A stretch of DNA of 59,782 bases, filler included, from Platydemus manokwari (lineage: Eukaryota), in the NCBI GenBank assembly GCA_037951405.1. It is 5 parts of 5 records of this genome, joined end to end, with 100 filler letters (N's around TTAATTAATTAA, not from the genome) between each part and the next. Parts side by side here need not be neighbours in the genome. Positions count along the whole stretch, not along the records: positions 11,649 to 27,892 come from JBBMOY011195876.1; 4 more parts are not named here. One strand, written 5' to 3'. How positions within the stretch are numbered: the stretch's first letter is position 1; each line of letters begins with the position of its first letter. The position numbers were made by a program, and so were the translations under genes. This document shows, piece after piece, positions 1 to 59,782 of this stretch. The notes beneath the pieces were generated by a model. It was given only the letters and a program-made list of their open reading frames with translations. It did not search any database and was not told the DNA's origin.

Positions 1-3000
1 TTAAATAGATTTCTAATTTCATTTACTAGATTTATTCATTTTTTATCAAATTTCTTTTTCTTTTTATTTATAATTTATAATATTTATAATTTTGTTATCA
101 GATTTCTTAATAGCATTTCTTAATTTTATTTATTGATTTTGAATTCATTTATTTCTTTTCCTCAGAATAATTTTTTATTCAGAATTAATTCATATTTGTT
201 TCAAATTACCCAAAAATTCGAAAAACATTAGCCAATTTAAAATTTTCATTAAATATAAAAGTATGGCGTCAAGCATTAATTCTCGCTACTACTTAATCCT
301 TCGAAAGTTTAACCATCCAAAACCACAACAAGAATCAATATTAGCTTGTGTACAAACATACTATTTCATTAAAAAATTTTATAATTTAACAGAAATCATC
401 TGCCGTCATTAGGAAATAAATTATTTTGAAAAATAAATTCTATTCTAAAATTCGTATATTATTGATAAGTAGTCTATCAACTTTAATTAACATATTCTCT
501 TCATACCGTTAACATGAAATCGAACTTTAACAGTTTTACATTTAAACTGTCCTTGAATCGGAGATTATTTGTTTATCTGAATTACGTTTCGATTTTATTC
601 GAACATTTATCATTGAAGGCCATTATCAATCGACTGAGTTTGGCTTGATTTGGTACATTTTATTAAATTCCAAATGCAATTCTTACACAACTAATACACC
701 GATTATTCTTAAATCGATCACATGTGTTTTGAAAAGTGGAAATCATATCAAGGCAAAGTGTTATTAGATAAATATTTAAACACTGTGTCTTTAAACCGCG
801 GGACTTTGTTTTAATTTTCAATGACTTCATATTTATTGATCTTCAAAATGTGAAGTGCGCAACGAGACAGTGTGCGAACATGTGTAGACAATGATTTAAC
901 CCTTTATATCGACTCTAAAATGCTTATTTTAAAAAAATGCGTGTCAGTTGGAAAAGATTTGTGTATTCTAAAGATCGCTAAATAATATTTATTAATATTT
1001 ATAAAACATCACTGGCATTGATTATATAAATCCTACCTCTAAGCCTATGCAATCGATGTTCTGATAAATAATAATTAAGGGTTAATTACTTGGAATTTTC
1101 ATCTTAAAATCGAGTATATCTGGATAAATAGCTCATCTAAATTATTTCGTAAATGTTTAGAAAATCAAAGCGAGTTAAATAATCACCGACAAGTTCATTT
1201 TATTATTCCAATATTTTAAAATTTTTTCAACACTTATTAGTGTTCTTATGCCTCCCCTTTGATTCGGAATCTCTGTTATTGATTCATTTATGCTGTGTTG
1301 AATGAATAAATTAATTTTCGGAAATATCTGTGAGTTGTTGAATGAAAGAGGAATAATCCATCTTATAATAAATAATATAATAATATTGTGCTCAATTTCA
1401 TTGTAATTTTTCGGGTTAAGCTTATAAATCATTAATTAAATATAAATAAAACTCGCACATGACATCAATTTCAATTGATATTTTTTGTCAGTTAAACCGG
1501 CACTCAATTCAGGACTTAATTCTTATTCTCTTCATGATTCTTAACAGAGCTAAAAGCATTATTTATAGCAATATATTTTCATTTTCACTCAGATAAAGGA
1601 AGCCATAAGTTTAATTAGATTATTTTCGAAACTAAAATGAAATAAATTATCTTCTGATTGGTTCAATATTTGTAAACGGACTGAGATTCAGATTTTGATA
1701 AATATTTGACATTATTATTATTATTATTAACATTATAGGAATCAACAATGTGTTGCACTGTGGTCTGATTAGTATGGATTTATAAAATTTCGGTCAAAAG
1801 GCTAAATACTCAAAATATAGCTTTTATATAATTTGAAATATACCAACAGTTCTTGTACTGAAATATTTACTTGAACTGAATTTGAATTTGATTATTGGTA
1901 TTAAATTAAGAAATTTTTATGCTGATCTGTTATATAGCTTAGATTAAAATCTACAATTTGTATAGTTGTGTTAGTCTGTAGCTTGAATTTATATCTGAGT
2001 ATTTGCTGATTGAATTATTGACCAATCCAACAACCAGTAAACCGATTCAAGAATCCTTTCTACTCGACAGTATCGGATAGGTGTTCAAACTCACAATTTA
2101 TTAATTCTCTTGTTGATGAATTTTTTGAGTAAAATTCTATCCCTAAAAAGGTAAAAATAATTACTTATGACAAATTTCATGACAAATTAATCTAAAAATA
2201 GATAAAAAAAATTAACTAAATCAACGAATGGATCATATAATTAAAAAAAATAGTTATAAATATTAAATAATAATTTGTAAAATCAAAAATAATATTAAAT
2301 GAATACAAAAATAGAAAAATAGTAAAGAAAAATTAATTAAGCACATCCATAAAATTTCATATCGATATATTTCCCATGTAGACATATCTAATCGATAATC
2401 CACAAGTTACGTGAATCAATAGTTCAAATACAACTACAAATTGTCAAGAGAATCGGTTAGAAAAACTGAAGGAATTTATTCTTGAGATAATTTATTATTG
2501 TGTAATAATTGATTATTGGAGAAAACCACTATTGTAATTTCATTTTTACAATTGGTTTCTCACCACAGATTATTTTGTTCAAATTCTACTCCAGGTAATT
2601 TCTTTTATAACTTTAATAACGACTATGATGTTGAAAAATTGTTTAATCATTATTAATCTATTTGGATTGGAGCCAGATCAATCAAAATGTAATTAATCTT
2701 TAAACTTGAAATCTAAAATAAAACATCTTGTTTTTCGTAGTTGTCGGACTATTATTTACTAGGACTGTCAATAAAGCTACTAGCAAATAGAACTATTAAG
2801 GCTCTCTAATATAAGGGCATATAAAGTCTTACACAAAAACCATATTTGTGCCAATAATGAACTTAATTAATTTACGCCTGATTATTTGTTATCAGTTTGT
2901 ATTATTCAATATTGGATATTTAATTTGTCTTACAATTATATTTTATTAAAATATTTCGGTTCATTTTATAATTTCTAAATAAAGACTGCAGCTACTTAAT

Positions 3001-4821
3001 TCAGGTTATTATCACACACCTTATCTAATGAAATAATATTACTAAACCCACCAAACCATAACAGATTCGAATGTACATTTCATATATACTGGCTTTCATT
3101 TATCATTTTGTCAAGGACATCGTTTGCATTTCAATTTCTATTTTCATCTCAACAAATCATCAAAATAGGCGTTTTATTTTTTCCGAAATAAAATTTGGAG
3201 ATTTGATTGTTGTTAAATTAATTTGTAATATTTTAATAAATAAATTATTGAAATATATCGGTTTCTATTTGGTCTTTGAATTACCAAAATAATATCAAAA
3301 ATTCATCGTAATGTTTTAGAAAAAAGAGAATATTTTGAAACAAAATACTAAAATCATCCAGACTATGTTATTCAAAAAACAGGAATCACATTGAATGTAG
3401 AAGCTATAGGATTTGATTATTTTAGTATTTTTATGTTTATAATTTGACGCACGCTCATCGAAAGTTGCTCATCGGTAAGACTGGCAAAGAACAATTCAAA
3501 GTTTAAAAATTTAATATCACTTTTAATGTAACCACCAAAACAATAAATAATTTTCAATCCATCACAATCGATGATCGTTTGAGTTGCATTGCCACGTAAT
3601 TATTTCTTGATACTGATGACAAACACGTGTTGGAAATTACAACCGAAGCATCAAAGATGTACAAGATATTCGTTACGACTTTCGTGATTCATAACGACAC
3701 TTGTAACGCTCAATCGGGTATTCTGTGAAGCCAAAAAATCATTTGTGACAAGACTAATGAATTGCATCGGTGTATTTTTTTTTCCTTGTTTGTATGTCCT
3801 CGAAATGTTGATTTAAGTCCTAATTCGTTTTTGGCAATAATAAGAGAGAAACTGAATTGGAATTTTATAATTTGAATGGTTCTTATGGAGTAAATGTCTG
3901 AAAACTTTGATTGAAACATGTATTATCAGACAAAGATCAACTAATTACGTTATACTGACTTGGTTTTTTCTCAACGATAATTGTGACTACTGATGTCCAA
4001 TCCTAATTTCAGTAATCTCGTTGATAATCAAATTGCAATCCAAAAAAATTGATACAGTGGATTAATGTAATGTTAATTAGGTTTAAAAATTTACTCGAAA
4101 ACACACAGAAATCTGCTTAAATTGAAGGCCAGTTTTAAATTACCACCGAGATTATATTAACAATCTCCTCCATATTCTTATTCATGAAAACATAGACAGC
4201 AAAACATTATTTGTTTTCTATTAATAGAACCATTGTTCTATAATTTCTGATGTTCACAGTTAAATAAAACAACTTTATAAACAAAGTCTGGAACTAACCG
4301 TTCAAGAGAAATTGCTATCAATCAATTCTATGAAAACATTGAAATTATCATTGACAATATTTATGCTTTCAATTTAAATGCTAACAAATCAATTTCATTA
4401 TAATATGATAAAAAATGTAAATAATATATATCATGTCTATTCAATCGAAATTAACCAATTTAAAGTAGACAAACACAATTTGATTAATTGGATTAGACAA
4501 ATATATTTTCTAAAACTTAGTAAAATTTGGATTTACGTATTGTGTATAAACACACACCACTACAGTGAGCAAACATTGAAAATGGTAAGAAAATGTCTAT
4601 GAAAATGCATATGCGATATGTTGCACACAATATCAGAGGGAGAAATAACTAACTGATATGTCTGATTTTGTTAGCCGCACTATATGCATTAATATTGATA
4701 ATCACGAGACAAATTGTCATGGTGATTTTCATTGGCCTATTCATACGCATACACGTTTGATTAAATTATTTGTCTCTACTGTTCAGTTTAATTGGCATTT
4801 AGTGTAAACCGCAGAATAAAA

Positions 4822-5641
4822 ATGAATAACGACGTTAATGAAGATCCGGGTACGTTAGATTACAATATGATCGAAAATGAACTCATCGTTGGATTTAACT
4901 TGTGGGGTGAAAGAAGAATTTGTTTACCACAACTCTTAAGGTTTGTTTTATCGGATTTTGATATCACTATTATAGAACAAGCTGTAACTGATTTACAAAT
5001 CAATTGTTTTCAATGTACTCCTGAACAGATTAAAATTTTACATGAAAATAATATTTTCCCCAAACAAATAGTCCGTTGTGGATTAATAAGGAAAAGCGAT
5101 GCTGAACGTTTGTGCAAATATTTGTTACAGCCAAATCAGAATTTCAATTCATTATCTGAAGCGAATAAGAAGCTTAGTAAATTTAAATCAATCGAAGTTG
5201 TCCATACGTGTTTCGGTGAACAGAGAGGAACGCTTTATCCTGTTTTATACAACTCATCAGATGCAAAATGTATTAAATGTTCAACGTGTGAAAATTTTTT
5301 CAAAACCTTTGAATTCGTTGGTCATACTCATAAATTAGTTGAAGTATCCAATACCTTTCATTGGGGTTTCGATTCCAACAATTGGAGGTTGTTGTTGCAG
5401 ATTTATACCGACGTTGATATGGTTAATGTCGATCAATTAAATGAAATGAAATCGATTTTGGACAAAGTTAAAATCTTATTTTATGAAGAGGAATTAAAAA
5501 AAACAGTAAGTCAACTTATGATAGATTATGTAATATTTATAAATGGCAATTTCATAGAATCCATCTCAGATGAATTATGTTTGGCGACCGAGCAGGAAAT
5601 TTAAATTGCCGAATCCTCCTAAATCAACATTTAATAGGTAA
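4822..5641 (+). CDS. ski: Ski/SnoN-family transcriptional corepressor (DHD/Ski_Sno domain plus SAND-like Smad4-binding domain), about 255 aa, 2 exons
   Basis: DHD motif GFNLWGERRICLPQLL..CTPEQ..RCGLIRKSDAERLC and SAND-like motif HTCFGEQRG..CIKCSTC..FVGHTH..HWGFDSNNWR. First ATG is at 4822 (the track start at 4792 is TTG). Exon 1 4822-5505, 52-nt intron GTAAGT..CATAG at 5506-5557, exon 2 5558-5641 (NPSQMNYVWRP..FNR*), AATAAA at 5707. A further donor at 5638 cannot be excluded. Confidence 0.88.
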
Positions 5642-7344
5642 ACAATTTTATGTAAACATTTTGTTTATTTATGTTTTTTTTTGATTTAATATTTTTTGAA
5701 GCTTAGAATAAATCTTTAAAATGCATTAGAATTGAACTAAATATTTATAAAATATTAATATAAGTATAAATATTATTGTTAATCATAAAATGTTTATCAA
5801 AAACCATCGATTGAATATCGCCGAATGATATGAATGATTTATGTAGCGATTTCGAAACAAATTTCTCAACAATATTCGATCTCTCGTCAATCATATGATC
5901 GAATTGAGTTATCCAATTTCGTATTAAAATGAAACAAAAAAATAAAAACTTATCAGAATACCTGGATCAATGATATATATCAATGAAATGATGCAAATAA
6001 ACACTTCAACTTATCAACGAGTCTCATCGAAATGTACCTTGGAACCGTTAACGATCAATATTGTATATGAAAACGATGGATAGAGATTGATTGTTATCAT
6101 TATGTAATTTCGATGACCAATCTCCATTAATATTGTCAGACTGGACTTTTAGAATTTCATTATAACAATATATCGAAGATGGTTAACAGGTAACACGTGG
6201 TGGAGCAGTACATGTTACGTTTGAAGGCCAATAATTATCTCCAACAAATCCCTTCAAAGTTAATGTTTAAATCTTTTCTTTCAAGTTACTAGATGGAATT
6301 TTCACATTGATTATTAGACTTTGATTTGAGCCAGCAAAATAATATTTCAGTTTATTACAACTGGGATATTGGATTTGATTATAATCTAGTTATAAATTCT
6401 ACTATAAAATTATGTATTACTTAATATCCATATATGAATTAATATTGTCTGTAATTTCGGTGGCTATTCTTGGTAGGTGATTAATAAAATGTATAATAAA
6501 TGTATAATAAAATAAAATTAATAAAATAAAATTAATCGATAACTCGAAATATTTTTTCCTATCAGTATTATCCTATACTATTAAATATTATTATATATTT
6601 CATAACGATAAGACTTTATAAAAATACCATTTGAGCAGATATTATTTATTAAAATAAATATTATATAGAAATAATATATCTCTAGTAAACCGTTCTTTCA
6701 TCTGCCTCATATTCGATTACATCTGATTCTTAAGCATCAATAATTGATTCAATAATCTGACAATCTGACAATCGAGTTCATCAATATTTTCATTAAACAT
6801 GAAATAATATGATTTATTATAGATTTTTATTTAGTTTTAAGATTTTTGGAATAAAAAGGGATTATTTATACCATGGACACCATTTTGGAATCATCTATTA
6901 TTAGTTGATATTTATAATTTCATCATTTATTGCTATCTTCGGCGATTATCAAAGTTGAGGAGTATTTCTAATTATTTGTTTGCTGCTAATATTCAAAACG
7001 AATGAAGTTTTGCTTAACAAGTGTTAAAATGATAAGACTTGTCTCAAAACAAAATCATTATTTCATCTATTCCTTGTCTAAGTTCTTTATCAAGGTTTTT
7101 CTCAAGGATTTTCCAACCAAAACAAGCGAGAATTGAAAATACGCTGTGTTTTCTGTTTTGTAAAATTAAAATATTATATTATATTATTTCAACATAGAGT
7201 ATATGAAAAATATATTTCTTTAACAATTGGTTTTTTTTTTCCAAATCAATACCATTTTGTTTTAAATAACACTGTTCAAATCAAATGATATTATCCGGTA
7301 CCCACGCACTTCATAAATCAATTCCTGAAACTACATTTGTGAAT

Positions 7345-7541
7345 ACATGCCGTCAAGGGGGAAGATTTAAATTTCAAATATATTGCTTGTATTAATCAAA
7401 TCGAAAAATCACGCATTTTATTTGTGTCCGGCATGCATAATTAATATGATGAAAACATAATTGGTAAGAAATTAGCGAATATTTATCAGACCAGTTAAAC
7501 AAAAAATATTCATTTTATACATTTTTCCCTTTCAGGCATGT
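7345..7541. mobile_element. possible ~200-bp MITE with degenerate terminal inverted repeats
   Basis: Left end ACATGCCGTCAAGGGGGAAGAT versus the reverse complement of the right end ACATGCCTGAAAGGGAAAAATG. No clear target-site duplication. Confidence 0.3.
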
Positions 7542-9331
7542 CATGTTTCTATTTATAACTTTTTCTATGGGTAAGTGCACGATGAATATCATTCAATCCT
7601 AATGACTTTTACACAGTCAGGAAATATTTACAAAATAATTCCTCCTTTACTATACATTTTTCTTCAACACACACAATCATAAACTCAGAATTTGGTCTAA
7701 TTTAGATGCGCCTCTTTTGAATTTCAAAATGGCAATTAGATTTTTCGTTGCTGATATTTTAGAACAACTGCTGGTTTGTGGAATTCAATAATTATCAACA
7801 ACTTATTATTATTACTTGTGAGATTATGTTGCAATCTGTCTCAAGGTCATAACTAGTTAATATCAATAATTTGCCTGCTAAAATTCTTTTCTACTTTTGG
7901 TAGGTAAAAATATTTGTTGTTTTCATTGCAATTAAGTAGACTTTATTGGTTTCTGTTGTCTATAAGTTGTGAATCCATAGTTCACCATTTTCATAATCGT
8001 CATAATTAGTTAGTTTGTTTTGTGGATGGCACTTGACTACCGACCCGGTGATGGTATTGAATTCAACTATGACATCTGAAACAAAGCCTAACAAAAAATA
8101 TTGATTTTTCATAAGTGTTTCAAGGTAAAAAAATGACATATTCATATTGATTATAACTGATTTCTAAGATGTGTGAAGAAAAAAGTTAAAAATTTTATTG
8201 CAACAAAGTTTTGATGTGTTTTATGTGATAATTGTCTGTGAAGGTCTGGCCCATATCATTTAAGAAATGGCCATGTGATTCAGATTAATATTTATTCTAT
8301 AATCTTGAATTAATAAACCAGATAGAAATAAATGAATCCAAAATCATCTATAAGAATGATTTTCAAATATTGATAATACTATTGAATTTGTGAAAAAGCA
8401 GTTTGTGGTTTTAGATGAAGACAGAATAAGCTATTATCATTAGTGGTGATATTTTGTTGTTGATAGTGGTGATTGTGATTGTGTTTCGCAATAAATAACT
8501 TAATTGTGAATTGTTTTTATCTATATTTGCCGTGACAAATTTAGAAAAGACTGGACTAACCAATGCATATAATTTTATGTTAGATGATGTCGTTTTCAAA
8601 TGTATGTGGAATGAATAAACTTGTTTGATATGGTTTTATAACCAACTCATCACTATCAACATTATGTAGAAACTGACAATTATTTTTTTATGGTTAATTT
8701 ATTGAATAAGTACATAATAAGGTCTTTGCAAGGAGTATATGAGTGCTGATTGAATCTATGATAAATTCAACAAGTAGTTCACCATTAGACTCATTTGGTA
8801 ATAATTAAAATGTGTTAATGTTAGATAGGACCATATATGGAATCTATAATACCATAATTGGATCTCTTGTTAGAAACGATTCCAGTTGTTAGGTTTTGAT
8901 TTTGTCTTAAAAATAATTTTGGTATAAATGAAATTTGTTACATGTTTATGACAGAGCTAAATTGCTGAAAAATAATTCATGTCATAAATATGTAGCGGGG
9001 ACTTTTTTATAAAATTAAATTCGGGTTAATGTGCGGGGTTAATCAGAAACGGTGAATTATTTTCGAACATTGCCAGCTGTCAATTTATCTCTTAATCTCT
9101 CGTCAAGAATTTTATCAACTTTCTGGAACTAATAAATCAAAAGTAACAAAAAAGATCATTTGATAAAGATTCAACTAGTAACTTTTCAAATAATCACTTA
9201 AATAAGAGTCTCCCAACCTTTCTATGGGAAAGATTTCCACAACATGATGGTTTTATTTAAAATAAATTATGCATCAAGGTAGGAGCTCGATTTCACCGCA
9301 TCAATTCCAGTATGTTTTTAATCATGCATCT

Positions 9332-9914
9332 TGTGAGCATTTTAAATCGAATTGAAATTTTTAAAGATTTTATTTTATATAAAATTTGATTCTGTGTACA
9401 TTTTTTTGTTTAAATTAAAATTATTTGTTTTAATAATTGTATTTAAATATAATATGATGTCGTGACTTTTCAGTTCGTTTTCGATGCGTATTTTATAAAA
9501 CAGCAGCGGGTTACATGACGACCACGCATCGGGATTCGATTATGAGAAGATCAGCGGCTGAAAATTATGGCAAAGAATAATGAAGGTGTTGAGACTATAT
9601 AGAGAATATATAAAGGAGATGTAGAGAAGATATAAAACAGATAGAAGAACTAGAGTTTTTTATGTAAATATATATGTGAGCATTATATACAATAGCAAGA
9701 AAATCAAAGATTTTGAAGAAAGGGATGTGAGCATTTTAAATTGAATTGAAATTTTTAAAGATTTAATTCTGTATAACATTTGATTTTATGAAATATAATT
9801 TTTTGTATAAAAACAAATTAATTTGTTTAAATAATTGTGTTTTTAATATAATTTGATGTCGTGTCATTTCAGTTTGTTTTCAATATGTATTTTATAAAAT
9901 AGCAGTGGATTATA
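9332..9914 (+). mobile_element. TRIM-like miniature LTR retrotransposon, full length (583 bp, non-coding)
   Basis: Direct repeats 9332-9515 (TGTGAG..TTACA) and 9726-9914 (TGTGAG..TTATA). PBS-like TGACGACCACGCATCGGGATTCGA at 9516. Polypurine tract GAAGAAAGGGA immediately before the second LTR. Near-perfect 5-bp TSD CATCT/TATCT. Confidence 0.85.
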
Positions 9915-11548
9915 TATCTTGAAACGCTCTTTTCGAATCAGCGCCATTTCTCAATCATTCTATTGATTGCATTAAACCGTAATAGTTGTATTTCCAACCA
10001 TATTAGCTTAAATAGTATTTCACCAGTATTGCCAATGTTAGCTTGTCTTCATCAATTTTATTTATTTACATTTACACTGCATTTAAAAATTAAGAAATCG
10101 AATTAGATATACACCCAATTTTCCCTTCTGGGAGGCGAGGGTAGTGAGTTCAATATTTTTATTAAATGAATTGATTTGTTTCTTATATTAATGGTCTACA
10201 ATTGGTGAAAAATTGAACTCATTTCATTGAGAAGAAATAATAATTAAAAATTACTGTCCAATTTTGGTTATTTGGTGCCTCTTGAAGGGAGTAATCCAGG
10301 TGACAGATAATAGATAAAATCAGTTAATATTTTTTGAAAATTAAAATAATATTAGATAGTTCCACTGATGGCTGAATGATTGTCATAATTTCGATTTGTA
10401 ATTTATTTATTTTTACCAAGTTATTTAAACATTTGTGTCTCGAATCACACAATGATTTATTTGCATTGACTTTATAGTTTTCATTATATAAATATCAATT
10501 TCATTTTATTTTGCTTATTTTTGATTTGAAATTTTTGATTTTGGTTGATTATGAATTGAAATAAGCTTGTTTTAGTTATTGATTTGATATGATATTTGTG
10601 ATATTTACTTGTTTGTTGTGGTTACCATGACTACAATTGATTTATTGGCTATGTTGTAATTCTTGCTGAAAAATAAAATAGAAATGTGATCAAGGCGATA
10701 TATAAATTTGAATTATCAACCAAATTCAGGACACTGCTTTGTCTTATCTCCAGAAATCCTCTCGGTTGTTTAACTAAGATTACTAAAATCGGAATTTTTC
10801 CCAAGTGGATTTTTTTCTTTAATAATTAAATTAAAACGAATAAACTTTCTTTGTGGATTGTTTTCAAAATGAAATGGTTTGACAGATTTATGAGGGTTGT
10901 ATTTTTTTTTAAAATTGAAAGTCATGAACAAAGATATTTTCGAATGATTTTTGGAGCACAGGAATAAAACATTTCGATTGATCTCGAAATACAGAATCCT
11001 TAAATAAGATCTACATTCTCATAAATAATTGGACCAGTTTGATATAAAAACAAATTTGTTGTGCGACAAGTGTCATCTTAAATAAAACGGCTTATATTAT
11101 TAGAATTGGGATTTGTCCGAAAAATATTTCAACAAATATGGAAGTGCCTTGAAACATGAAAATCAATTTTGTCTTCCAGTATATATATATACATTTCAAC
11201 ATATACATTCCAAATTCAAATATTATTTTGAGCACCATCAAAGATTCACAAATATTTTATTTCTAAAACTAGCCCAAATAATTCCCTTGAGTAATTATCG
11301 ATATTGAATTCATTATAGTTTTATGTAATTTTATTACAAATATCTGTCACAACATTTCTCGGTAAATATTAATATTAGTTTTGTTAAAACAATATTATAA
11401 TAATTAAAACAATGTTTATTGATTTGTAAATGGTTTAAATTTGATTTTTCTTCATTTAATTTCTCTGTTAAATCTAATGTGAAAGTGCCACATTTGTTTA
11501 ATGATTTCTATAAATATGTTTTTTAATATTTATTTTATATATCTTTCG

Positions 11549-11648
11549 NNNNNNNNNNNNNNNNNNNNNNNNNNNNNNNNNNNNNNNNNNNNTTAATTAA
11601 TTAANNNNNNNNNNNNNNNNNNNNNNNNNNNNNNNNNNNNNNNNNNNN
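11549..11648. other. assembly gap with six-frame-stop linker TTAATTAATTAA
   Basis: 44 N + TTAATTAATTAA + 44 N; identical structure at all four gaps. Confidence 0.97.
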
Positions 11649-11684
11649 CACCCAGGTTATTGTTGAGGGTTCATATTGTAATTG

Positions 11685-11795
11685 TTAATTGATAATCTGT
11701 AATCATTTTATTTAATTGATAATCTATAATCATTATATTTAATTGATAATCTGTAATCATTTTATTTATTTGATAATCATTGTAGTCATTTTATT
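11685..11795. repeat. 27-bp minisatellite, about 4 copies
   Basis: Unit TTAATTGATAATCTGTAATCATTTTAT repeated with few changes, next to a contig end. Confidence 0.8.
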
Positions 11796-13104
11796 TTTTC
11801 TATTATTGCTTTTGGATAATCAGTTTAATATATCTTGGATAATTATTGTTTATATTCTCAATAATTGAAAAGTATTTGATATACAAGTGTTGATGTTACT
11901 TTGGATAATTGATAATTGTTACTAGTACATAAATTATTTCCATCTGACAACTATTTATTTCATCTTAATATTTATACATTTGTAATTGTCTCAATTACAC
12001 CCAACCTAACCGAGTCAACGAGAAATCTAACGTAACAATACCCTTTGTTGAAGCTCCTTAAAGCCAGTGTAGAAATAAAATTCCAAAACCAACCAATATA
12101 ATTTAATAATCATACTACAACTCAATATTAAATTATCACTCAAGACGAAAGTCGAATACAGAATAGAAGGCAACCAAGAAGACTGCCTATCAGAAAACTC
12201 ACACAAAACTCACAGAACAGAATGAACGTTATCTATTAAAAAAGACTGGTAGTTGCTCGTGAAATCCAACTTCTTCATAGGCTTATTATATGTGCCCACT
12301 TAATGTCCCAGAGGTTAGTTTTTAATTTGATAAATTTGTTTATACATTGATAGAAATTTCTCTTACATTTCTCATACCATTGCCGAATATTGATGTTGGC
12401 TGTCATTTGTTGGTATGAACCAGTCGATTATTGATTTCTAAATACGCATTGATATATAGTGAGAATCTGATTGGCTATTGGCGCATGTGATTTTTAAATC
12501 TTCGTATCAACCCTATAAGGGTTATTACCATGGTTAAAGAGAATATTTTGGCTGTTTTTACGACCCACTCAACAGAAGAATTAAGCAATTCTGTTAACCC
12601 GTTGATATCAGATGGAAATTCTTAAATTAAGTGCTATAATTTGATAAATGGTGTATTCGAATCCAATATCACTTCACATAATTTCAGAATAAGTTACAAC
12701 TTTGGAATGAATTCTTGTTTTGTTCTCATTATGTGAGTGTCATATCATTTCCAATCTAGCGGATAATGTTATTTGTAAGCCTTAAATAAAAACGTAACAG
12801 TAAACAGTAGTTTTCTTGTTAAAATGAGATTGATTTGAAATTAGTTTGAAATTCGTATAAACGTAAGACTTAATTAATGGTCTGACATTTTAATTTATAA
12901 TTACATTATGTTTTAATTAAAAATTCATTATCGCTGGGATATTATTATCATTATTAATATTGTTTTACTATTATGACTTAATCATTATTTGAATTACATT
13001 TTCTCGATTTATATGATTTATATTTTTGGATGTTTCCTAATTCCATGATTTCGTTATAATATGTATTGTAATAAAATATTAAATATTTTTTTTAATTGGT
13101 TGAT

Positions 13105-13234
13105 TGTTTGGTCAAGCATAAAACAATGTTTGGTCAAGCATAAAACAATGTGCTAAACGATTGTTTGGTAAAGCATAAAACAATGTTTGGTAAAGCATAA
13201 ATCAATTTGCCGGTTGATTGCTTGGATAATGCAT
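13105..13234. repeat. 22-bp tandem repeat with a 57-bp higher-order period, upstream of the poly-UBL gene
   Basis: TGTTTGGT(C/A)AAGCATAAAACAA at 13105, 13127, 13162 and 13184, plus a degenerate copy at 13219. Confidence 0.85.
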
Positions 13235-13370
13235 TGTGTGGTATTTAATGGTGCTTGTATTGATCTTGTTTAAATCATTACAACGATTTATTGATTTACA
13301 ATTAATTTTTTGTTCAGATATGATATTATTATAGATTTCTGATAAAAATCAATTAAAATTCAGAATTCCT

Positions 13371-15357
13371 ATGCAAATAATTATCAAAAATAATGACGGT
13401 GAAATTGTTACATTGGAAATATGTCCAAAGGAGAATGTTCAAGAATTGAAATTAAAAATTCAAGCAAAGATTGGAACCCAACCAGATAAACAATGTTTGG
13501 TGTTTCAAGGAAGAACATTGAATGATGGGAGTACTTTGCAAGAAACAGGAATATGTGATCAATCTGTTATAAATTTGGTTAGAATTTTGAGGTAATGATA
13601 TGGTTTGAAATTATTTGGTATTTAATAATTGGTTACTACAGAGATGGATGGATACAAATATTTATTATGAATCTTAATGGAGAAATGATTTTGTTGGACA
13701 TACAGGAATCCATAACCGTCAAACAACTGAAATTAAAAATTCAAGAAAAAATCGGAATCAAACCAGAAGCACAAAGATTATCGTTTCAAGGAGGAGATTT
13801 AGCAGATGAGTGTACTGTGGAGGATTACAGAATATATGATCAGTCTGTAATCGATTTGGTTATTAAATTGAGGTGATGAATTGATTTGAGATGATTTGGC
13901 ATTCAATAATTGTGCATTACAGAGGTGATGCGATGGAAATATTTATTGAAACGTTGGATGGAAAACAATTTGCTTTGGAAATGTGCCAGTTGGATACGGT
14001 TCGGGAACTGAAATATGAAATTGAAAAAAAAATCAATGCCAGACCAGATGATCAAAAATTAGTTTTTAAAGGAGGAATATTAAAGGATGACGAGCGCACA
14101 TTGGATGAATGCGGAATACGCGATAAATCTGTGATAAATCTGGTGACGAGATTGAGGTGATTTGATGGTTTTGAGATGATTTATTGATTGATCACCACAG
14201 ACATGGTTGGATGCGCATCGTTGTCAAAGAGAGCGATAGAAAGGAGTTTCTGCTGGAAATCTCCCCGTTTCGCTCGATTGACGAGTTGAAATTAAAAATT
14301 CATGAAAAAATTGGAGCCAAACCGAAAACACAAAGATTAACATTTGACGGAAGAAAATTAGAAGATGGGCGTACGCTGGACGATTACGGAATATTGGATC
14401 GATCTGTGATCAATCTAACGGTTCAATTAAGGTGATTGTAAGGTTTGAGATGATTTGGCATTCAATAATTTCTCACCCCCAGACCTGGATGGATAAAAAT
14501 ATTGATTAAAACGCCTTATGGGAATGAGCTTGCGTTTGAGGTGCGCTCATTCGCGACTGTCAAGCAGCTGAAATTGAAAATAAAAGATAAACTCGGAATC
14601 GAGCCAGATGAACAACAGTTACGGTTTCAAAATCAAATATTGGATGATGAGAGCACTCTGGGGGAATGTGGAGTACGCCATCAATCAGTGATGCGTGTCT
14701 TTGGGAGATTGAGGTAGTGAGATGGTTTGAAATCATTTGGCAGTCAATAATTTGACATCACAGACCTGGATGGATAAAAGTATTGATTGCGAGCTTTTGT
14801 GGGAATGAGTTTGCATTTGAATTACGCCCACTCGAGACAGTCCAGCAGCTGAAATCGAAAATTCGGGATAAATTCGGAATCGAACCCCATGAACAACAGT
14901 TACGGTTTCAAGATCGAACATTGTACGATGAGTGTACTTTGGATGAGTATGAAATAAGCGATCTCTCTACGGTGAGTTTGGTTAGGAAAATGAGGTATTG
15001 ATTTTATGGGAGATTATTTGATATTTAATAATTGGTTACCATAGAGATGGCATTCAAATATTTGTCAAATGTTTTGATGGCAAAGTGATGGAAATTGAAA
15101 TAAATCCAGTGTTGAAGGTCCAGCAATTGAAATTGTTGATTCAAGCGGAAATCGGAATTGAACCAGACGATCAAACGTTAATGTTTCAAGGAACTACTGT
15201 GTTAACTGATGAGCACAGTTTGGAGCATTTCACAATAGGCGATCAGTCATGGTTAAATTTGACATTCCAATTAAGGTGATTGAAATGGTTTGAGAATGAT
15301 TTGGTATTTGATAATTTGCCATACAGGCCTGGAAACAACGAAATGAAACTCCCATGA
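13371..15357 (+). CDS. poly-ubiquitin-like protein with 7 divergent UBL domains, one per exon (about 546 aa)
   Basis: Exons 13371-13591, 13642-13872, 13923-14156, 14201-14431, 14483-14713, 14764-14994, 15045-15275 and 15327-15357 total 1641 nt in one open frame. All seven introns are 44-51 nt, GT..AG, phase 2 in the Arg74 codon. Domain 1 is 32/74 identical to ubiquitin by manual count. A phase-2 acceptor at 13363 may indicate a further upstream exon. Confidence 0.88.
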
Positions 15358-17300
15358 CTATTCGATTCTCTCGCAGATGAAAAATTGTGATTTGAAAACA
15401 CATTCGTTCAATTTGCCGAGAATCGCAAGTACACAAATGAATTCGGTTATTTTATTGGTGTATATGGTTTTAAAACATATGTCGTTGTGTAGCCAGAATG
15501 TGTGATTTTGGCTGGTGATTATTTATTTAAATTTTGTATTTTGACATTTCTCTGATCTCTGTACTTTGATTATTCATGTTTTTTCTGTTCTTATTATTAA
15601 ACATTTTGTACAGAATTTTGTTTTCGTTCAGTTCGTGGAAAAGAGTGAGATTAATAAATACGTCGAGTTTAAGCATAATTAGAATTTCACAAATATCTTT
15701 AGCTTTTTCTAGGTATTGCGATCCTAATGTTCACAAATCAATTGTACTGTGTTCCTAAATGTTTCGAAGTGCTGATGTTGGGGTTGTGGTTTTGTTTTCC
15801 AAATCATTTTGTAATTCCTGTATTATCGGTTGAAACGCAATGCCAATTCGGTAGGTGCGGGGATTAAAATAATTTGGTCAAAATAAATCAATAATCAAAA
15901 ACAAAGATAATGTCCAGATTTCATATTTGAATCTATTACAAATACTCAAAATCGTATGATATAATAATACAGAGGACAAATTCAAATCTCTATCTTTTAA
16001 GATACGGTTCCATTCAATCAGACTTAATTAATTTTCCAATCGCCTAAAATTACGATATTCCCCAGTCATACACTTTGATCTGATAACGAACCTGCTTTGT
16101 CATGAAAATATAGATTTTAATTATTGCAGATTTTATGTGAACGAAATTGTTAAATCATATTTCTTTACTTTTTTAAAGTTGTTCAATAATTCGGGTCTAG
16201 GACTTCTTTTGTAAACCTCCGTCTGAATTATTTTTTGTGAGTGAATTTTCCTACTGCTTACATACTGATTATGAATTATTTTTATTATTTTCTTTTTAAA
16301 ATTATTTTATAAATCCGCCTACATTAATAATTTTAATTTATTGTTCTCTCACAATAATTTGATTAAGTTTACATTTTAAATAATTTATATTTCACCCTCA
16401 TTTATAAATTTTATTATAATTTTATTCATTATTATTATTCTCAAAAATATAATTTTGCCCGCCATAGATTTTTATTATAATTATACAATAAATTTTATTC
16501 AACAAAATTTTTTTACATATTAAAAAATGAAATTATCAAAAAATACCTACATATAAATTGTATATATTTTATGCAAAAATGATCTCAAAAATCAGTGTCT
16601 ACTTTTCACTTGGATTGTAGCTTTTGTAGGCTTTGGTAAGAGATTTGGATTTGGGGTTGGTATCCTTCATTCTGAAGACTGAAGACGGGGATTGAGAAGA
16701 TGATTGAAGGTTGTTGAGATTTAAATGTTATCGATATCGTTATGATTATATAACGTCATTTGAAACATTAAATGAAACTAGATTTCTATCAATAGAACGT
16801 TTTCATTCTAAATTAACAGAAGAAATAAGGAAGGAAGGGATGCTGAAACGAAAGAAAATATGGGAAAGAGAAGACAAAATAGAACAAATATTAAAATAAT
16901 TCTTCAGAATTTGGGTACTTTTAATTTTTTTTCGAACGTATCTGCGTTTCAATGAATTCTTGTTCTCGTTAACCACCATTTATTTCACAATTACTTCTAC
17001 CCGGTTCGTTTAATTATGTCATATTAGCATTGTTTTAGATTTTTTCATTATAAGAATGTTTTGAAAATTTTAATTAAAGCTTGAAAATCATGATCAATTA
17101 TTTGCCTTTATTATAACAAGATTTATATATGTCCATTGTGGTGTTCATTAAATCGGTTGCAGAATTCTTAAATCAATAAATAAATTTTAAATACAAACCT
17201 TGTTTTAATAATAATAAAATTATAAAAATTATTTAAAATTATTTTCTTGGATATTTTCAAACCATGGGAATTTTAATGAAAATCTTATTGATTATAATAG

Positions 17301-17957
17301 ATGAAAATTAGTGTTACAATTAGAACGTTAAATGGTATGACGGAGGATGTTACCATTACAGAAAATACCACAGTTGCTCAATTAAAATTGAAAATTGAAA
17401 ATATTTTTGGATTGCGTCCGAAAGAACAAAGATTGTTGTTAAATGATATCGTTCTTCTCAAAGATGACGAAAAGGTTATTAATTGTGGAATCAAAAGCGG
17501 AACCATTATTAAATTGTCAATCGTTCCGGGGTATTCATTTGGTTTATAAATAAACATTTTCTGACATTATTTTATTGATTATAAAATATTGGTTTTTGAT
17601 TGGATTTAAAGTGTTGAATTATTGATAATGCGAGACGAATAATCAATAATATTTCACCGTTTTTTAAAAGTGTTTTGTATATTTTAAATTATGAGAATAA
17701 ATGAACCAGCTTAACTCGATTATTGATTGTAGTAAATTCAATTTGACAGTTAATCCATTGGATGGGCGTAATATTGATATTGAGGTGACATCAAATGAAT
17801 CCGTGGCTGATTTGAAATGCAAAATCGAGAAAATATGTTCAATACCGATTGATGAACAGGTTTTGTTGTATAAAGGCAATCCTCTCGATGACAAATGCTC
17901 ACTATCGAGTTCTGGAATCTATGATTACAGTGTTATTTGTCTGATTCCGAAATTAAG
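17301..17957 (+). CDS. two UBL-domain exons (either a di-UBL gene or the 5' part of a 6-UBL gene continuing at 20863)
   Basis: Exon 17301-17530 (MKISVTIRTLNG..QRLLL..IVPG), phase-2 intron 17531-17732, exon 17733-17957 (KFNLTVNPLDG..QVLLYKGNPLDD..PKLR) ending in a phase-2 donor AG|GT. The 3' end is unresolved: local acceptor at 17994 versus distal acceptor at 20862. Confidence 0.75.
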
Positions 17958-18202
17958 GTGGATTTATTATTTAGTGAAAATTATTTATTATTAGATCAAT
18001 AGCTGTTTTGTTTTAAAATTGATTTTATTGATTTTATAATTAATTTTGATATATTTAATACTTAAAACTAAACACAGGCGCATACACATATATCTGTGTT
18101 AAGCGATAATCGATGAAAAGTAAATGGCCAGATAAATTCCAATCAATCGATAAGTGAATTATGAAGTGTTTAATTCCATGTCATATAAGATTTTTAGTAT
18201 TA

Positions 18203-18369
18203 CAGTATTTCTCTTCCTAACCACCAATTCCTCTTAACTGCCACATTTTTCCAATAACAAAAAACAAGATTTTCTTTTGACTTTTTTCTTTATTATTTAT
18301 TTATCAAGAACTCTTAACCGCCACATTTTTGCAATTCCTCAAATGTGACGGTTAGGAGGAGAAATACAG
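18203..18369. mobile_element. pogo/Tigger-like MITE (167 bp)
   Basis: TIRs CAGTATTTCTCTTCCTAACC and GGTTAGGAGGAGAAATACAG, flanked by TA on both sides. Internal repeats of CTCTTAAC(T/C)GCCACATTTTT. Confidence 0.85.
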
Positions 18370-19989
18370 TAGTAAGACTAAACCCGCACATCGATAGATT
18401 ATTTGGTGGTTTAATCAATAATTCTTCAAAACTGTCTTTAATGTCATCGATTGAATTCTATAAGAATAATGTTTTCACCACGTAATTAGTTACCGATGGT
18501 GTTTGTGAACTTGTGATTTGATGTTACTAATAATATCTGACTGTTGCTAGCTAAATTCTCTACTCTATTTTCACCTTAATAGAAATTTTATTGCGCGTTT
18601 TAACATAAATGCAAATATGTTCGACCAATATTATTAGACTGAATAAAGACTTTATTTTTGCCAAGAATTTCTGCAATAATTGATACTAAAAATAGCAATT
18701 GAGAAATGTGATCTTTATATTGAAGTGGTCTGAAATTAATATTAATTCTTGGAACTAATGAAATCCGATCCTTGTCAAAAAAGGTCTTTCTGTCTTTGGA
18801 CTTCAATATATATAAATGTTTAAAATCAATAAAAGATCACCCCACAGGTAACTTTATTAATGGTGAAAACATATCTGGAAATTTACTGGGATTTGGCCCA
18901 GAATTAGAAATTTATTTCTCTGAAAACTCGGTATCGTGAATAGATTAATTGATTTGCCCAATAATAATCTTGAAACATAATTGATTTGAGTGCTCGTGGA
19001 TGACTAATATTCGGTAAGCGAAATTTAAATATCTTTGTCAGGCGTCCAAATCTCTGATATTGTTGGGAATTCTGTGTTGTTTTTATCTTCTAATTTCCTT
19101 CTTAATTTCTTTTCGTTGCCTTGGAAATGTTTTGTTGTCATGGGATTTATATTTCTAAATTATAAGTTTTTTTCTGTTATAGAATTCATTGCAGTCAACT
19201 CCGATCAATTATTCTTCAATAAAAGCACAATCCAATAATTTGAATCGATTGTTTCTGTTTTCAAAGAGAATTAAAGTTCACATTGATCGTTAAATTTTGT
19301 TTTTAATTTAGTTTTCCTTTTCGTGCTTGAGTTGTTTAAGCTATCTGGTAATTATGTTCTAGCCTGTTGCGACTTAATTATCGATTAATTACTTGAAGAA
19401 ACAAGTCGAATTCTTGCTAAATAATATCTCCATTATTTCTGCTTCATTTGATATTTTTATTCAGATTTGTTTCGTGACTTTATATGATAAAATCTTCGGG
19501 ATTCATTTCTATAAAAGATATTTTGTAAGTGGCTATAGGGGTATCCCTAATTCAACTATTGACAGTTCTCATAAGTAATCCACTGCTAGACAGGTTTCGT
19601 AATCCTTTATACTAATTATTTTACGAGAAGATGAAGATCATTTCGTTCATGCTCACATTCAATCCCAATTGGCCGAGGGACATGTTGAAACGGCATTTCG
19701 GTTTCATATTATTTAGCCAAAAGGAAACTCATTTTGTCACAATTAATTCAACTTTAACCCAGAGAAAATTTGCTGACATAGACATTATGTGATTAGATAA
19801 GTGGAAGGATTTTTGTTGATTTCATTGTCTTCAGTAAAATACACGCACTTGACCAGAGAATAGATCATTTGGATTACAGAAATGTGCTTAAATTATATTG
19901 TAAAGATTTTAATGTAATAAGTTTCGAAAAATATTTATTTATAATCGACGTATTCTCAAGACTGATCTCTAAATCACAATACATTAAAC

Positions 19990-20341
19990 CAGTGGTCTTC
20001 ACACGTTTTGTGTTGCGACCCACTTTACGAATCTAAAATTTTCGCGACCCCTAGGAACTAAAATAAAAATAATAAAAACAATTTTTTTAATACATTTTTT
20101 TTAACACCAAAAAATTGAAATATATTTAATAATAACGACGATTTTGCATACTCTGGCATAAAATATCAAATTTTAGCTCTATTTCGGTGATGGCTGATGT
20201 CGGTACTAATTCCACATCTTTAAAATTCGATCGATATTTTGTCTTAATATAAGTCAGTGTCGAAAATGAAATTTCTCGCGACCCCCAAAAAACTTTTCAC
20301 AACCCACTGGTGGGTCGCGCGTCCCATTTTAAAGAACTCTG
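19990..20341 (-). mobile_element. non-autonomous hAT (Charlie/Buster-type) element
   Basis: Ends CAGTGGTCTTC and AAAGAACTCTG, subterminal GCGACCC repeats, 8-bp TSD CATTAAAC/CATTAATT (6/8). The minus strand encodes a Buster-type transposase C-terminus EISFSTLTYIKTKYRSNFKDVE..EIELKFDILC. Confidence 0.85.
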
Positions 20342-20862
20342 CATTAATTTATCCTATAATTATCGATATTATTATGAAAATCATTATTCAACCGACCTGT
20401 TAGTAACCCACGAAAATATGGAATAATTGACTAAGGAAACCTGTTGTACTGCTTTATACTGCAAGAATTGCTGGGGGAATGCATATTTATTGATATATTG
20501 ACTTTCACTGGATTCGAATCATTAATAATAGCATAGTTATTATAGCAACAAATATTGATTCATTTATTGATAATTTGTGATATTATTTCGTGTTACAATA
20601 AGCTTTTTAATAAAAGCGTGATTTTAAGAATCATAACTAAGTCTAGTGTTGTTAAATCGGCAACACTGTGCCCATTAATGTTTATTAAATTCGAAATGTT
20701 CGAGACATTTTAAATTTATGTAATATTTTTAAACCATCACGTGTCTGAAGATTTCCAGTGTAAATTGGTAATCGATTGAGCCATTTCTACTATATTTATA
20801 TGTGAAAAACAGCTCAGTTTTCAATTTTCTGATAATCAATAAGTATTTTATTGAAATATTAG

Positions 20863-21927
20863 CAATAAGACTCAAGTACGCGCCAAAACATTAGACGGTA
20901 AAATCGTGGCATTGGAGATTAATGAAAACAAGACGATTCGTGACTTGAAAATGGAAATTCAAGGAAAATTAGGATTAGATCCTGATGATCAAATATTGAT
21001 TTTACTCGGAGCCATTTTAGATGATGTTGAAATGGTGGATGCTTGTGGCATCAATAGTGATTCGGTGATTAATATAATTGTTAAATCTAGGTATTGATTT
21101 GATGATATACAACTTTTTAATTTGTGGAATACAAATTCAGATTTATACAGATCCGCGTCAAAACATTGAAAGGAGAAGTTATTAAATTGGAAATCAATAA
21201 AAAATGGACAATTCGTGATTTAAAAATTGAAATTGAAAAGAAATTGAAAATAAATCCCGACGATCAAAGATTGGTGTTTGAAGGATATCTTTTAGAAGAT
21301 GAAAAATTGGTGGACGAATGTGGAATCTATAATGGATCAGTTGTTAATGCCATTGTAAAAATAGCGTAAGGAAATATTATTGGATTCGTGATAAATAATT
21401 ATTGTCGCGAAAATTGTAGAAATAAAATACGATTGTATATCAAACCGTTGAAAGGAGAAAAACTCCCATTTGAAATTTTGAAAAATTCAACTATTCGTGA
21501 CATAAAATTGAAAATCCAAGAGAAATTGAAACACGATCCCTATGATCAGAGATTAATATTTCAAGGCAAGCTTTTGGAGGATGGTAAATCGTTGGATGAT
21601 TATGGAATCGATGACCAATCGGTGATTAATGCAGTCTTTGTATTTAGGTAACGATTTGACATTATGTGACGAGAAGAAATTATTTCGGTATTATCGATTA
21701 TTTTCAGCTTATACATCCAGATGTTCGATGGTATGAGGCATAAAATTGAAATTCCTAAATATTACACTATTGGGATCTTGAAATTAAAAATCCAAGATGA
21801 ATTAAATTTTCATTCAGATGAGCAAAAATTAATTTTTCAAGGTCATGTTTTAATCGATAATCAATCAATAATAGATTGTCAATTGAAAAGTGGGTCGATA
21901 ATTCAACTGGTGAAATGCACAAAGTAA
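20863..21927 (+). CDS. four UBL-domain exons (3' part of a second poly-UBL gene)
   Basis: Exons 20863-21090, 21141-21365, 21420-21647 and 21708-21927; phase-2 introns of 50, 54 and 60 nt; open when spliced. The first exon starts at a phase-2 acceptor with no Met at the domain start, so an upstream exon is likely needed. The third domain is closest to ubiquitin (QRLIFQGKLLEDGKSLDDYGI). Confidence 0.85.
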
Positions 21928-22134
21928 TCAATTATTCTATATTTCAATTGATTATTGTGTTTATTGATTATTTATTGAATCGTTTCATTATTTAAAAATT
22001 TTGTACTTTCAAATAAAGCTGCTTGTTGATGTGGGATGATATGTTATGAAATATTGCTTTAAATTATTGAAAAATGAATAATAGTGTGTCCATCGATGTG
22101 TGATGAATTGTTGTTGTCAGTGTCACAATCAATC

Positions 22135-22602
22135 AGTAGTTGATAATAAAATTGACTGGTGGATGTGTGAGTTTGAATTCATCAGTGACCAAATTATGCA
22201 CTGCTGGACTCGAGATCCAATCGCGTACTGATGATTATTAACGAATTTATCTATCGGAGAACTACCTGTTGTGATCGATAATGTTTCAATCAATAAATTC
22301 TGATTAAACCACAAATTTGTATTAACAATTTAAGCTTAATGATTATTCATTAAATCGATAAATAATTATTGATATTCTTTACATTTTTAGAGAGTGATAA
22401 ATGGATCTCGAATTTAACGTCACTGAAACAATAAGCAAGATCCAGGGAAATATGAAAACGAATATCGGAAATTATTGATTATTTTCTTTTATGAACCATT
22501 TTTAAAAGATTGCCATCCCATTTTATTGGTAAATAATTCTCAAGAAATATCCCATACCGTATTAAGATGGAATGAAATAATAGATCCGAGAATTATATTT
22601 TA
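22135..22602 (+). pseudogene. about two decayed UBL exons trailing the array
   Basis: Frameshifted UBL-like fragments LEIQSRTDDY*RIYL and MDLEFNVTETISKIQGNMKTNIG..LIIFF..FLKD..HTVLR. The spacer between them ends in TTTTTAG at 22390 and shares GATAAATAATTATTG (22357-22371) with the intron sequence at 21390-21404. Confidence 0.45.
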
Positions 22603-24653
22603 ATTTATATTATAATTATATTATTCAGAACAATCGATAATAAAAATGTTATTCAATTACAATCTTTGAACATTTTCCTTCTCGATTTTACATTTTTTGA
22701 AATTTATTTTGTTTTTTGGATTCTGGATTTCTCCAGTTATTTTATGCCTTCATATCGGCATAATCTCAATGATATTTGACTAAAATACAATAAAATCAAT
22801 CTTGGTTTCGTTTGTCTTATTGATAATTTTTTGTGTGAGGTTATAATTCACATAATTTGAGATTGTACTGATTTGTGTTTGGTTTGTTTAATCGAAATAG
22901 AAATTGTTAAATATCTGGGATGAAATTAAGAAAAAGGGACCTTTGACCTACTTTCGTAATGATGAATTTTCGCGCATGAGATAATTTTATAATTTAATTT
23001 TATAAATAATTGCGATGTTTGATTTATTCGTGCAATTCAGTTGATATCTCACATTTGTAGAATGTCGAATAGGGACAAGTTCCTATCCTAATCAGATCAC
23101 TTCTAGGATTCTTTTATTTTGTAAATTTAAATTTATTTAATTATAAATCAACATAGGAAACTCATGACATGTTTAATAGAATGATAATACTTGTTTCTAA
23201 CAGATGGTTGTAAAAATACAAAATATCACTCAATTTGCTTCTAAGATTAAAAAAAGAAGTCCCCGCAAGTTTTCAATAAATTACAATTCGACCTACTTTG
23301 ATCCGTTTTTTACATGATCCAATTCTATGTGTTTTCGAAGCTCTCGTTTATTTAATATTTGATTTCAAACAAATAAAGTTCTTGATTACTTAAATAAAAA
23401 TTAAAAAAAAATAAAAAATCCTAAAGTATTATCTGATAAAAATTTTGTCTATTCCACTAAATAATTTAAAATTGCATTTCTTGTCTACCAGTTAAGGAAT
23501 TTTATTTCAGTTTGTTACTTACCCAATAAAATTTGTAATCAACCCTAGGTTGTTATCATTAATATTATTATTTATATTATTTACAGTGCAAGCATTGTAT
23601 ACCGCCGTCATTATCAAAGTTGGTGTCTAAATTATTGTTGGGACCTACGCTTAAATTATGGTCCTTATTATCAGTGAGGATATTGAAACCAATTAGCATT
23701 TGAATGATCATTTTAAATATAAAATATATTGATATTCAGTAATGTATATTATCGATTTAATTTTTTGAATATCATGCTAGCTATATTTTCGAAACTAAAC
23801 TTAGAATGATTAATGAGTGTCTTTTTACTGTTGATTAGTTTACCAACTAGAACGAAAAAGGAAATATTGATTCAGCAATAAACACGCTTAGATAAATTTG
23901 CTCATGAAGCTGATGAGTGACTTCAAATTAAGAACTTTTTTACATTTAAGCTGATAGAGATAGATATTCTATTGAAAGTAGATGCGTGCCTGCTGTGGAA
24001 GGAGTGTGGTAAAGATAAGGAATGCAACAGCCAACGATTACATAGAATTTTGGTTCTATGAGACGTTCATTAGGATAGAAGCAGGATTAAAAATATCGTA
24101 TATTCGTAAATCCAACAATTTGTTTTATAGTAATTAAAAATCTTTTTAAATAAGGCGGAGTTAAGATTTAAACTCATTCTAGAAAAGTTAAATATTTTAT
24201 TTCGGGCATTGTCTTCATACTAAGCTCATAAAATCGTTGCAATATCTAGTGATGTAGAAGAGATAATCTTATTTTTAAAATATCGATAACTTTAATTATC
24301 GATTAATAAAATCAATAATCACCAAAGGATTATTTCAGTGAAACAAACAAAATTTAATTAACATCATAATTATAGTGAGAAACGTTTCTAAACGATATGT
24401 AAAACGAAGCTGCAGCTGGACACACAAATTTAAAATCAGTATCTTTATTGGGGTTGAAAAAATAACTAAATTGAACCAACTTTTTATTATTCTGTGTGAC
24501 GACAGGCATTGAACATTTGCTATATTGATTAATTTTTATTATATTCTTTTATGTTGGATTAGACCAATATTAATTTTTTTTATAATATGACAATTCATGT
24601 TTAATAAAAATGATATTTATAAAATAATACATTGCGATTCATAAGTCACCGTC

Positions 24654-25143
24654 TCTAAAACTAAAATAAAACAAGAATATTTGAAAGGTTTTATTTTTTA
24701 CTTTGTGAAGTCACGAACACTCGTGCAGTTTCTTGTTGATTTGTGCCATCTTTCTCTTTTACAAAATTTACCACCTTTTCCTTCATGATTTCATCAGACG
24801 GTCTTCTTGATCGCAACCTAGTGGATAAGTTTCCAGTTTATTCAAACTTCTGTTTCCAGTATTGCATTGTTGTCTTATCTGATGGTGGATAATTGTAATG
24901 TTGCTGAAATTCTTGGCAAGCTTCGGCACTACTCTGGTACATCATTGAATAACTAACTATAAACACTATTCGCAAGCAAAAATTTAACATCACCAACTGT
25001 TTCTGCTATATTTTAATAATGGAACTCATTAATAAGAAATAAGAAATAAAACACATTAATCAGTGAATAATAATGAATATCAATAAGTATAAATATGTGA
25101 GTATAAATTATATTGTGTTTTGTTGTTTTATTTTAGTTTTAGA
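24654..25143 (-). mobile_element. internally deleted Tc1/mariner-superfamily transposon
   Basis: Perfect 21-bp inverted repeats at 24654-24674 and 25123-25143. The minus strand (24990 to about 24700) encodes an N-terminal HTH region, RIVFIVSY..EFQQHYNYPPSDKTTMQYWKQKFE*TGN..RSRRP, with an internal stop. Confidence 0.8.
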
Positions 25144-25699
25144 AATTGAAAGACAGATTTAAAATTTTTTTTAAATATTCTTACTATTTTTAATAGCCAT
25201 TGATTATTTAACTTTCAATATTTTTGAAAACAAAATCTTATTGATAAAGGGTGATAATCGATTTTCGTACTTAATAGGTTCCGAGATTGAAAATGGAAGT
25301 CGAAACGTGACATAAAAAAGAACAATGAAAAAAGAAGTATTTTAAAAACATTATTTTTCTAAAACATGTATTAACATGCATTGATAAATAAACATGTTAT
25401 TGATTATGATCTGGTGTTTTATTTATCAATTGAACTTCATTAAATTATATTACTCACAATTTTATCGGTTCATATTGATTTGATCTCATTGATAAATTCA
25501 CTACTAAATATGTGTGAAATATGGATTTGTATGACAATCAGGGACAGACTAAATATTTTAATCAATAATTAATTTTTTAAATGTTACGAAAACATTTTAA
25601 AATTTATATTAGCAACATTATTGAAACAATATAATCACCCTTCAAGAAAATATGCGACAAACAATTAACGTCATTGAAGATAAACATAACATAATACTG

Positions 25700-26005
25700 A
25701 TAAAATGCATGATAATAATAATCGTAAAAATAATTATCAGTATTTTAAAATCAACTGTGATAATAATAATGGCCATAAATAATTGTAACAGAAGAATCAA
25801 TAATAATAATAATAGTGAGAATAATAATAATAATAATGATGGTAACTATAACCACAATAATAATGTTATAATAGTCATAATACTCTTAATAATAATTATG
25901 ATAATGTCAATGATGATAATATTGGTGGTGATAATAATAATTGTAATAATAATGTTAATAATAAAAAATAATAATTATTATAATTAAATAAAGATGATAA
26001 TGATA
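25700..26005. repeat. degenerate (AAT)n microsatellite / low-complexity tract
   Basis: Runs of AATAATAAT with scattered substitutions. Confidence 0.85.
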
Positions 26006-26196
26006 TGCACACCATTATTTTTCAAACAGCATTTCAAGCAAAATTAGATTTCACCAAGAAATTTGATTGTAACCTCGACATCATCCCCTAAATATGGAAT
26101 TAAGAAATATATAAAAATTCCAATAACAAAATTAAAATTTCCCCAAAAGACTCTTATATATTAGGCAATATAATTGTTTATAAACTCAAAATTAAC

Positions 26197-26577
26197 TTTA
26201 AATTTAACGTTGTCAAAGTCCACTAGGTGAGGTGTATCACAAACCGAAAGAATTTCAATTCCTAATTGGCCAGAAGCGCCCATTCCAAATGTATAAAGCT
26301 CCCCTGATGCAGTCACAACAGCACTGTGCATATGACCACAATCACCCTGAGATGAATTTTTATTTTTAAAACACTGATTCCATTATTATTTATACCATAA
26401 TTGCACCTTTGCCTCTAAGAGTTTCTACTAACTTCGGCTTTTTCAAAGTGGTTGCATGTCCATGACCCAATTTTCCATAAGATCCTATACCCCAAGTGAA
26501 AACCTCTCCAAATGAAGTAATAGCCATGATATGACTTTCCGGACCACGAGATGCCGCTACGAAAGTTACTTTGTAAT
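26197..26577 (-). CDS. RCC1-repeat (RLD) exons, HERC1-like E3 ligase fragment
   Basis: Exons 26577-26396 and 26346-26197 (49-nt intron) encode YKVTFVAASRGPESHIMAITSFGEVFTWGIGSYGKLGHGHATTLKKPKLVETLRGKGAIM|GDCGHMHSAVVTASGELYTFGMGASGQLG. This resembles HERC1 RLD1 as I recall it (SSSKGSDGHTLAFTTEGEVFSWGDGDYGKLGHG). Neighbouring exons were not found. Confidence 0.78.
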
Positions 26578-27398
26578 CTGAAAATATTATGAAAACAAAT
26601 CCTTAAACAATTAATAATATATACCTATTAATATAAACCTATATAATATTATAACAATACGGCATATTATCTTTTAATAATACATATGTTTTCAAAAATT
26701 CATATATAAAAGATAGGGATTGAACTAAATAAATTAGGGGATTATTTAATGTAATCGTTTAATATTCAACAATACTTCTACATCAAAATTATTGATTTCA
26801 TAGTGTGAAGTTTATTTGAAGATACGATAAATAATTAAAATTTACGAACGATTAAAATTATTAAAAATTGAGCCAAAAAATATTTTTACAAAATTATATT
26901 AAAAATTCATATAGCATATCAATATTTATAAAAGGATCTTGCTTAAAAAATACTGTTAAACTCTCAGTTTTAAAATTATTATAATTATTAAAATTATTAA
27001 AGATAAAATTCAAATCTTTTACAAAAATAAGATGTAATATAAATAAATCTGGGCATATTTATATTTGGATGAAGACAAATCAGGTGGAAATAAATTTAAA
27101 TTTAATATTTAAAATTGTTTTGAAAATTGATGAATTGGCGAACAATTTTTTGTTTTATTGTGAACATGACTTTTGATTTGAATATCAAGAATGAAGAAAT
27201 TTCGGTAACTAACACCTGGACTGCAAAAATATCGGTGATTCAAGAAAATATGATGAAAATAAATCAGGAAATATCTAATATCAAATAATTGAGATAATTA
27301 ATGAATAATAGGGGCTAAATGATTGTCATCATAAATATAAATATTTCTTTAAATAAAATCGAAAATATTTCATTGATTGCAACCTTAGTATACCTGTC

Positions 27399-27710
27399 CA
27401 TTGTTGAGGAACTATATCACGGAGCCGACCAAATTTTATAAAAATATTCGGGACCGGAGCCAAAAGAAAACTTAAATATTGAAGCGACTCCTACCATTTA
27501 TATAACTGCTACCCAAGGCTTGACATAAGATTTTTCTTAAAGTTCAAACTATTTTTAAGGATATCTTAGCCCGGATGAGTGCTAAATAATCTAACTGGTA
27601 CACAACTGACTGTATAAAAAAATTTCTTTCAAAGTTATTTTAATATTTTTATTTAGTTTTATAATATCGGATCCGGAGTCACATTGATTTCGTTCATTCC
27701 TTCCAGCCCT
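27399..27710. mobile_element. possible degenerate hAT-type MITE
   Basis: Clustered GGAGCC/GGAGTC/GACTCC subterminal-type motifs and a right end TTCCAGCCCT in AT-rich context. The left end is poorly conserved. Confidence 0.3.
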
Positions 27711-27892
27711 TATGTTCATGCCTGAATGTATAAGATTTGAAAGCCTACGTTAATCTTTATGTATTTATAAATCATGATTTAATTCTAAATTATCTTTGTG
27801 AAAATATATAATAGAACATAATTTTGTATTGATCTAGATTAGACATGAATAATTCGGTAACAATGATTCGTAAATAATTAAAATTAATCATA

Positions 27893-27992
27893 NNNNNNNN
27901 NNNNNNNNNNNNNNNNNNNNNNNNNNNNNNNNNNNNTTAATTAATTAANNNNNNNNNNNNNNNNNNNNNNNNNNNNNNNNNNNNNNNNNNNN
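27893..27992. other. assembly gap with TTAATTAATTAA linker
   Basis: N44-linker-N44. Confidence 0.97.
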
Positions 27993-30900
27993 TGTTTCAT
28001 TATTCTATCTGTTCTCAAACCAATTTTATAACCTAGGAGACCTTATTTATCAATCGACCCTCGTATATAGGTTTGGGGATACTGAGGAGTAAATAATATT
28101 AGCAACTGATTTTTCAGCATTAAAACTACAGAGAATCATTTATAAGTATTTATTTATTTGAGAGCGAAATGTATAAAATGAGATTTTACAAAGTGAGATT
28201 TAAAAAGTCATGAAGAAGCTAATAGAAACGAAAATAATTTTCTGAAGAAAATTCAGTAAGAATTGAGCGAGAATTTTAGAATTCCCAGATGATTGGCCAA
28301 GACCCGTCATATTTGCAAATTTTCGCGATAAATTTAAAATTAATCTGACATATTTTGTGATAAATTTCATTGATTTTGATTACCGTGTTGATCAGAATCG
28401 TGATCGATTTCAACATATTTTCTATTAAATTTAATCAAATTCTCCTTAACTGTCTAATAGGCAACGAATGTGTTAGCCAATAACTATGTAAGAATAATCA
28501 AATAGCATTCTTGTATTTTTTTCACACATTTTCTCACAAAAATTTATTTATTGACTGACATACCCATCTCTCCTATCGATAATACCAAATTGTATTGTTG
28601 GGTAGGAAATAATCCTCAAAGAGTTGATACAAAAAATTCGATAAGCGCAGGTGCTAATAGCCAATTGAATTATTTCTATATATCAATTCATATTTAGAAC
28701 TTGATAATCAATAGGTACACACCAAAAACAGACTACAAACATCGAGATACGCTAATGGCATGAAATACAAGAAAATTTGCTAACAGCTCGTCGTAAAACG
28801 TTAAGGCTTGGGACATCAGGTGAATATATATGATAATCCTATAAAAGGTTTTAGATTTTAAGAGCAATTGCCAGTCTTTTGGTCAGTACCTCTTAATCTT
28901 TGTGACTTTTACTTGATTTTCTAACAAGTCTTTATGGTTGTTTTTCTTTCGTTGTTTAACTTACGGTTACTGATCCTACCTTGTGTTGACTATTCACTAA
29001 TTATTGAGCCTGATTTTGGACTGCCACTATTGACAATTTGGTTTTTGTAAACTATGGTGATCTTCAATTAAAATTTTGGTATATAAAGTCAGTTAATAAT
29101 CGTAACAGTATCAACGCAGCATATCTTCACATCTTGAAATAGTCATAGCCTCTATATGTTAATAACACAACTCTATCATAGCAGTTACCTATTCGAATTA
29201 ACTCGATTCCAAAATGTGAACTCAATTCCAATATCACAACTGTTGGGTTTTGTGTGGCATAAGATTTTGTTTTTTGTTAATGATCTGACTCCAAGATCTA
29301 TGGTTGTTGTCAAACTGCCGTAATAAGCGTTCTTTACAAATTAAAATAAATAAAGAAATGAATAAATATAATAATAAAATAAAATCAGTGATAATAATCA
29401 ACACTAAGGAATAATAAACAATAAATAAATGATAATAAATAATAAACAACAATAAATCACAAATAACAATAAAACATGATGCAAATAACCAGGAATTCGA
29501 ATTTTTGTAATTATTCGTGGGTTCTAGAATGCTGGAAGAGCCCTGTTGGTGCTTAAAAACGTTGAGAATAGTTAAGCACTAGGTGCGATCGTAACTGCGA
29601 GATTTGCGCAAGTTATTTATGGTTAAGTTGGACTGGATCTAAGTTAAAAAAATGTATAATTAATGATAAAAAAATAGAATTAAAATTAATGATATAAAAG
29701 CTTTAGATGGTCTTCGACCAGCCTAAAGCGTATTCAAATAAAAAGAATGTTTGCATTTTTCTGGGTGTCGCATTATTGTACTTGCTTCAACGGTGTAGGC
29801 AGCTTGGTACGTGAGTGAGCGTTATATCAAGTTGAATGTATGAATTGGTGCGAATCTATTGATTAATTTAACGTGGCGGTAAGTTTTTACGTGTGATTAG
29901 AATTTTCCGTGGGTTGAATTTATACTGGTAAAATTTTCTCTCCTCTAACGCGTAATAGCGGGTAATCGATTTTTCACGTGATGTTGTTTATGTGGTGCGA
30001 CAGCTTTTATAGCACTTTTACCTTGTGGAATATTTTTCTTTATTTTCATTTTTATTTTAATCTCATGTATTATTTGATTCTAAATTTACGTTATAGTACT
30101 ATGATGTGCTATTTTAAGTAACTGATATTTATTTAATCTATTTATAGAAACATTAAAATTTTGAAATAGAAACATGATTTTATTAAGATTCTGGACTAAT
30201 TTATGGACGAGTTAAATTTTTTAGTTATAATTAATTATCCCTTAATTGGAGTCTGGCCAGAGGTGGAGTGTTTACCCAACATAATCATCAATTCCAATCA
30301 ATAAAATAATCCAATTAAATTTGATTTGAGTTTTTTAAAGTCTTGCTTATCTTATTTATCTAAATAAGTACACTAATTATTATTATCATTATTATTTACT
30401 CATTGACGGTTTAATTTAGTATTAAATCCATTTATAATTGTAAATTTGAGCTTGAGTGATCATTTTTATCAATTGTGATCAGGACAGAAATGAAGAGGTT
30501 ATAAATAATAACGATTGATCAGAAATGATGTTATGAATGAAAATGTTGAAATATAATTTCGACAATTAAATAAAGGATAATAATAATCAAAACATTAATA
30601 AATATAATAATAATTAATAAATATAAGTAAACAGGAATTAATTAGAAATAACAAGCTTAATTGAGAGAAAATTGGTAAAATAAGTAAAAGCAAAACAATT
30701 TAGATGAAATAAATGATAGTGAGTCTCATAGCAAATAAAAATAGAGGCAAGATATTAAAAATACAAATGAAAAATATGACATATTTTTATGAGCAAATTG
30801 CAGTGGTGGAAATTCAAATAAAGCTTCATGTATATATAATACACGTTCGCAATTCATAAAGCACACACAACAAACATTTAACTTGTGAAGATTAGCCGAA

Positions 30901-31527
30901 CATTTACACGCGAACATCAAAAGTACTGTGATCGATTCTACTAACGGATTTGATAATCTTCATTTTGAGAACTGTGTTCTGGAAGATCAATTGGAGACGA
31001 CTTATAAATCAACAGCTAACGAAAAAATTATGCATAAATCAAGACATATTAATGATAAATAAAATAATAAAGAAACTGTTAATGAAGATGATTAATAAAT
31101 AGAATGTAAAAAATAACTGAGTGAAACAAGAGATAAAAATGTTTTGATAAAGCGGTAATTTATTTTTACAAACATTTCCTATATAATTCATGTATAAATA
31201 AATCACATTAATAACCATCTGTTTATTAACTGTTCTGTTACTATTTTAATTCATCTCTCATCAGATAGATTGGATATTTCATCAAATGGTTTATTATAAA
31301 ATCCATTAACTAATATAGAGCTTGAAGTATTAATCGTTAAATAATACGCCATACACATAGCCTTTATTAGACCCATTTCATGACAATTATCAACAAATAG
31401 TCTGAGTTTGTCAGAACAAAATCCATAAGGAATGAGCCTTGACGAACGAAAATAACATGATCATCTTGGATGAGATTTCAAACATCAAGGTTAGACTATA
31501 ATTCTATCCGCTCATTCTCACGGAACG

Positions 31528-31678
31528 CACTCCCCCATCTATACCCATACAAGCCACATACACACACTCCCCCATCTATACCCCTACAAGCCACACGCAC
31601 ACTCCCCCATCTATACCCCTACAAACCACACACACACTCCCCCATCTATACCCCTACAAGCCACATGCACACACACAC
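31528..31678. repeat. 35-37 bp C-rich minisatellite, 4 copies with variable (CA)n tails
   Basis: CTCCCCCATCTATACCCCTACAAGCCACA at 31530, 31567, 31602 and 31637. Confidence 0.92.
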
Positions 31679-31730
31679 AACCGTCACTGAATCACCCGCA
31701 ATCAATCAGCACACAAATCAAGACAGAACT

Positions 31731-32806
31731 TTATTTCAAATTAAAACAATTCGATTTTTTTCTCCAAACCAGATCATCTACCGATATTGTTTCGTCATCA
31801 GATTCATCTGTTGAATCGTCATCATCCCTAGCAACAGTTGCTGAGACACGGTTTTGTTTGATATGTTCAACCCGATCAATCAAATTATTAAACGAATTCC
31901 AAATATTTCTGTGAACAAAATCAATCAATAAATTGCGGGATTTTTAAAATTCAAATCTGAAAGAAAAAAGAAAAAAATCCTCACGATTCAGTGATGTTTT
32001 CGACAATTTGCAATTTCAACGCATCGTTTTGGCTTTCATGTTCCAGTTCTTCTTCATTTTGCTTCATAAAATCGATCATTAAGCCTTCCCAACAACACAT
32101 ATTCAATCATCTCACCTTACTGACAGCTTCAATCGATTTCATAAACAATTCATAATCTTCGTCTAATTTGTTCTTTGGGGTGACTTTTTTCGTTTTCAAT
32201 TCAACTGATGGATCATCAAAAAATCCTTCAGGAATGCTGGAAACATCGTTGGGTTTCTTTTCTGAAGGATTTTCATCGATTTCTAATGGATAAATCAAAT
32301 AAAAAATTGGTTGTTAATGTTATTTGCCTGGACATTCTGGCGATATTTCTTCATTATTTTTCACAATGCTTTCCTCAAATTTCACTGATTTCTTTTCGAT
32401 TACTTTTGTATCTCCTAATTTTGCTATTTTCGAAGGAATTTCTGACTAAATTACATCAATGAAAACGTTCACGGTACCATATTATTTAAAGATTAGATGA
32501 TCTCACTTTGTTAATTAAAATAGATTTCACAACTTTTGCATTGTTATTTGAATTATTATCCTACAGTTATGTCAAATATAATATTCGTATTGATATTTAC
32601 TTTTAATTTACGCTTTTTAGAAATATCAGTTTTAGCAATTTCATTAATGTTAGCACAAGTTTTACATAAAATAATTCCATGTCTAAAAAAATGTTTCAAA
32701 AAATTTAAAAATAAATTATATATCACTTTGAACAGATATTCGACTGAGCAAGCGTCGAACCTAATTTCTGTCGAAATAAAGACTTAACATCTTTAGAGGT
32801 AGACAT
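31731..32806 (-). CDS. ZNF830: ZNF830/CCDC16-like spliceosome-associated protein, 7 exons, about 251 aa
   Basis: Signature IPEGFFDDP..KNKLDEDYELFMKSI and acidic C-terminus ending DDLVWRKK. Exons 32806-32727, 32682-32601, 32560-32507, 32445-32328, 32282-32116, 32061-31985 and 31908-31731 total 756 nt, open from ATG to TAA. Intron 4 is GC-AG. Confidence 0.82.
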
Positions 32807-35800
32807 TTCAAAATCGTACACTTATTATTTAAACAAACACTGCATATTAAGATCTTCGAAAAAAATTATTAATTCGATATTTAATTATTTCATACAGTTT
32901 AGAAATAATACACAAAGTATTCAACAGCACCTTATTAAAATTTACATCATTTCGAAAATGATAAAATGCTTTTATCGGACATTTTAGTTTTAATAACTTG
33001 TAATTATCGAATTGAAAATGAATAAAATTTTGAACATGCTGAAAAATAATAATGAAAATCACAATCAAATTTCGACAAGTAATATGATAAAAATATTTTA
33101 TAATCGAGATATGTGAGAATTTTTTTGAGAGCTTTGAGTCCATTCAGTATAAAGCAGTGGATATTGTTCTTAGTTATAGCTTAAATATGTTTTATGAATT
33201 TCATTAGTTAATTATACCTTATGAGTTTCTGGGATATTATTCATTCCAATACAACCGAGATGAGTGACTATTTTACTAAAAATGAAGAGTAACTACTGGA
33301 TGAGCATAATCTTCTTATTAAAATCTTAGTAGAAAATTTAATTAAGTTTCGGCAATTCAAAATTAGTCCTTTTCTTAGAATTCTATCCGAATTAGTTCTA
33401 ATTATATAATTTTGGTTCCTTTGTACTATTGAGTGTGAATCGAATTTTCACTCGTGGGATTTTCTATATTTAATGGTAAATGCACATAAATGATAAATAC
33501 ATATATAGCCAAAATAAAGCTTAGCTATAGAACACATGGAAGATTCAAATTGTTTTATTAGTCGCACAAATGTTTCTTAATAGGCAACCATTTTCTAAAT
33601 TGATGTCCTAATACGCAATATAGGTCCGCAGGTGCCAAGATTAGATTATTGAAAATCCCATTACCTGAGCAGCAGGACCATTTGATTGTTGGGAGAGCGT
33701 TGGGCGGCTAATGCTGTACTCAGATAGTGAGAAGAACGAGGAAGACCCAACCCAATTCACTGTCAGTTCATATGGTGAACGAACGAACAAAAAAGCCGAA
33801 GAAAAATCACAGCAAGTAAAAATTAACGCCATCCCAACAACAACATCAAGAGACCCCATTTAAAAGCCTACTGCGCCTACCATTAAGAAACAAAAACCTA
33901 TCGTAGCAGTAAATTCAAACCAAAAATGGGAAACTTGGGATATGCGAAATTGGAACGTGGATTTAGATGTCTGATGGTCAGCGAGAATTCATAAGCATTA
34001 CTCCGAATTTAAATTCTTCTACAATCAGAATCAGCTCCACGGACAAACCGTAATATTGATTTAATAGACAAATTTGTGATTTTGTAATAACATTAATTGG
34101 CTATTTTTGACGACAATTTTGATGATAATCTTGATGACAACTTGAGCGTTTTTATATTTTGATATAACATTTTTATGATTTTTTGTATAAAATTGTGTTA
34201 TATATATGTTGGGTTTTGGGCTTATAGTTATTAATCCCAACACAAGTGAGTTCTTTAAAGCTGATTTGATTTAAATTCAAATCAACTCTCTCGATTATCA
34301 GTCTATTATTAACTAACAATGTAAAAATATATTATCGATTAAAATCACAACTATAAGAATTTGTAAGAACAATTATTAAATAATAAATCAAAAACTAAAG
34401 ACACTTTTATAAAAAAGTCCGCTATTGAAAATCAAAAACAAATTACAAAGTTTTCAGAATAATTTACAATTATTTGTTTATTAATAAATCGGATCAAACA
34501 AATAAATTAATTATTTTCAAACAAGAAAGATTTTGACTTGTGCAAATTATGGTATGGGATTGGCAGATTCGAATTTGACGAAACGACCTATAAGTAAGAA
34601 TAATATAGATTTAAAAATATTTTTATCTTTGCTTCTTCAGACGTCGCACCTTTGATGTTACACCGTATAAGCAGAGTATCCAATACTGCCAATTGTGTCG
34701 TAATTTAAGCTTGTGAATTTTTCGAAGTCTATGGATTCTTCTCCTAGAAACAAATACTGTAGTCGGTAGCTTTACTTTTTCTTTCGAAGTTATTCTTTCA
34801 AAAATTTGGAGCATTTAATTCTCAGATTTCTAAGTTTTAAGATTTTTCGTCTAGATTTTTGTGCGCGAAAAATATTGATTTTCGGTGCCTATTTAATAGT
34901 ATTTTAGAAGTTGAAAATTCGCTTTAGAAATTTAAAATATCTTTATTTTCCAACGTCGAAATTAAAATTATTTTATTTTTTCAAAAATTTAATTCTAATT
35001 ATTTTATTAATTCTATTAAATAAATTCTATTAATTTTAGACTTTTAGAAATTCTAACGAATTAATTTTATAATTTCTATATATTATTAGCTCACTTAAAA
35101 AATTTCTAAGATTCTATATAAATTAAATTTTTTTATATTACTGTTGTTTTGGACGCGCTATTTATTATTTTTGTTGTTCGATTTATTTTTAAGTTTATTA
35201 TCATTAAAAATTCTCATTAACTTTAAAATATATTTTTTAACAAAATACGTCATACACGGAATACAATATTTGGATACAATATACATTCAAAGAAGGATTT
35301 GAGAATTACATGATATAAGATACAGATTGAAGATAAAATCACGAAATTTTATGAATCAAATGTGAGTTTCTACAGGAATCCGAGGTCGTGTTGCTCGTCC
35401 AAATCTACACGTTTTTGCATTCCCAACCATCTGGAATTCTATTCTCTCGGATCTGCTGGGATCATCTGTTTTGATTGTGTCTTGGGGTTCTCTCCAGCCG
35501 ACCTTCTAGGGCTTATCCCCACGATAAACCGCCCCATCCCAGTTTGCGTATTGGTCAAGCTCAATTCTTTCATTGTTTGGGGCATTTGGGGCCATTATAT
35601 TTTATGTGCTCGGGGCATTGGAAGCTATATGATAAGAGGTCCTTGGGGCATTGGAAGCGCTTTCCCAACATTATTATTCTTATGTTCATTCTCATCGATC
35701 TTCGTTAGGAGATCAGTTGAGAAATATTAATAGCGTCTCCAAAAAGTCTTATTAGAATTTCTGGAATTTAAGATAATATACATCGAGATATGGCACTCAT

Positions 35801-38664
35801 ATTGTATATTCCGTCAATTCTTCACTGTTCAGATCACAACACTGTTTGTTATTATACTAAATGTTATTCTAATCAATATATTGTGCATTACTATTTATTG
35901 ATATTAGTAGCACATGCCTAATCATTTTTTAGTTATCAGATCCTTGGTGAAAATATCAATTATCGGTCTCGTACTACTTATAATTTATTAACGGTTTTAA
36001 TCATCGGGAATATTTTATTGATTTGGTTCTCTAATTTGTTTTGTTTATTTAATGGGACATCTCAGTTTTTCAAAAGATGATCATCATTATCATTATAGAT
36101 AATTGTCTTGACTGGTTTATGTGTTCTTGCAGAACTTTTGAGAACAATCAAGTTGTACATCATTATGTTGGATAGTTGTTTGTTTTAGTCTAGTAACCAG
36201 AAATAAAGCATAAAATTATTTAATAATTGAAGCGTATGTGTTTGTTGATTAAAATAGTTTCTAACCTTTAGATCTTTAATCAATGATTAGTACAACTATC
36301 TCTAATAATCTGCTGTTCATTATGTCATTTTCATCTATTAAATTAAAACCAAAGTAATTTTTATACTCGGTGCAGTAACTGAATTCGCACTTGTATTTGT
36401 AACAATATTGTCTTTCAATGAATGGTTACAATTTGCGATAACAATTTTAAAGCTTGATAATAATGCTTGTCAGTTCTCGTTTCCTCGTCCTCATGCTTTA
36501 CTTCCATGATGGTATTTGCCTCTTTGGTGGCTGACACTTTGTTGCTCTCTTTATTGGTATTTATGTCTAGGTTTTTATTGCCATAATCTGTTTGCCGACT
36601 TCAGTGTCATCGTTATTTATTACTAGTAAGTACCTCGTTATCTGCAATGTATTTGAGTCAATCTTTCATCTTATATTATGCATTGACATTTTTTCCTTTG
36701 ATTGTTACTCCTTTGAATACGCATATAATTTCTGAATGCCAAATTTTAGGAATTATAAGAGTTTGTTGATAATTTAAGTTCATAGTATAAATGCAGTAGT
36801 TATATATTTGACAATTTAATTTCATTTCTGGCTCCTTTAAAGAATTCAAAGCACGCTTAAACAAATAAAATAAATAATAGAAATACACAAGTATAATATA
36901 CAAGTTCATTAACAATAAAATTAATGATAACAATGCAATAAGAATTAATAAGTTTTTGTGAGAATGCAATCTCTCATGGGTTTTTGACTATCAGATGTGT
37001 CACATAAAATAACCGAAGACAACTTAAATGTGTTTTGTTTTTATGCTAAATTCAGTGCGAAAATTTTGGTGTTGATTAGCTACATATGTGAAATGTTGAC
37101 TTTTATCTCTGCGAGTCATTGCGATATGGCTGGCTTTATTTTCTTTTTTTTACTGAAATTGTCCTTGATTTCATTTAGAGTTAAAATTTGTGGGTCTTTG
37201 TCTCAACTATTATTGCCAGTATTTCTTTGCTTGTTTTTCACTGCTTTAAACATAATGGGTATATCGACTATTTTTGCACACATTTCTTAGTCACTGTCTA
37301 TATACTGTTGAGGTTCCGAGAAAATGACAATGAACATTTGTTGCATGCTTATGATACTGGTGTATAGTAGTAGTACTTTTTATTATTTTGTAAAATAATT
37401 CCGATGTGCAAAGCTAATCTTACTTTTTTATCTTGTCGTTTATTTTCTGAAGCAGAATAGTTAATGAATTTTAAACTCTTAACAAATTAATTCGGAGTTT
37501 TAGAAAAGAGTTAAAAAATCTTTATCATAAATTAAAATATTAAGTATTTTGGTTAATGATAATAATTGTAGTTAATTATTTTATCATATTTTAATATGAT
37601 AATAATTTAGTATAAAAAACTTAGTTTAATTTCTGGTTTAAATTTAGAATAAATTGGTAAAATAGAATTAATTTAAATGGAAATAAGTTAATTATTTTCA
37701 TTTTCTGCTTAACGACTAAAAAATCTAACTTTTAAAGCCCCTATTTTTCTGAAATTACCCGCTTATAAAAATAATACCAACAATAAAAACCCGCACGACA
37801 ACCAAAGCAGAGAGATAATTCTTTTGAATTGTGAGAATTCGTCAAAATAAAGAATAAAAGCCACCCGCATATTTTTATTCAGCCAGAATAAATTCTCATT
37901 GTTCACGAAAACGTACATAAAGCAGTGAAACATCAAATGCCCCGCCCTAAAACCACTAGAATAGTGTGTTGTGAAGATACATCAATAAGAAGATAAATTT
38001 CGCCTTCGAAGCAGTCAATTTGTCTGCAGCCGTTGTTCCAGTTTATGCCCTATAATTCTATAGAAAGAGTATTTAATAATACTATCCATCCGAAGACGAG
38101 ATCAAGTAAGAATATTTACTGTAAAATCAATATATCCTTATTTATCTTGCATATTCTTCCTATTTATCTAGCCGAGCTCGAAAAACCTCTGAAGAAAAGG
38201 ACACTGACCCAATAGCACGAAGGGTAACCGTTGTGCCCAACATCTGCTTCAATTGAATTTACACATCAAATTAGTCCATTGTATATAAGTAATGTTAAAA
38301 CCCATTGTATATTGCATTTATTGTAATAATTGCACAGTAAAAGTAGTAATTTATAGCCCCATAATTGTATAAAAGTAGTAATTGGTGTATAATTGTAATC
38401 ATAATAAACCTTCATAAACAAAAGTGGAGCTGACTTGTTGAATTGTTAATTGACATAAGGCATCATAAATTCATATAGTTAAACATCAGTATCATTCATC
38501 ACAGATTTGGGAGTAATTTTGTTGAGTGAACAAAAATAGAGACTGATAAACAGAGTGAGGAAAGTTGTGTTAAAATAAAAAAGATAAAGTTAAAATTCAA
38601 ATATCGATTTCTACGCCGATCCACTTATCTCCATATAAGTAGTGATCGTCTAGGCGAACAAATA

Positions 38665-39004
38665 CCATAATCACCCAAGTATAATGCCTTCCCAAGCATA
38701 ATGCTCCCCCTACTTTTAAATTTAAAAACTGGTCTTTTTGACATACCAAGGTATAACGCTCCCCTAAGTTTTCAAATTTTTCTGTTAAAAAATTAAGAAT
38801 TTTTGTGAATAAAATTTTATTTCAGACAATTACATTTTCAATCAGAAATTACTTTGTTATCAAGGTCTGAAGGTAGCTTTTGAACGATTTTTGTCTTCTG
38901 CTTTAGGCTTAGGCCATTTTTCTTCAAGAACCTGTGGACCCAATTTAGAGAAGCCTTGAAACTTGGATCTCTCTTCCTTTTGAGAGCCTCTAGCTGGATA
39001 TGAA
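38665..39004 (-). mobile_element. pogo/Tigger-type DNA transposon fragment running into a gap
   Basis: TA followed by CCATAATCACCCAAGTATAATGC, with repeated TATAA(T/C)GC subterminal motifs. The minus strand encodes a CENP-B-type HTH: FKASLNWVHRFLKKNGLSLKQKTKIVQKLPSDLDNK. Confidence 0.82.
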
Positions 39005-39104
39005 NNNNNNNNNNNNNNNNNNNNNNNNNNNNNNNNNNNNNNNNNNNNTTAATTAATTAANNNNNNNNNNNNNNNNNNNNNNNNNNNNNNNNNNNNNNNN
39101 NNNN
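39005..39104. other. assembly gap with TTAATTAATTAA linker
   Basis: N44-linker-N44. Confidence 0.97.
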
Positions 39105-39887
39105 CTTGCTATATATTTTTAAATGGTCTCAATGTTGCTAATAATATTGAAACGAATTTTATTCGATTTATGAATGTGTTTCACAAAGAAATTTCATTAC
39201 ACTTAAACAATATATTATTAATTTATTTAACTGATTTCTCGAGGACAAAAATAATCTCTATTAATCTTCAAATCTTCGAGTTTATTCTTCGATGGATTAA
39301 TATTCCCCGAGTAATTCTTTGAATAATGAAGAGAGAAATTTGATTGAATTACCACCGATTAATATCGTATTTGTGTAATTCCGACAGAATTTATAAACAA
39401 TTTTTAGTTTCATACGGTGAAGATTGCGTGATATTGTTAGAGAAAATCAAATCCACCGTTAAACGAAATGGTTAATTTAAAACCGAGCAACATAGTTTGT
39501 CTAATTGGTTAGTTTTAAAGAGTTACACAATTACAAAAGTATTCTCAAATTTTACTTGACTGATAATTTAATTTTGATTGGTTTAGCTTGAGTTTTCTAA
39601 TTTCTAAATCAATGATTGTCAAAACTCAATTCTCAGAAGATACTTACCTTACACTAATTGCACTGACACAACTTATTCAGTTGTCACATGCACATTTGAC
39701 ACCCAGCATTTTGTAACATCTCATCCGTTGACCACATTTCAACAATATTGGACGCAAATCCGATGCTGATGCTAAAAGATGAAGAGAAAAATCACAAATT
39801 AAAGTCAATTTGACGACAAAATTGTCTTATATTTGAATCAAGTAAGAAAATACAAAAAAATGATGTAATATATGAAATAGAGTGATG

Positions 39888-41020
39888 TGTGAGATATTTT
39901 AAATGAATTAAATTTTTAAATCAAATTTAATGCTAATTTCATATAAAATCACATTTATATAAAATTAAATTTATTTGTTTAAATATTTGTGGGTTGAAGT
40001 TAAAAAATAGGGTCTTTAAATAAAATTTTAAAATTGTGGAGTGTATTGCAAAATCTATATAGATTATTTAATTAAATTCATAAATAACATTTTGAATTTT
40101 TCATTTAAGTATTTGAGTAAAATTTTAGTTATTTAGAATCAAATAATACATGCACAGGATTTTCTAGAAAATAATTATTTGAAAAAAGGGTCAAAGTAGG
40201 TTAAAGCGCGATTAATTGAAATTGAAATAATCAGAATGATATCTAAGATTTTTAGAGTTATTTTATAAAAAAAGTGTCTTCTAAATTATTGGGAAGTGCC
40301 AGGAACAAGGTACTTTTTTCTCGAAATAAGTATATTAATATCTTTATAATAGATTGGATACATAGATCCCAAACCTGTCAATGTTGTAATCAAATGAAGA
40401 TTTGATCCATATCAAATAAATCGTACAACTGAAGATGCCACAAATATACAAGTTTCGGAGTTAAAATAGGGACTTGATTCAACAATTCAGCTTTGTCCCT
40501 TTTCGACATTCTGAATTTTTGAAGTATTTTTGGTGCACGGGCTCACACAAAAAATTATATTTACAAAATGGCATCCATTAGTAAACTAACAAGCAACAAA
40601 TATTGACAATTTTCATTAAATTAAAATCAACAATTTAAAATTATTTATTGAGATGCAACAAAATTTGTAGATTCCTCGCCAATAAAAACATATCTTGGCA
40701 TCGAATATAATTCCAAGTCTAAATATCATCATAGAAATTGACGAGAAATGTTTTGAAAGTTCCAAATATTGTAGAAGGAATTGAAGACATGGAATTTTGA
40801 TAATTGGAGTTGATTTTTGGTTTTTAATTTAAAATTGAATTTTATGTAAAAATTTCATTAAAAAATGATTTCAAACAAATTTTAATATCAAATAACTCAC
40901 GAAAAGTCGTTACTTTAAAATTGTGTCAAAGGACTATTTTTCTTATTTAAGCCGATTTTTGATGTCTTGACTTTTCAGTTCGTTTTTAATGTGTGGTTTT
41001 TAAAATAGTAGCGGCTAACA
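39888..41020 (+). mobile_element. LTR of the TRIM family, split by a Merlin insertion
   Basis: 5' half 39888-39990 (TGTGAGATATTTTAAATGAATT..TTGTTTAAATATTTGT) and 3' half 40954-41020 (TTGATGTCTTGACTTTTCAGTTCGTTTT..AGTAGCGGCTAACA) both match the LTR at 9332-9515. Confidence 0.7.
39991..40953 (+). mobile_element. degraded Merlin (IS1016/IS1595-like) DNA transposon
   Basis: Imperfect GG-start TIRs (GGGTTGAAGTTAAAAAATAGGGTCTTT versus reverse complement GGCTTAAATAAGAAAAATAGTCCTTT). Pseudo-ORF with zinc ribbon TCQCCNQM..*RC..GT*FNNSALSL and catalytic-type motif IIIEIDEKCFESSKYCRR (consensus VEIDESKFGKRKYNRG). Confidence 0.78.
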
Positions 41021-42024
41021 TATTCGTAACAGCCAATACAATCCATAGACATATGAATCCATAATCGTGTAATATTACAAGTAAAATTCTTCAGAAGATA
41101 TGTTTTAAAAAACCTTTGATTTTTTTATCGTTTCTCTTTTCATTGAATTATTTATTTATTTTTTCTCCAATTACATATATTTTATTTATGTTTTCTGTAT
41201 CAAATTTTTATCTCTATATAAATCTCTATTTAGTCTTTATATCTTCTCTAGCCTAGCTAATTTTTCCTGTATTCTCTAAAATTTTATAAAATATGAATTG
41301 GATACAAAACGAAAAAAAGTATATTTTTGTGAAGATATTCTATCAAATTAAATCGATTATTTTTATTATTTAATGGTCATTGATTTTCTATTTAAAATAA
41401 TCATTTAATATTCTCACAATAGCAATAATAATGTCAAAAATAATAAATTAATAATGATAATATTTATTAATAATTATTGTTTTACAGAACATTACAAAAA
41501 GACCAAACAAACTCGCCGATGTAGATAAAAAAGAAAATAATAGCTATTAAGAATTTTTTTACAGTGAAACATTGAGAATAACAATGGATTAGAAATTTAT
41601 TTGTTCATTAAATATTTCATCTGGTCAATTATTGATTGTTGGCGTATCATGAATTTCAACCGAATTACGTAGTCGTTAAATTTAAAACATTCCTTTAATC
41701 AGATAATTAGTTTTCATTCTCTTCAGATCTTAAATATTTAATAAAACGTCGACAATTGCCATTGTTCAATTATCTTTCAATCGTTTTTCAAAAGTTTCAA
41801 AAATTTTCCAATCACCATCAGCATTTATTTTACCAAAGATAACGGTCTGAATATTCACACCAGTTATTTAAATAAAAGATCTAGTGTTCTCAAATATTTG
41901 TTTAACTTTGAGATTATTTTTGGTTTTATTGAAACATTTTTTTATAAGTTAGAATTGAATTGGTGGCTTAAAATTGAAAATAATGAACATTTTAATTTTA
42001 TCAAAAAATCATGTGTTTAAATTA

Positions 42025-42155
42025 CTTTTCAATTCTCTTCCGTTATTCTGGTTGTAAATGCCTCGATTTCGTGGATTGATAAAGCGCTGTGAATGGTTAA
42101 CAGTATCAAGTTGATAACCAATGCTTGAAAGACAGCTGTAAGTCCTCCGATAAAA
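42025..42155 (-). mobile_element. Merlin transposase C-terminal fragment
   Basis: RTYSCLSSIGYQLDTVNHSQRFINPRNRGIYNQN matches the Merlin/IS1595 motif AYxxL..GY.H.TVNHS..FV.P..G.HTQ. Confidence 0.72.
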
Positions 42156-45100
42156 CGTATTAAATTCAATTAAATATTAAGTTATTAATGAAATAATAAT
42201 TTTATTTTGATCGCCTAATTAATGGCCTTCAAAATTTTCATGAGTCTGTTTGCGTGTAAACATAAAAATTAATTCTTTTATCGGAAATTTTTATATCATA
42301 ATAAATTACATAAAATATTTGTTTTAATTTTTATGACATTTTTTTACTATTTTATGGGGATTTGTCTATTCATGAAATTCATTTTACGTACTCCGACGTG
42401 TAAGTAAAATTGTTTAGGATGGATAATAAAGATAGTCAAAATATTGTTGGGATACTTCTAAACAATTAATTAAACTTGACTCCAAAATAGAAGGCTAATA
42501 ATACATATTCTGGTGTACTATTCTATACATAAACTATACTCCAAAAATTATCAAACAACTTCCAATCTGCAGCAGGTCATCTTTACATCGATTTTTGTAA
42601 TATTTTTTGATATGTTATATCTTGATTTGATCGTTGCCTTTCCATATTCTTAATGGATTTTTAAGGTTTTGCACGAGTGAGATTGGTCAATCCCTATTGG
42701 ACAATCCACTCTAGCTTCACTATGATTGACTGATTGCTATGCTCGCATGGTTGACTACGCATGCAAACGTTAAAACTGATTAAACAAGGGTTCCAAGGTT
42801 CAAATTTGTTTTTCATTTTTCAGAATTTCATATCAGTCAACAATATATTTCCACATACTTGTGTACCATATATGTGTTTATTTAAATTTCAAGTAAATTT
42901 TAAATATAATAAATCGATTTTAGAAACTCCTAGTACGTTTAATAATAAAATAAATTATAAAAAATTTTAGAATCTCTACGATTCCTTCTTTAATTTCCCC
43001 ACAGTATTAACTTGTGGTAGATAATGAAATACCAGAAACAGCGTTCGTTTATTAATATCTGGTTCTTGCTGTCATTACTGTATATAGACGTGATGTAATT
43101 ATTATTTAACGAATTTGAGTTTCCTTTTTGATTAAATTAAGTAGAAATGTCTACAAAACCTGTCTATCGACAACCTACTGATTTGAAGTTGTAATTATTC
43201 TAAGAAGCAAACCCTATTATTTTCTACTTTTGATTATCGAATCTGTTAATATGAACTCATTAATAAATTTGTAACGAAATATTCTTAACCAAATATCAAA
43301 CTAATTTAAAAGGCACATTATTATCAAAATTCGAGAAATATTTCATTCTATTTTGAAAAACAATAACCGTTTCTATATGAACAGTTCCATTCATTGAACT
43401 GGCAGCATAAATGTTGAAAAAAACAATATATCGTCTCAATTATACTGTCAACAATGACATGAAGAGTTGATAAATATTCATCTCAATTATCAATGTCTGA
43501 TTTTTATAACGATAAACTGCTTTCACCGATCAATAATAAATTTAAGAAATAAATTAAAATGGTTTCGCACATAAATCAAACATTGCTGATCCACATTTTT
43601 ATTACCCAATAAAATACAAAAACCTACAAATACAAGTTGACGCAATCAGACTAAAGAGGCAATTAATATAATAACAACTTCTTTCGATTTGCAATTATAT
43701 GTTTGGTGAATTTAAAATTGCAATGAATTATATAATCCATTGAGATGTCGTTTAATGTTTGCTTTGAGTCTGAGAACAGTAAAAGCATAACTGAAATTAA
43801 AATCCGCCGATTTATTCCAATGTATTCAACAAAGAAAAATTAATTTACATATTTTGTAATCGCTTTAATTAATTGTTGTTCTTAAAAACATTGTTTTTCA
43901 ATTTTAAAAATATTAATGCGAGAATATTTTTCGAATTAATAATATTTATTATCTTGGAATCGATATCAAGATTTCTACGGAATTATCTATCGATTAAGTA
44001 ACAAAATCGATTTCTGTAGAGAGAGAAACGAGAATAATTATTATCTATTAATAAGCGCTTGTTCTGATGTTATATATACATATATATTCAGAAAATTTTA
44101 TTCACTTAATTCCTGACGATTTATACAAAAATTATAATTAAAAATATTAATTTCAATAAATCCTTTAATAATTCTAATAAGTACGTTTTGTGGAATGTTT
44201 ATTTGATATGTAAACATACGCCTCATTCACTTTCATTGGTCGCATAGCTGTAGGGATTTGTTGTAATTTTATTTTGGTTTCAGATAAACATATCCCTTAA
44301 AATACTCATGACAATATTCAAGATAAAATAAGGCATGAAAAAGTTCATGAATTGAAATAACTGGCATGTTGATTAAGCATATGATTCGGTTGATAATCCT
44401 AGGCCGTTCCTGATGCATAGCTCATCAAAAATATCATTTTCTTTATATTTGAAAATTTATTTCCGAAAAAACATCAAGAGTTAATTGACGATTTACATAT
44501 AAATAAAATTAATATTGTTTACTCAGGAATTTTATTGATTTCATTTATATATTGATAATTTATGGTAATATTATTCTAACTAAGGAATTATTGAATGTAA
44601 TACTATGTCAGATAGAACAATTTAAAATTTTAAATGATTAATTCGTCTAAATCAGTGACTTCGACAATATTTTGTATGAAAGAAGAGCTTGTATCAAAAC
44701 GTAAGATGAAAATAGAAATGTTTTTGAATGCCAAAATTTATTCGGCCCATCGCATTAAACATCACGAGTCTCATAAATGATAAACGATTAAAACATGTTA
44801 TGATAAAACGAATATTAAGCTGGTAATTAAACAGTTATTAAAATATATTCTAGCTACAAAACATCGATAAATCAAAGCTTTGTGGGATGAATTGAATTAG
44901 AAACATAGCAAGTTATTGTAATATTAAAGGATTATTCGTTGTATTGAAAATATTGTTCAAAGAAATAATAACTTTCATACAGCCCGGAATGATTTCAAAA
45001 CGAAGATTAACGTAGAGACTTAGCTATTGAGTTGAAATAACAAACTGCTTAAATACGTTGGATGGAGTTTTACAAAGCTCAAAATAATCAATGAGCTACA

Positions 45101-48100
45101 TGTATGAAAATTATTTATAACTAGGCTTATTCTCCTGTAGAAATGTGTTAAAAAGATTTTATTTAGTTTCTATTATTCAATAAATATGAAAGATTCTGCC
45201 GAAGAATTACACACGCAAGTAATCGAACTTCAGTCAAATACCAAATTCATAATTAACCAACAATATTTTGAGTAAATATCTGCTATACAAGACATTTATC
45301 ATTATGTCATTGAATATATTACGCAATAAATAAAAGTTCATATTAAACCAACGGAAAAATAACGTAACGACGAATCGCTGAAATTCCACTTGTAGCAAAT
45401 CAAGGTATGATTTTGATAAACTCAGAAAATGCAAATCCTTTCGTTAATTTTTGTAAATATTAAGTTAAGTATTCAAACTGATAATAATAATAATAATAAA
45501 TTCTTGTAATTTAGCGAGTAATTATAAGAATTATGTTTAAAAGCCGTAAGCACTTAAATATGAATCGATGATACAAAGTTGGGAAGGGTTTTCCAATGGT
45601 TTAGATAGTCCTCTGTAGAATTTTGTATCTTTCAGTGAACGAGAGCGTGCGCTTGGATCGGCATTGACACTCGTATTGATATCTATTTTATTAATCTCGT
45701 TTGATAACAAATGGTTCAATTACCCTAAGCTTTGCGGTCGAATTAGCTATGGTGGTATTTGCTTATGCTAATTATTTATGTGACCAATAATATCGATGAC
45801 AATCGTCAGTATGACAAGTATTTGATGTCATACTCTCAAACATATAGATTCTTTTGTTTTATAACAAATTTAATTGTACTGAATTTTTAAAATTGTTACT
45901 CAAATCTTTGATATTTTAAATCTTATATAAGCTCATTTTTATAATTATTTTTCAACATGATTTTTAATTAATTTTTATTTTATGAAAATATAATTTATAT
46001 TTATTTTGATTTAATAGAAATTTATTTATAAAATTTAAAATAATAATTGTTTTTTGATTTTTTAGATTTAATATTTTTTTATTTGTTTAACATTATTATT
46101 ATTTATTAGACTTTATTTATCTATTTATTTATAAATATTAATATAATTATTAATTTTATTTAATAGATTTAATATTATTTATAAGTTTCCTTTGGATTTG
46201 AGAATTATCTGCACATTATCAAAATATTATTCTAATTAATCAACTACGCTGTATTACCCTGTGTTTAAATTATTGATTTTCTCATTATAATTTTGGTATA
46301 TATATTTGACATATTATTTTGATTATTATATTGAGGTCATTATTATTATGTGTTTGATTCCAGATGACAAAGGTAAAAATTTTAAAACCTTCTGACTCAA
46401 TTTGATAGTTAGCCCTGATCTTTCTAGCTTGAATCTCAGCCGTAAATTATTATAATAAATTAGCAAATCTTCAACGATATAATAATTATCTAATAATTAA
46501 TAAATCAAATAATTATTAAATATAATCCAATCTCAATCAAGATAGAGCCAAATTATCAAAGATGATTCAAATATTGATAAAAAGCGAAGTATGATTATGA
46601 AGCATATTAAATTGCGAATATTACTGGCGACATGAATACAAAAACCATAAAAGCCATCTATTAATAATTGTCTTTATCTATCGATAAAACAAGTTGTTTA
46701 TTCTTTAAAGACTATCATATAACATGTATAGGTCTCCAAAATAACATACGATATTGTTCTATATTAATAATGGGATTTGCTAAAGCTATATCAAAAATAA
46801 AAGAAAATTTTCTAGCTTACCTAAAATAATAAAACGAAAGCTACAAATTCCGAGTGTTTTAGAATGACAAGAGAAATATAATATCATTAAATGTTGCATT
46901 GTGAAGTTCTGCAAGTACTCTAGAACACATTAATTAATATAAAATGCCACTAATTGATGATAGTTAACCTCAAAGAGTAGGTCATAAATATGAAGCAACC
47001 CCGGTAATTTCAGAGTGTTTAAGTTTGGAAATCTGTATTCATCGATTTTCAGTAATTTGGCAGTGAGTTGACTTTATTCATTACTTGCTATGTATTCCAT
47101 TTCCAATTCCTTATTTTTGGTATCCGAGTCAATTTATAGATAAATTAACCCAAAATTATCTAAATTTAGGACTTCTTAAACATTATTTATATTATAAAAT
47201 TTTAATTATTCATTTTATAAAATGTTATAAAAATAGTAATTGAATTATTTTAAGTATTTATAAGTCATAAAATACATTTTTAATGTCATGATTTGCCTTC
47301 AGTGAAATCGAACTAACCAGTAACAATTTATCGAATACCTTAACTACTTAATTATAACATATATTCCAGTATTTTAATTCGAGATACATTACTATTAGAA
47401 TACCATTATTAGAATAGAATTTCATTTCCGTAATCATGATAATTTAAACTCTTTCTTTCAAACACAGAATCCACCTGACTATTTTGATATTTATTATCGT
47501 GGTAAATGGATTGGTTTAAGTTAAAGTTCAAAATCAAAAAACCGCGCTGAACGTAAAAATCATCTCAAATCAATCCATTGACAGTAGTCTCATATATTTC
47601 CGTTTTTGGCTTGATATTTTTTTTAATGTATCATAATCGTTTCAACTTGTTCGATGATATGAATTGTGGATTTTATTTGATGTATAACGCGATCAGTTTT
47701 CCGATAATCAATGGAAAAATAAAATTATCTATAAAATTACCTACAAAATAGAATTTATTGGTGTAGCATAATCGAAACGATATCAATTGAATGAATGATA
47801 TTTAAAATGGTAAGAGAGAAATCAAAACCACTTAAGCATGACATTAAAACATATATAAAAAGACGAGAAAGAGCCATTATAAATCTCTGATAAAACATCA
47901 ACCCAATTAGAGTAGAATAATTAAAATATTTTTCATTAATTGGTTTTATGATGAATTTTAAAAAAAATCTTTCAATTTATTCGTTTTAATAAAGTTTATT
48001 TATTATATTATTTACAATTGTTTTCTGTTGAGTGGAACAAACTAAAATTATTGAGATTTGTTCGAGAATGCACGGAATATATTTTTTTAATTCTATAATT

Positions 48101-48239
48101 GAGAAATTCTTAATTTTTTATTGATATTAGATATTTAATTATCGACGTTGTTCGTAGATTAACATTTGAAATCAATGGATTTTTTGAATATTATCGATTT
48201 TGAATATTTAATCAAAAATAATCCTTCCAGTAACATCGT

Positions 48240-48560
48240 TGTGAGAATGTATGATGAACTGAAATTTGAATAAATATTAAAATCAAATTTTATAAAATAT
48301 TATTTGGTGTCGTTCATTTTCAGTACGCTTGCAAAGTAGTAGCAGTTTACATGACAACCACGCATTTCATTTCGATTCTGATAAAGTCTATGACACGAAA
48401 GTATAGAAAAGAAGAAGGAAGATGTAGAAAAGAGGTAAAGAAAATGTAGAGAGGTTGCAAAGATGGTCTAGAGAAGAACAAGTAAATTTTTAAAGGTATA
48501 AAAGAACACAGAGAAAAGATATGTAAAGGATATCGATATGCTATAGAGAGCATATATCAG
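48240..48560 (+). mobile_element. partial copy of the TRIM family (short LTR, PBS and purine-rich internal region)
   Basis: TGTGAG..GTAGCAGTTTACA (48240-48351), then TGACAACCACGCAT and an AG-rich tract resembling 9516-9725. Confidence 0.7.
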
Positions 48561-48658
48561 GTGTACCGGTATGAAATGAGAGTTAAGATACAAATATGTT
48601 GGTAGGGAAGATTTGTTGTGAACAAGCCTTAATTTTTATTCTGTTTGGTTGGAATGAC

Positions 48659-48758
48659 NNNNNNNNNNNNNNNNNNNNNNNNNNNNNNNNNNNNNNNNNN
48701 NNTTAATTAATTAANNNNNNNNNNNNNNNNNNNNNNNNNNNNNNNNNNNNNNNNNNNN
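48659..48758. other. assembly gap with TTAATTAATTAA linker
   Basis: N44-linker-N44. Confidence 0.97.
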
Positions 48759-51080
48759 CACAAAACATGAATATAAATATTGAGACCGAGATGGTCAAAT
48801 GCCAGTGTATTGGAGGTCAGCATAGTTAGCTGTCAGAGTGTTAGATGTCATTTTGCGTTTATGTTGAACATTTTATTAGATTGTTTGGGGGTAAATTTGT
48901 ACATTTGTGATTAATAAATCATTTACAATTGTTTGTCATTTATATTCAACAATGTGAAGCAAAGATCTAATACAGGCAGAAACTTGCCAAAATCACATTG
49001 AAGACCTCATGTTGGGATAATGGTGCCTTAAAACAAATATTTTATATTTCGTTTGGCAAATAATTTGTTTCATTATCATTTCTACTATTTATTAAATTTA
49101 GCAAATCATTTGAAACTCAAAGCACCATCTATCATCATCTGCCACAGTTTAATATTAACCAGAATTCGTCATTTCACGATATTACTGTTGTGATCAATTT
49201 TCTTGTTCCATATAAGCACATATTTCTCAATGGTCGTCAGTTATTTATTACCATTGGGATTTTTAATTCGTTTTGTACAAATATTTAATTACCCAACAGG
49301 TTGGTTCTTTGCGTGATTAAGTAATTTTCAAAAAAATAACAAGATTAATAATAATTAAGAAAAATTATTTCTACCCAACTAATTTCAAAAATATTACAAC
49401 CTTTTTCAGCACTCATTTAAGAAATAAATGGAAGAAAGCAAACTCTTGTAGTTTAATTCATCAAATAATTCGCTTAGATAATATATAATTTATAAACTTA
49501 GTAATGGCCATATACAGTAAATTATTCTCAATGAAATTGTTTTACGTTTCTTCATTTCTAGTATTTTTAAGCTTTCTGTATTCACAGTATTCCAGTTAAC
49601 TAGAAATAGAAATTTGGTCAGAATTTCGTTATTTTTATCATAAAAACCAATAATACGATGTGTTAACGACTTTTCAAGTTATATTTGTTATATTATCTGA
49701 AATCATTATTCACTCAAACCTAATATTGATTAGCCAGAAATTGATAATTTGTACTATTTATCGATTTTATCAACATTCATATTTACAGCCTTAACATCAT
49801 TGTTCGTAATTCGTTCTAGGTCTAATAAGTGTTTTCTTTAATTAATTTATTTATTTTAGATTTTAAAAGATAATTTCTATATCAAAAAAGACTACATAAC
49901 AAAAGATTCCAAGTTTATTTATGTGTATAAAACTCCAGTTATGTGCACAGTTAAGAGATATTCAAATATTCTCGAATCAATATAGAGGATCATCCAGCCT
50001 TATTGAAAGATTTGATTACCAGTAAATCATCCATTTCTTGTAAGAGATTTGATCATGGCTTGTGAAAGATATATTCTAAATTTGAATAGTATTTTGTTAC
50101 TTCTTTTTTATATTTTTTTGTACTTTCACAGGTTTGTGGATATTGCTCTAATTTCACAATCACTGTGCGAGACTACAAAATTTCAATTATAAATAAATCT
50201 TTCCTCTCTTCACTGATTTTAAATATTTTACTTACTTATTTTAGTGAAGTATTGTAAATATCTAGTTCTTTTCTTTGTTGTTTACATAATTAATAAAATT
50301 CAATATAAATTTTATTTTAGAATAGAAGCTTTCATCTGTCATTCCAATCATTTTTACCAAAGGTTGTAAGATACTGTCGTGTTAAGTGAGACTCAATCTT
50401 GAAATAGAAAAACGGATTTTTAGCACGTTAAGCATTCGCATTCCTACCCAACCGTACAGTTATGGCAATCAATCAATAATAGTTGGGTTAAATGGAAAAC
50501 TATAATTGGAAAAAGGGACATAGCCACACAACAACACATACAAATGGATTAGCTAATCCTATATATATAATAATCAAAAGTCCAATTGAAACATGAGAAA
50601 GTTAAGATCAAATCAAAATGTGATACAAACATGACAGAAAATTTACACACAGATCTCGAGTATGAATACCAAAATGAAGATGGACAACTTCCAGTTGAAA
50701 GCCAAGTTTTTGTTGCGTCTTTGAGACATTGTATCGAGTTTTAGAGTCGTACAAAGTAGCATGAGTACCAGTTGAAAACCAATATTTGATTGTATTTTTG
50801 TGTTACTTTGTGAATCGTACTGATCAGGACGTGAATTAGAAATAAAGATTACAACTTTCGATTTTTGAAATCAGAAATTATTTCGTTTTTCAGAATTTAA
50901 GCCAGTAAAAAATAATAAAAATTTTAAATATCATATCATTATGTCAATATTAAACTAATATTAATCTTTTCAAATAAAAAATACAAAAAATTATTAAATC
51001 TATTATTACAAAATCAATTGTATAATAATCATATCACTATTGATGGTAATATAATCAATTATAATCGAAAACATAACATT

Positions 51081-54000
51081 TCATACATCAGCCAATAAAA
51101 TATCACTAGTATTCGATTTATCAAAATCTTTTTTGCATAATTTTTGAATGATTCCACCACCAAAAGCATCTCCGAGAATATTTGTCGCCGTTCGGGTTCG
51201 ATCACTAAAATAATGTGAAATTATCAAGTCATTAAAATATGAAAGAAAACTCACATAATCCAATCGAAAGTATAAAGTAGACTGACTTGGTGAGTTGGAA
51301 GACCTGTAGTTGATAAAGCAATTAGCATTGTTACCAAACCGGCACTGGGTATCGGTCCAGCTCCGATCGCTGCAAGAGTTGAAGTAAAACTGAAATAGTT
51401 ACAATTTGAGTCGATGGTTGTGTTTTGATTTTATAAGGTTTTCAATTAATAACTCTAACGCTATTTTAAAAATTATTTTGTAAAAGTACATATTTACACT
51501 ATACCTTAATAAAATTAAATAGATTAAAATTCGGTTATGACTTAACAACCTAGCATTAAGATTTACGAACGATTGATTATTTATAATGGAAGTGTCATTC
51601 AAAGGAACAAAAATTAAACTAAATATTTTTGGTAGAAAACCGTGGCTGAATTAATAATGGAAACTGAGTCTGGATTTCTCGACATTCATCTCAATGAAGA
51701 AATAATATAAATCCACTGAAAACATTAAAATTTGAATCAATCTAAATATTTTTACAGAATCTGTAATTTAGATTGTAAATGTGGGTCAAAATATTTATTC
51801 AAAATAAAAATTTTGATTTTTGCCAAAAACTTTTAATATAATTCAATTGAAAAGAATTTTAAATCATCAATTTTATTTCATGTTATTACTTACAACATAT
51901 TTTCAATATTTTCAACAATACGACAGCATGTACGTTGCTGAGAGAAATGACCTTGTGATGATTTATCATCTGGCATATGTGCAATTGGAGTTGAATTTTT
52001 ATTGATGTACAAGATTCATAGGGATTCATCGTTCTCGTGAGAATATCAAATTGAATTTGAATTTTTATTGAATTTTATTTGATTTTAAATTTTATTTGAT
52101 ATTGAATTTTATTTATTTTGTTTAAATAATTGTCTATGAATAGAATTGAATGTCGAGTCTTTTACAGTTCGTTTTCGATGCGTTTTTATAAAATAGTAGC
52201 GGCTTAGAGTTCTTATATCGTAAATTACATGTTTTGGTTATACTTATAAAGATTTTGTTAACACAGAATAAGTACAAAACTCAACACCAGAATTTCGTAT
52301 TAAATGATGTCTCGAATTATTATCTGAAATTTTATAATTTGTAAAGTTAAAATTGCAATCGTGCATTTTATAAATGATTTTCTAATCAGCTTAAGCTAGA
52401 GGGCATATTTTTGCAGCTCCTCGATTTCAATTCATACAATCATAGTAGGGCCGCTTCAGAACATCGAAAGACACTCTCAAAATTCTAGTCAAACATATTT
52501 CCAACTGTGCTCGGATTTTGCATCATCATCAGATTATTCTATTAATCAATGTGCTTGATGGGTCCAATATTCACGTTAAGGGTGAAAGATTCTGCTTTTC
52601 GTGCTAGTGGTGCAACAAAGCCAGTGACAACAGTGTCAATAAACATTACGTTTGGGTATCTGATATTTCAGAAGATAATTATTACAAATAATTATGTACT
52701 TCGAGCTCAATGCATAACATAAAGTAAAATCCAACTTTCATTGTCTTTGAACTCTTAGCTATTCGAAGGACAGTGACTTCGATCCAATCATCTCTCAAAA
52801 TAAATTTTCAGCCAACGCTTATATTAGTTTTGCCAAAACCTAATTAAAAATTTCAAAAAATTTAATTACGAATATCAAAAATTATGACTTTGAAACACTT
52901 AAGCGGCAAATTCAAACCAAACCATCCTAAGATACATTACATTTCGAATCAGTGAAGTAATAAAATGTAGTGATGTCCTCACGATGTTAGAATCACAGGA
53001 AGTAATTAAGCCAATACACCCGATCAGCGTACAAAGTCAAACAATTGCCACAGGAGAAGAGAATGTCTTCGACAATAAGGAACAGCAAAGTCAATTGAAT
53101 GCGTCAACGCTAGTGAAAACTATATAGCTATCACAAAATAGCAATGTGATCAAGATGTGCAGTGTATTAAATGCTCATTTATTTCGTTTCTTTTTCAACA
53201 AAGTTCGAAGTTTAGCATCATGACTTGACTCTCGACTCAACCTTGCAAAAACCCACAAAAATCCTATTCTCGTAGCCATTATATGATTATGTAACAAATT
53301 CAACGTTTCTTGCATGACCTTCATCGAAAATGTATTCTTGCAAATAAAAAAGAAATGTGTTTATAAACACTAGAAAGTATATTTTCCCCTAATTTAGTTT
53401 AATTCGCTAAGCCTATCTATCTAATTGAAAATTTTTGGGGAATGACATCATATGTTTATATATTGATTTCTATGCTAAATTATTTAATAATGGTTCTATT
53501 AACTCAAATCAAATTGACTGACATGAATAGAAAAATTGTTTGGAATGCCATTATTCATCAATTTTAGAATAGCTATTATTATGAACACAGAAATGGTTAT
53601 TGTTAAGTACTTTTAGAATTGAATTGGTAGGTCCTGGATAAGTCAGTATGTAAATATTATTGTTTGTGTTTGCAACCATTGTACATGTACTGGTGTTTCA
53701 AAATGATCCGTAAACACTTTATAAGGGATTATCAAAATTTGTTCCATCCAAGAAAATATTTCATATCTGTAAGTATAAATACTTTCATAAGATCATACTT
53801 CTTCATTTATTCGTCCAAATACAATAGACATACAATAGACATCAATATTGTCAACCATTTCTATTTTACATGAATCATTACTTAAATTTATGATAAACTA
53901 CAATATGATTGAATTTTAACAGTAATTTTTTCAGAAAAAAAAATGATCTACTTATCATATATCTACGAGCTGAGCCCACAGGGTATGAACCAAATCCAAA

Positions 54001-57000
54001 TATAAACATCAAAACAATTGGTATATTGATATATTTTATAGTTATTAAATAGAGTAACATTCACTATACATTGTAATTGTCAATAGAATAAAATATTGTC
54101 AGAAGCTAATTTTAATTGGTCAGCAAAATTTCCCCCAATCGATAAAATTGAGTGTATTAATTTTTTATTATATTCCATTGAAAGTAATGAAAAATTTATT
54201 ATGACCCTTTTAACAAAAAGCTTTGATAAATCCTCTGATAAAGGATATTTTACTTTATTTATCAAATTCCCATTTTATCTTATCAATTGAATCAAATGTA
54301 TGTATAATAATAAAAATAATTTTAAAATATATATTTGAGTGGTTAGGCTAATCATATTGTGATTCTATAATAATTAAATATTGTGATCGATGGATTACAA
54401 AATTCTTTAGTCTTGGTAACAGCAGAATTGAGTTGAAAATAGGTATTTTATCAATTAAGAATTTTTCGTTTAAGTGTTTTCCCTATAAAAAATTTAATGC
54501 AGTTCTCCCACTTAGCATTATTTATTATCTCATTTTATAGACATTTTATTAAATAAATTTTTGAAAATTATATTTTGTTAATTTTATATTTTATAGCGAA
54601 TTTTATTAACATAATAAATTAAATTATATTTATAAAATTTATAATGATAGATGTTACCAAATGATATATCAACTGTAAAGTAATATTTTGGGTGAATAAT
54701 AAATTAAAAAATATTAATCAAACCTTATCCTTATCATTTGAAGAAAGGTTAAAGGTATATCATTAATCTGTGCCACAAATAATACAGCAACTGCCTCGTA
54801 CACGCCGGTTCCATCCATATTTATGGTAGCACCGATTGGAAATATGAACTTTGTTATTCTTGAATCTATTTTATTATTTTCTTCGGCACATCTGATTGTC
54901 ACTGGTAAGGAAGCGGAACTATAATGATAATATAATTATTTGAATATTTATCATAAAACAATCGATAGAAATTAAAACTTCCTGGTAAAAGAATGAAGAA
55001 GAAACAACTGAAAGTTTAACTATTTGTAGACCTAAACAATTATATTCCAAGCATCCTACACGTTAGTTTAGTACAACAACATCCACCAGTGAGCAAATGC
55101 TTGATTAATCTATAACTATTTGTTCTCCTTGTTATTAGGTCTAAAATAATTACATTAACAGCACTCCATTTCGGAACATCATCTATTTTAGATTAAAAAT
55201 AACTACATCGCTTAGTTTGCCAATAAAACTACCAAATGACATTCTCTTAATTCATTTCATTTCCATTTATATTGTGTAAATGTGAGTTGATACCTTTTAC
55301 GGATGTGAGAAATTTAAAATGAATTAAATTTAAAAAATTAATTCAAATTTTATCTAAAATCATATTAACTTGTTTATATAAATGTATTTAAATACGTAAT
55401 TTGATGTCGTGATTTTTCAGTTCGTTTTCAAAGCGTGCTTTATAAAATAGTAGAGCCTTCCAATGGGCATAAAACGTATTTAAATATTCGATTAATTATA
55501 TTTTTAAAATAAATGATAATAACATTTTACCATTTTATCTTTTATTATTTCTGAAAACAAATTAGAGATCCAAGGCCACTAATTTGTCATAATGCATATA
55601 CAAACGATTTTCGAGGATCTTTAGTTTCAGAATTCTCAACCCATTCTTTACTGCAATGATTTACTGAATTAACTTTATAATTTACTGCCGATATACTTAT
55701 CAGAGTCGAACTCGATTATCTTTTAAAATCACTGGTATTTAAACATTCATAACTCAAAATTTCTAAATAAAATAGAAATTTTCTAATCAGATGAATTGAT
55801 AAATGTTGATAGTTGTATAATAAATTTAATGACACTTTGTTTATGATATGATTTTTATATCGAATCAAAATAAACATGTTTCCCAATTATTTTATCTACA
55901 AAGAATAATTTCTGAGATGTTGTGCCCATTATAATGATCCTTAAATTTTTAAGAATTAAAACATGTAGTTTTCATTAAAATCATTAAGATTTATTTAACA
56001 TTGCTACTAGATATTTAAAAAAATTCTGGATGTCTTGAAATGGAAGCAATTCGAGTATTTGATCACCAATTTTAATCAACGTAAAAATCCCTTTTCATAA
56101 ATTTGATTATAGATTATACATATCTGATTTCCTGAAATATATGAGTTCCCGTATTAAAAGGGTTTTCACAAAATTTTATATAAATGATTGTATCAATTTA
56201 TTCATAAATAATTTAACCTTGAATCGGTAACAAATGCAACCAACATAGCTCGTGACATTCCCCACATGAATTTGAATGGGTTTTGCCTTGTAAATATGAA
56301 ATAAATCAAAGGCAATGTGACGACCATGTGAATGAAAATCCCAGTGAAAACTGTCAATGCAAACATTCCAAGTGTTTTCAATATCGTTCCCAAATCACCA
56401 ACTTCCAACAGAGTTCCCAACACCGTAAAGAAAATTCCAATTGGAATCAATCTGAATGGAAAAACATTTCCTTTCGTTATCTATTGAAAATCAAACTGAC
56501 AAAAAGATCGTTTCGATCATTTTCATTGTCAAATCATTTAAAACATTGATAAGCTTAACCAATATTTTGCCTTTTGGGCCCATAGAGCTGAGAATTATTC
56601 CGAAAAAAATTGAGAAGAATGTTAATCCTAAAATTAAAATATTTATTTCATGTCATTCCATTAATAAGATTTTAGTTATAAATGTTGAAATGAAACTCGT
56701 CTTTGGTTATTATTTATCAAAATGTAAAATTTAATAAAAATCCATAATCAACTTAGAAAAATATTCAAAAAATATGTTTATTAAAGAATTAAATCTGTTA
56801 ATGGTAACCGAAAGTAATGATCCAATCAATGTAAAGTATATAACGATGCCCTATCTAACAATAGCCGGGACAAATCACCGATACCTTTCATTTCCAGCTT
56901 CCTAATAACCGCCTTGCTGAGGGATGCCTTTGCAACATTGAGAGCTCATATCGATTAGAGTAAAATGAAAAACCCCTCGTACACACGAGCCTTCAATTCA

Positions 57001-58926
57001 ATTATCAGTACTATGTACCAAAGTTAACAATGCAAATTTGCAATGTTGACCAGAAACGAGACAAATCTTAATAGACGAAGCTCCAAATGCATATTGTATA
57101 TATAAAGAATTCGATTGTATAAAAACCATAGGCCGATATGAGGACTTGTGCAACCACGTCGTGAAGATTTTGATGTTTATGCAAAATAAATTTTAATTTT
57201 CTATATCACAATACACAAGCAATTAACTTTCAAATAATTATAATCAACTATTAAATCTCTGTAATCCAACAGTATTTGAATTGGTTAGAAATTTCCGTTT
57301 CGGAATAATAATTGCATCATAAAATTTCATACATTCTTTTGCTAGTGATTTACAAACATACGTTATTTTTGTGGGTTACTGGAAAATTATTTTTGTAAAT
57401 TAATTAATTTTATAAAAGCTTTTTTTAAAAAAGCTTATTTTTGTAATGTTTATAAGACCTTTATGAAATAAGCATTTGCGGTCAATTGATGCTGCGATTA
57501 AATCAAACAGAAAATCAGAAGATGTCACGAATCATTATCATAATTGAATACAATATCTTCGACGTACCTACTAATGTCTCTTGTTGATTGACGTTGCTTT
57601 TTACTAAATTGTCAATAATTCTCACACAGAAATAATAGATTTCTTTGATAATGAGTATGTCTATGATTCATAGATTGGTTGGGTAGGTGCAGAAGATTTG
57701 AGTAGCAAGATTGCTAAAAATTACTGAAAACTTTTAAAGCACCTTTTGGAATTAAGATTATCTTCACGAATTAAGAGAAGTTTTCTTCAATGAACTTCAA
57801 AGATTATGTCCATGGGAGATACCCACCGAAAAGATATTGATAAAAAAGCTTCTCCAGTGAAACATAATTCAGCAGTCAATGACTATTGCTTCTGAAATTG
57901 TGATGTTTACATAATGTGGAATGTGATGACTTATTTCTTTGATTATTCACTCCAGAAAATATTGGAATGGCTTGACGTATGTAAAAATTACTAGCAGAAT
58001 TAAACAACAAGAAAATTCGTGGCTTGGAAGAGAATAAATTCAGCATAGTTACAAAAATTTCAATGTCAAACTAAAAAAGCATCAGATATACAATACAAGA
58101 AATATTAGTCAATACATGGTAGCAAAGGATAGTTGTTACGCATATTGTGCTTTGAAGTATTAATTTGTGACAAAGTACTGATCCTTTTAATCTAACAGTC
58201 TGATAATCAGTTCATGAAATATATAACTGTGCAATGGTATAACCTTCGTTTGCCTATGTATTAGCCAACGGTTCCCCGTTACCTATAAACGAATTTGATC
58301 ATTTAGTTATGTTCTCAATCTCTCAATAGTACAATATTATCAACAGATATTGTATATGACTAAAATTTAATAGTTTGATTTTCAGAACTCAAATGTAGTT
58401 TGATTCTTAATCAGCGTAGGTCAAGTATTATTGAACTTTCTACTTTTTATTATCTTATACATGCAAAAATCTTCAAACGGTAGACTATCAAGTACATTAA
58501 TGATAATAGTTGAGCCTTACCTAAAAAGTTAGGATTATGTGCATATTCGACTGTAGGTTTGAGTTTGTATGAAATAGAATAGTTACTATTATCATACATA
58601 ATTTTCGTCGATATATTCTTAAAACGTATTTCAGATTGCTGGAATGTTGATCTTATTATGTTGTCCGGAAAAAGATTACTGAAAAAATTATTATGAAATT
58701 ATTATTGAACTAAACATCAGGCACTTAAATAAATCCAATACAGATTCTATCGGATCGATTTTTTTGTTGATCTGTTCAAAATTCATCCCGATATCCTTGC
58801 TTCCTGGATGAATCATCGTCACTAGAAACATTCCTAGAAAAACAGATAAGGAAGTTGTCATCGTATAATAGGCTAAGGCATATAATCCAAGTTTTCCACT
58901 GGTTGAAATGTTTAAGGACGTTAATC
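51081..58926 (-). CDS. SLC1A: SLC1/EAAT excitatory amino acid (glutamate/aspartate) transporter; 3' seven exons, 5' end not found in the window
   Basis: Exons 58926-58725, 58678-58521, 56627-56501, 56451-56218, 54918-54724, 51389-51255 and 51204-51081 splice in frame. Motifs [55 protein letters not shown] and [19 protein letters not shown]. Confidence 0.95.
52036..52208 (+). mobile_element. solo LTR of the TRIM family, inside an EAAT intron
   Basis: Matches the LTR at 9332-9515 (CAGTTCGTTTTCGATGCG..TATAAAATAGTAGCGG). Perfect 5-bp TSD GTTCT at 52031-52035 and 52209-52213. Confidence 0.85.
55304..55462 (+). mobile_element. solo LTR of the TRIM family, inside an EAAT intron
   Basis: TGTGAG..TTGATGTCGTGATTTTTCAGTTCGTTTTC..TATAAAATAGTAG..CA; degenerate flanks ACGGA/ATGGG. 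Confidence 0.75.
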
Positions 58927-59782
58927 CTAAATATAGAATAAATTTAGAATTTAATTAAACTGTTAAAGTACAGTTTAAAAATCCAGTTCAAAAATGAAAC
59001 TTTGTTAAATCCACTGCTATTGTTAAAAAATAATATTATTAGAATATAATTTTGCATTATAGCTTATATTTAAATTTCATATGCGTTATCAGATAAAATT
59101 TTGGTCTTTTAGAAAATTAGATTTATTGATTTATAATTAAAATCCAAATATCTAGTACTTTTCTTCTAGGCTGCAAAGCAGATTTGGGAAACTTAAGAGA
59201 TATAAGAATGATAATGTTTTTAAAATATATTCTTTGATATTTTAATAATTGATATACTCAAAAGTAAAGTTAATAATTACATAATAGTTATGCATGGTAG
59301 CCATTCGAGATCAGGTATTTACAATATGAAATCCAATCGAAGTTGTTTTTGGTTCATACTTTTAGAGATTTTTGCATTTTATTGTATTTATTAATTTATG
59401 AAACACAATGTATTGTGAAATTATATTTTCAAGTACTTGTGCTGTTGATATACAATCAGAGCATTTGAATTTGCCAAGGAAATTAATATGGAATCAATAA
59501 CAAATTCAAATTTACTGAAAATGTACTTACAATATGATAAATTTCACAACCGGAAACAACTTTCACTGACTATTTTTTATGCATTTGAAATTAGCAATTT
59601 GATTATTAACCCTATAAATGAAAGGCGTCTCATGAATGTAAAAATTAATAATCATACGAGCTGAATGAAAATCAAATTATTAGGTTGGTGCAAAAATAAT
59701 GGCCATTATCTAACAGCAACTTTAAAAGACTATAACTCGCTTAAAAAATAAGTTTATTAATCAAAATAAAGCCCATTGGATT

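What the first reader, a model, noticed from the sequence alone, without database searches (positions are those of the whole stretch)
13592..15326. Introns appear more conserved than the coding exons they separate
Seen: the seven introns share a consensus GT(G/A)AT..GGTTTGAGATGATTTGG(C/T)ATT(C/T)AATAATT..(C/T)AG. Introns 2 and 4 share 27 identical consecutive bases (TTTGAGATGATTTGGCATTCAATAATT), and introns 1 and 6 share nearly their whole 3' half. The exons, by contrast, differ at about half of amino acids. The result is a conserved-repeat/variable-cassette architecture. Inference: either diversifying selection on UBL surfaces (as in venom and immune gene families), gene conversion of the introns, or a functional intronic element that controls splicing or recombination.
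Basis: partly seen in the sequence, partly recalled or inferred. Interest (0 to 1): 0.72.

Follow-up and report, generated by a model that had tools for sequence, protein, structure and literature searches.

The report
Slow introns in ubiquitin-repeat gene family
In what is likely a flatworm, a predicted seven-domain ubiquitin-like gene belongs to a many-copy family whose roughly 50-base introns change about 40% more slowly than silent sites, likely because splicing constrains these tiny introns while much of the protein drifts almost freely, a mild form of a pattern already known from venom and insect saliva genes.

Summary
Observation confirmed, effect moderate. 13371-15357 is a predicted 546-aa chain of seven ubiquitin-like (UBL) domains, one per exon, with seven 44-51-nt phase-2 introns. 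Related DNA lies on 37 other contigs of this assembly, likely a flatworm. Across 45 position-matched units, introns evolve at 0.62 of the synonymous rate (CI 0.51-0.75) and amino-acid sites at 0.77. The upstream flank runs at about the synonymous rate. The effect is strong for introns 2 and 5-type, moderate for 3, weak or absent for 1 and 4. Diversifying selection is not robust (M7/M8 p=0.005, M8a/M8 p=0.08, M1a/M2a p=0.27). No general conversion between introns of one gene was found; introns 1/6 are one candidate. Intron constraint seems to relax in broken copies (0.87 vs 0.54, p=0.03, fragile). Best reading: selection on minimal introns plus weak constraint on UBL surfaces. No RNA run was available, so splicing is predicted. 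The scan noted similar patterns on other DNA (e1-8806698, e1-9597731, e1-7708489).

The parts
13371..13591 (+). exon 1, UBL domain 1 (ATG at 13371); an acceptor-like TTCAG lies just upstream in most paralogs
   Evidence: (PF00240 E 1e-18)
13592..13641 (+). intron 1, 50 nt, phase 2, in-frame TAA at once
   Evidence: predicted, no RNA
13642..13872 (+). exon 2, UBL domain 2
13873..13922 (+). intron 2, 50 nt; slowest class (0.37 of dS); differs at 2 of 46 bases from two paralogs whose exon 2 differs by about 21%
13923..14156 (+). exon 3, UBL domain 3; its 3' end is nearly invariant among paralogs
14157..14200 (+). intron 3, 44 nt, with a 7-nt deletion that marks this position in all 10 class members
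14201..14431 (+). exon 4, UBL domain 4
14432..14482 (+). intron 4, 51 nt, holds the 27-nt run shared with intron 2
14483..14713 (+). exon 5, UBL domain 5
14714..14763 (+). intron 5, 50 nt
14764..14994 (+). exon 6, UBL domain 6; closest to exon 5 (75% nucleotide identity), the youngest internal duplication
14995..15044 (+). intron 6, 50 nt; shares 9 minority states with intron 1 (other pairs 2-5)
15045..15275 (+). exon 7, UBL domain 7
15276..15326 (+). intron 7, 51 nt
15327..15357 (+). short last exon, ten residues then TGA; no C-terminal Gly-Gly

Best explanation
This is a predicted seven-domain ubiquitin-like gene, likely built by repeated duplication of one exon-plus-intron unit, whose minimal introns evolve at about 0.6 of the synonymous rate, likely because of purifying selection for correct splicing, while the exons look variable because only the fold core is conserved. 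Shown by my analyses: the repeat unit, the family, the rates, and that introns mostly travel with their own exon position. Inferred: (a) origin from a head-to-tail ubiquitin-like gene with an intron inside the Arg codon of LR|GG; (b) array remodelling by unequal crossing-over near exon ends, with birth and death of copies; (c) that the constraint acts through splicing of 40-55-nt introns with a weak pyrimidine tract; (d) that the protein is a cytosolic, uncleaved, non-conjugated chain of binding domains, since the linkers are LR-x-G or LRGD rather than LRGG, K48 and K63 are lost, and the I44 patch varies.
For: Pooled over 45 units: intron 0.62 (0.51-0.75, p=9e-7 against 1), omega 0.77, intron < omega p=0.013. 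The result holds under genome base frequencies (0.66) and a shared GTR model (0.60 for classes B-E). Upstream flank 0.89-1.0 or 1.17-1.25, so synonymous sites are a fair neutral yardstick. Tips of intact genes: omega 0.60 and intron 0.54, both below 1; tips of broken copies: 0.88 and 0.86, neither different from 1. Intron rest vs broken p=0.03 and p=0.007 on the full tree. No same-gene excess similarity of introns. Intron lengths match those of 27 tubulin introns, 41-61 nt. T content at -15..-4 is 0.39 against 0.52 in those controls. A two-domain relative (L140) has an intron in the same codon followed by GGM. Chimeric units (E exon + C intron; F exons + D intron) point to crossing-over.
Against: No RNA evidence for splicing or expression. 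The broken-copy contrast is fragile: p=0.27 without L006, p=0.23 in the 3-df test, and omega is not released on the full tree (0.69 vs 0.72). The effect is uneven: class D 1.08, class A 0.64 or 0.87. Intron 1 against its own flank is only p=0.03-0.10. Positions 8-30, neutral in Drosophila short introns (10.1101/2022.01.29.478184, passages), are slow here (0.57), and 27 other short introns of this genome share no such motif, so ordinary splice signals do not obviously explain it. The window's exon 3 has a near-zero branch (pS 0.09-0.23 to paralogs against 0.27-0.42 for its other exons), which points to exchange between paralogs or an assembly mosaic. The last 12 codons show a same-gene excess (p=0.003, one of five tests).
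Confidence: 0.55

Rival explanations
1. Gene conversion between paralogs homogenises the junction regions (exon end plus intron), while exon middles escape because the domains are selected to stay different; the introns need have no function of their own.
For: The exon-3 end and intron 3 are nearly identical in many copies: an exact 25-mer across that junction lies on 10 contigs, and short contigs there have depth 110-235 against 13-17 elsewhere (the tool warns that depth is no copy number). The window's exon 3 is near the class centre. Introns 1/6 share 9 minority states. The same idea was proposed for Hessian fly SSSGP genes (PMC2955719, passages).
Against: Position-specific marks persist (GC donor at position 2, deletions at 3 and 4). 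No same-gene signal in introns and no significant identical run among the seven units (that run test dropped gapped columns). Synonymous rate in the last 8 codons is not reduced (0.89); in the first 8 it is borderline (0.62, p about 0.04). The intron's last 8 variable bases run at 1.18. Broken copies look released.
Confidence: 0.25
2. Strong diversifying selection on UBL surfaces, as in venom or immune genes, makes exons outrun neutral introns.
For: M7/M8 p=0.005. Class-wise M1a/M2a p=0.007 with 10% of sites at omega 2.1, broken copies included. Omega about 1 on deep branches despite a conserved core. The residues at ubiquitin L8, R42, I44, H68 and R72 vary.
Against: M8a/M8 p=0.08 and M1a/M2a p=0.27 in 35 units from genes without lesions. 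Mean omega is below 1. The introns are slower than synonymous sites and flank, which selection on amino acids cannot cause. No signal peptide-like N-terminus is seen in the translation (by eye).
Confidence: 0.08
3. The excess is an artefact of AT-rich gapped alignment, of the substitution model, or of a short-read assembly that mixes paralogs at shared stretches.
For: Unrelated introns reach 0.65 identity with a gapped aligner. The assembly is very fragmented (1.99 million contigs). Single-copy-depth contigs were not listed across about 13790-14170. My codon code is home-made, with fixed relative branch lengths.
Against: Ungapped identity is 0.61-0.78 against 0.37. The result is stable under three base-frequency models, GTR, and dropping any of five genes including the window's (0.53-0.54). 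The equally AT-rich flank is not slow.
Confidence: 0.1

Closest known systems
Hessian fly SSSGP gene families (Chen et al. 2010, PMC2955719; passages read)
   Same: Multigene family in which non-coding parts, introns included, are more conserved than coding parts; conversion and selection were both invoked.
   Different: There dN/dS is above 1 (up to 18) in secreted proteins and the UTRs are conserved too. Here mean omega is 0.6-0.8, the flank is not conserved, the protein is a predicted cytosolic UBL chain, and the unit is a domain-sized exon.
Snake three-finger toxin genes (PMC2474615; passages read)
   Same: Intron segments highly similar (over 85%) while exon segments diverge; fold-defining residues kept.
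   Different: Long introns, secreted toxins, accelerated exon evolution. Here the introns are minimal and positive selection is not robust.
Polyubiquitin (UBB/UBC type) and tandem-UBL proteins such as ISG15 and FAT10 (ISG15/FAT10 features recalled, not from a call)
   Same: Head-to-tail beta-grasp domains at 76-78-residue spacing; domains 32-43% identical to this genome's own ubiquitin; Pfam PF00240.
   Different: The genome's true polyubiquitin (three repeats on one contig) is intronless with identical repeats. Here every repeat is its own exon, linkers lack Gly-Gly, and there is no terminal GG. Many unrelated multi-UBL proteins exist in public data, none closer than 47% over 60 or more residues among the best 150.
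Drosophila short introns, positions 8-30 as neutral reference (10.1101/2022.01.29.478184; passages read)
   Same: Short, intron-defined introns whose splicing information lies inside the intron.
   Different: There positions 8-30 evolve fastest; here they run at 0.57 of dS (0.44-0.74).

Membership tests
Ubiquitin-like (beta-grasp, PF00240) domain | Match above Pfam's gathering score | tested here: met
   7 of 7 exons, 51-75 bits against cut-off 25.4
Polyubiquitin precursor | Near-identical 76-aa repeats | tested here: not met
   34-54% identity between repeats, 32-43% to ubiquitin
Polyubiquitin precursor / conjugatable UBL (ISG15, FAT10 type) | Gly-Gly at the end of each repeat or of the chain | tested here: not met
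   Linkers RDG, RGD, RHG, RPG, RPG, RDG; tail RPGNNEMKLP
Venom/effector-type accelerated exon evolution (SSSGP, snake toxins) | Non-coding sequence more conserved than coding sequence | tested here: met
   Intron 0.62 vs omega 0.77, p=0.013; 0.54 vs 0.72, p=0.004 on non-broken branches. But 0.54 vs 0.60 on intact tips alone, raw pN 0.208 vs intron 0.205 in intact pairs, and the flank is not conserved
Venom/effector-type accelerated exon evolution (SSSGP, snake toxins) | dN/dS clearly above 1 | tested here: not met
   Mean 0.74; M8a/M8 p=0.08; M1a/M2a p=0.27; M7/M8 p=0.005 with omega 1.2
Venom/effector-type accelerated exon evolution (SSSGP, snake toxins) | Secreted, gland-expressed product | not testable with these tools
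   No RNA holder listed; the predicted protein starts directly with a UBL domain; an upstream exon is not excluded
Concerted evolution of introns by conversion within the gene | Introns cluster by gene rather than by position | tested here: not met
   Nearest intron same class 43 of 51, same gene 0 of 51; residual p=0.57; one candidate pair, introns 1/6
Mirtron or intronic structured RNA | Stable hairpin joining the splice ends, or an Rfam match | tested here: not met
   6 of 7 introns z between -1.2 and +0.4, one at -2.5 with another shape; Rfam best E 0.2 and 0.88, far below gathering scores
Introner or dispersed repeat | Same intron sequence in unrelated genes | tested here: not met
   15 of 15 exact motif matches lie on contigs of this UBL family

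The most novel reading that the evidence does not exclude
The family carries its own splicing-control element in the middle of a minimal intron (the TTTGAGATGATTTG...AATAATT stretch, absent from the control introns). It would set how many UBL cassettes a transcript keeps: all internal exons are symmetric and can be skipped in frame, and 55 of 57 introns stop translation within two codons if retained. One gene would then make UBL chains of regulated length and order, a combinatorial ubiquitin-decoy repertoire in flatworms.
Probability: 0.15. Interest if true: 0.65.

Novelty: new member of a known kind. Interest (0 to 1): 0.35.

Why it matters
The family appears undescribed: searches for planarian tandem UBL genes found nothing relevant, and no close protein relative turned up. 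It also offers a tidy test system, with dozens of homologous 50-nt introns in live and dead copies. If the mid-intron constraint is real selection, short-intron interiors are not a safe neutral reference in such families, and the motif points to an unknown splicing determinant. As it stands the effect is about 40%, uneven among positions, and the overall pattern has published precedents, so the finding is of moderate interest.

Tried and rejected
No RNA holder listed; one DNA-type run, probably the source sample, so it is not independent. Laying it twice gave no allelic variants usable for a polymorphism test. A search for longer proteins with exon 3 found none at E<=0.001, which is weak evidence. 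The profile search returned 41,468 proteins; the best 150 held ubiquitins and unrelated multi-UBL proteins, with no spliced relative to confirm junctions. The protein atlas was not available for this sequence. Mirtron, snoRNA (the GTGATGA start resembles box C, recalled) and introner ideas were rejected. A block structure of conserved motifs with neutral linkers looked strong when drawn after the fact (0.38-0.40 vs 0.8-1.25; heterogeneity 0 of 100 simulations). It did not hold up: no autocorrelation, the flank is similarly overdispersed, and cross-validation gave 0.54 vs 0.74 and 0.52 vs 0.63 with overlapping intervals. A TRAT with its A at -14 occurs in 39 of 57 family introns but is not positioned in the 27 controls, so a branch point is only a guess. 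Tubulin paralogs were too old as a rate control: 18 pairs, only one at dS below 1, its intron at background score. The exon-window dS fit was faulty (optimiser stuck) and was redone; residue numbering was off by one and was corrected; one search failed. Literature searches returned nothing; two returned one irrelevant paper each; PMC7495047 (passages) was not relevant; PMC10457151 and PMC6332867 were seen as listings only. No supplements were read. No fold was predicted, since Pfam settles the domain type.

Full report
Setting. The finding lies in the second stretch of the pack, window 11649-27892, which is contig C1195876 of G000 (911 Mb in 1,989,153 contigs). GC is 25-30%. Of five long COX1 matches examined, one reads AAA as Asn and ATA as Ile at conserved places (table 9, the flatworm code); three look gastropod-like and one arthropod-like by my recollection of such sequences. 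The host is therefore likely a predatory flatworm with prey DNA. This is an inference; the nuclear stretch was not tied to that mitochondrion directly.

Gene model. From the ATG at 13371, seven exons of 221-234 nt are separated by GT-AG introns of 44-51 nt, all phase 2, followed by a ten-residue tail: 546 aa. Each exon is one PF00240 domain above cut-off, 32-43% identical to the genome's own ubiquitin. Splicing is predicted only: no RNA run is listed and no spliced relative was found. Core residues are kept (ten invariant columns). K48 and K63 are absent from all seven domains, L8/R42/I44/H68/R72 vary, and no linker or end has Gly-Gly. A two-domain relative has its intron in the same Arg codon followed by GGM (L140), while true polyubiquitin here is intronless. 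I infer origin from a ubiquitin-like tandem gene with that intron, followed by duplication of the exon-intron unit.

Observation. The 27-nt run of introns 2/4 and the similarity of introns 1/6 are real. Over 21 pairs, amino-acid identity is 42%, exon nucleotide identity 61%, pS 0.54, pN 0.35, four-fold differences 87 of 183, and intron difference 0.30. AT-rich gapped alignment inflates identity (0.65 for unrelated tubulin introns), but ungapped identity is 0.61-0.78 against 0.37.

Family. The gene matches 37 other contigs (58 matches; 40 of 41 candidates scored, so a lower bound). The intron motif occurs 15 times, always on these contigs. From loci L001-L030 (L024 dropped as a duplicate) I parsed 77 units after removing 6 mis-parsed ones by hand, and kept the 57 with an open exon of 70 or more residues and a defined intron. 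Of these, 45 fall into five position classes; one chimeric intron was masked. Copies differ in domain number (3 to 8) and many are broken. I counted L001, L003, L004, L005, L019 and L021 as intact (L005 has a frameshifted last exon; my walk stopped at a non-AG donor in L004) and L002, L006, L007, L008, L009, L010, L014 and L018 as broken; the rest are partial. Chimeric units show crossing-over near exon ends.

Rates, using my own MG94 plus HKY code on exon-derived trees. By class, omega is 0.54, 0.70, 0.69, 0.88, 1.02 and intron/dS is 0.64, 0.37, 0.64, 1.08, 0.45 (class D mixes long and short introns and aligns poorly). Pooled: omega 0.77, intron 0.62 (0.51-0.75), p=9e-7 against 1 and p=0.013 against omega; 0.66-0.68 under other base frequencies. 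The upstream flank of 8 genes runs at 0.89-1.0, against 0.67 (0.47-0.84) for intron 1 on the same tree. Under one shared GTR matrix the values are 0.60 for classes B-E, 0.87 for intron 1 and 1.17-1.25 for the flank. So the introns as a group are slower than two neutral yardsticks, but unevenly. In raw counts among intact genes, pS is 0.305, pN 0.208 and intron 0.205: introns equal replacement sites rather than beating them clearly.

Selection on exons. In 35 units from genes without lesions: M0 0.74; M7/M8 p=0.005 (omega 1.2); M8a/M8 p=0.08; M1a/M2a p=0.27 (five beta classes, fixed relative branch lengths). The class-wise M1a/M2a test with broken copies gave p=0.007. The plain reading is a conserved core with roughly half the sites near neutrality; some positive selection is possible, not shown.

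Conversion. Introns of different positions are not more alike within a gene (p=0.57, 61 pairs), the nearest intron is of the same class in 43 of 51 and never of the same gene, and no identical run among the seven units is significant. The 27-mer is the family's common state, found at several positions in several genes. Against this: intron 6's nearest neighbour is intron 1 with 9 shared minority states; the last 12 codons show a same-gene excess (p=0.003, one of five tests); and the window's exon 3 with its flanking introns is unusually close to paralogs. Some exchange has happened, or the assembly is mosaic there.

Selection on introns. Intact tips: omega 0.60, intron 0.54; broken tips: 0.88, 0.86. 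The intron contrast is p=0.03, lost without L006; p=0.007 on the 57-unit tree, where omega does not differ and odd introns may misalign. This favours function but is suggestive only. Positions 8-30 run at 0.57, unlike Drosophila, and the control introns lack the motif. A discrete element could not be confirmed by cross-validation. There is no hairpin or Rfam family. 55 of 57 introns have an in-frame stop within two codons, against 11 of 27 controls read in the same frame; the 57 share ancestry, and the GTRA donor gives this stop automatically in phase 2.

Verdict. Real and measurable, about 40%. Best explained by constrained minimal introns plus weakly constrained UBL exons in a birth-and-death family (0.55); conversion between paralogs 0.25; artefact 0.10; diversifying selection alone 0.08. 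The pattern is known from gall-midge SSSGP and snake toxin genes (passages), in stronger form. The family itself was not found in print (searches; the library lacks most subscription journals). Interest 0.35.

Noticed in passing
window 17301-17549 and about 17737-17961, +: Two single UBL reading frames; a similar pair lies on another contig (L143).
   Followed up: partly
window about 20870-21927, +: A second, four-domain UBL gene with more diverged 50-60-nt introns; no paralog by DNA search apart from a 73-base match.
   Followed up: partly
window 13358-13370 and 12 paralogs: A conserved TTCAG acceptor-like site just before the ATG: an intron in the 5' UTR, a missing upstream exon, or a trans-splice acceptor.
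   Followed up: no
L002, L003, L004, L005, L007, L008, L013, intron 2: A GC donor is shared by 7 paralogs at position 2, while the window's copy has GT.
   Followed up: partly
L004 about 2870-3000: The 3' splice region is tandemly triplicated after a chimeric exon-intron unit.
   Followed up: partly
L146, L147, L149: Divergent single UBL genes ending in or near RGG/VGG, possibly conjugatable modifiers; part of a wide UBL radiation in this genome.
   Followed up: no
G000, tubulin family search: 156 matches, many of them divergent alpha-tubulin-like genes with long tails.
   Followed up: partly
L043-L047: Several different animal COX1 genes in one assembly, consistent with prey or contaminant DNA.
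   Followed up: partly
window 4792-5604 +; 26161-26602 -; 51081-58954 -: A Ski/Sno gene; exons that look like RCC1 repeats and like a glutamate-transporter gene (by eye).
   Followed up: no
window 13098-13234: A 22/57-base tandem repeat inserted in the upstream flank of this copy only.
   Followed up: no

Follow-up and report, generated by a model that had tools for sequence, protein, structure and literature searches.

A putative seven-domain ubiquitin-like gene built from exon-plus-intron units in the Platydemus manokwari assembly

We find that seven stop-bounded open reading frames (ORFs) on the + strand at 13371-15357 read as parts of one gene, predicted to encode a head-to-tail string of seven diverged ubiquitin-like (UBL) domains. 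Positions here and below count along the window, the whole stretch of 59,782 nucleotides, filler included, that was analysed from assembly GCA_037951405.1 of Platydemus manokwari; the locus lies on record JBBMOY011195876.1, which occupies 11649-27892. Our preferred reading, with gene structure and mode of action taken together, is that of a non-cleavable, non-conjugatable, multivalent poly-UBL scaffold, and we place its probability at roughly 0.6. The sequence makes it highly probable that 13371-15357 carries a protein-coding gene from the nuclear genome of an AT-rich eukaryote whose introns are short, with structure and product as modelled; the scaffold mode of action, taken by itself, is a tentative proposal to which we would give rather less than even odds. 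Ubiquitin-fold domains normally act as processed modifiers or as single adaptor modules; here is a gene family whose members consist solely of ubiquitin folds, five to eight different ones, apparently neither released nor conjugated, and it offers a natural experiment in which the fold serves anew as a repeat scaffold whose surfaces are free. The ubiquitin fold itself is ordinary and similar poly-UBL architectures exist elsewhere. What is gained is the definition of a testable family, not a demonstrated mechanism.

Gene model, introns and splicing

Each of the seven ORFs closes a few bases past an AG|GT, and the ORF that follows is entered after a YAG 44-51 nt downstream. Splicing out the seven intervals in silico gives a coding sequence of 1641 nt, 546 codons plus a stop, which agrees with the original prediction that these ORFs are exons of a single frame of about 546 aa; the continuous frame exists only with the seven GT-AG introns removed. 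The eight exons measure 221, 231, 234, 231, 231, 231, 231, and 31 nt and the seven introns 50, 50, 44, 51, 50, 50, and 51 nt, all of the latter GT-AG, in phase 2, and splitting the codon equivalent to Arg74 (ubiquitin numbering) after its second base (AG|R). The repeating unit proposed earlier, an exon of about 231 nt and an intron of about 50 nt that divides the Arg74 codon, is borne out by six exons of 231 or 234 nt and introns of 44-51 nt. All seven UBL exons are open and all 14 splice-site dinucleotides are intact, in a piece (11649-27892) that is AT-rich with a GC content of 24-37%. The only public sequencing run that holds the locus consists of DNA reads, and its contigs span exons and introns with 0 differences at a depth of 13-16. 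Chance cannot account for the arrangement at 13371-15357.

Exon 1 (13371-13591) supplies the ATG and domain 1 (74 aa; PF00240, 66.8 bits) and ends in the AG of the split Arg74, and intron 1 (13592-13641) contains the family intron motif described below. Exon 2 (13642-13872) encodes domain 2 (77 aa; 64.6 bits), and intron 2 (13873-13922) is GT-AG here and has a GC donor in at least six paralogues. Exon 3 (13923-14156) encodes domain 3 (78 aa; 73.5 bits), which the family conserves better than any other domain, and is followed by intron 3 (14157-14200), a short intron type also seen in paralogues. Domain 4 (62.4 bits) lies in exon 4 (14201-14431), ahead of intron 4 (14432-14482), which carries an exact copy of the 29-nt motif. 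Exons 5 (14483-14713; 58.3 bits) and 6 (14764-14994), with introns 5 (14714-14763) and 6 (14995-15044), encode domains 5 and 6, and exon 7 (15045-15275) encodes domain 7 (50.5 bits). Intron 7 (15276-15326) leads to exon 8 (15327-15357), which specifies a nine-residue tail, PGNNEMKLP, and the stop.

Support for splicing of the poly-UBL gene is comparative. Sixteen array contigs were taken, and junctions were counted over the window and 15 contigs, with L011, a canonical polyubiquitin array, left out; 59 of the 63 inter-domain junctions are bridged stop-free by a phase-2 intron of 40-76 nt. Fifty-three of these bridging introns are GT-AG and six are GC-AG, all six at one position, before the domain-3 type exon. 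Since the frame is kept across introns of varying length and the GC-AG intron is positionally conserved, the splicing is probably real.

The introns are also alike in sequence. Mean pairwise identity among the seven is 69% (p 0.31), as compared to p 0.46 at fourfold sites in codons with identical amino acids of the same exons (random expectation 0.70), and NG86 pS values run from 0.34 to 0.69; by the p values of 0.31 and 0.46 the introns diverge less than silent sites do, which suggests a splicing or regulatory signal that has so far gone unrecognised. They share a 29-nt motif, GGTTTGAGATGATTTGGCATTCAATAATT. With three mismatches at most, the assembly has 30 occurrences of it, all apparently within UBL arrays, and 0 of the reversed control. 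The 3' half of the motif, TTCAATAAT, is a candidate branch site at some 17 nt from the AG. RNAalifold gives no consensus RNA structure for the introns, and the piece 11649-27892 has no Rfam match.

This conservation, together with the motif count, would suit a cassette gene in which skipping or retention, guided by the motif, yields isoforms differing in domain number and order. The six internal exons are symmetric, each a multiple of three with phase-2 introns on both sides, and retention would place a stop directly after Arg74 at 49 of the 59 junctions, as at intron 7 (AGG TGA). Such a stop is, however, the automatic outcome of AG|GTRA in phase 2, and the motif lacks a consensus RNA structure. 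A complementary docking candidate at 12720-12760 scores -25.5 kcal/mol, where the best of 50 shuffles reaches -22.8 kcal/mol, and the upstream sequences of eight paralogues show no conservation of it. We judge regulated exon choice unlikely as the main explanation; it is nonetheless compatible with the scaffold reading. As a Dscam-like docking site, 12720-12760 is rejected for now, as it has no conserved counterpart up- or downstream of the eight paralogues, whereas Dscam-type clusters pair one conserved docking site with a complementary selector in every intron; no UBL relics flank the single site seen here.

Diverged ubiquitin folds and altered junctions

All seven domains match PF00240 at 50.5-73.5 bits, well above the cut-off of 25.4, so that the ubiquitin-family assignment made in the original prediction is recovered by profile search for every one of them. 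They are 27/77 to 42/77 identical to one another (35-55%) and share 26-34 of 74 residues (35-46%) with ubiquitin; the earlier values of 37/74 for domains 1 and 2 and 32/74 for domain 1 and ubiquitin were recomputed with exact agreement. In Pfam the exons match models of the ubiquitin clan and nothing else, and the 546-aa product has no linker domain and no signal peptide. Unlike the UBL-UBA shuttle factors Rad23, Dsk2, and Ddi1, the protein has no UBA or other effector domain.

Domain 3, alone of the seven, was modelled with AF2 from an alignment of 14 family members, and the model (pLDDT 93.2) adopts the ubiquitin beta-grasp fold (beta-beta-alpha-beta-beta), superposing on ubiquitin in Foldseek with a TM score of 0.91, an rmsd of 1.2-1.6 Å, and 40-43% identity. 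PDB sequence matches are likewise to ubiquitin, at E of about 1e-12, and the model also overlays linear chains of two and of four ubiquitins. An alignment of 76 family domains to ubiquitin reveals that the core columns I3, V5, L15, I/V23, L26, I30, L43, F45, L50, L56, I61, I67, and L69 are conserved, as are K27, K29, Q41, G47, D52, S65, and R74, where the cause of Arg74 conservation may be the AG|GT splice donor and not protein function. The ubiquitin recognition surface, comprising L8, I44, H68, V70, R42, and R72, is among the most variable columns of the same alignment, with column entropies of 2.3-3.2 bits at L8, I44, H68, V70, and R42; the K48 position is G, R, or E across family domains and the K63 position is Asp in 78% of them.

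These surface data bear on the possibility that the protein mimics linear (Met1-linked) polyubiquitin, engaging proteasome or signalling receptors or acting as a decoy for pathogen deubiquitinases. The linear-chain geometry, the superposition of the domain 3 model on linear chains, and the predicted uncleavability of the protein all speak for mimicry, but the very surface that receptors read is highly variable, and the inter-domain spacing is altered by an extra residue at most junctions. We regard such mimicry as improbable, and the earlier suggestion of a ubiquitin-chain mimic is weakened, given the lack of conservation at the L8/I44/H68/V70 patch, K48, and K63.

The junctions depart from ubiquitin just as clearly. 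In the poly-UBL gene they read LR-DGW-I, LR-GDA-M, LR-HGW-M, LR-PGW-I, LR-PGW-I, and MR-DG-I, with a final LR-PGNNEMKLP*; position 75, Gly in ubiquitin, is taken by D, H, P, or G, and Gly76 is usually followed by an added Trp. Gly-Gly follows the junction residue at none of the seven junctions of the gene and at 3 of 59 family-wide, and LRGG is kept at no junction of the gene. Among the 59 junctions of the family, 38 are spanned by an Arg, 27 have Gly at +2, and 25 have Trp at +3. The protein ends in ...QLRPGNNEMKLP, or in ...QLR with intron 7 retained, with no GG either way, and terminal domains of paralogues run straight into the stop, e.g., ...VIDLVS*, again without LRGG. Ubiquitin-specific proteases and E1 enzymes require Gly75-Gly76; with Gly-Gly gone from the junctions and from the C terminus, the product is predicted to be neither cut to monomers nor conjugated.

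A competing view is that of a precursor polyprotein, in which a dedicated protease would cut the LR-x-G junctions to release seven free UBLs, some perhaps conjugated or secreted. The head-to-tail layout and the L73-R74-x-G76 remnant do recall polyubiquitin, as do the Arg and +2 Gly counts given above. The Arg codon is, however, fixed in any case by the AG|GT donor, Gly75 is replaced and Trp inserted as described, the terminal domains lack GG, and no protease, E1/E2-like, or other partner enzyme gene was seen adjoining the examined arrays, where ORFs were judged by eye. We consider a cleaved precursor quite unlikely. In the scaffold reading that we prefer, the product would stay whole, as a cytosolic 60-kDa string of seven beta-grasp modules, and would act by non-covalent multivalent binding.

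The 3' end of this copy is atypical. The usual family terminal domain is missing from 13371-15357, and downstream of exon 8 is sequence that resembles the 3'UTR of the family; exon 8 resembles a remnant of a terminal UBL exon that was lost, now fused to that 3'UTR, and this copy could be a recently disabled family member.

Family, selection and history

The assembly (911 Mb in 1.99 million contigs) contains at least 150 PF00240 matches, most of them in arrays that repeat every 280 nt or so and are spread over many contigs, and about 135 diverged UBL exons stand in such ~280-nt arrays; 6 of 150 matches have internal stops. Domain 3 occurs in 13 intact and 3 stop-containing copies, and the 12 other intact copies are 71-89% identical to that of the window gene at the amino acid level. 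Identity to the nearest paralogue falls from 85-89% for domain 3 to 60-67% for domains 1, 2, and 4 and about 50% for domains 5-7. Some "paralogues" may, however, be alleles or orthologues from co-assembled species, since the assembly is a mixture of animals: it contains at least four distinct animal COX1 genes, each full-length and translatable under the invertebrate mitochondrial code. Two of these, L017 and L018, are 80% identical in nucleotide sequence, and a third, L019, arthropod-like in look, is 71% identical to both. Paralogy within one genome is certain all the same, since three distinct arrays occur on the window contig by itself.

Against positional homologues we obtain a dN/dS of 0.47 (95% CI 0.33-0.69; 298 codons), and 0 of 1000 bootstraps reached 1, which points to purifying selection at a level of moderate constraint only. 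Strong positive selection was rejected, with per-exon dN/dS values of 0.16-0.62.

These values weigh upon the reading of the locus as a decaying, non-functional offshoot of polyubiquitin, a pseudogene array that only appears intact. The present copy lacks its terminal domain and ends in a stump, it has broken relatives (3 of 16 domain-3 copies and the 6 of 150 PF00240 matches above), the arrays adjoin transposon-like fragments, and the sole public run with the locus is of DNA, all of which would fit decay. Running counter to it are the seven open exons and 14 intact splice dinucleotides, the upper bound of 0.69 on dN/dS, the hydrophobic core conserved over 76 domains, and the frame kept at 59 of 63 family junctions despite an intron range of 40-76 nt. 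We think a pseudogene array has little probability.

A maximum-likelihood tree of the 76 family domains plus ubiquitin clusters domains by position rather than by gene, with SH-aLRT support of 94 for d1, 97 for d2, 97 for d3, 94 for d4, and 88 for the last-domain clade. Such positional clades imply an ancestor that was already multi-domain and internally duplicated, and that was later copied whole. Domains 5 and 6 of the window gene are sisters (SH-aLRT 95; 42/77 aa), TRF detects a 281-nt period with 76% matches over them, and exon 6 is evidently a recent tandem duplicate of the exon 5 unit, exon and intron together. The original prediction of a lineage-specific family made by serial exon-plus-intron duplication is therefore upheld in part: the family is multigene, the d5/d6 duplication is of the proposed kind, and no close relatives turned up among the protein sets and metagenomic contigs covered, but most of the diversity stems from whole-gene duplication, as the positional clades indicate. 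The locus is a clean example of duplication of an exon-plus-intron unit followed by gene amplification.

The history would have begun with a polyubiquitin-type gene in which one unit gained an intron in its Arg74 codon, after which the exon-plus-intron unit would have been duplicated in tandem; the resulting multi-domain gene would then have been copied many times, with copies still being gained and broken. The 13 intact and 3 stop-containing copies of domain 3 amount to a birth-and-death pattern. Under the scaffold reading domain 3, nearly constant among paralogues, might serve as a common anchor, and the faster-diverging domains as variable binding surfaces. A further step would be a diversified recognition system, with a constant domain 3 anchor, rapidly diverging modules, copies gained and lost, and motif-controlled exon choice; we hold this to be a long shot, which, if true, would amount to a repertoire of multivalent poly-UBL binders, e.g., against pathogens or for stress proteostasis.

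Known systems and neighbouring arrays

By sequence and by structure, ubiquitin is the best match of the window domains, and the gene shares with polyubiquitin of the UBB/UBC/UBI4 type its head-to-tail units of about 76 aa, the absence of a linker domain, and the L73-R74-x-G76 remnant. The comparison can be made within the same assembly, where L011 is intron-free and has LRGG|M junctions. In contrast to polyubiquitin, whose repeats are (near-)identical, the units of the window gene are only 35-55% identical, LRGG is absent at every junction and with it the DUB processing motif, an intron stands at each of the seven unit boundaries, the family has kept neither the I44 patch nor K48 nor K63, and there are many paralogous genes rather than one to few. 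The Arabidopsis UBQ7/8/9-type polyubiquitin-like genes (Callis et al. 1995) resemble the window gene in being polyubiquitin-derived with repeats diverged from ubiquitin, but those repeats reportedly differ from it at only a few positions.

ISG15 and FAT10 have two domains and use a C-terminal (LR)GG for conjugation. The window protein is like them in carrying tandem, divergent ubiquitin folds on a single polypeptide that is predicted to stay uncleaved, but it has seven domains and no terminal GG, and no specific sequence tie to either was seen. More generally, unlike the conjugatable modifiers ubiquitin, NEDD8, ISG15, and FAT10, it has no exposed or exposable C-terminal Gly-Gly. The window gene thus falls outside both the polyubiquitin precursors and the Gly-Gly conjugatable modifiers, yet its place in the ubiquitin fold family is clear.

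Searches for relatives returned nothing closer than ubiquitin itself. A word-indexed protein search with the exon 3 ORF found no relatives, a scan of JGI metagenomes with the domain 3 alignment gave 242 pattern matches of which 0 were confirmed, and phmmer against 1.84 billion representatives found nothing nearer than ubiquitin (42% identity). Our literature search turned up no work on divergent UBL proteins that have three or more domains, and such proteins are not treated in the beta-grasp review PMC1949818. The poly-UBL family is large and, as far as these searches reach, undescribed; the phrase "undescribed system" is, however, too strong, since unnamed divergent UBL proteins of 8-19 repeats are already public and no partner enzyme was seen, by eye, among the ORFs that adjoin the arrays. 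One such protein is P0001, a Pseudo-nitzschia multiseries JGI model of 1527 aa with 19 repeats, and others are P0008, P0011, P0015, P0040, and P0064; several of the public examples are metagenomic. These proteins resemble the window gene in having many divergent head-to-tail ubiquitin-like repeats with GG gone at many junctions, but they are 27-37% identical to the window family, as compared to 42% for ubiquitin, and ubiquitin-like stretches, IQDKEGIPPDQQRLIF for one, persist in them. Independent decay or expansion of polyubiquitin probably gave rise to these proteins.

Two further UBL arrays lie downstream on the same strand. The first comprises a single-UBL ORF of 82 aa at 17301-17549, which belongs to a more diverged subfamily, and a second single-UBL exon at 17701-17958, which ends AAG|GT (LR) and may be followed by a short tail exon. 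The second array, at 20873-21927, has four domains and three phase-2 introns (21091-21140, 21366-21419, and 21648-21707), and at the 5' end of the array no start codon could be located. ORFs of at least 90 aa beside the arrays are, as judged by eye, transposon-like fragments of integrase and reverse transcriptase. With the seven domains of the poly-UBL gene, the two single-UBL units and the four-domain array bring the count to the 13 intact domains in under 9 kb that had been reported, here within the 8.6 kb from 13371 to 21927.

Intron motif and donor sites of the UBL family

The introns of the seven-domain UBL gene (13371-15357, plus strand) share a 29-nt motif, GGTTTGAGATGATTTGGCATTCAATAATT, that is specific to the UBL family, i.e., this gene and its paralogous arrays, with matches in the window introns 13592-13641, 13873-13922, 14432-14482, 14714-14763 and 15276-15326, and further matches in L001, L003, L004, L007, L008 and other contigs. 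A search of the whole assembly at up to three mismatches returns 30 matches to the motif vs. none to its reversed control. The mean pairwise difference is 0.31 among the seven introns of the window gene compared to 0.46 at fourfold-degenerate sites of the same exons, and thus the introns are more conserved than the fourfold sites; a consensus RNA structure was looked for in the family's introns and motif, and none was found. The segment at 12720-12760 is strongly complementary to the motif: it reaches -25.5 kcal/mol, and none of 50 shuffled motifs does better than -22.8 kcal/mol. We find neither conservation of this segment in the paralogues nor UBL relics flanking it.

The intron preceding the exon of domain-3 type has a GC donor (AAG/GCAATGA...CAG) in at least six paralogues, while the window gene has GT at this position. 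These GC-donor introns lie at L001:3181-3230, L003:2319-2369, L004:546-595 and L008:6826-6875, and, in the minus-strand arrays, at 3391-3440 of L005 and 2530-2580 of L007 (reverse-complement coordinates).

Sequence upstream of the start codon

Nine family members conserve AAATTCAG/AGTTCCAATG immediately 5' of the start codon, at 13353-13373 in the window and at the equivalent place in L001, L002, L006, L007, L008, L012 and L013, and GATTTATAATAAGAAT, ≈45 nt further upstream, is also conserved. Judged from its sequence, the former element looks like a 3' splice acceptor, which could end an intron in the 5'UTR, such as polyubiquitin genes have, or mark a trans-splice site. A tandem repeat at 13098-13234, 140-270 nt 5' of the ATG, has a 22-nt unit, TGTTTGGTAAAGCATAAAACAA, each copy of which contains AACAATG (an alternative reading gives a 57-nt period); the upstream regions of the paralogues lack this repeat.

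Polyubiquitin and other poly-UBL proteins

Canonical polyubiquitin in L011 (4182-4859; three units, 114 bits each), intron-free with LRGG/M junctions, contrasts with the divergent UBL family inside one assembly. Five uncharacterised proteins from public sets (P0008, P0011, P0015, P0040 and P0064; ENA contigs of 4.7-595 kb) have 8-12 partly decayed ubiquitin repeats, many of whose junctions have lost GG; polyubiquitin-like proteins of this divergent type seem to be widespread and unstudied.

Genomic surroundings and origin of the assembly

Candidate reverse-transcriptase/integrase fragments, read by eye from minus-strand ORFs, adjoin the UBL arrays in L003 (4113-5723), L007 (5970-6972) and L014 (712-1077), which suggests that the surroundings of these arrays are transposon-rich. 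Full-length animal COX1 genes of at least four different sequences occur in the assembly, on C1514745 (L017), C1389203 (L018), C1344449 (L019) and C1440324, which shows that the "genome" mixes DNA from more than one organism. These genes read cleanly under code 5, with TGA as Trp; nucleotide identity is 80% between L017 and L018 and 71% between L019 and either of these, and the L019 gene looks arthropod-like. Elsewhere in the window, an AAT microsatellite (TRF period 3, 63 copies) with an Asn-rich low-complexity ORF occupies 25652-25987, and two exon-sized RCC1-repeat ORFs at 26164-26602 (minus strand; Atlas score 0.98 to RCC1 clusters) are a neighbouring gene on the opposite strand, unrelated to the UBL gene.

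What the first reader, a model, noticed from the sequence alone, without database searches (positions are those of the whole stretch)
13586..15357. Gly-Gly motif replaced at every inter-domain junction: a non-cleavable, non-conjugatable chain
Seen: spliced junctions read ILR-DG-W, KLR-GD-A, RLR-HG-W, QLR-PG-W, RLR-PG-W, KMR-DG-I and QLR-PG-NNEMKLP*. Junctions in the later arrays (VPG-KF, KSR-FI, KIA-NK, VFS-LY) also lack GG. Established: deubiquitinase processing and E1 activation of ubiquitin need the C-terminal di-Gly. Inference: the product stays as one beads-on-a-string protein resembling a DUB-resistant linear chain. It might be a decoy for host or pathogen DUBs, or it might be cut by a dedicated protease recognising R-x-G.
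Basis: partly seen in the sequence, partly recalled or inferred. Interest (0 to 1): 0.75.

Follow-up and report, generated by a model that had tools for sequence, protein, structure and literature searches.

The report
Seven-domain ubiquitin-like gene lacking Gly-Gly
This is an intact gene for a string of seven diverged ubiquitin-like domains, one per exon, none followed by the Gly-Gly that ubiquitin needs for cutting and attachment; it belongs to a large gene family found only in this (probably planarian) genome and of unknown function.

Summary
Splicing seven 44-51 nt GT-AG introns, all in phase 2, joins eight exons (13371-15357, + strand) into one 546-codon frame of 63.0 kDa. It encodes seven PF00240 domains. 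The junctions read exactly as reported (LR-DG-W, LR-GD-A, LR-HG-W, LR-PG-W twice, MR-DG-I, LR-PGNNEMKLP-stop). No alternative in-frame splice restores GG.

The gene is not a one-off. The same assembly holds at least 20 contigs with such arrays. Units group by position in the array, so an already multi-domain gene was copied whole, promoter and introns included. None of 48 family junctions reads LRGG. dN/dS is about 0.4-0.8, and the frame is open where neutral drift would add about 6 or more stops.

"Cannot be cut or conjugated by the canonical machinery" is a sound inference but untested. The "linear-chain mimic or DUB decoy" idea is not supported: K48, K63 and H68 are absent from all units, I44 is replaced in all seven, and L8 survives in two. 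A dedicated R-x-G protease is also weakly supported, because the linker varies.

Multi-UBL proteins without GG exist in other eukaryotes, but nothing closer than ubiquitin itself (43-47% identity) was found. RNA evidence could not be obtained.

The parts
13317..13370 (+). Promoter-proximal block conserved among paralogs: an AT-rich TATA-like stretch (TATTATA at 13327), then AAATTCAG-ARTTCC directly before the ATG (13356-13373). The latter may be a 5'UTR or trans-splice acceptor, or an initiator.
   Evidence: Alignment of the upstream 160 nt of 8 first units; motif positions. The promoter role is inferred, not tested.
13371..13591 (+). Exon 1, UBL unit 1 (starts at Met, aligned with ubiquitin M1).
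   Evidence: PF00240 E=1.1e-18; 43% identical to ubiquitin in PDB alignments.
13592..13641 (+). Intron 1, 50 nt, GT-AG, phase 2; the in-frame stop TAA follows the Arg codon if it is retained.
13642..13872 (+). Exon 2, UBL unit 2 (231 nt).
   Evidence: PF00240 E=2.7e-18
13873..13922 (+). Intron 2, 50 nt; holds the exact 27-nt core at 13885-13911.
13923..14156 (+). Exon 3, UBL unit 3 (234 nt); the most conserved unit across paralogs.
   Evidence: PF00240 E=5e-21; dN 0.06-0.14 against paralogs
14157..14200 (+). Intron 3, 44 nt.
14201..14431 (+). Exon 4, UBL unit 4.
   Evidence: PF00240 E=2e-17
14432..14482 (+). Intron 4, 51 nt; holds the exact 27-nt core at 14444-14470, identical to that of intron 2.
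14483..14713 (+). Exon 5, UBL unit 5.
   Evidence: PF00240 E=3.4e-16
14714..14763 (+). Intron 5, 50 nt.
14764..14994 (+). Exon 6, UBL unit 6; a recent duplicate of unit 5 (281-nt period, 76% match).
   Evidence: PF00240 E=5.2e-18; TRF; sister units in the tree; AlphaFold2 pLDDT 94 and TM 0.93-0.97 to ubiquitin
14995..15044 (+). Intron 6, 50 nt (GTAT donor, TAG acceptor).
15045..15275 (+). Exon 7, UBL unit 7.
   Evidence: PF00240 E=1.2e-13
15276..15326 (+). Intron 7, 51 nt.
15327..15357 (+). Exon 8, a 31-nt terminal mini-exon giving (R)PGNNEMKLP and the stop TGA. It begins like the start of another unit (RPG-), so it may be the stump of an eighth unit.
   Evidence: comparison with the RPGW starts of units 5 and 6. 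The stump reading is inference.
15653..15658 (+). AATAAA, a candidate polyadenylation signal about 300 nt after the stop.
   Evidence: not tested
17301..17957 (+). Second multi-UBL gene: exon 17301-17530, a 202-nt phase-2 intron, then exon 17733-17957, which ends in another AG|GT phase-2 donor (so the gene continues). The junction reads VPG-KF.
   Evidence: PF00240 E=5e-15 and 6e-14; sequence; paralog on L017
20855..21927 (+). Third multi-UBL gene, four units. Exons: ?-21090, 21141-21365, 21420-21647 and 21708-21927 (stop TAA). Introns: 50, 54 and 60 nt, phase 2. The start codon was not found.
26164..26602 (-). Two exons of a neighbouring RCC1-like-domain gene. It is not part of the UBL genes and is given as context.
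   Evidence: PF00415 E=1e-7 and 9e-9; PF25390 positions 253-346

Best explanation
Positions 13371-15357 hold an intact, selectively maintained nuclear gene of an AT-rich animal, most likely a triclad flatworm. Its mRNA joins eight exons into a 546-residue cytosolic protein made only of seven diverged ubiquitin-fold domains linked by two-residue spacers.

The gene arose from a ubiquitin-like unit that already carried a phase-2 intron in its last Arg codon. Exon plus intron was multiplied in tandem. The finished multi-unit gene was then copied many times in this genome, with birth-and-death turnover.

Every junction and the C-terminus lack LRGG, so the product is not cut into monomers by ordinary deubiquitinases and cannot be adenylated by an E1. 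It therefore acts as one polypeptide through non-covalent contacts, as integral (type-2) ubiquitin-like domains do. Only fold-core residues are shared by all units, while each positional unit is conserved across paralogs. This suggests that each unit offers its own surface, so the chain would be a multivalent adaptor or scaffold rather than a ubiquitin mimic.

Shown: gene structure, domains, fold, absence of GG, family and selection. Inferred: splicing in vivo, lack of processing, scaffold role and organism.
For: - Gene model and junctions.
- Domains: seven PF00240 hits.
- Fold: pLDDT 94, TM 0.93-0.97 to ubiquitin.
- Family size: at least 150 PF00240 matches in the assembly and at least 20 contigs with look-alike arrays, while true polyubiquitin (LRLRGG-M, no introns) sits elsewhere.
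- Whole-gene duplication: units cluster by position, with starred support for the u3 and u4 clades; the upstream block is conserved; introns are conserved by position.
- Junctions in the family: 0 of 48 read LRGG, all are phase 2, and the modal intron length is 50 nt.
- Selection: median dN/dS is 0.42-0.76 in six positional clades. Simulated neutral change of only 5% per site gives a mean of 6.1 stops and 0 of 2000 open frames.
- Ubiquitin recognition residues are lost.
- Only core columns are nearly invariant, equivalent to Ub K27, I30, Q41, L43, F45, L50, I61 and S65.
- Literature: in Schmidtea mediterranea, PF00240 is the commonest Pfam domain among triclad-specific transcripts (12 transcripts; PMC4046745). 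This fits a transcribed triclad-specific UBL family.
Against:
- About 11 of 94 family units are truncated, so part of the family is decaying.
- dN/dS near 0.5-0.76 shows weak constraint.
- Six of seven junctions keep a Gly at the ubiquitin-76 position, and single-Gly ends suffice for UFM1 and ATG8 (own knowledge). Processing by an unknown protease is therefore not excluded.
- The assembly mixes organisms. It has four different COX1 genes, only one with the flatworm code, and some HSP70 genes have in-frame TAA. The assignment of this contig to the flatworm rests on composition, contig size and the literature hint.
- No partner or function is known.
Confidence: 0.6

Rival explanations
1. Precursor of single-Gly-ended modifiers. 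A dedicated protease cuts after the x-G of each junction and releases UBL monomers ending in one Gly. These are then conjugated by a non-ubiquitin E1, as in UFM1 or ATG8.
For: Six of seven junctions in this gene have Gly at the position of ubiquitin G76, and L73-R74 is kept in 6 of 7. Across the family, Gly at +2 is the commonest residue (26 of 48). UFM1 and ATG8 are processed to a single C-terminal Gly (own knowledge).
Against: Across the family the would-be site is not conserved: Arg in 33 of 48, Gly in 26 of 48, Asp in 12 of 48, and +1 is free. The L-R may be held by the splice donor TTGAG|GT rather than by a protease. The units differ strongly from each other (35-55% identity), which is unlike a precursor of one modifier. 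Terminal units of the arrays end without Gly.
Confidence: 0.1
2. A dead or dying copy of a polyubiquitin-derived gene: a transcribed or silent pseudogene array without function.
For: The units have lost the ubiquitin functional residues. Constraint is weak, with dN/dS up to 0.76. Several paralogous arrays carry truncated units. Retrotransposon fragments flank several arrays. No relative was found in public protein sets.
Against: The gene has 546 open codons, seven intact splice-site pairs and an intact start, although divergence from paralogs is dS 0.2-0.9. Neutral simulation gives no open frame in 2000 trials at 5% change. dN is below dS in every clade. All indels between exons are in frame, while the introns carry free indels. 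The promoter block is conserved.
Confidence: 0.1
3. One reading: a DUB-resistant mimic of a linear (M1-linked) ubiquitin chain that soaks up deubiquitinases or linear-chain readers.
For: The domains are joined head-to-tail with two-residue spacers, the same spacing as linear polyubiquitin. There is no GG, so the protein would resist cleavage.
Against: The I44/L8/H68/V70 patch and R72, which DUBs, UBAN and NZF domains read, are not kept. Identity to ubiquitin is 34-45% (26-34 of 76). The units differ from one another. No surface column is conserved across 56 units.
Confidence: 0.05

Closest known systems
Polyubiquitin precursor genes (UBB/UBC/UBI4 type)
   Same: Head-to-tail ubiquitin-fold repeats of about 76-78 residues with no long linker, and a short extra tail after the last unit. 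Ubiquitin is the nearest sequence found for every unit (43-47% identity).
   Different: In polyubiquitin the units are identical, are joined LRGG-M, are kept alike by concerted evolution, and carry no intron at the unit junctions. The genome's own copy is like that (L010). Here the units are 35-55% alike, every junction has a phase-2 intron, and GG is absent throughout.
ISG15 and FAT10 (tandem di-UBL modifiers of vertebrates)
   Same: Diverged ubiquitin-like domains stay joined in one chain because the internal junction has no GG. These genes evolve fast and are lineage-restricted (own knowledge; PMC9722776 and PMC3248901 listed).
   Different: Those proteins have two domains and a free C-terminal GG used for conjugation. 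This protein has seven domains and ends ...LRPGNNEMKLP, with no terminal GG.
Integral (type-2) ubiquitin-like domains of Rad23, ubiquilin and BAG6 type
   Same: A PF00240 fold without GG, not cleaved and not conjugated, acting by non-covalent binding (own knowledge).
   Different: Those proteins carry one UBL plus other functional domains, and they usually keep the I44 patch for the proteasome receptors. Here there are only UBLs, seven in a row, and the patch is not kept.
Uncharacterised multi-UBL proteins in public proteomes, e.g. Cylindrotheca closterium CAJ1957214.1 / UniRef100_A0AAD2FZ01 ('Ubiquitin-like domain-containing protein', 1420 aa, 16 UBLs) and a Pseudo-nitzschia model
   Same: Long chains of 7-26 diverged PF00240 domains with no GG at the junctions. 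Many of the 150 best profile hits are of this kind.
   Different: There is no specific kinship. Their domains score no higher against the family profile than ubiquitin does (at most 88 bits per domain), and their junction styles differ (e.g. direct M-Q-I-x-V-K starts). They look like independent inventions. None has been studied.
Triclad-specific PF00240 transcripts of Schmidtea mediterranea (Kao et al. 2013, PMC4046745)
   Same: A planarian-restricted set of ubiquitin-domain transcripts, noted as the commonest Pfam domain among triclad-specific transcripts. They may be the same family.
   Different: The paper gives only a count of 12 transcripts, with no sequences, architecture or junctions. 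Identity with this family was not testable here.

Membership tests
Ubiquitin family domain (Pfam PF00240, beta-grasp fold) | Significant match to the family profile over the whole domain | tested here: met
   Seven of seven units match, 51-75 bits against a cut-off of 25.4, covering profile positions 1-72.
Ubiquitin family domain (Pfam PF00240, beta-grasp fold) | beta-beta-alpha-beta-beta fold superposable on ubiquitin | tested here: met
   AlphaFold2 model of unit 6 with a 56-sequence alignment: pLDDT 94. Foldseek gives TM 0.93-0.97 and rmsd 0.5-1.9 A to ubiquitin chains.
Polyubiquitin precursor | Junctions ...LRLRGG-MQIF..., cleavable by deubiquitinases | tested here: not met
   0 of 7 junctions here and 0 of 48 in the family read LRGG. 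No alternative splice restores it. Cleavage itself was not tested.
Polyubiquitin precursor | Repeats encode identical or near-identical ubiquitin | tested here: not met
   Units are 35-55% identical to each other and 26-34 of 76 residues identical to ubiquitin.
Conjugatable ubiquitin-like modifier (type 1: ubiquitin, NEDD8, SUMO, ISG15, FAT10) | Mature C-terminus ending in Gly-Gly, free or exposed by processing | tested here: not met
   The C-terminus is ...QLRPGNNEMKLP. The internal junctions are DG, GD, HG, PG, PG and DG.
Conjugatable ubiquitin-like modifier (type 1: ubiquitin, NEDD8, SUMO, ISG15, FAT10) | Activation by an E1 and transfer to substrates | not testable with these tools
   This needs thioester and conjugation assays.
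Mimic of linear (M1) polyubiquitin | Retention of the L8-I44-H68-V70 patch and of R72/L73/R74, which are read by DUBs and linear-chain readers | tested here: not met
   I44 is kept in 0 of 7 (V, S, V, T, R, R, M), L8 in 2 of 7, H68 in 0 of 7, V70 in 4 of 7 and R72 in 2 of 7. Only L73-R74 is kept, in 6 of 7.
Integral (type-2) UBL-domain proteins | UBL fold embedded in a longer polypeptide, without a processing or conjugation motif | tested here: met
   'Embedded' holds only if the predicted splicing occurs, and no RNA evidence was available.
Integral (type-2) UBL-domain proteins | Non-covalent binding to a receptor (proteasome or other) | not testable with these tools
   No partner is known. 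The joined protein could not be sent to folding or complex tools.

The most novel reading that the evidence does not exclude
The family is a cassette system. Every internal exon is one UBL domain, 231 or 234 nt long and flanked by phase-2 introns, so any subset of exons can be joined in frame. The 27-nt intron core is identical between different introns whose flanking domains have diverged to 35-45% identity. It would be the signal that controls which look-alike exons are joined. The organism would thus make a combinatorial repertoire of multi-UBL chains from 20 or more loci, for a lineage-specific process such as defence or regeneration signalling.
Probability: 0.1. Interest if true: 0.7.

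Novelty: new variant of a known kind. Interest (0 to 1): 0.45.

Why it matters
Ubiquitin-fold domains that cannot be conjugated are usually single modules inside larger proteins. Here a protein consists of nothing else, seven in a row, and it belongs to a family of at least 20 loci that has no relative closer than ubiquitin in about 1.8 billion representative proteins. If the organism is a planarian, this puts sequence, architecture and gene structure behind a 2013 one-line remark: that ubiquitin-domain transcripts top the list of triclad-specific genes, a class that is enriched among regeneration-regulated transcripts.

The gene structure is also a clear example of repeat growth by exon-plus-intron duplication. 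It carries an unexplained intron core that is more conserved than the coding sequence.

The practical value is modest until expression and a phenotype are shown. The architecture as such, chains of UBLs without GG, has arisen in several eukaryotic lineages and is not new in kind.

Tried and rejected
- Tools not available: the search of earlier findings, the look-up of sequencing runs (read laying was therefore unusable) and the look-up of encoding contigs. As a result there is no RNA evidence and no sample name.
Everything was done exon by exon, by reference. The joined frame was only translated in a local script for length and mass. No two-domain or full-length model could therefore be made.
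- Word search with unit 3, exact look-up of 8 window ORFs and word search with the 56-unit alignment found nothing.
- ESM Atlas returned only generic ubiquitin-family clusters.
- Profile search of 1.84 billion representatives returned many multi-UBL proteins but none closer than ubiquitin. Hits below the best 150 (total score under 362 bits, i.e. family members with fewer than about 4 units) could not be inspected.
- Literature searches for tandem, poly- or multi-UBL proteins gave nothing specific. Only one search gave the planarian remark.
- Ciliate genetic code considered and rejected: no in-frame TAA or TAG in 546 codons, and every Gln is therefore encoded by CAA or CAG.
- Each exon as its own small gene, using ATGs inside the introns, considered and rejected: the upstream frames are open in only some introns, and the organism is a eukaryote.
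- A stable RNA structure in the introns rejected: z-scores run from -2.5 to +0.6 with no common fold.
- Rfam found nothing on the whole piece.
Full report
WHAT IS THERE

The piece (11649-27892) is AT-rich DNA, GC 0.19-0.39, with the look of a eukaryotic nuclear genome with very short introns. Between 13371 and 15357 on the + strand lie seven open segments of 220-234 nt and a short eighth. Each segment ends in TTGAG|GT or a close variant. Each is followed 44-51 nt later by YAG.

Removing these seven GT-AG introns joins the eight exons into one frame of 1641 nt, which is 546 codons and 63.0 kDa. All introns are in phase 2. They split an AGR arginine codon that aligns with ubiquitin R74.

Every large exon is a ubiquitin-family domain, with PF00240 E-values from 1e-13 to 5e-21. 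Unit 1 aligns with ubiquitin over 73 residues at 43% identity. A model of unit 6 built on a 56-sequence alignment has pLDDT 94. It superposes on ubiquitin with TM 0.93-0.97.

THE OBSERVATION

The junctions read ILR-DG-W, KLR-GD-A, RLR-HG-W, QLR-PG-W, RLR-PG-W and KMR-DG-I. The end reads QLR-PGNNEMKLP-stop.

I listed all GT/GC donors and AG acceptors near each junction. The stated splice is the only open, in-frame choice at junctions 1-4. The single extra choice at junctions 5 and 6 removes part of a domain. None yields GG. That script returned nothing for junction 7, which rests.

The junctions quoted for the two later arrays on the piece are also right.

IT IS ONE OF A FAMILY

A PF00240 scan of the whole assembly gives at least 150 matches. 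The assembly is 911 Mb in 1.99 million contigs. Many matches stand in tandem arrays with about 280-nt spacing on at least 20 other contigs. I fetched twenty of these contigs.

The genome's true polyubiquitin is a different locus (L010). It has identical units joined LRLRGG-M, with no intron at the unit junctions.

In a tree of 80 units, the units group by their position in the array and not by locus. There are clades for units 1, 2, 3 and 4 and for two kinds of unit 5. The unit 3 and unit 4 clades have starred support. So a gene that already had several different units was copied as a whole.

The copies share three further features:
- the 60-nt block before the ATG, with a TATA-like stretch and AAATTCAG-ARTTCC-ATG;
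- the intron positions;
- much of the intron sequence.

Units 5 and 6 of the window gene are a younger internal duplicate, with a 281-nt period and 76% match.

In 48 well-supported family junctions:
- all introns are phase 2 (the filter for this set), and the modal length is 50 nt;
- the split codon is Arg in 33;
- the next residue is free (D, G, H, P, S, I and others);
- the second is Gly in 26 and Asp in 12;
- the third is Trp in 26;
- LRGG occurs in none.

Some unit-2 donors in paralogs appear to be GC instead of GT, judging from ORF ends that read LRQ-stop.

IS IT ALIVE?

Between positional counterparts in different loci, dS is 0.2-0.9 and the median dN/dS is 0.42-0.76. These are therefore old paralogs and not alleles, and constraint on them is weak but real.

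In a simulation, random change of only 5% per site put a mean of 6.1 stop codons into the 546-codon frame and left it open in 0 of 2000 trials. The real frame is open, with a start codon and seven splice-site pairs.

Length differences between units are whole codons (231 against 234 nt), whereas introns differ by free indels. About 11 of 94 units in the other loci are truncated, so the family turns over by birth and death. The window gene is among the intact ones.

WHAT THE PROTEIN CAN AND CANNOT DO

I aligned the units to the genome's own ubiquitin:
- the units share 26-34 of 76 residues with it;
- K48, K63 and H68 are absent from all seven;
- I44 is V, S, V, T, R, R, M;
- L8 survives in two units and R72 in two;
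- only L73-R74 (six of seven) and a Gly at position 76 (six of seven) recall the ubiquitin tail, and the L-R coincides with the splice donor TTGAG|GT.

Across 56 family units, the only nearly invariant columns are fold-core positions. They are equivalent to ubiquitin K27, I30, Q41, L43, F45, L50, I61 and S65.

From established knowledge of E1 enzymes and of USP, UCH and OTU proteases, a chain without Gly-Gly is not activated and not cleaved. A chain that has lost the I44 patch is not a credible mimic of linear polyubiquitin, so the decoy idea is not supported.

A dedicated R-x-G protease is not excluded, since UFM1 and ATG8 need only one Gly. However, the variable linker in the family argues against a conserved cleavage site.

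My best reading is an unprocessed, non-conjugatable seven-UBL chain that works through non-covalent contacts, with each positional unit offering its own surface. Unit 3 is the most conserved (dN 0.06-0.14).

There is no signal peptide and no other domain. The function is unknown. The scaffold or adaptor role is an inference, to which I give about even odds within the 0.6 overall.

RELATIVES ELSEWHERE

- Word-based searches with unit 3 and with the 56-unit alignment found nothing.
- Exact look-ups of eight window ORFs found nothing.
- A profile search of 1.84 billion representative proteins gave 48,420 hits. The best 150 are either canonical polyubiquitins or long chains of 7-26 diverged UBLs without GG.
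- Named examples of the latter are diatom 'Ubiquitin-like domain-containing proteins' (Cylindrotheca, Pseudo-nitzschia).
- None has a domain that scores above 88 bits on the family profile, which is what ubiquitin scores.
- By BLAST, the nearest sequence to every window unit is plain ubiquitin or something equally distant, at 37-47% identity.

So the architecture has arisen repeatedly, but this family has no sampled relative. Members with fewer than about four units would lie below the 150 rows shown.

THE ORGANISM

A mitochondrial-type HSP70 on a contig of the same composition is 90% identical to Dugesia japonica mortalin.

One of four complete COX1 genes in the assembly uses AAA where the others have Asn codons, and ATA where they have Ile codons. 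That is the flatworm mitochondrial code. The other three use ATA like Met. Some HSP70 genes carry in-frame TAA.

The assembly therefore mixes a flatworm with other organisms. The UBL contigs are long for this assembly and numerous, which fits the main organism, but this is inference.

A 2013 paper on Schmidtea mediterranea notes that PF00240 is the commonest Pfam domain among triclad-specific transcripts (12 transcripts). It also notes that triclad-specific transcripts are enriched among regeneration-regulated ones (PMC4046745). That fits, but it gives no sequences.

AN UNEXPLAINED DETAIL

A 27-nt core (TTTGAGATGATTTGRCATTCAATAATT) lies inside the junction introns. It occurs 38 times in the assembly at up to 3 mismatches (13 exact), against 0 for the reversed control, largely on contigs that also carry UBL matches (compare).

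It is identical in introns 2 and 4 of the window gene, whose flanking domains are only 35-45% identical. Within the gene, introns are 69% identical and exons 61%. Between paralogs, intron distance (0.15-0.38) is at or below exon dS (0.23-0.53).

It does not fold. The TTCAAT part may be the branch point. The rest is unexplained.

VERDICT

I class it as a new variant of a known kind (non-conjugatable UBL-domain proteins and multi-UBL chains). It belongs to a lineage-restricted, expanded family with an unusual one-domain-per-exon structure. Interest is moderate.

Noticed in passing
window 13885-13911 and 14444-14470 (also 13604-13630 and 14726-14752); L001-L020: A 27-nt intron core is identical in different introns whose flanking UBL domains are only 35-45% identical. 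It occurs 38 times in the assembly (reversed control 0), largely on contigs that also carry UBL matches. Introns are as conserved as synonymous sites, or more so. No RNA fold was found.
   Followed up: partly
window 13098-13234: A tandem repeat of a 22-nt unit (TGTTTGGTAAAGCATAAAACAA, nested in a 57-nt period) lies 140-270 nt upstream of the start codon. It may be a regulatory element or a simple satellite.
   Followed up: no
window 13642-15275: All internal exons are 231 or 234 nt and lie between phase-2 introns, so skipping any of them keeps the reading frame. Retaining an intron puts a stop codon directly after the Arg codon (one codon later for intron 6). Nested or shuffled isoforms are therefore possible in principle.
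   Followed up: no
window 17301-17957 and 20855-21927: Two further multi-UBL genes lie on the same strand of the same contig. One has two units with a 202-nt intron and an open donor at its end. The other has four units and no start codon was found. Their units are more diverged (42-80 bits on the unit profile), and the units of the third gene group with the terminal units of other arrays.
   Followed up: partly
window 26164-26602 (- strand): Two exons of an RCC1-like-domain gene (PF00415, PF25390 positions 253-346). Whether it is a HERC-type ubiquitin ligase could not be seen, because the rest of the gene was not found.
   Followed up: partly
window 24694-25005 (- strand): Short open frames resemble the N-terminal helix-turn-helix part of a mariner/Tc1-type transposase (resemblance from memory). 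Pfam gave no hit.
   Followed up: partly
G000 contigs C1514745, C1389203, C1344449, C1440324 (L021, L022, L023, L027): The assembly holds four different complete COX1 genes (64-85% amino-acid identity). Only L027 shows the flatworm mitochondrial code (AAA as Asn, ATA as Ile). Several HSP70 genes have in-frame TAA, as in ciliates. The 'genome' is therefore a mixture of organisms.
   Followed up: partly
L001, L002, L003, L005, L007, L008, L018 (intron after unit 2): The donor of the intron after unit 2 appears to be GC instead of GT in most paralogs (the ORF ends read ...LRQ-stop), whereas the window gene has GT there. This would be a conserved GC-AG intron within the family.
   Followed up: no
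L002, L007, L011 (flanks of the arrays): Retrotransposon reverse-transcriptase-like and integrase-like open frames lie next to several arrays (judged by eye, not scanned). They may have helped to spread the family.
   Followed up: no
unit 3 and its flanking introns: window 13873-14200 and the counterparts in L001-L018: This block has much lower divergence between paralogs (dS about 0.2, intron distance 0.15-0.22) than units 1, 2 and 4 of the same genes (dS 0.43-0.53). That suggests gene conversion or constraint at the nucleotide level.
   Followed up: partly
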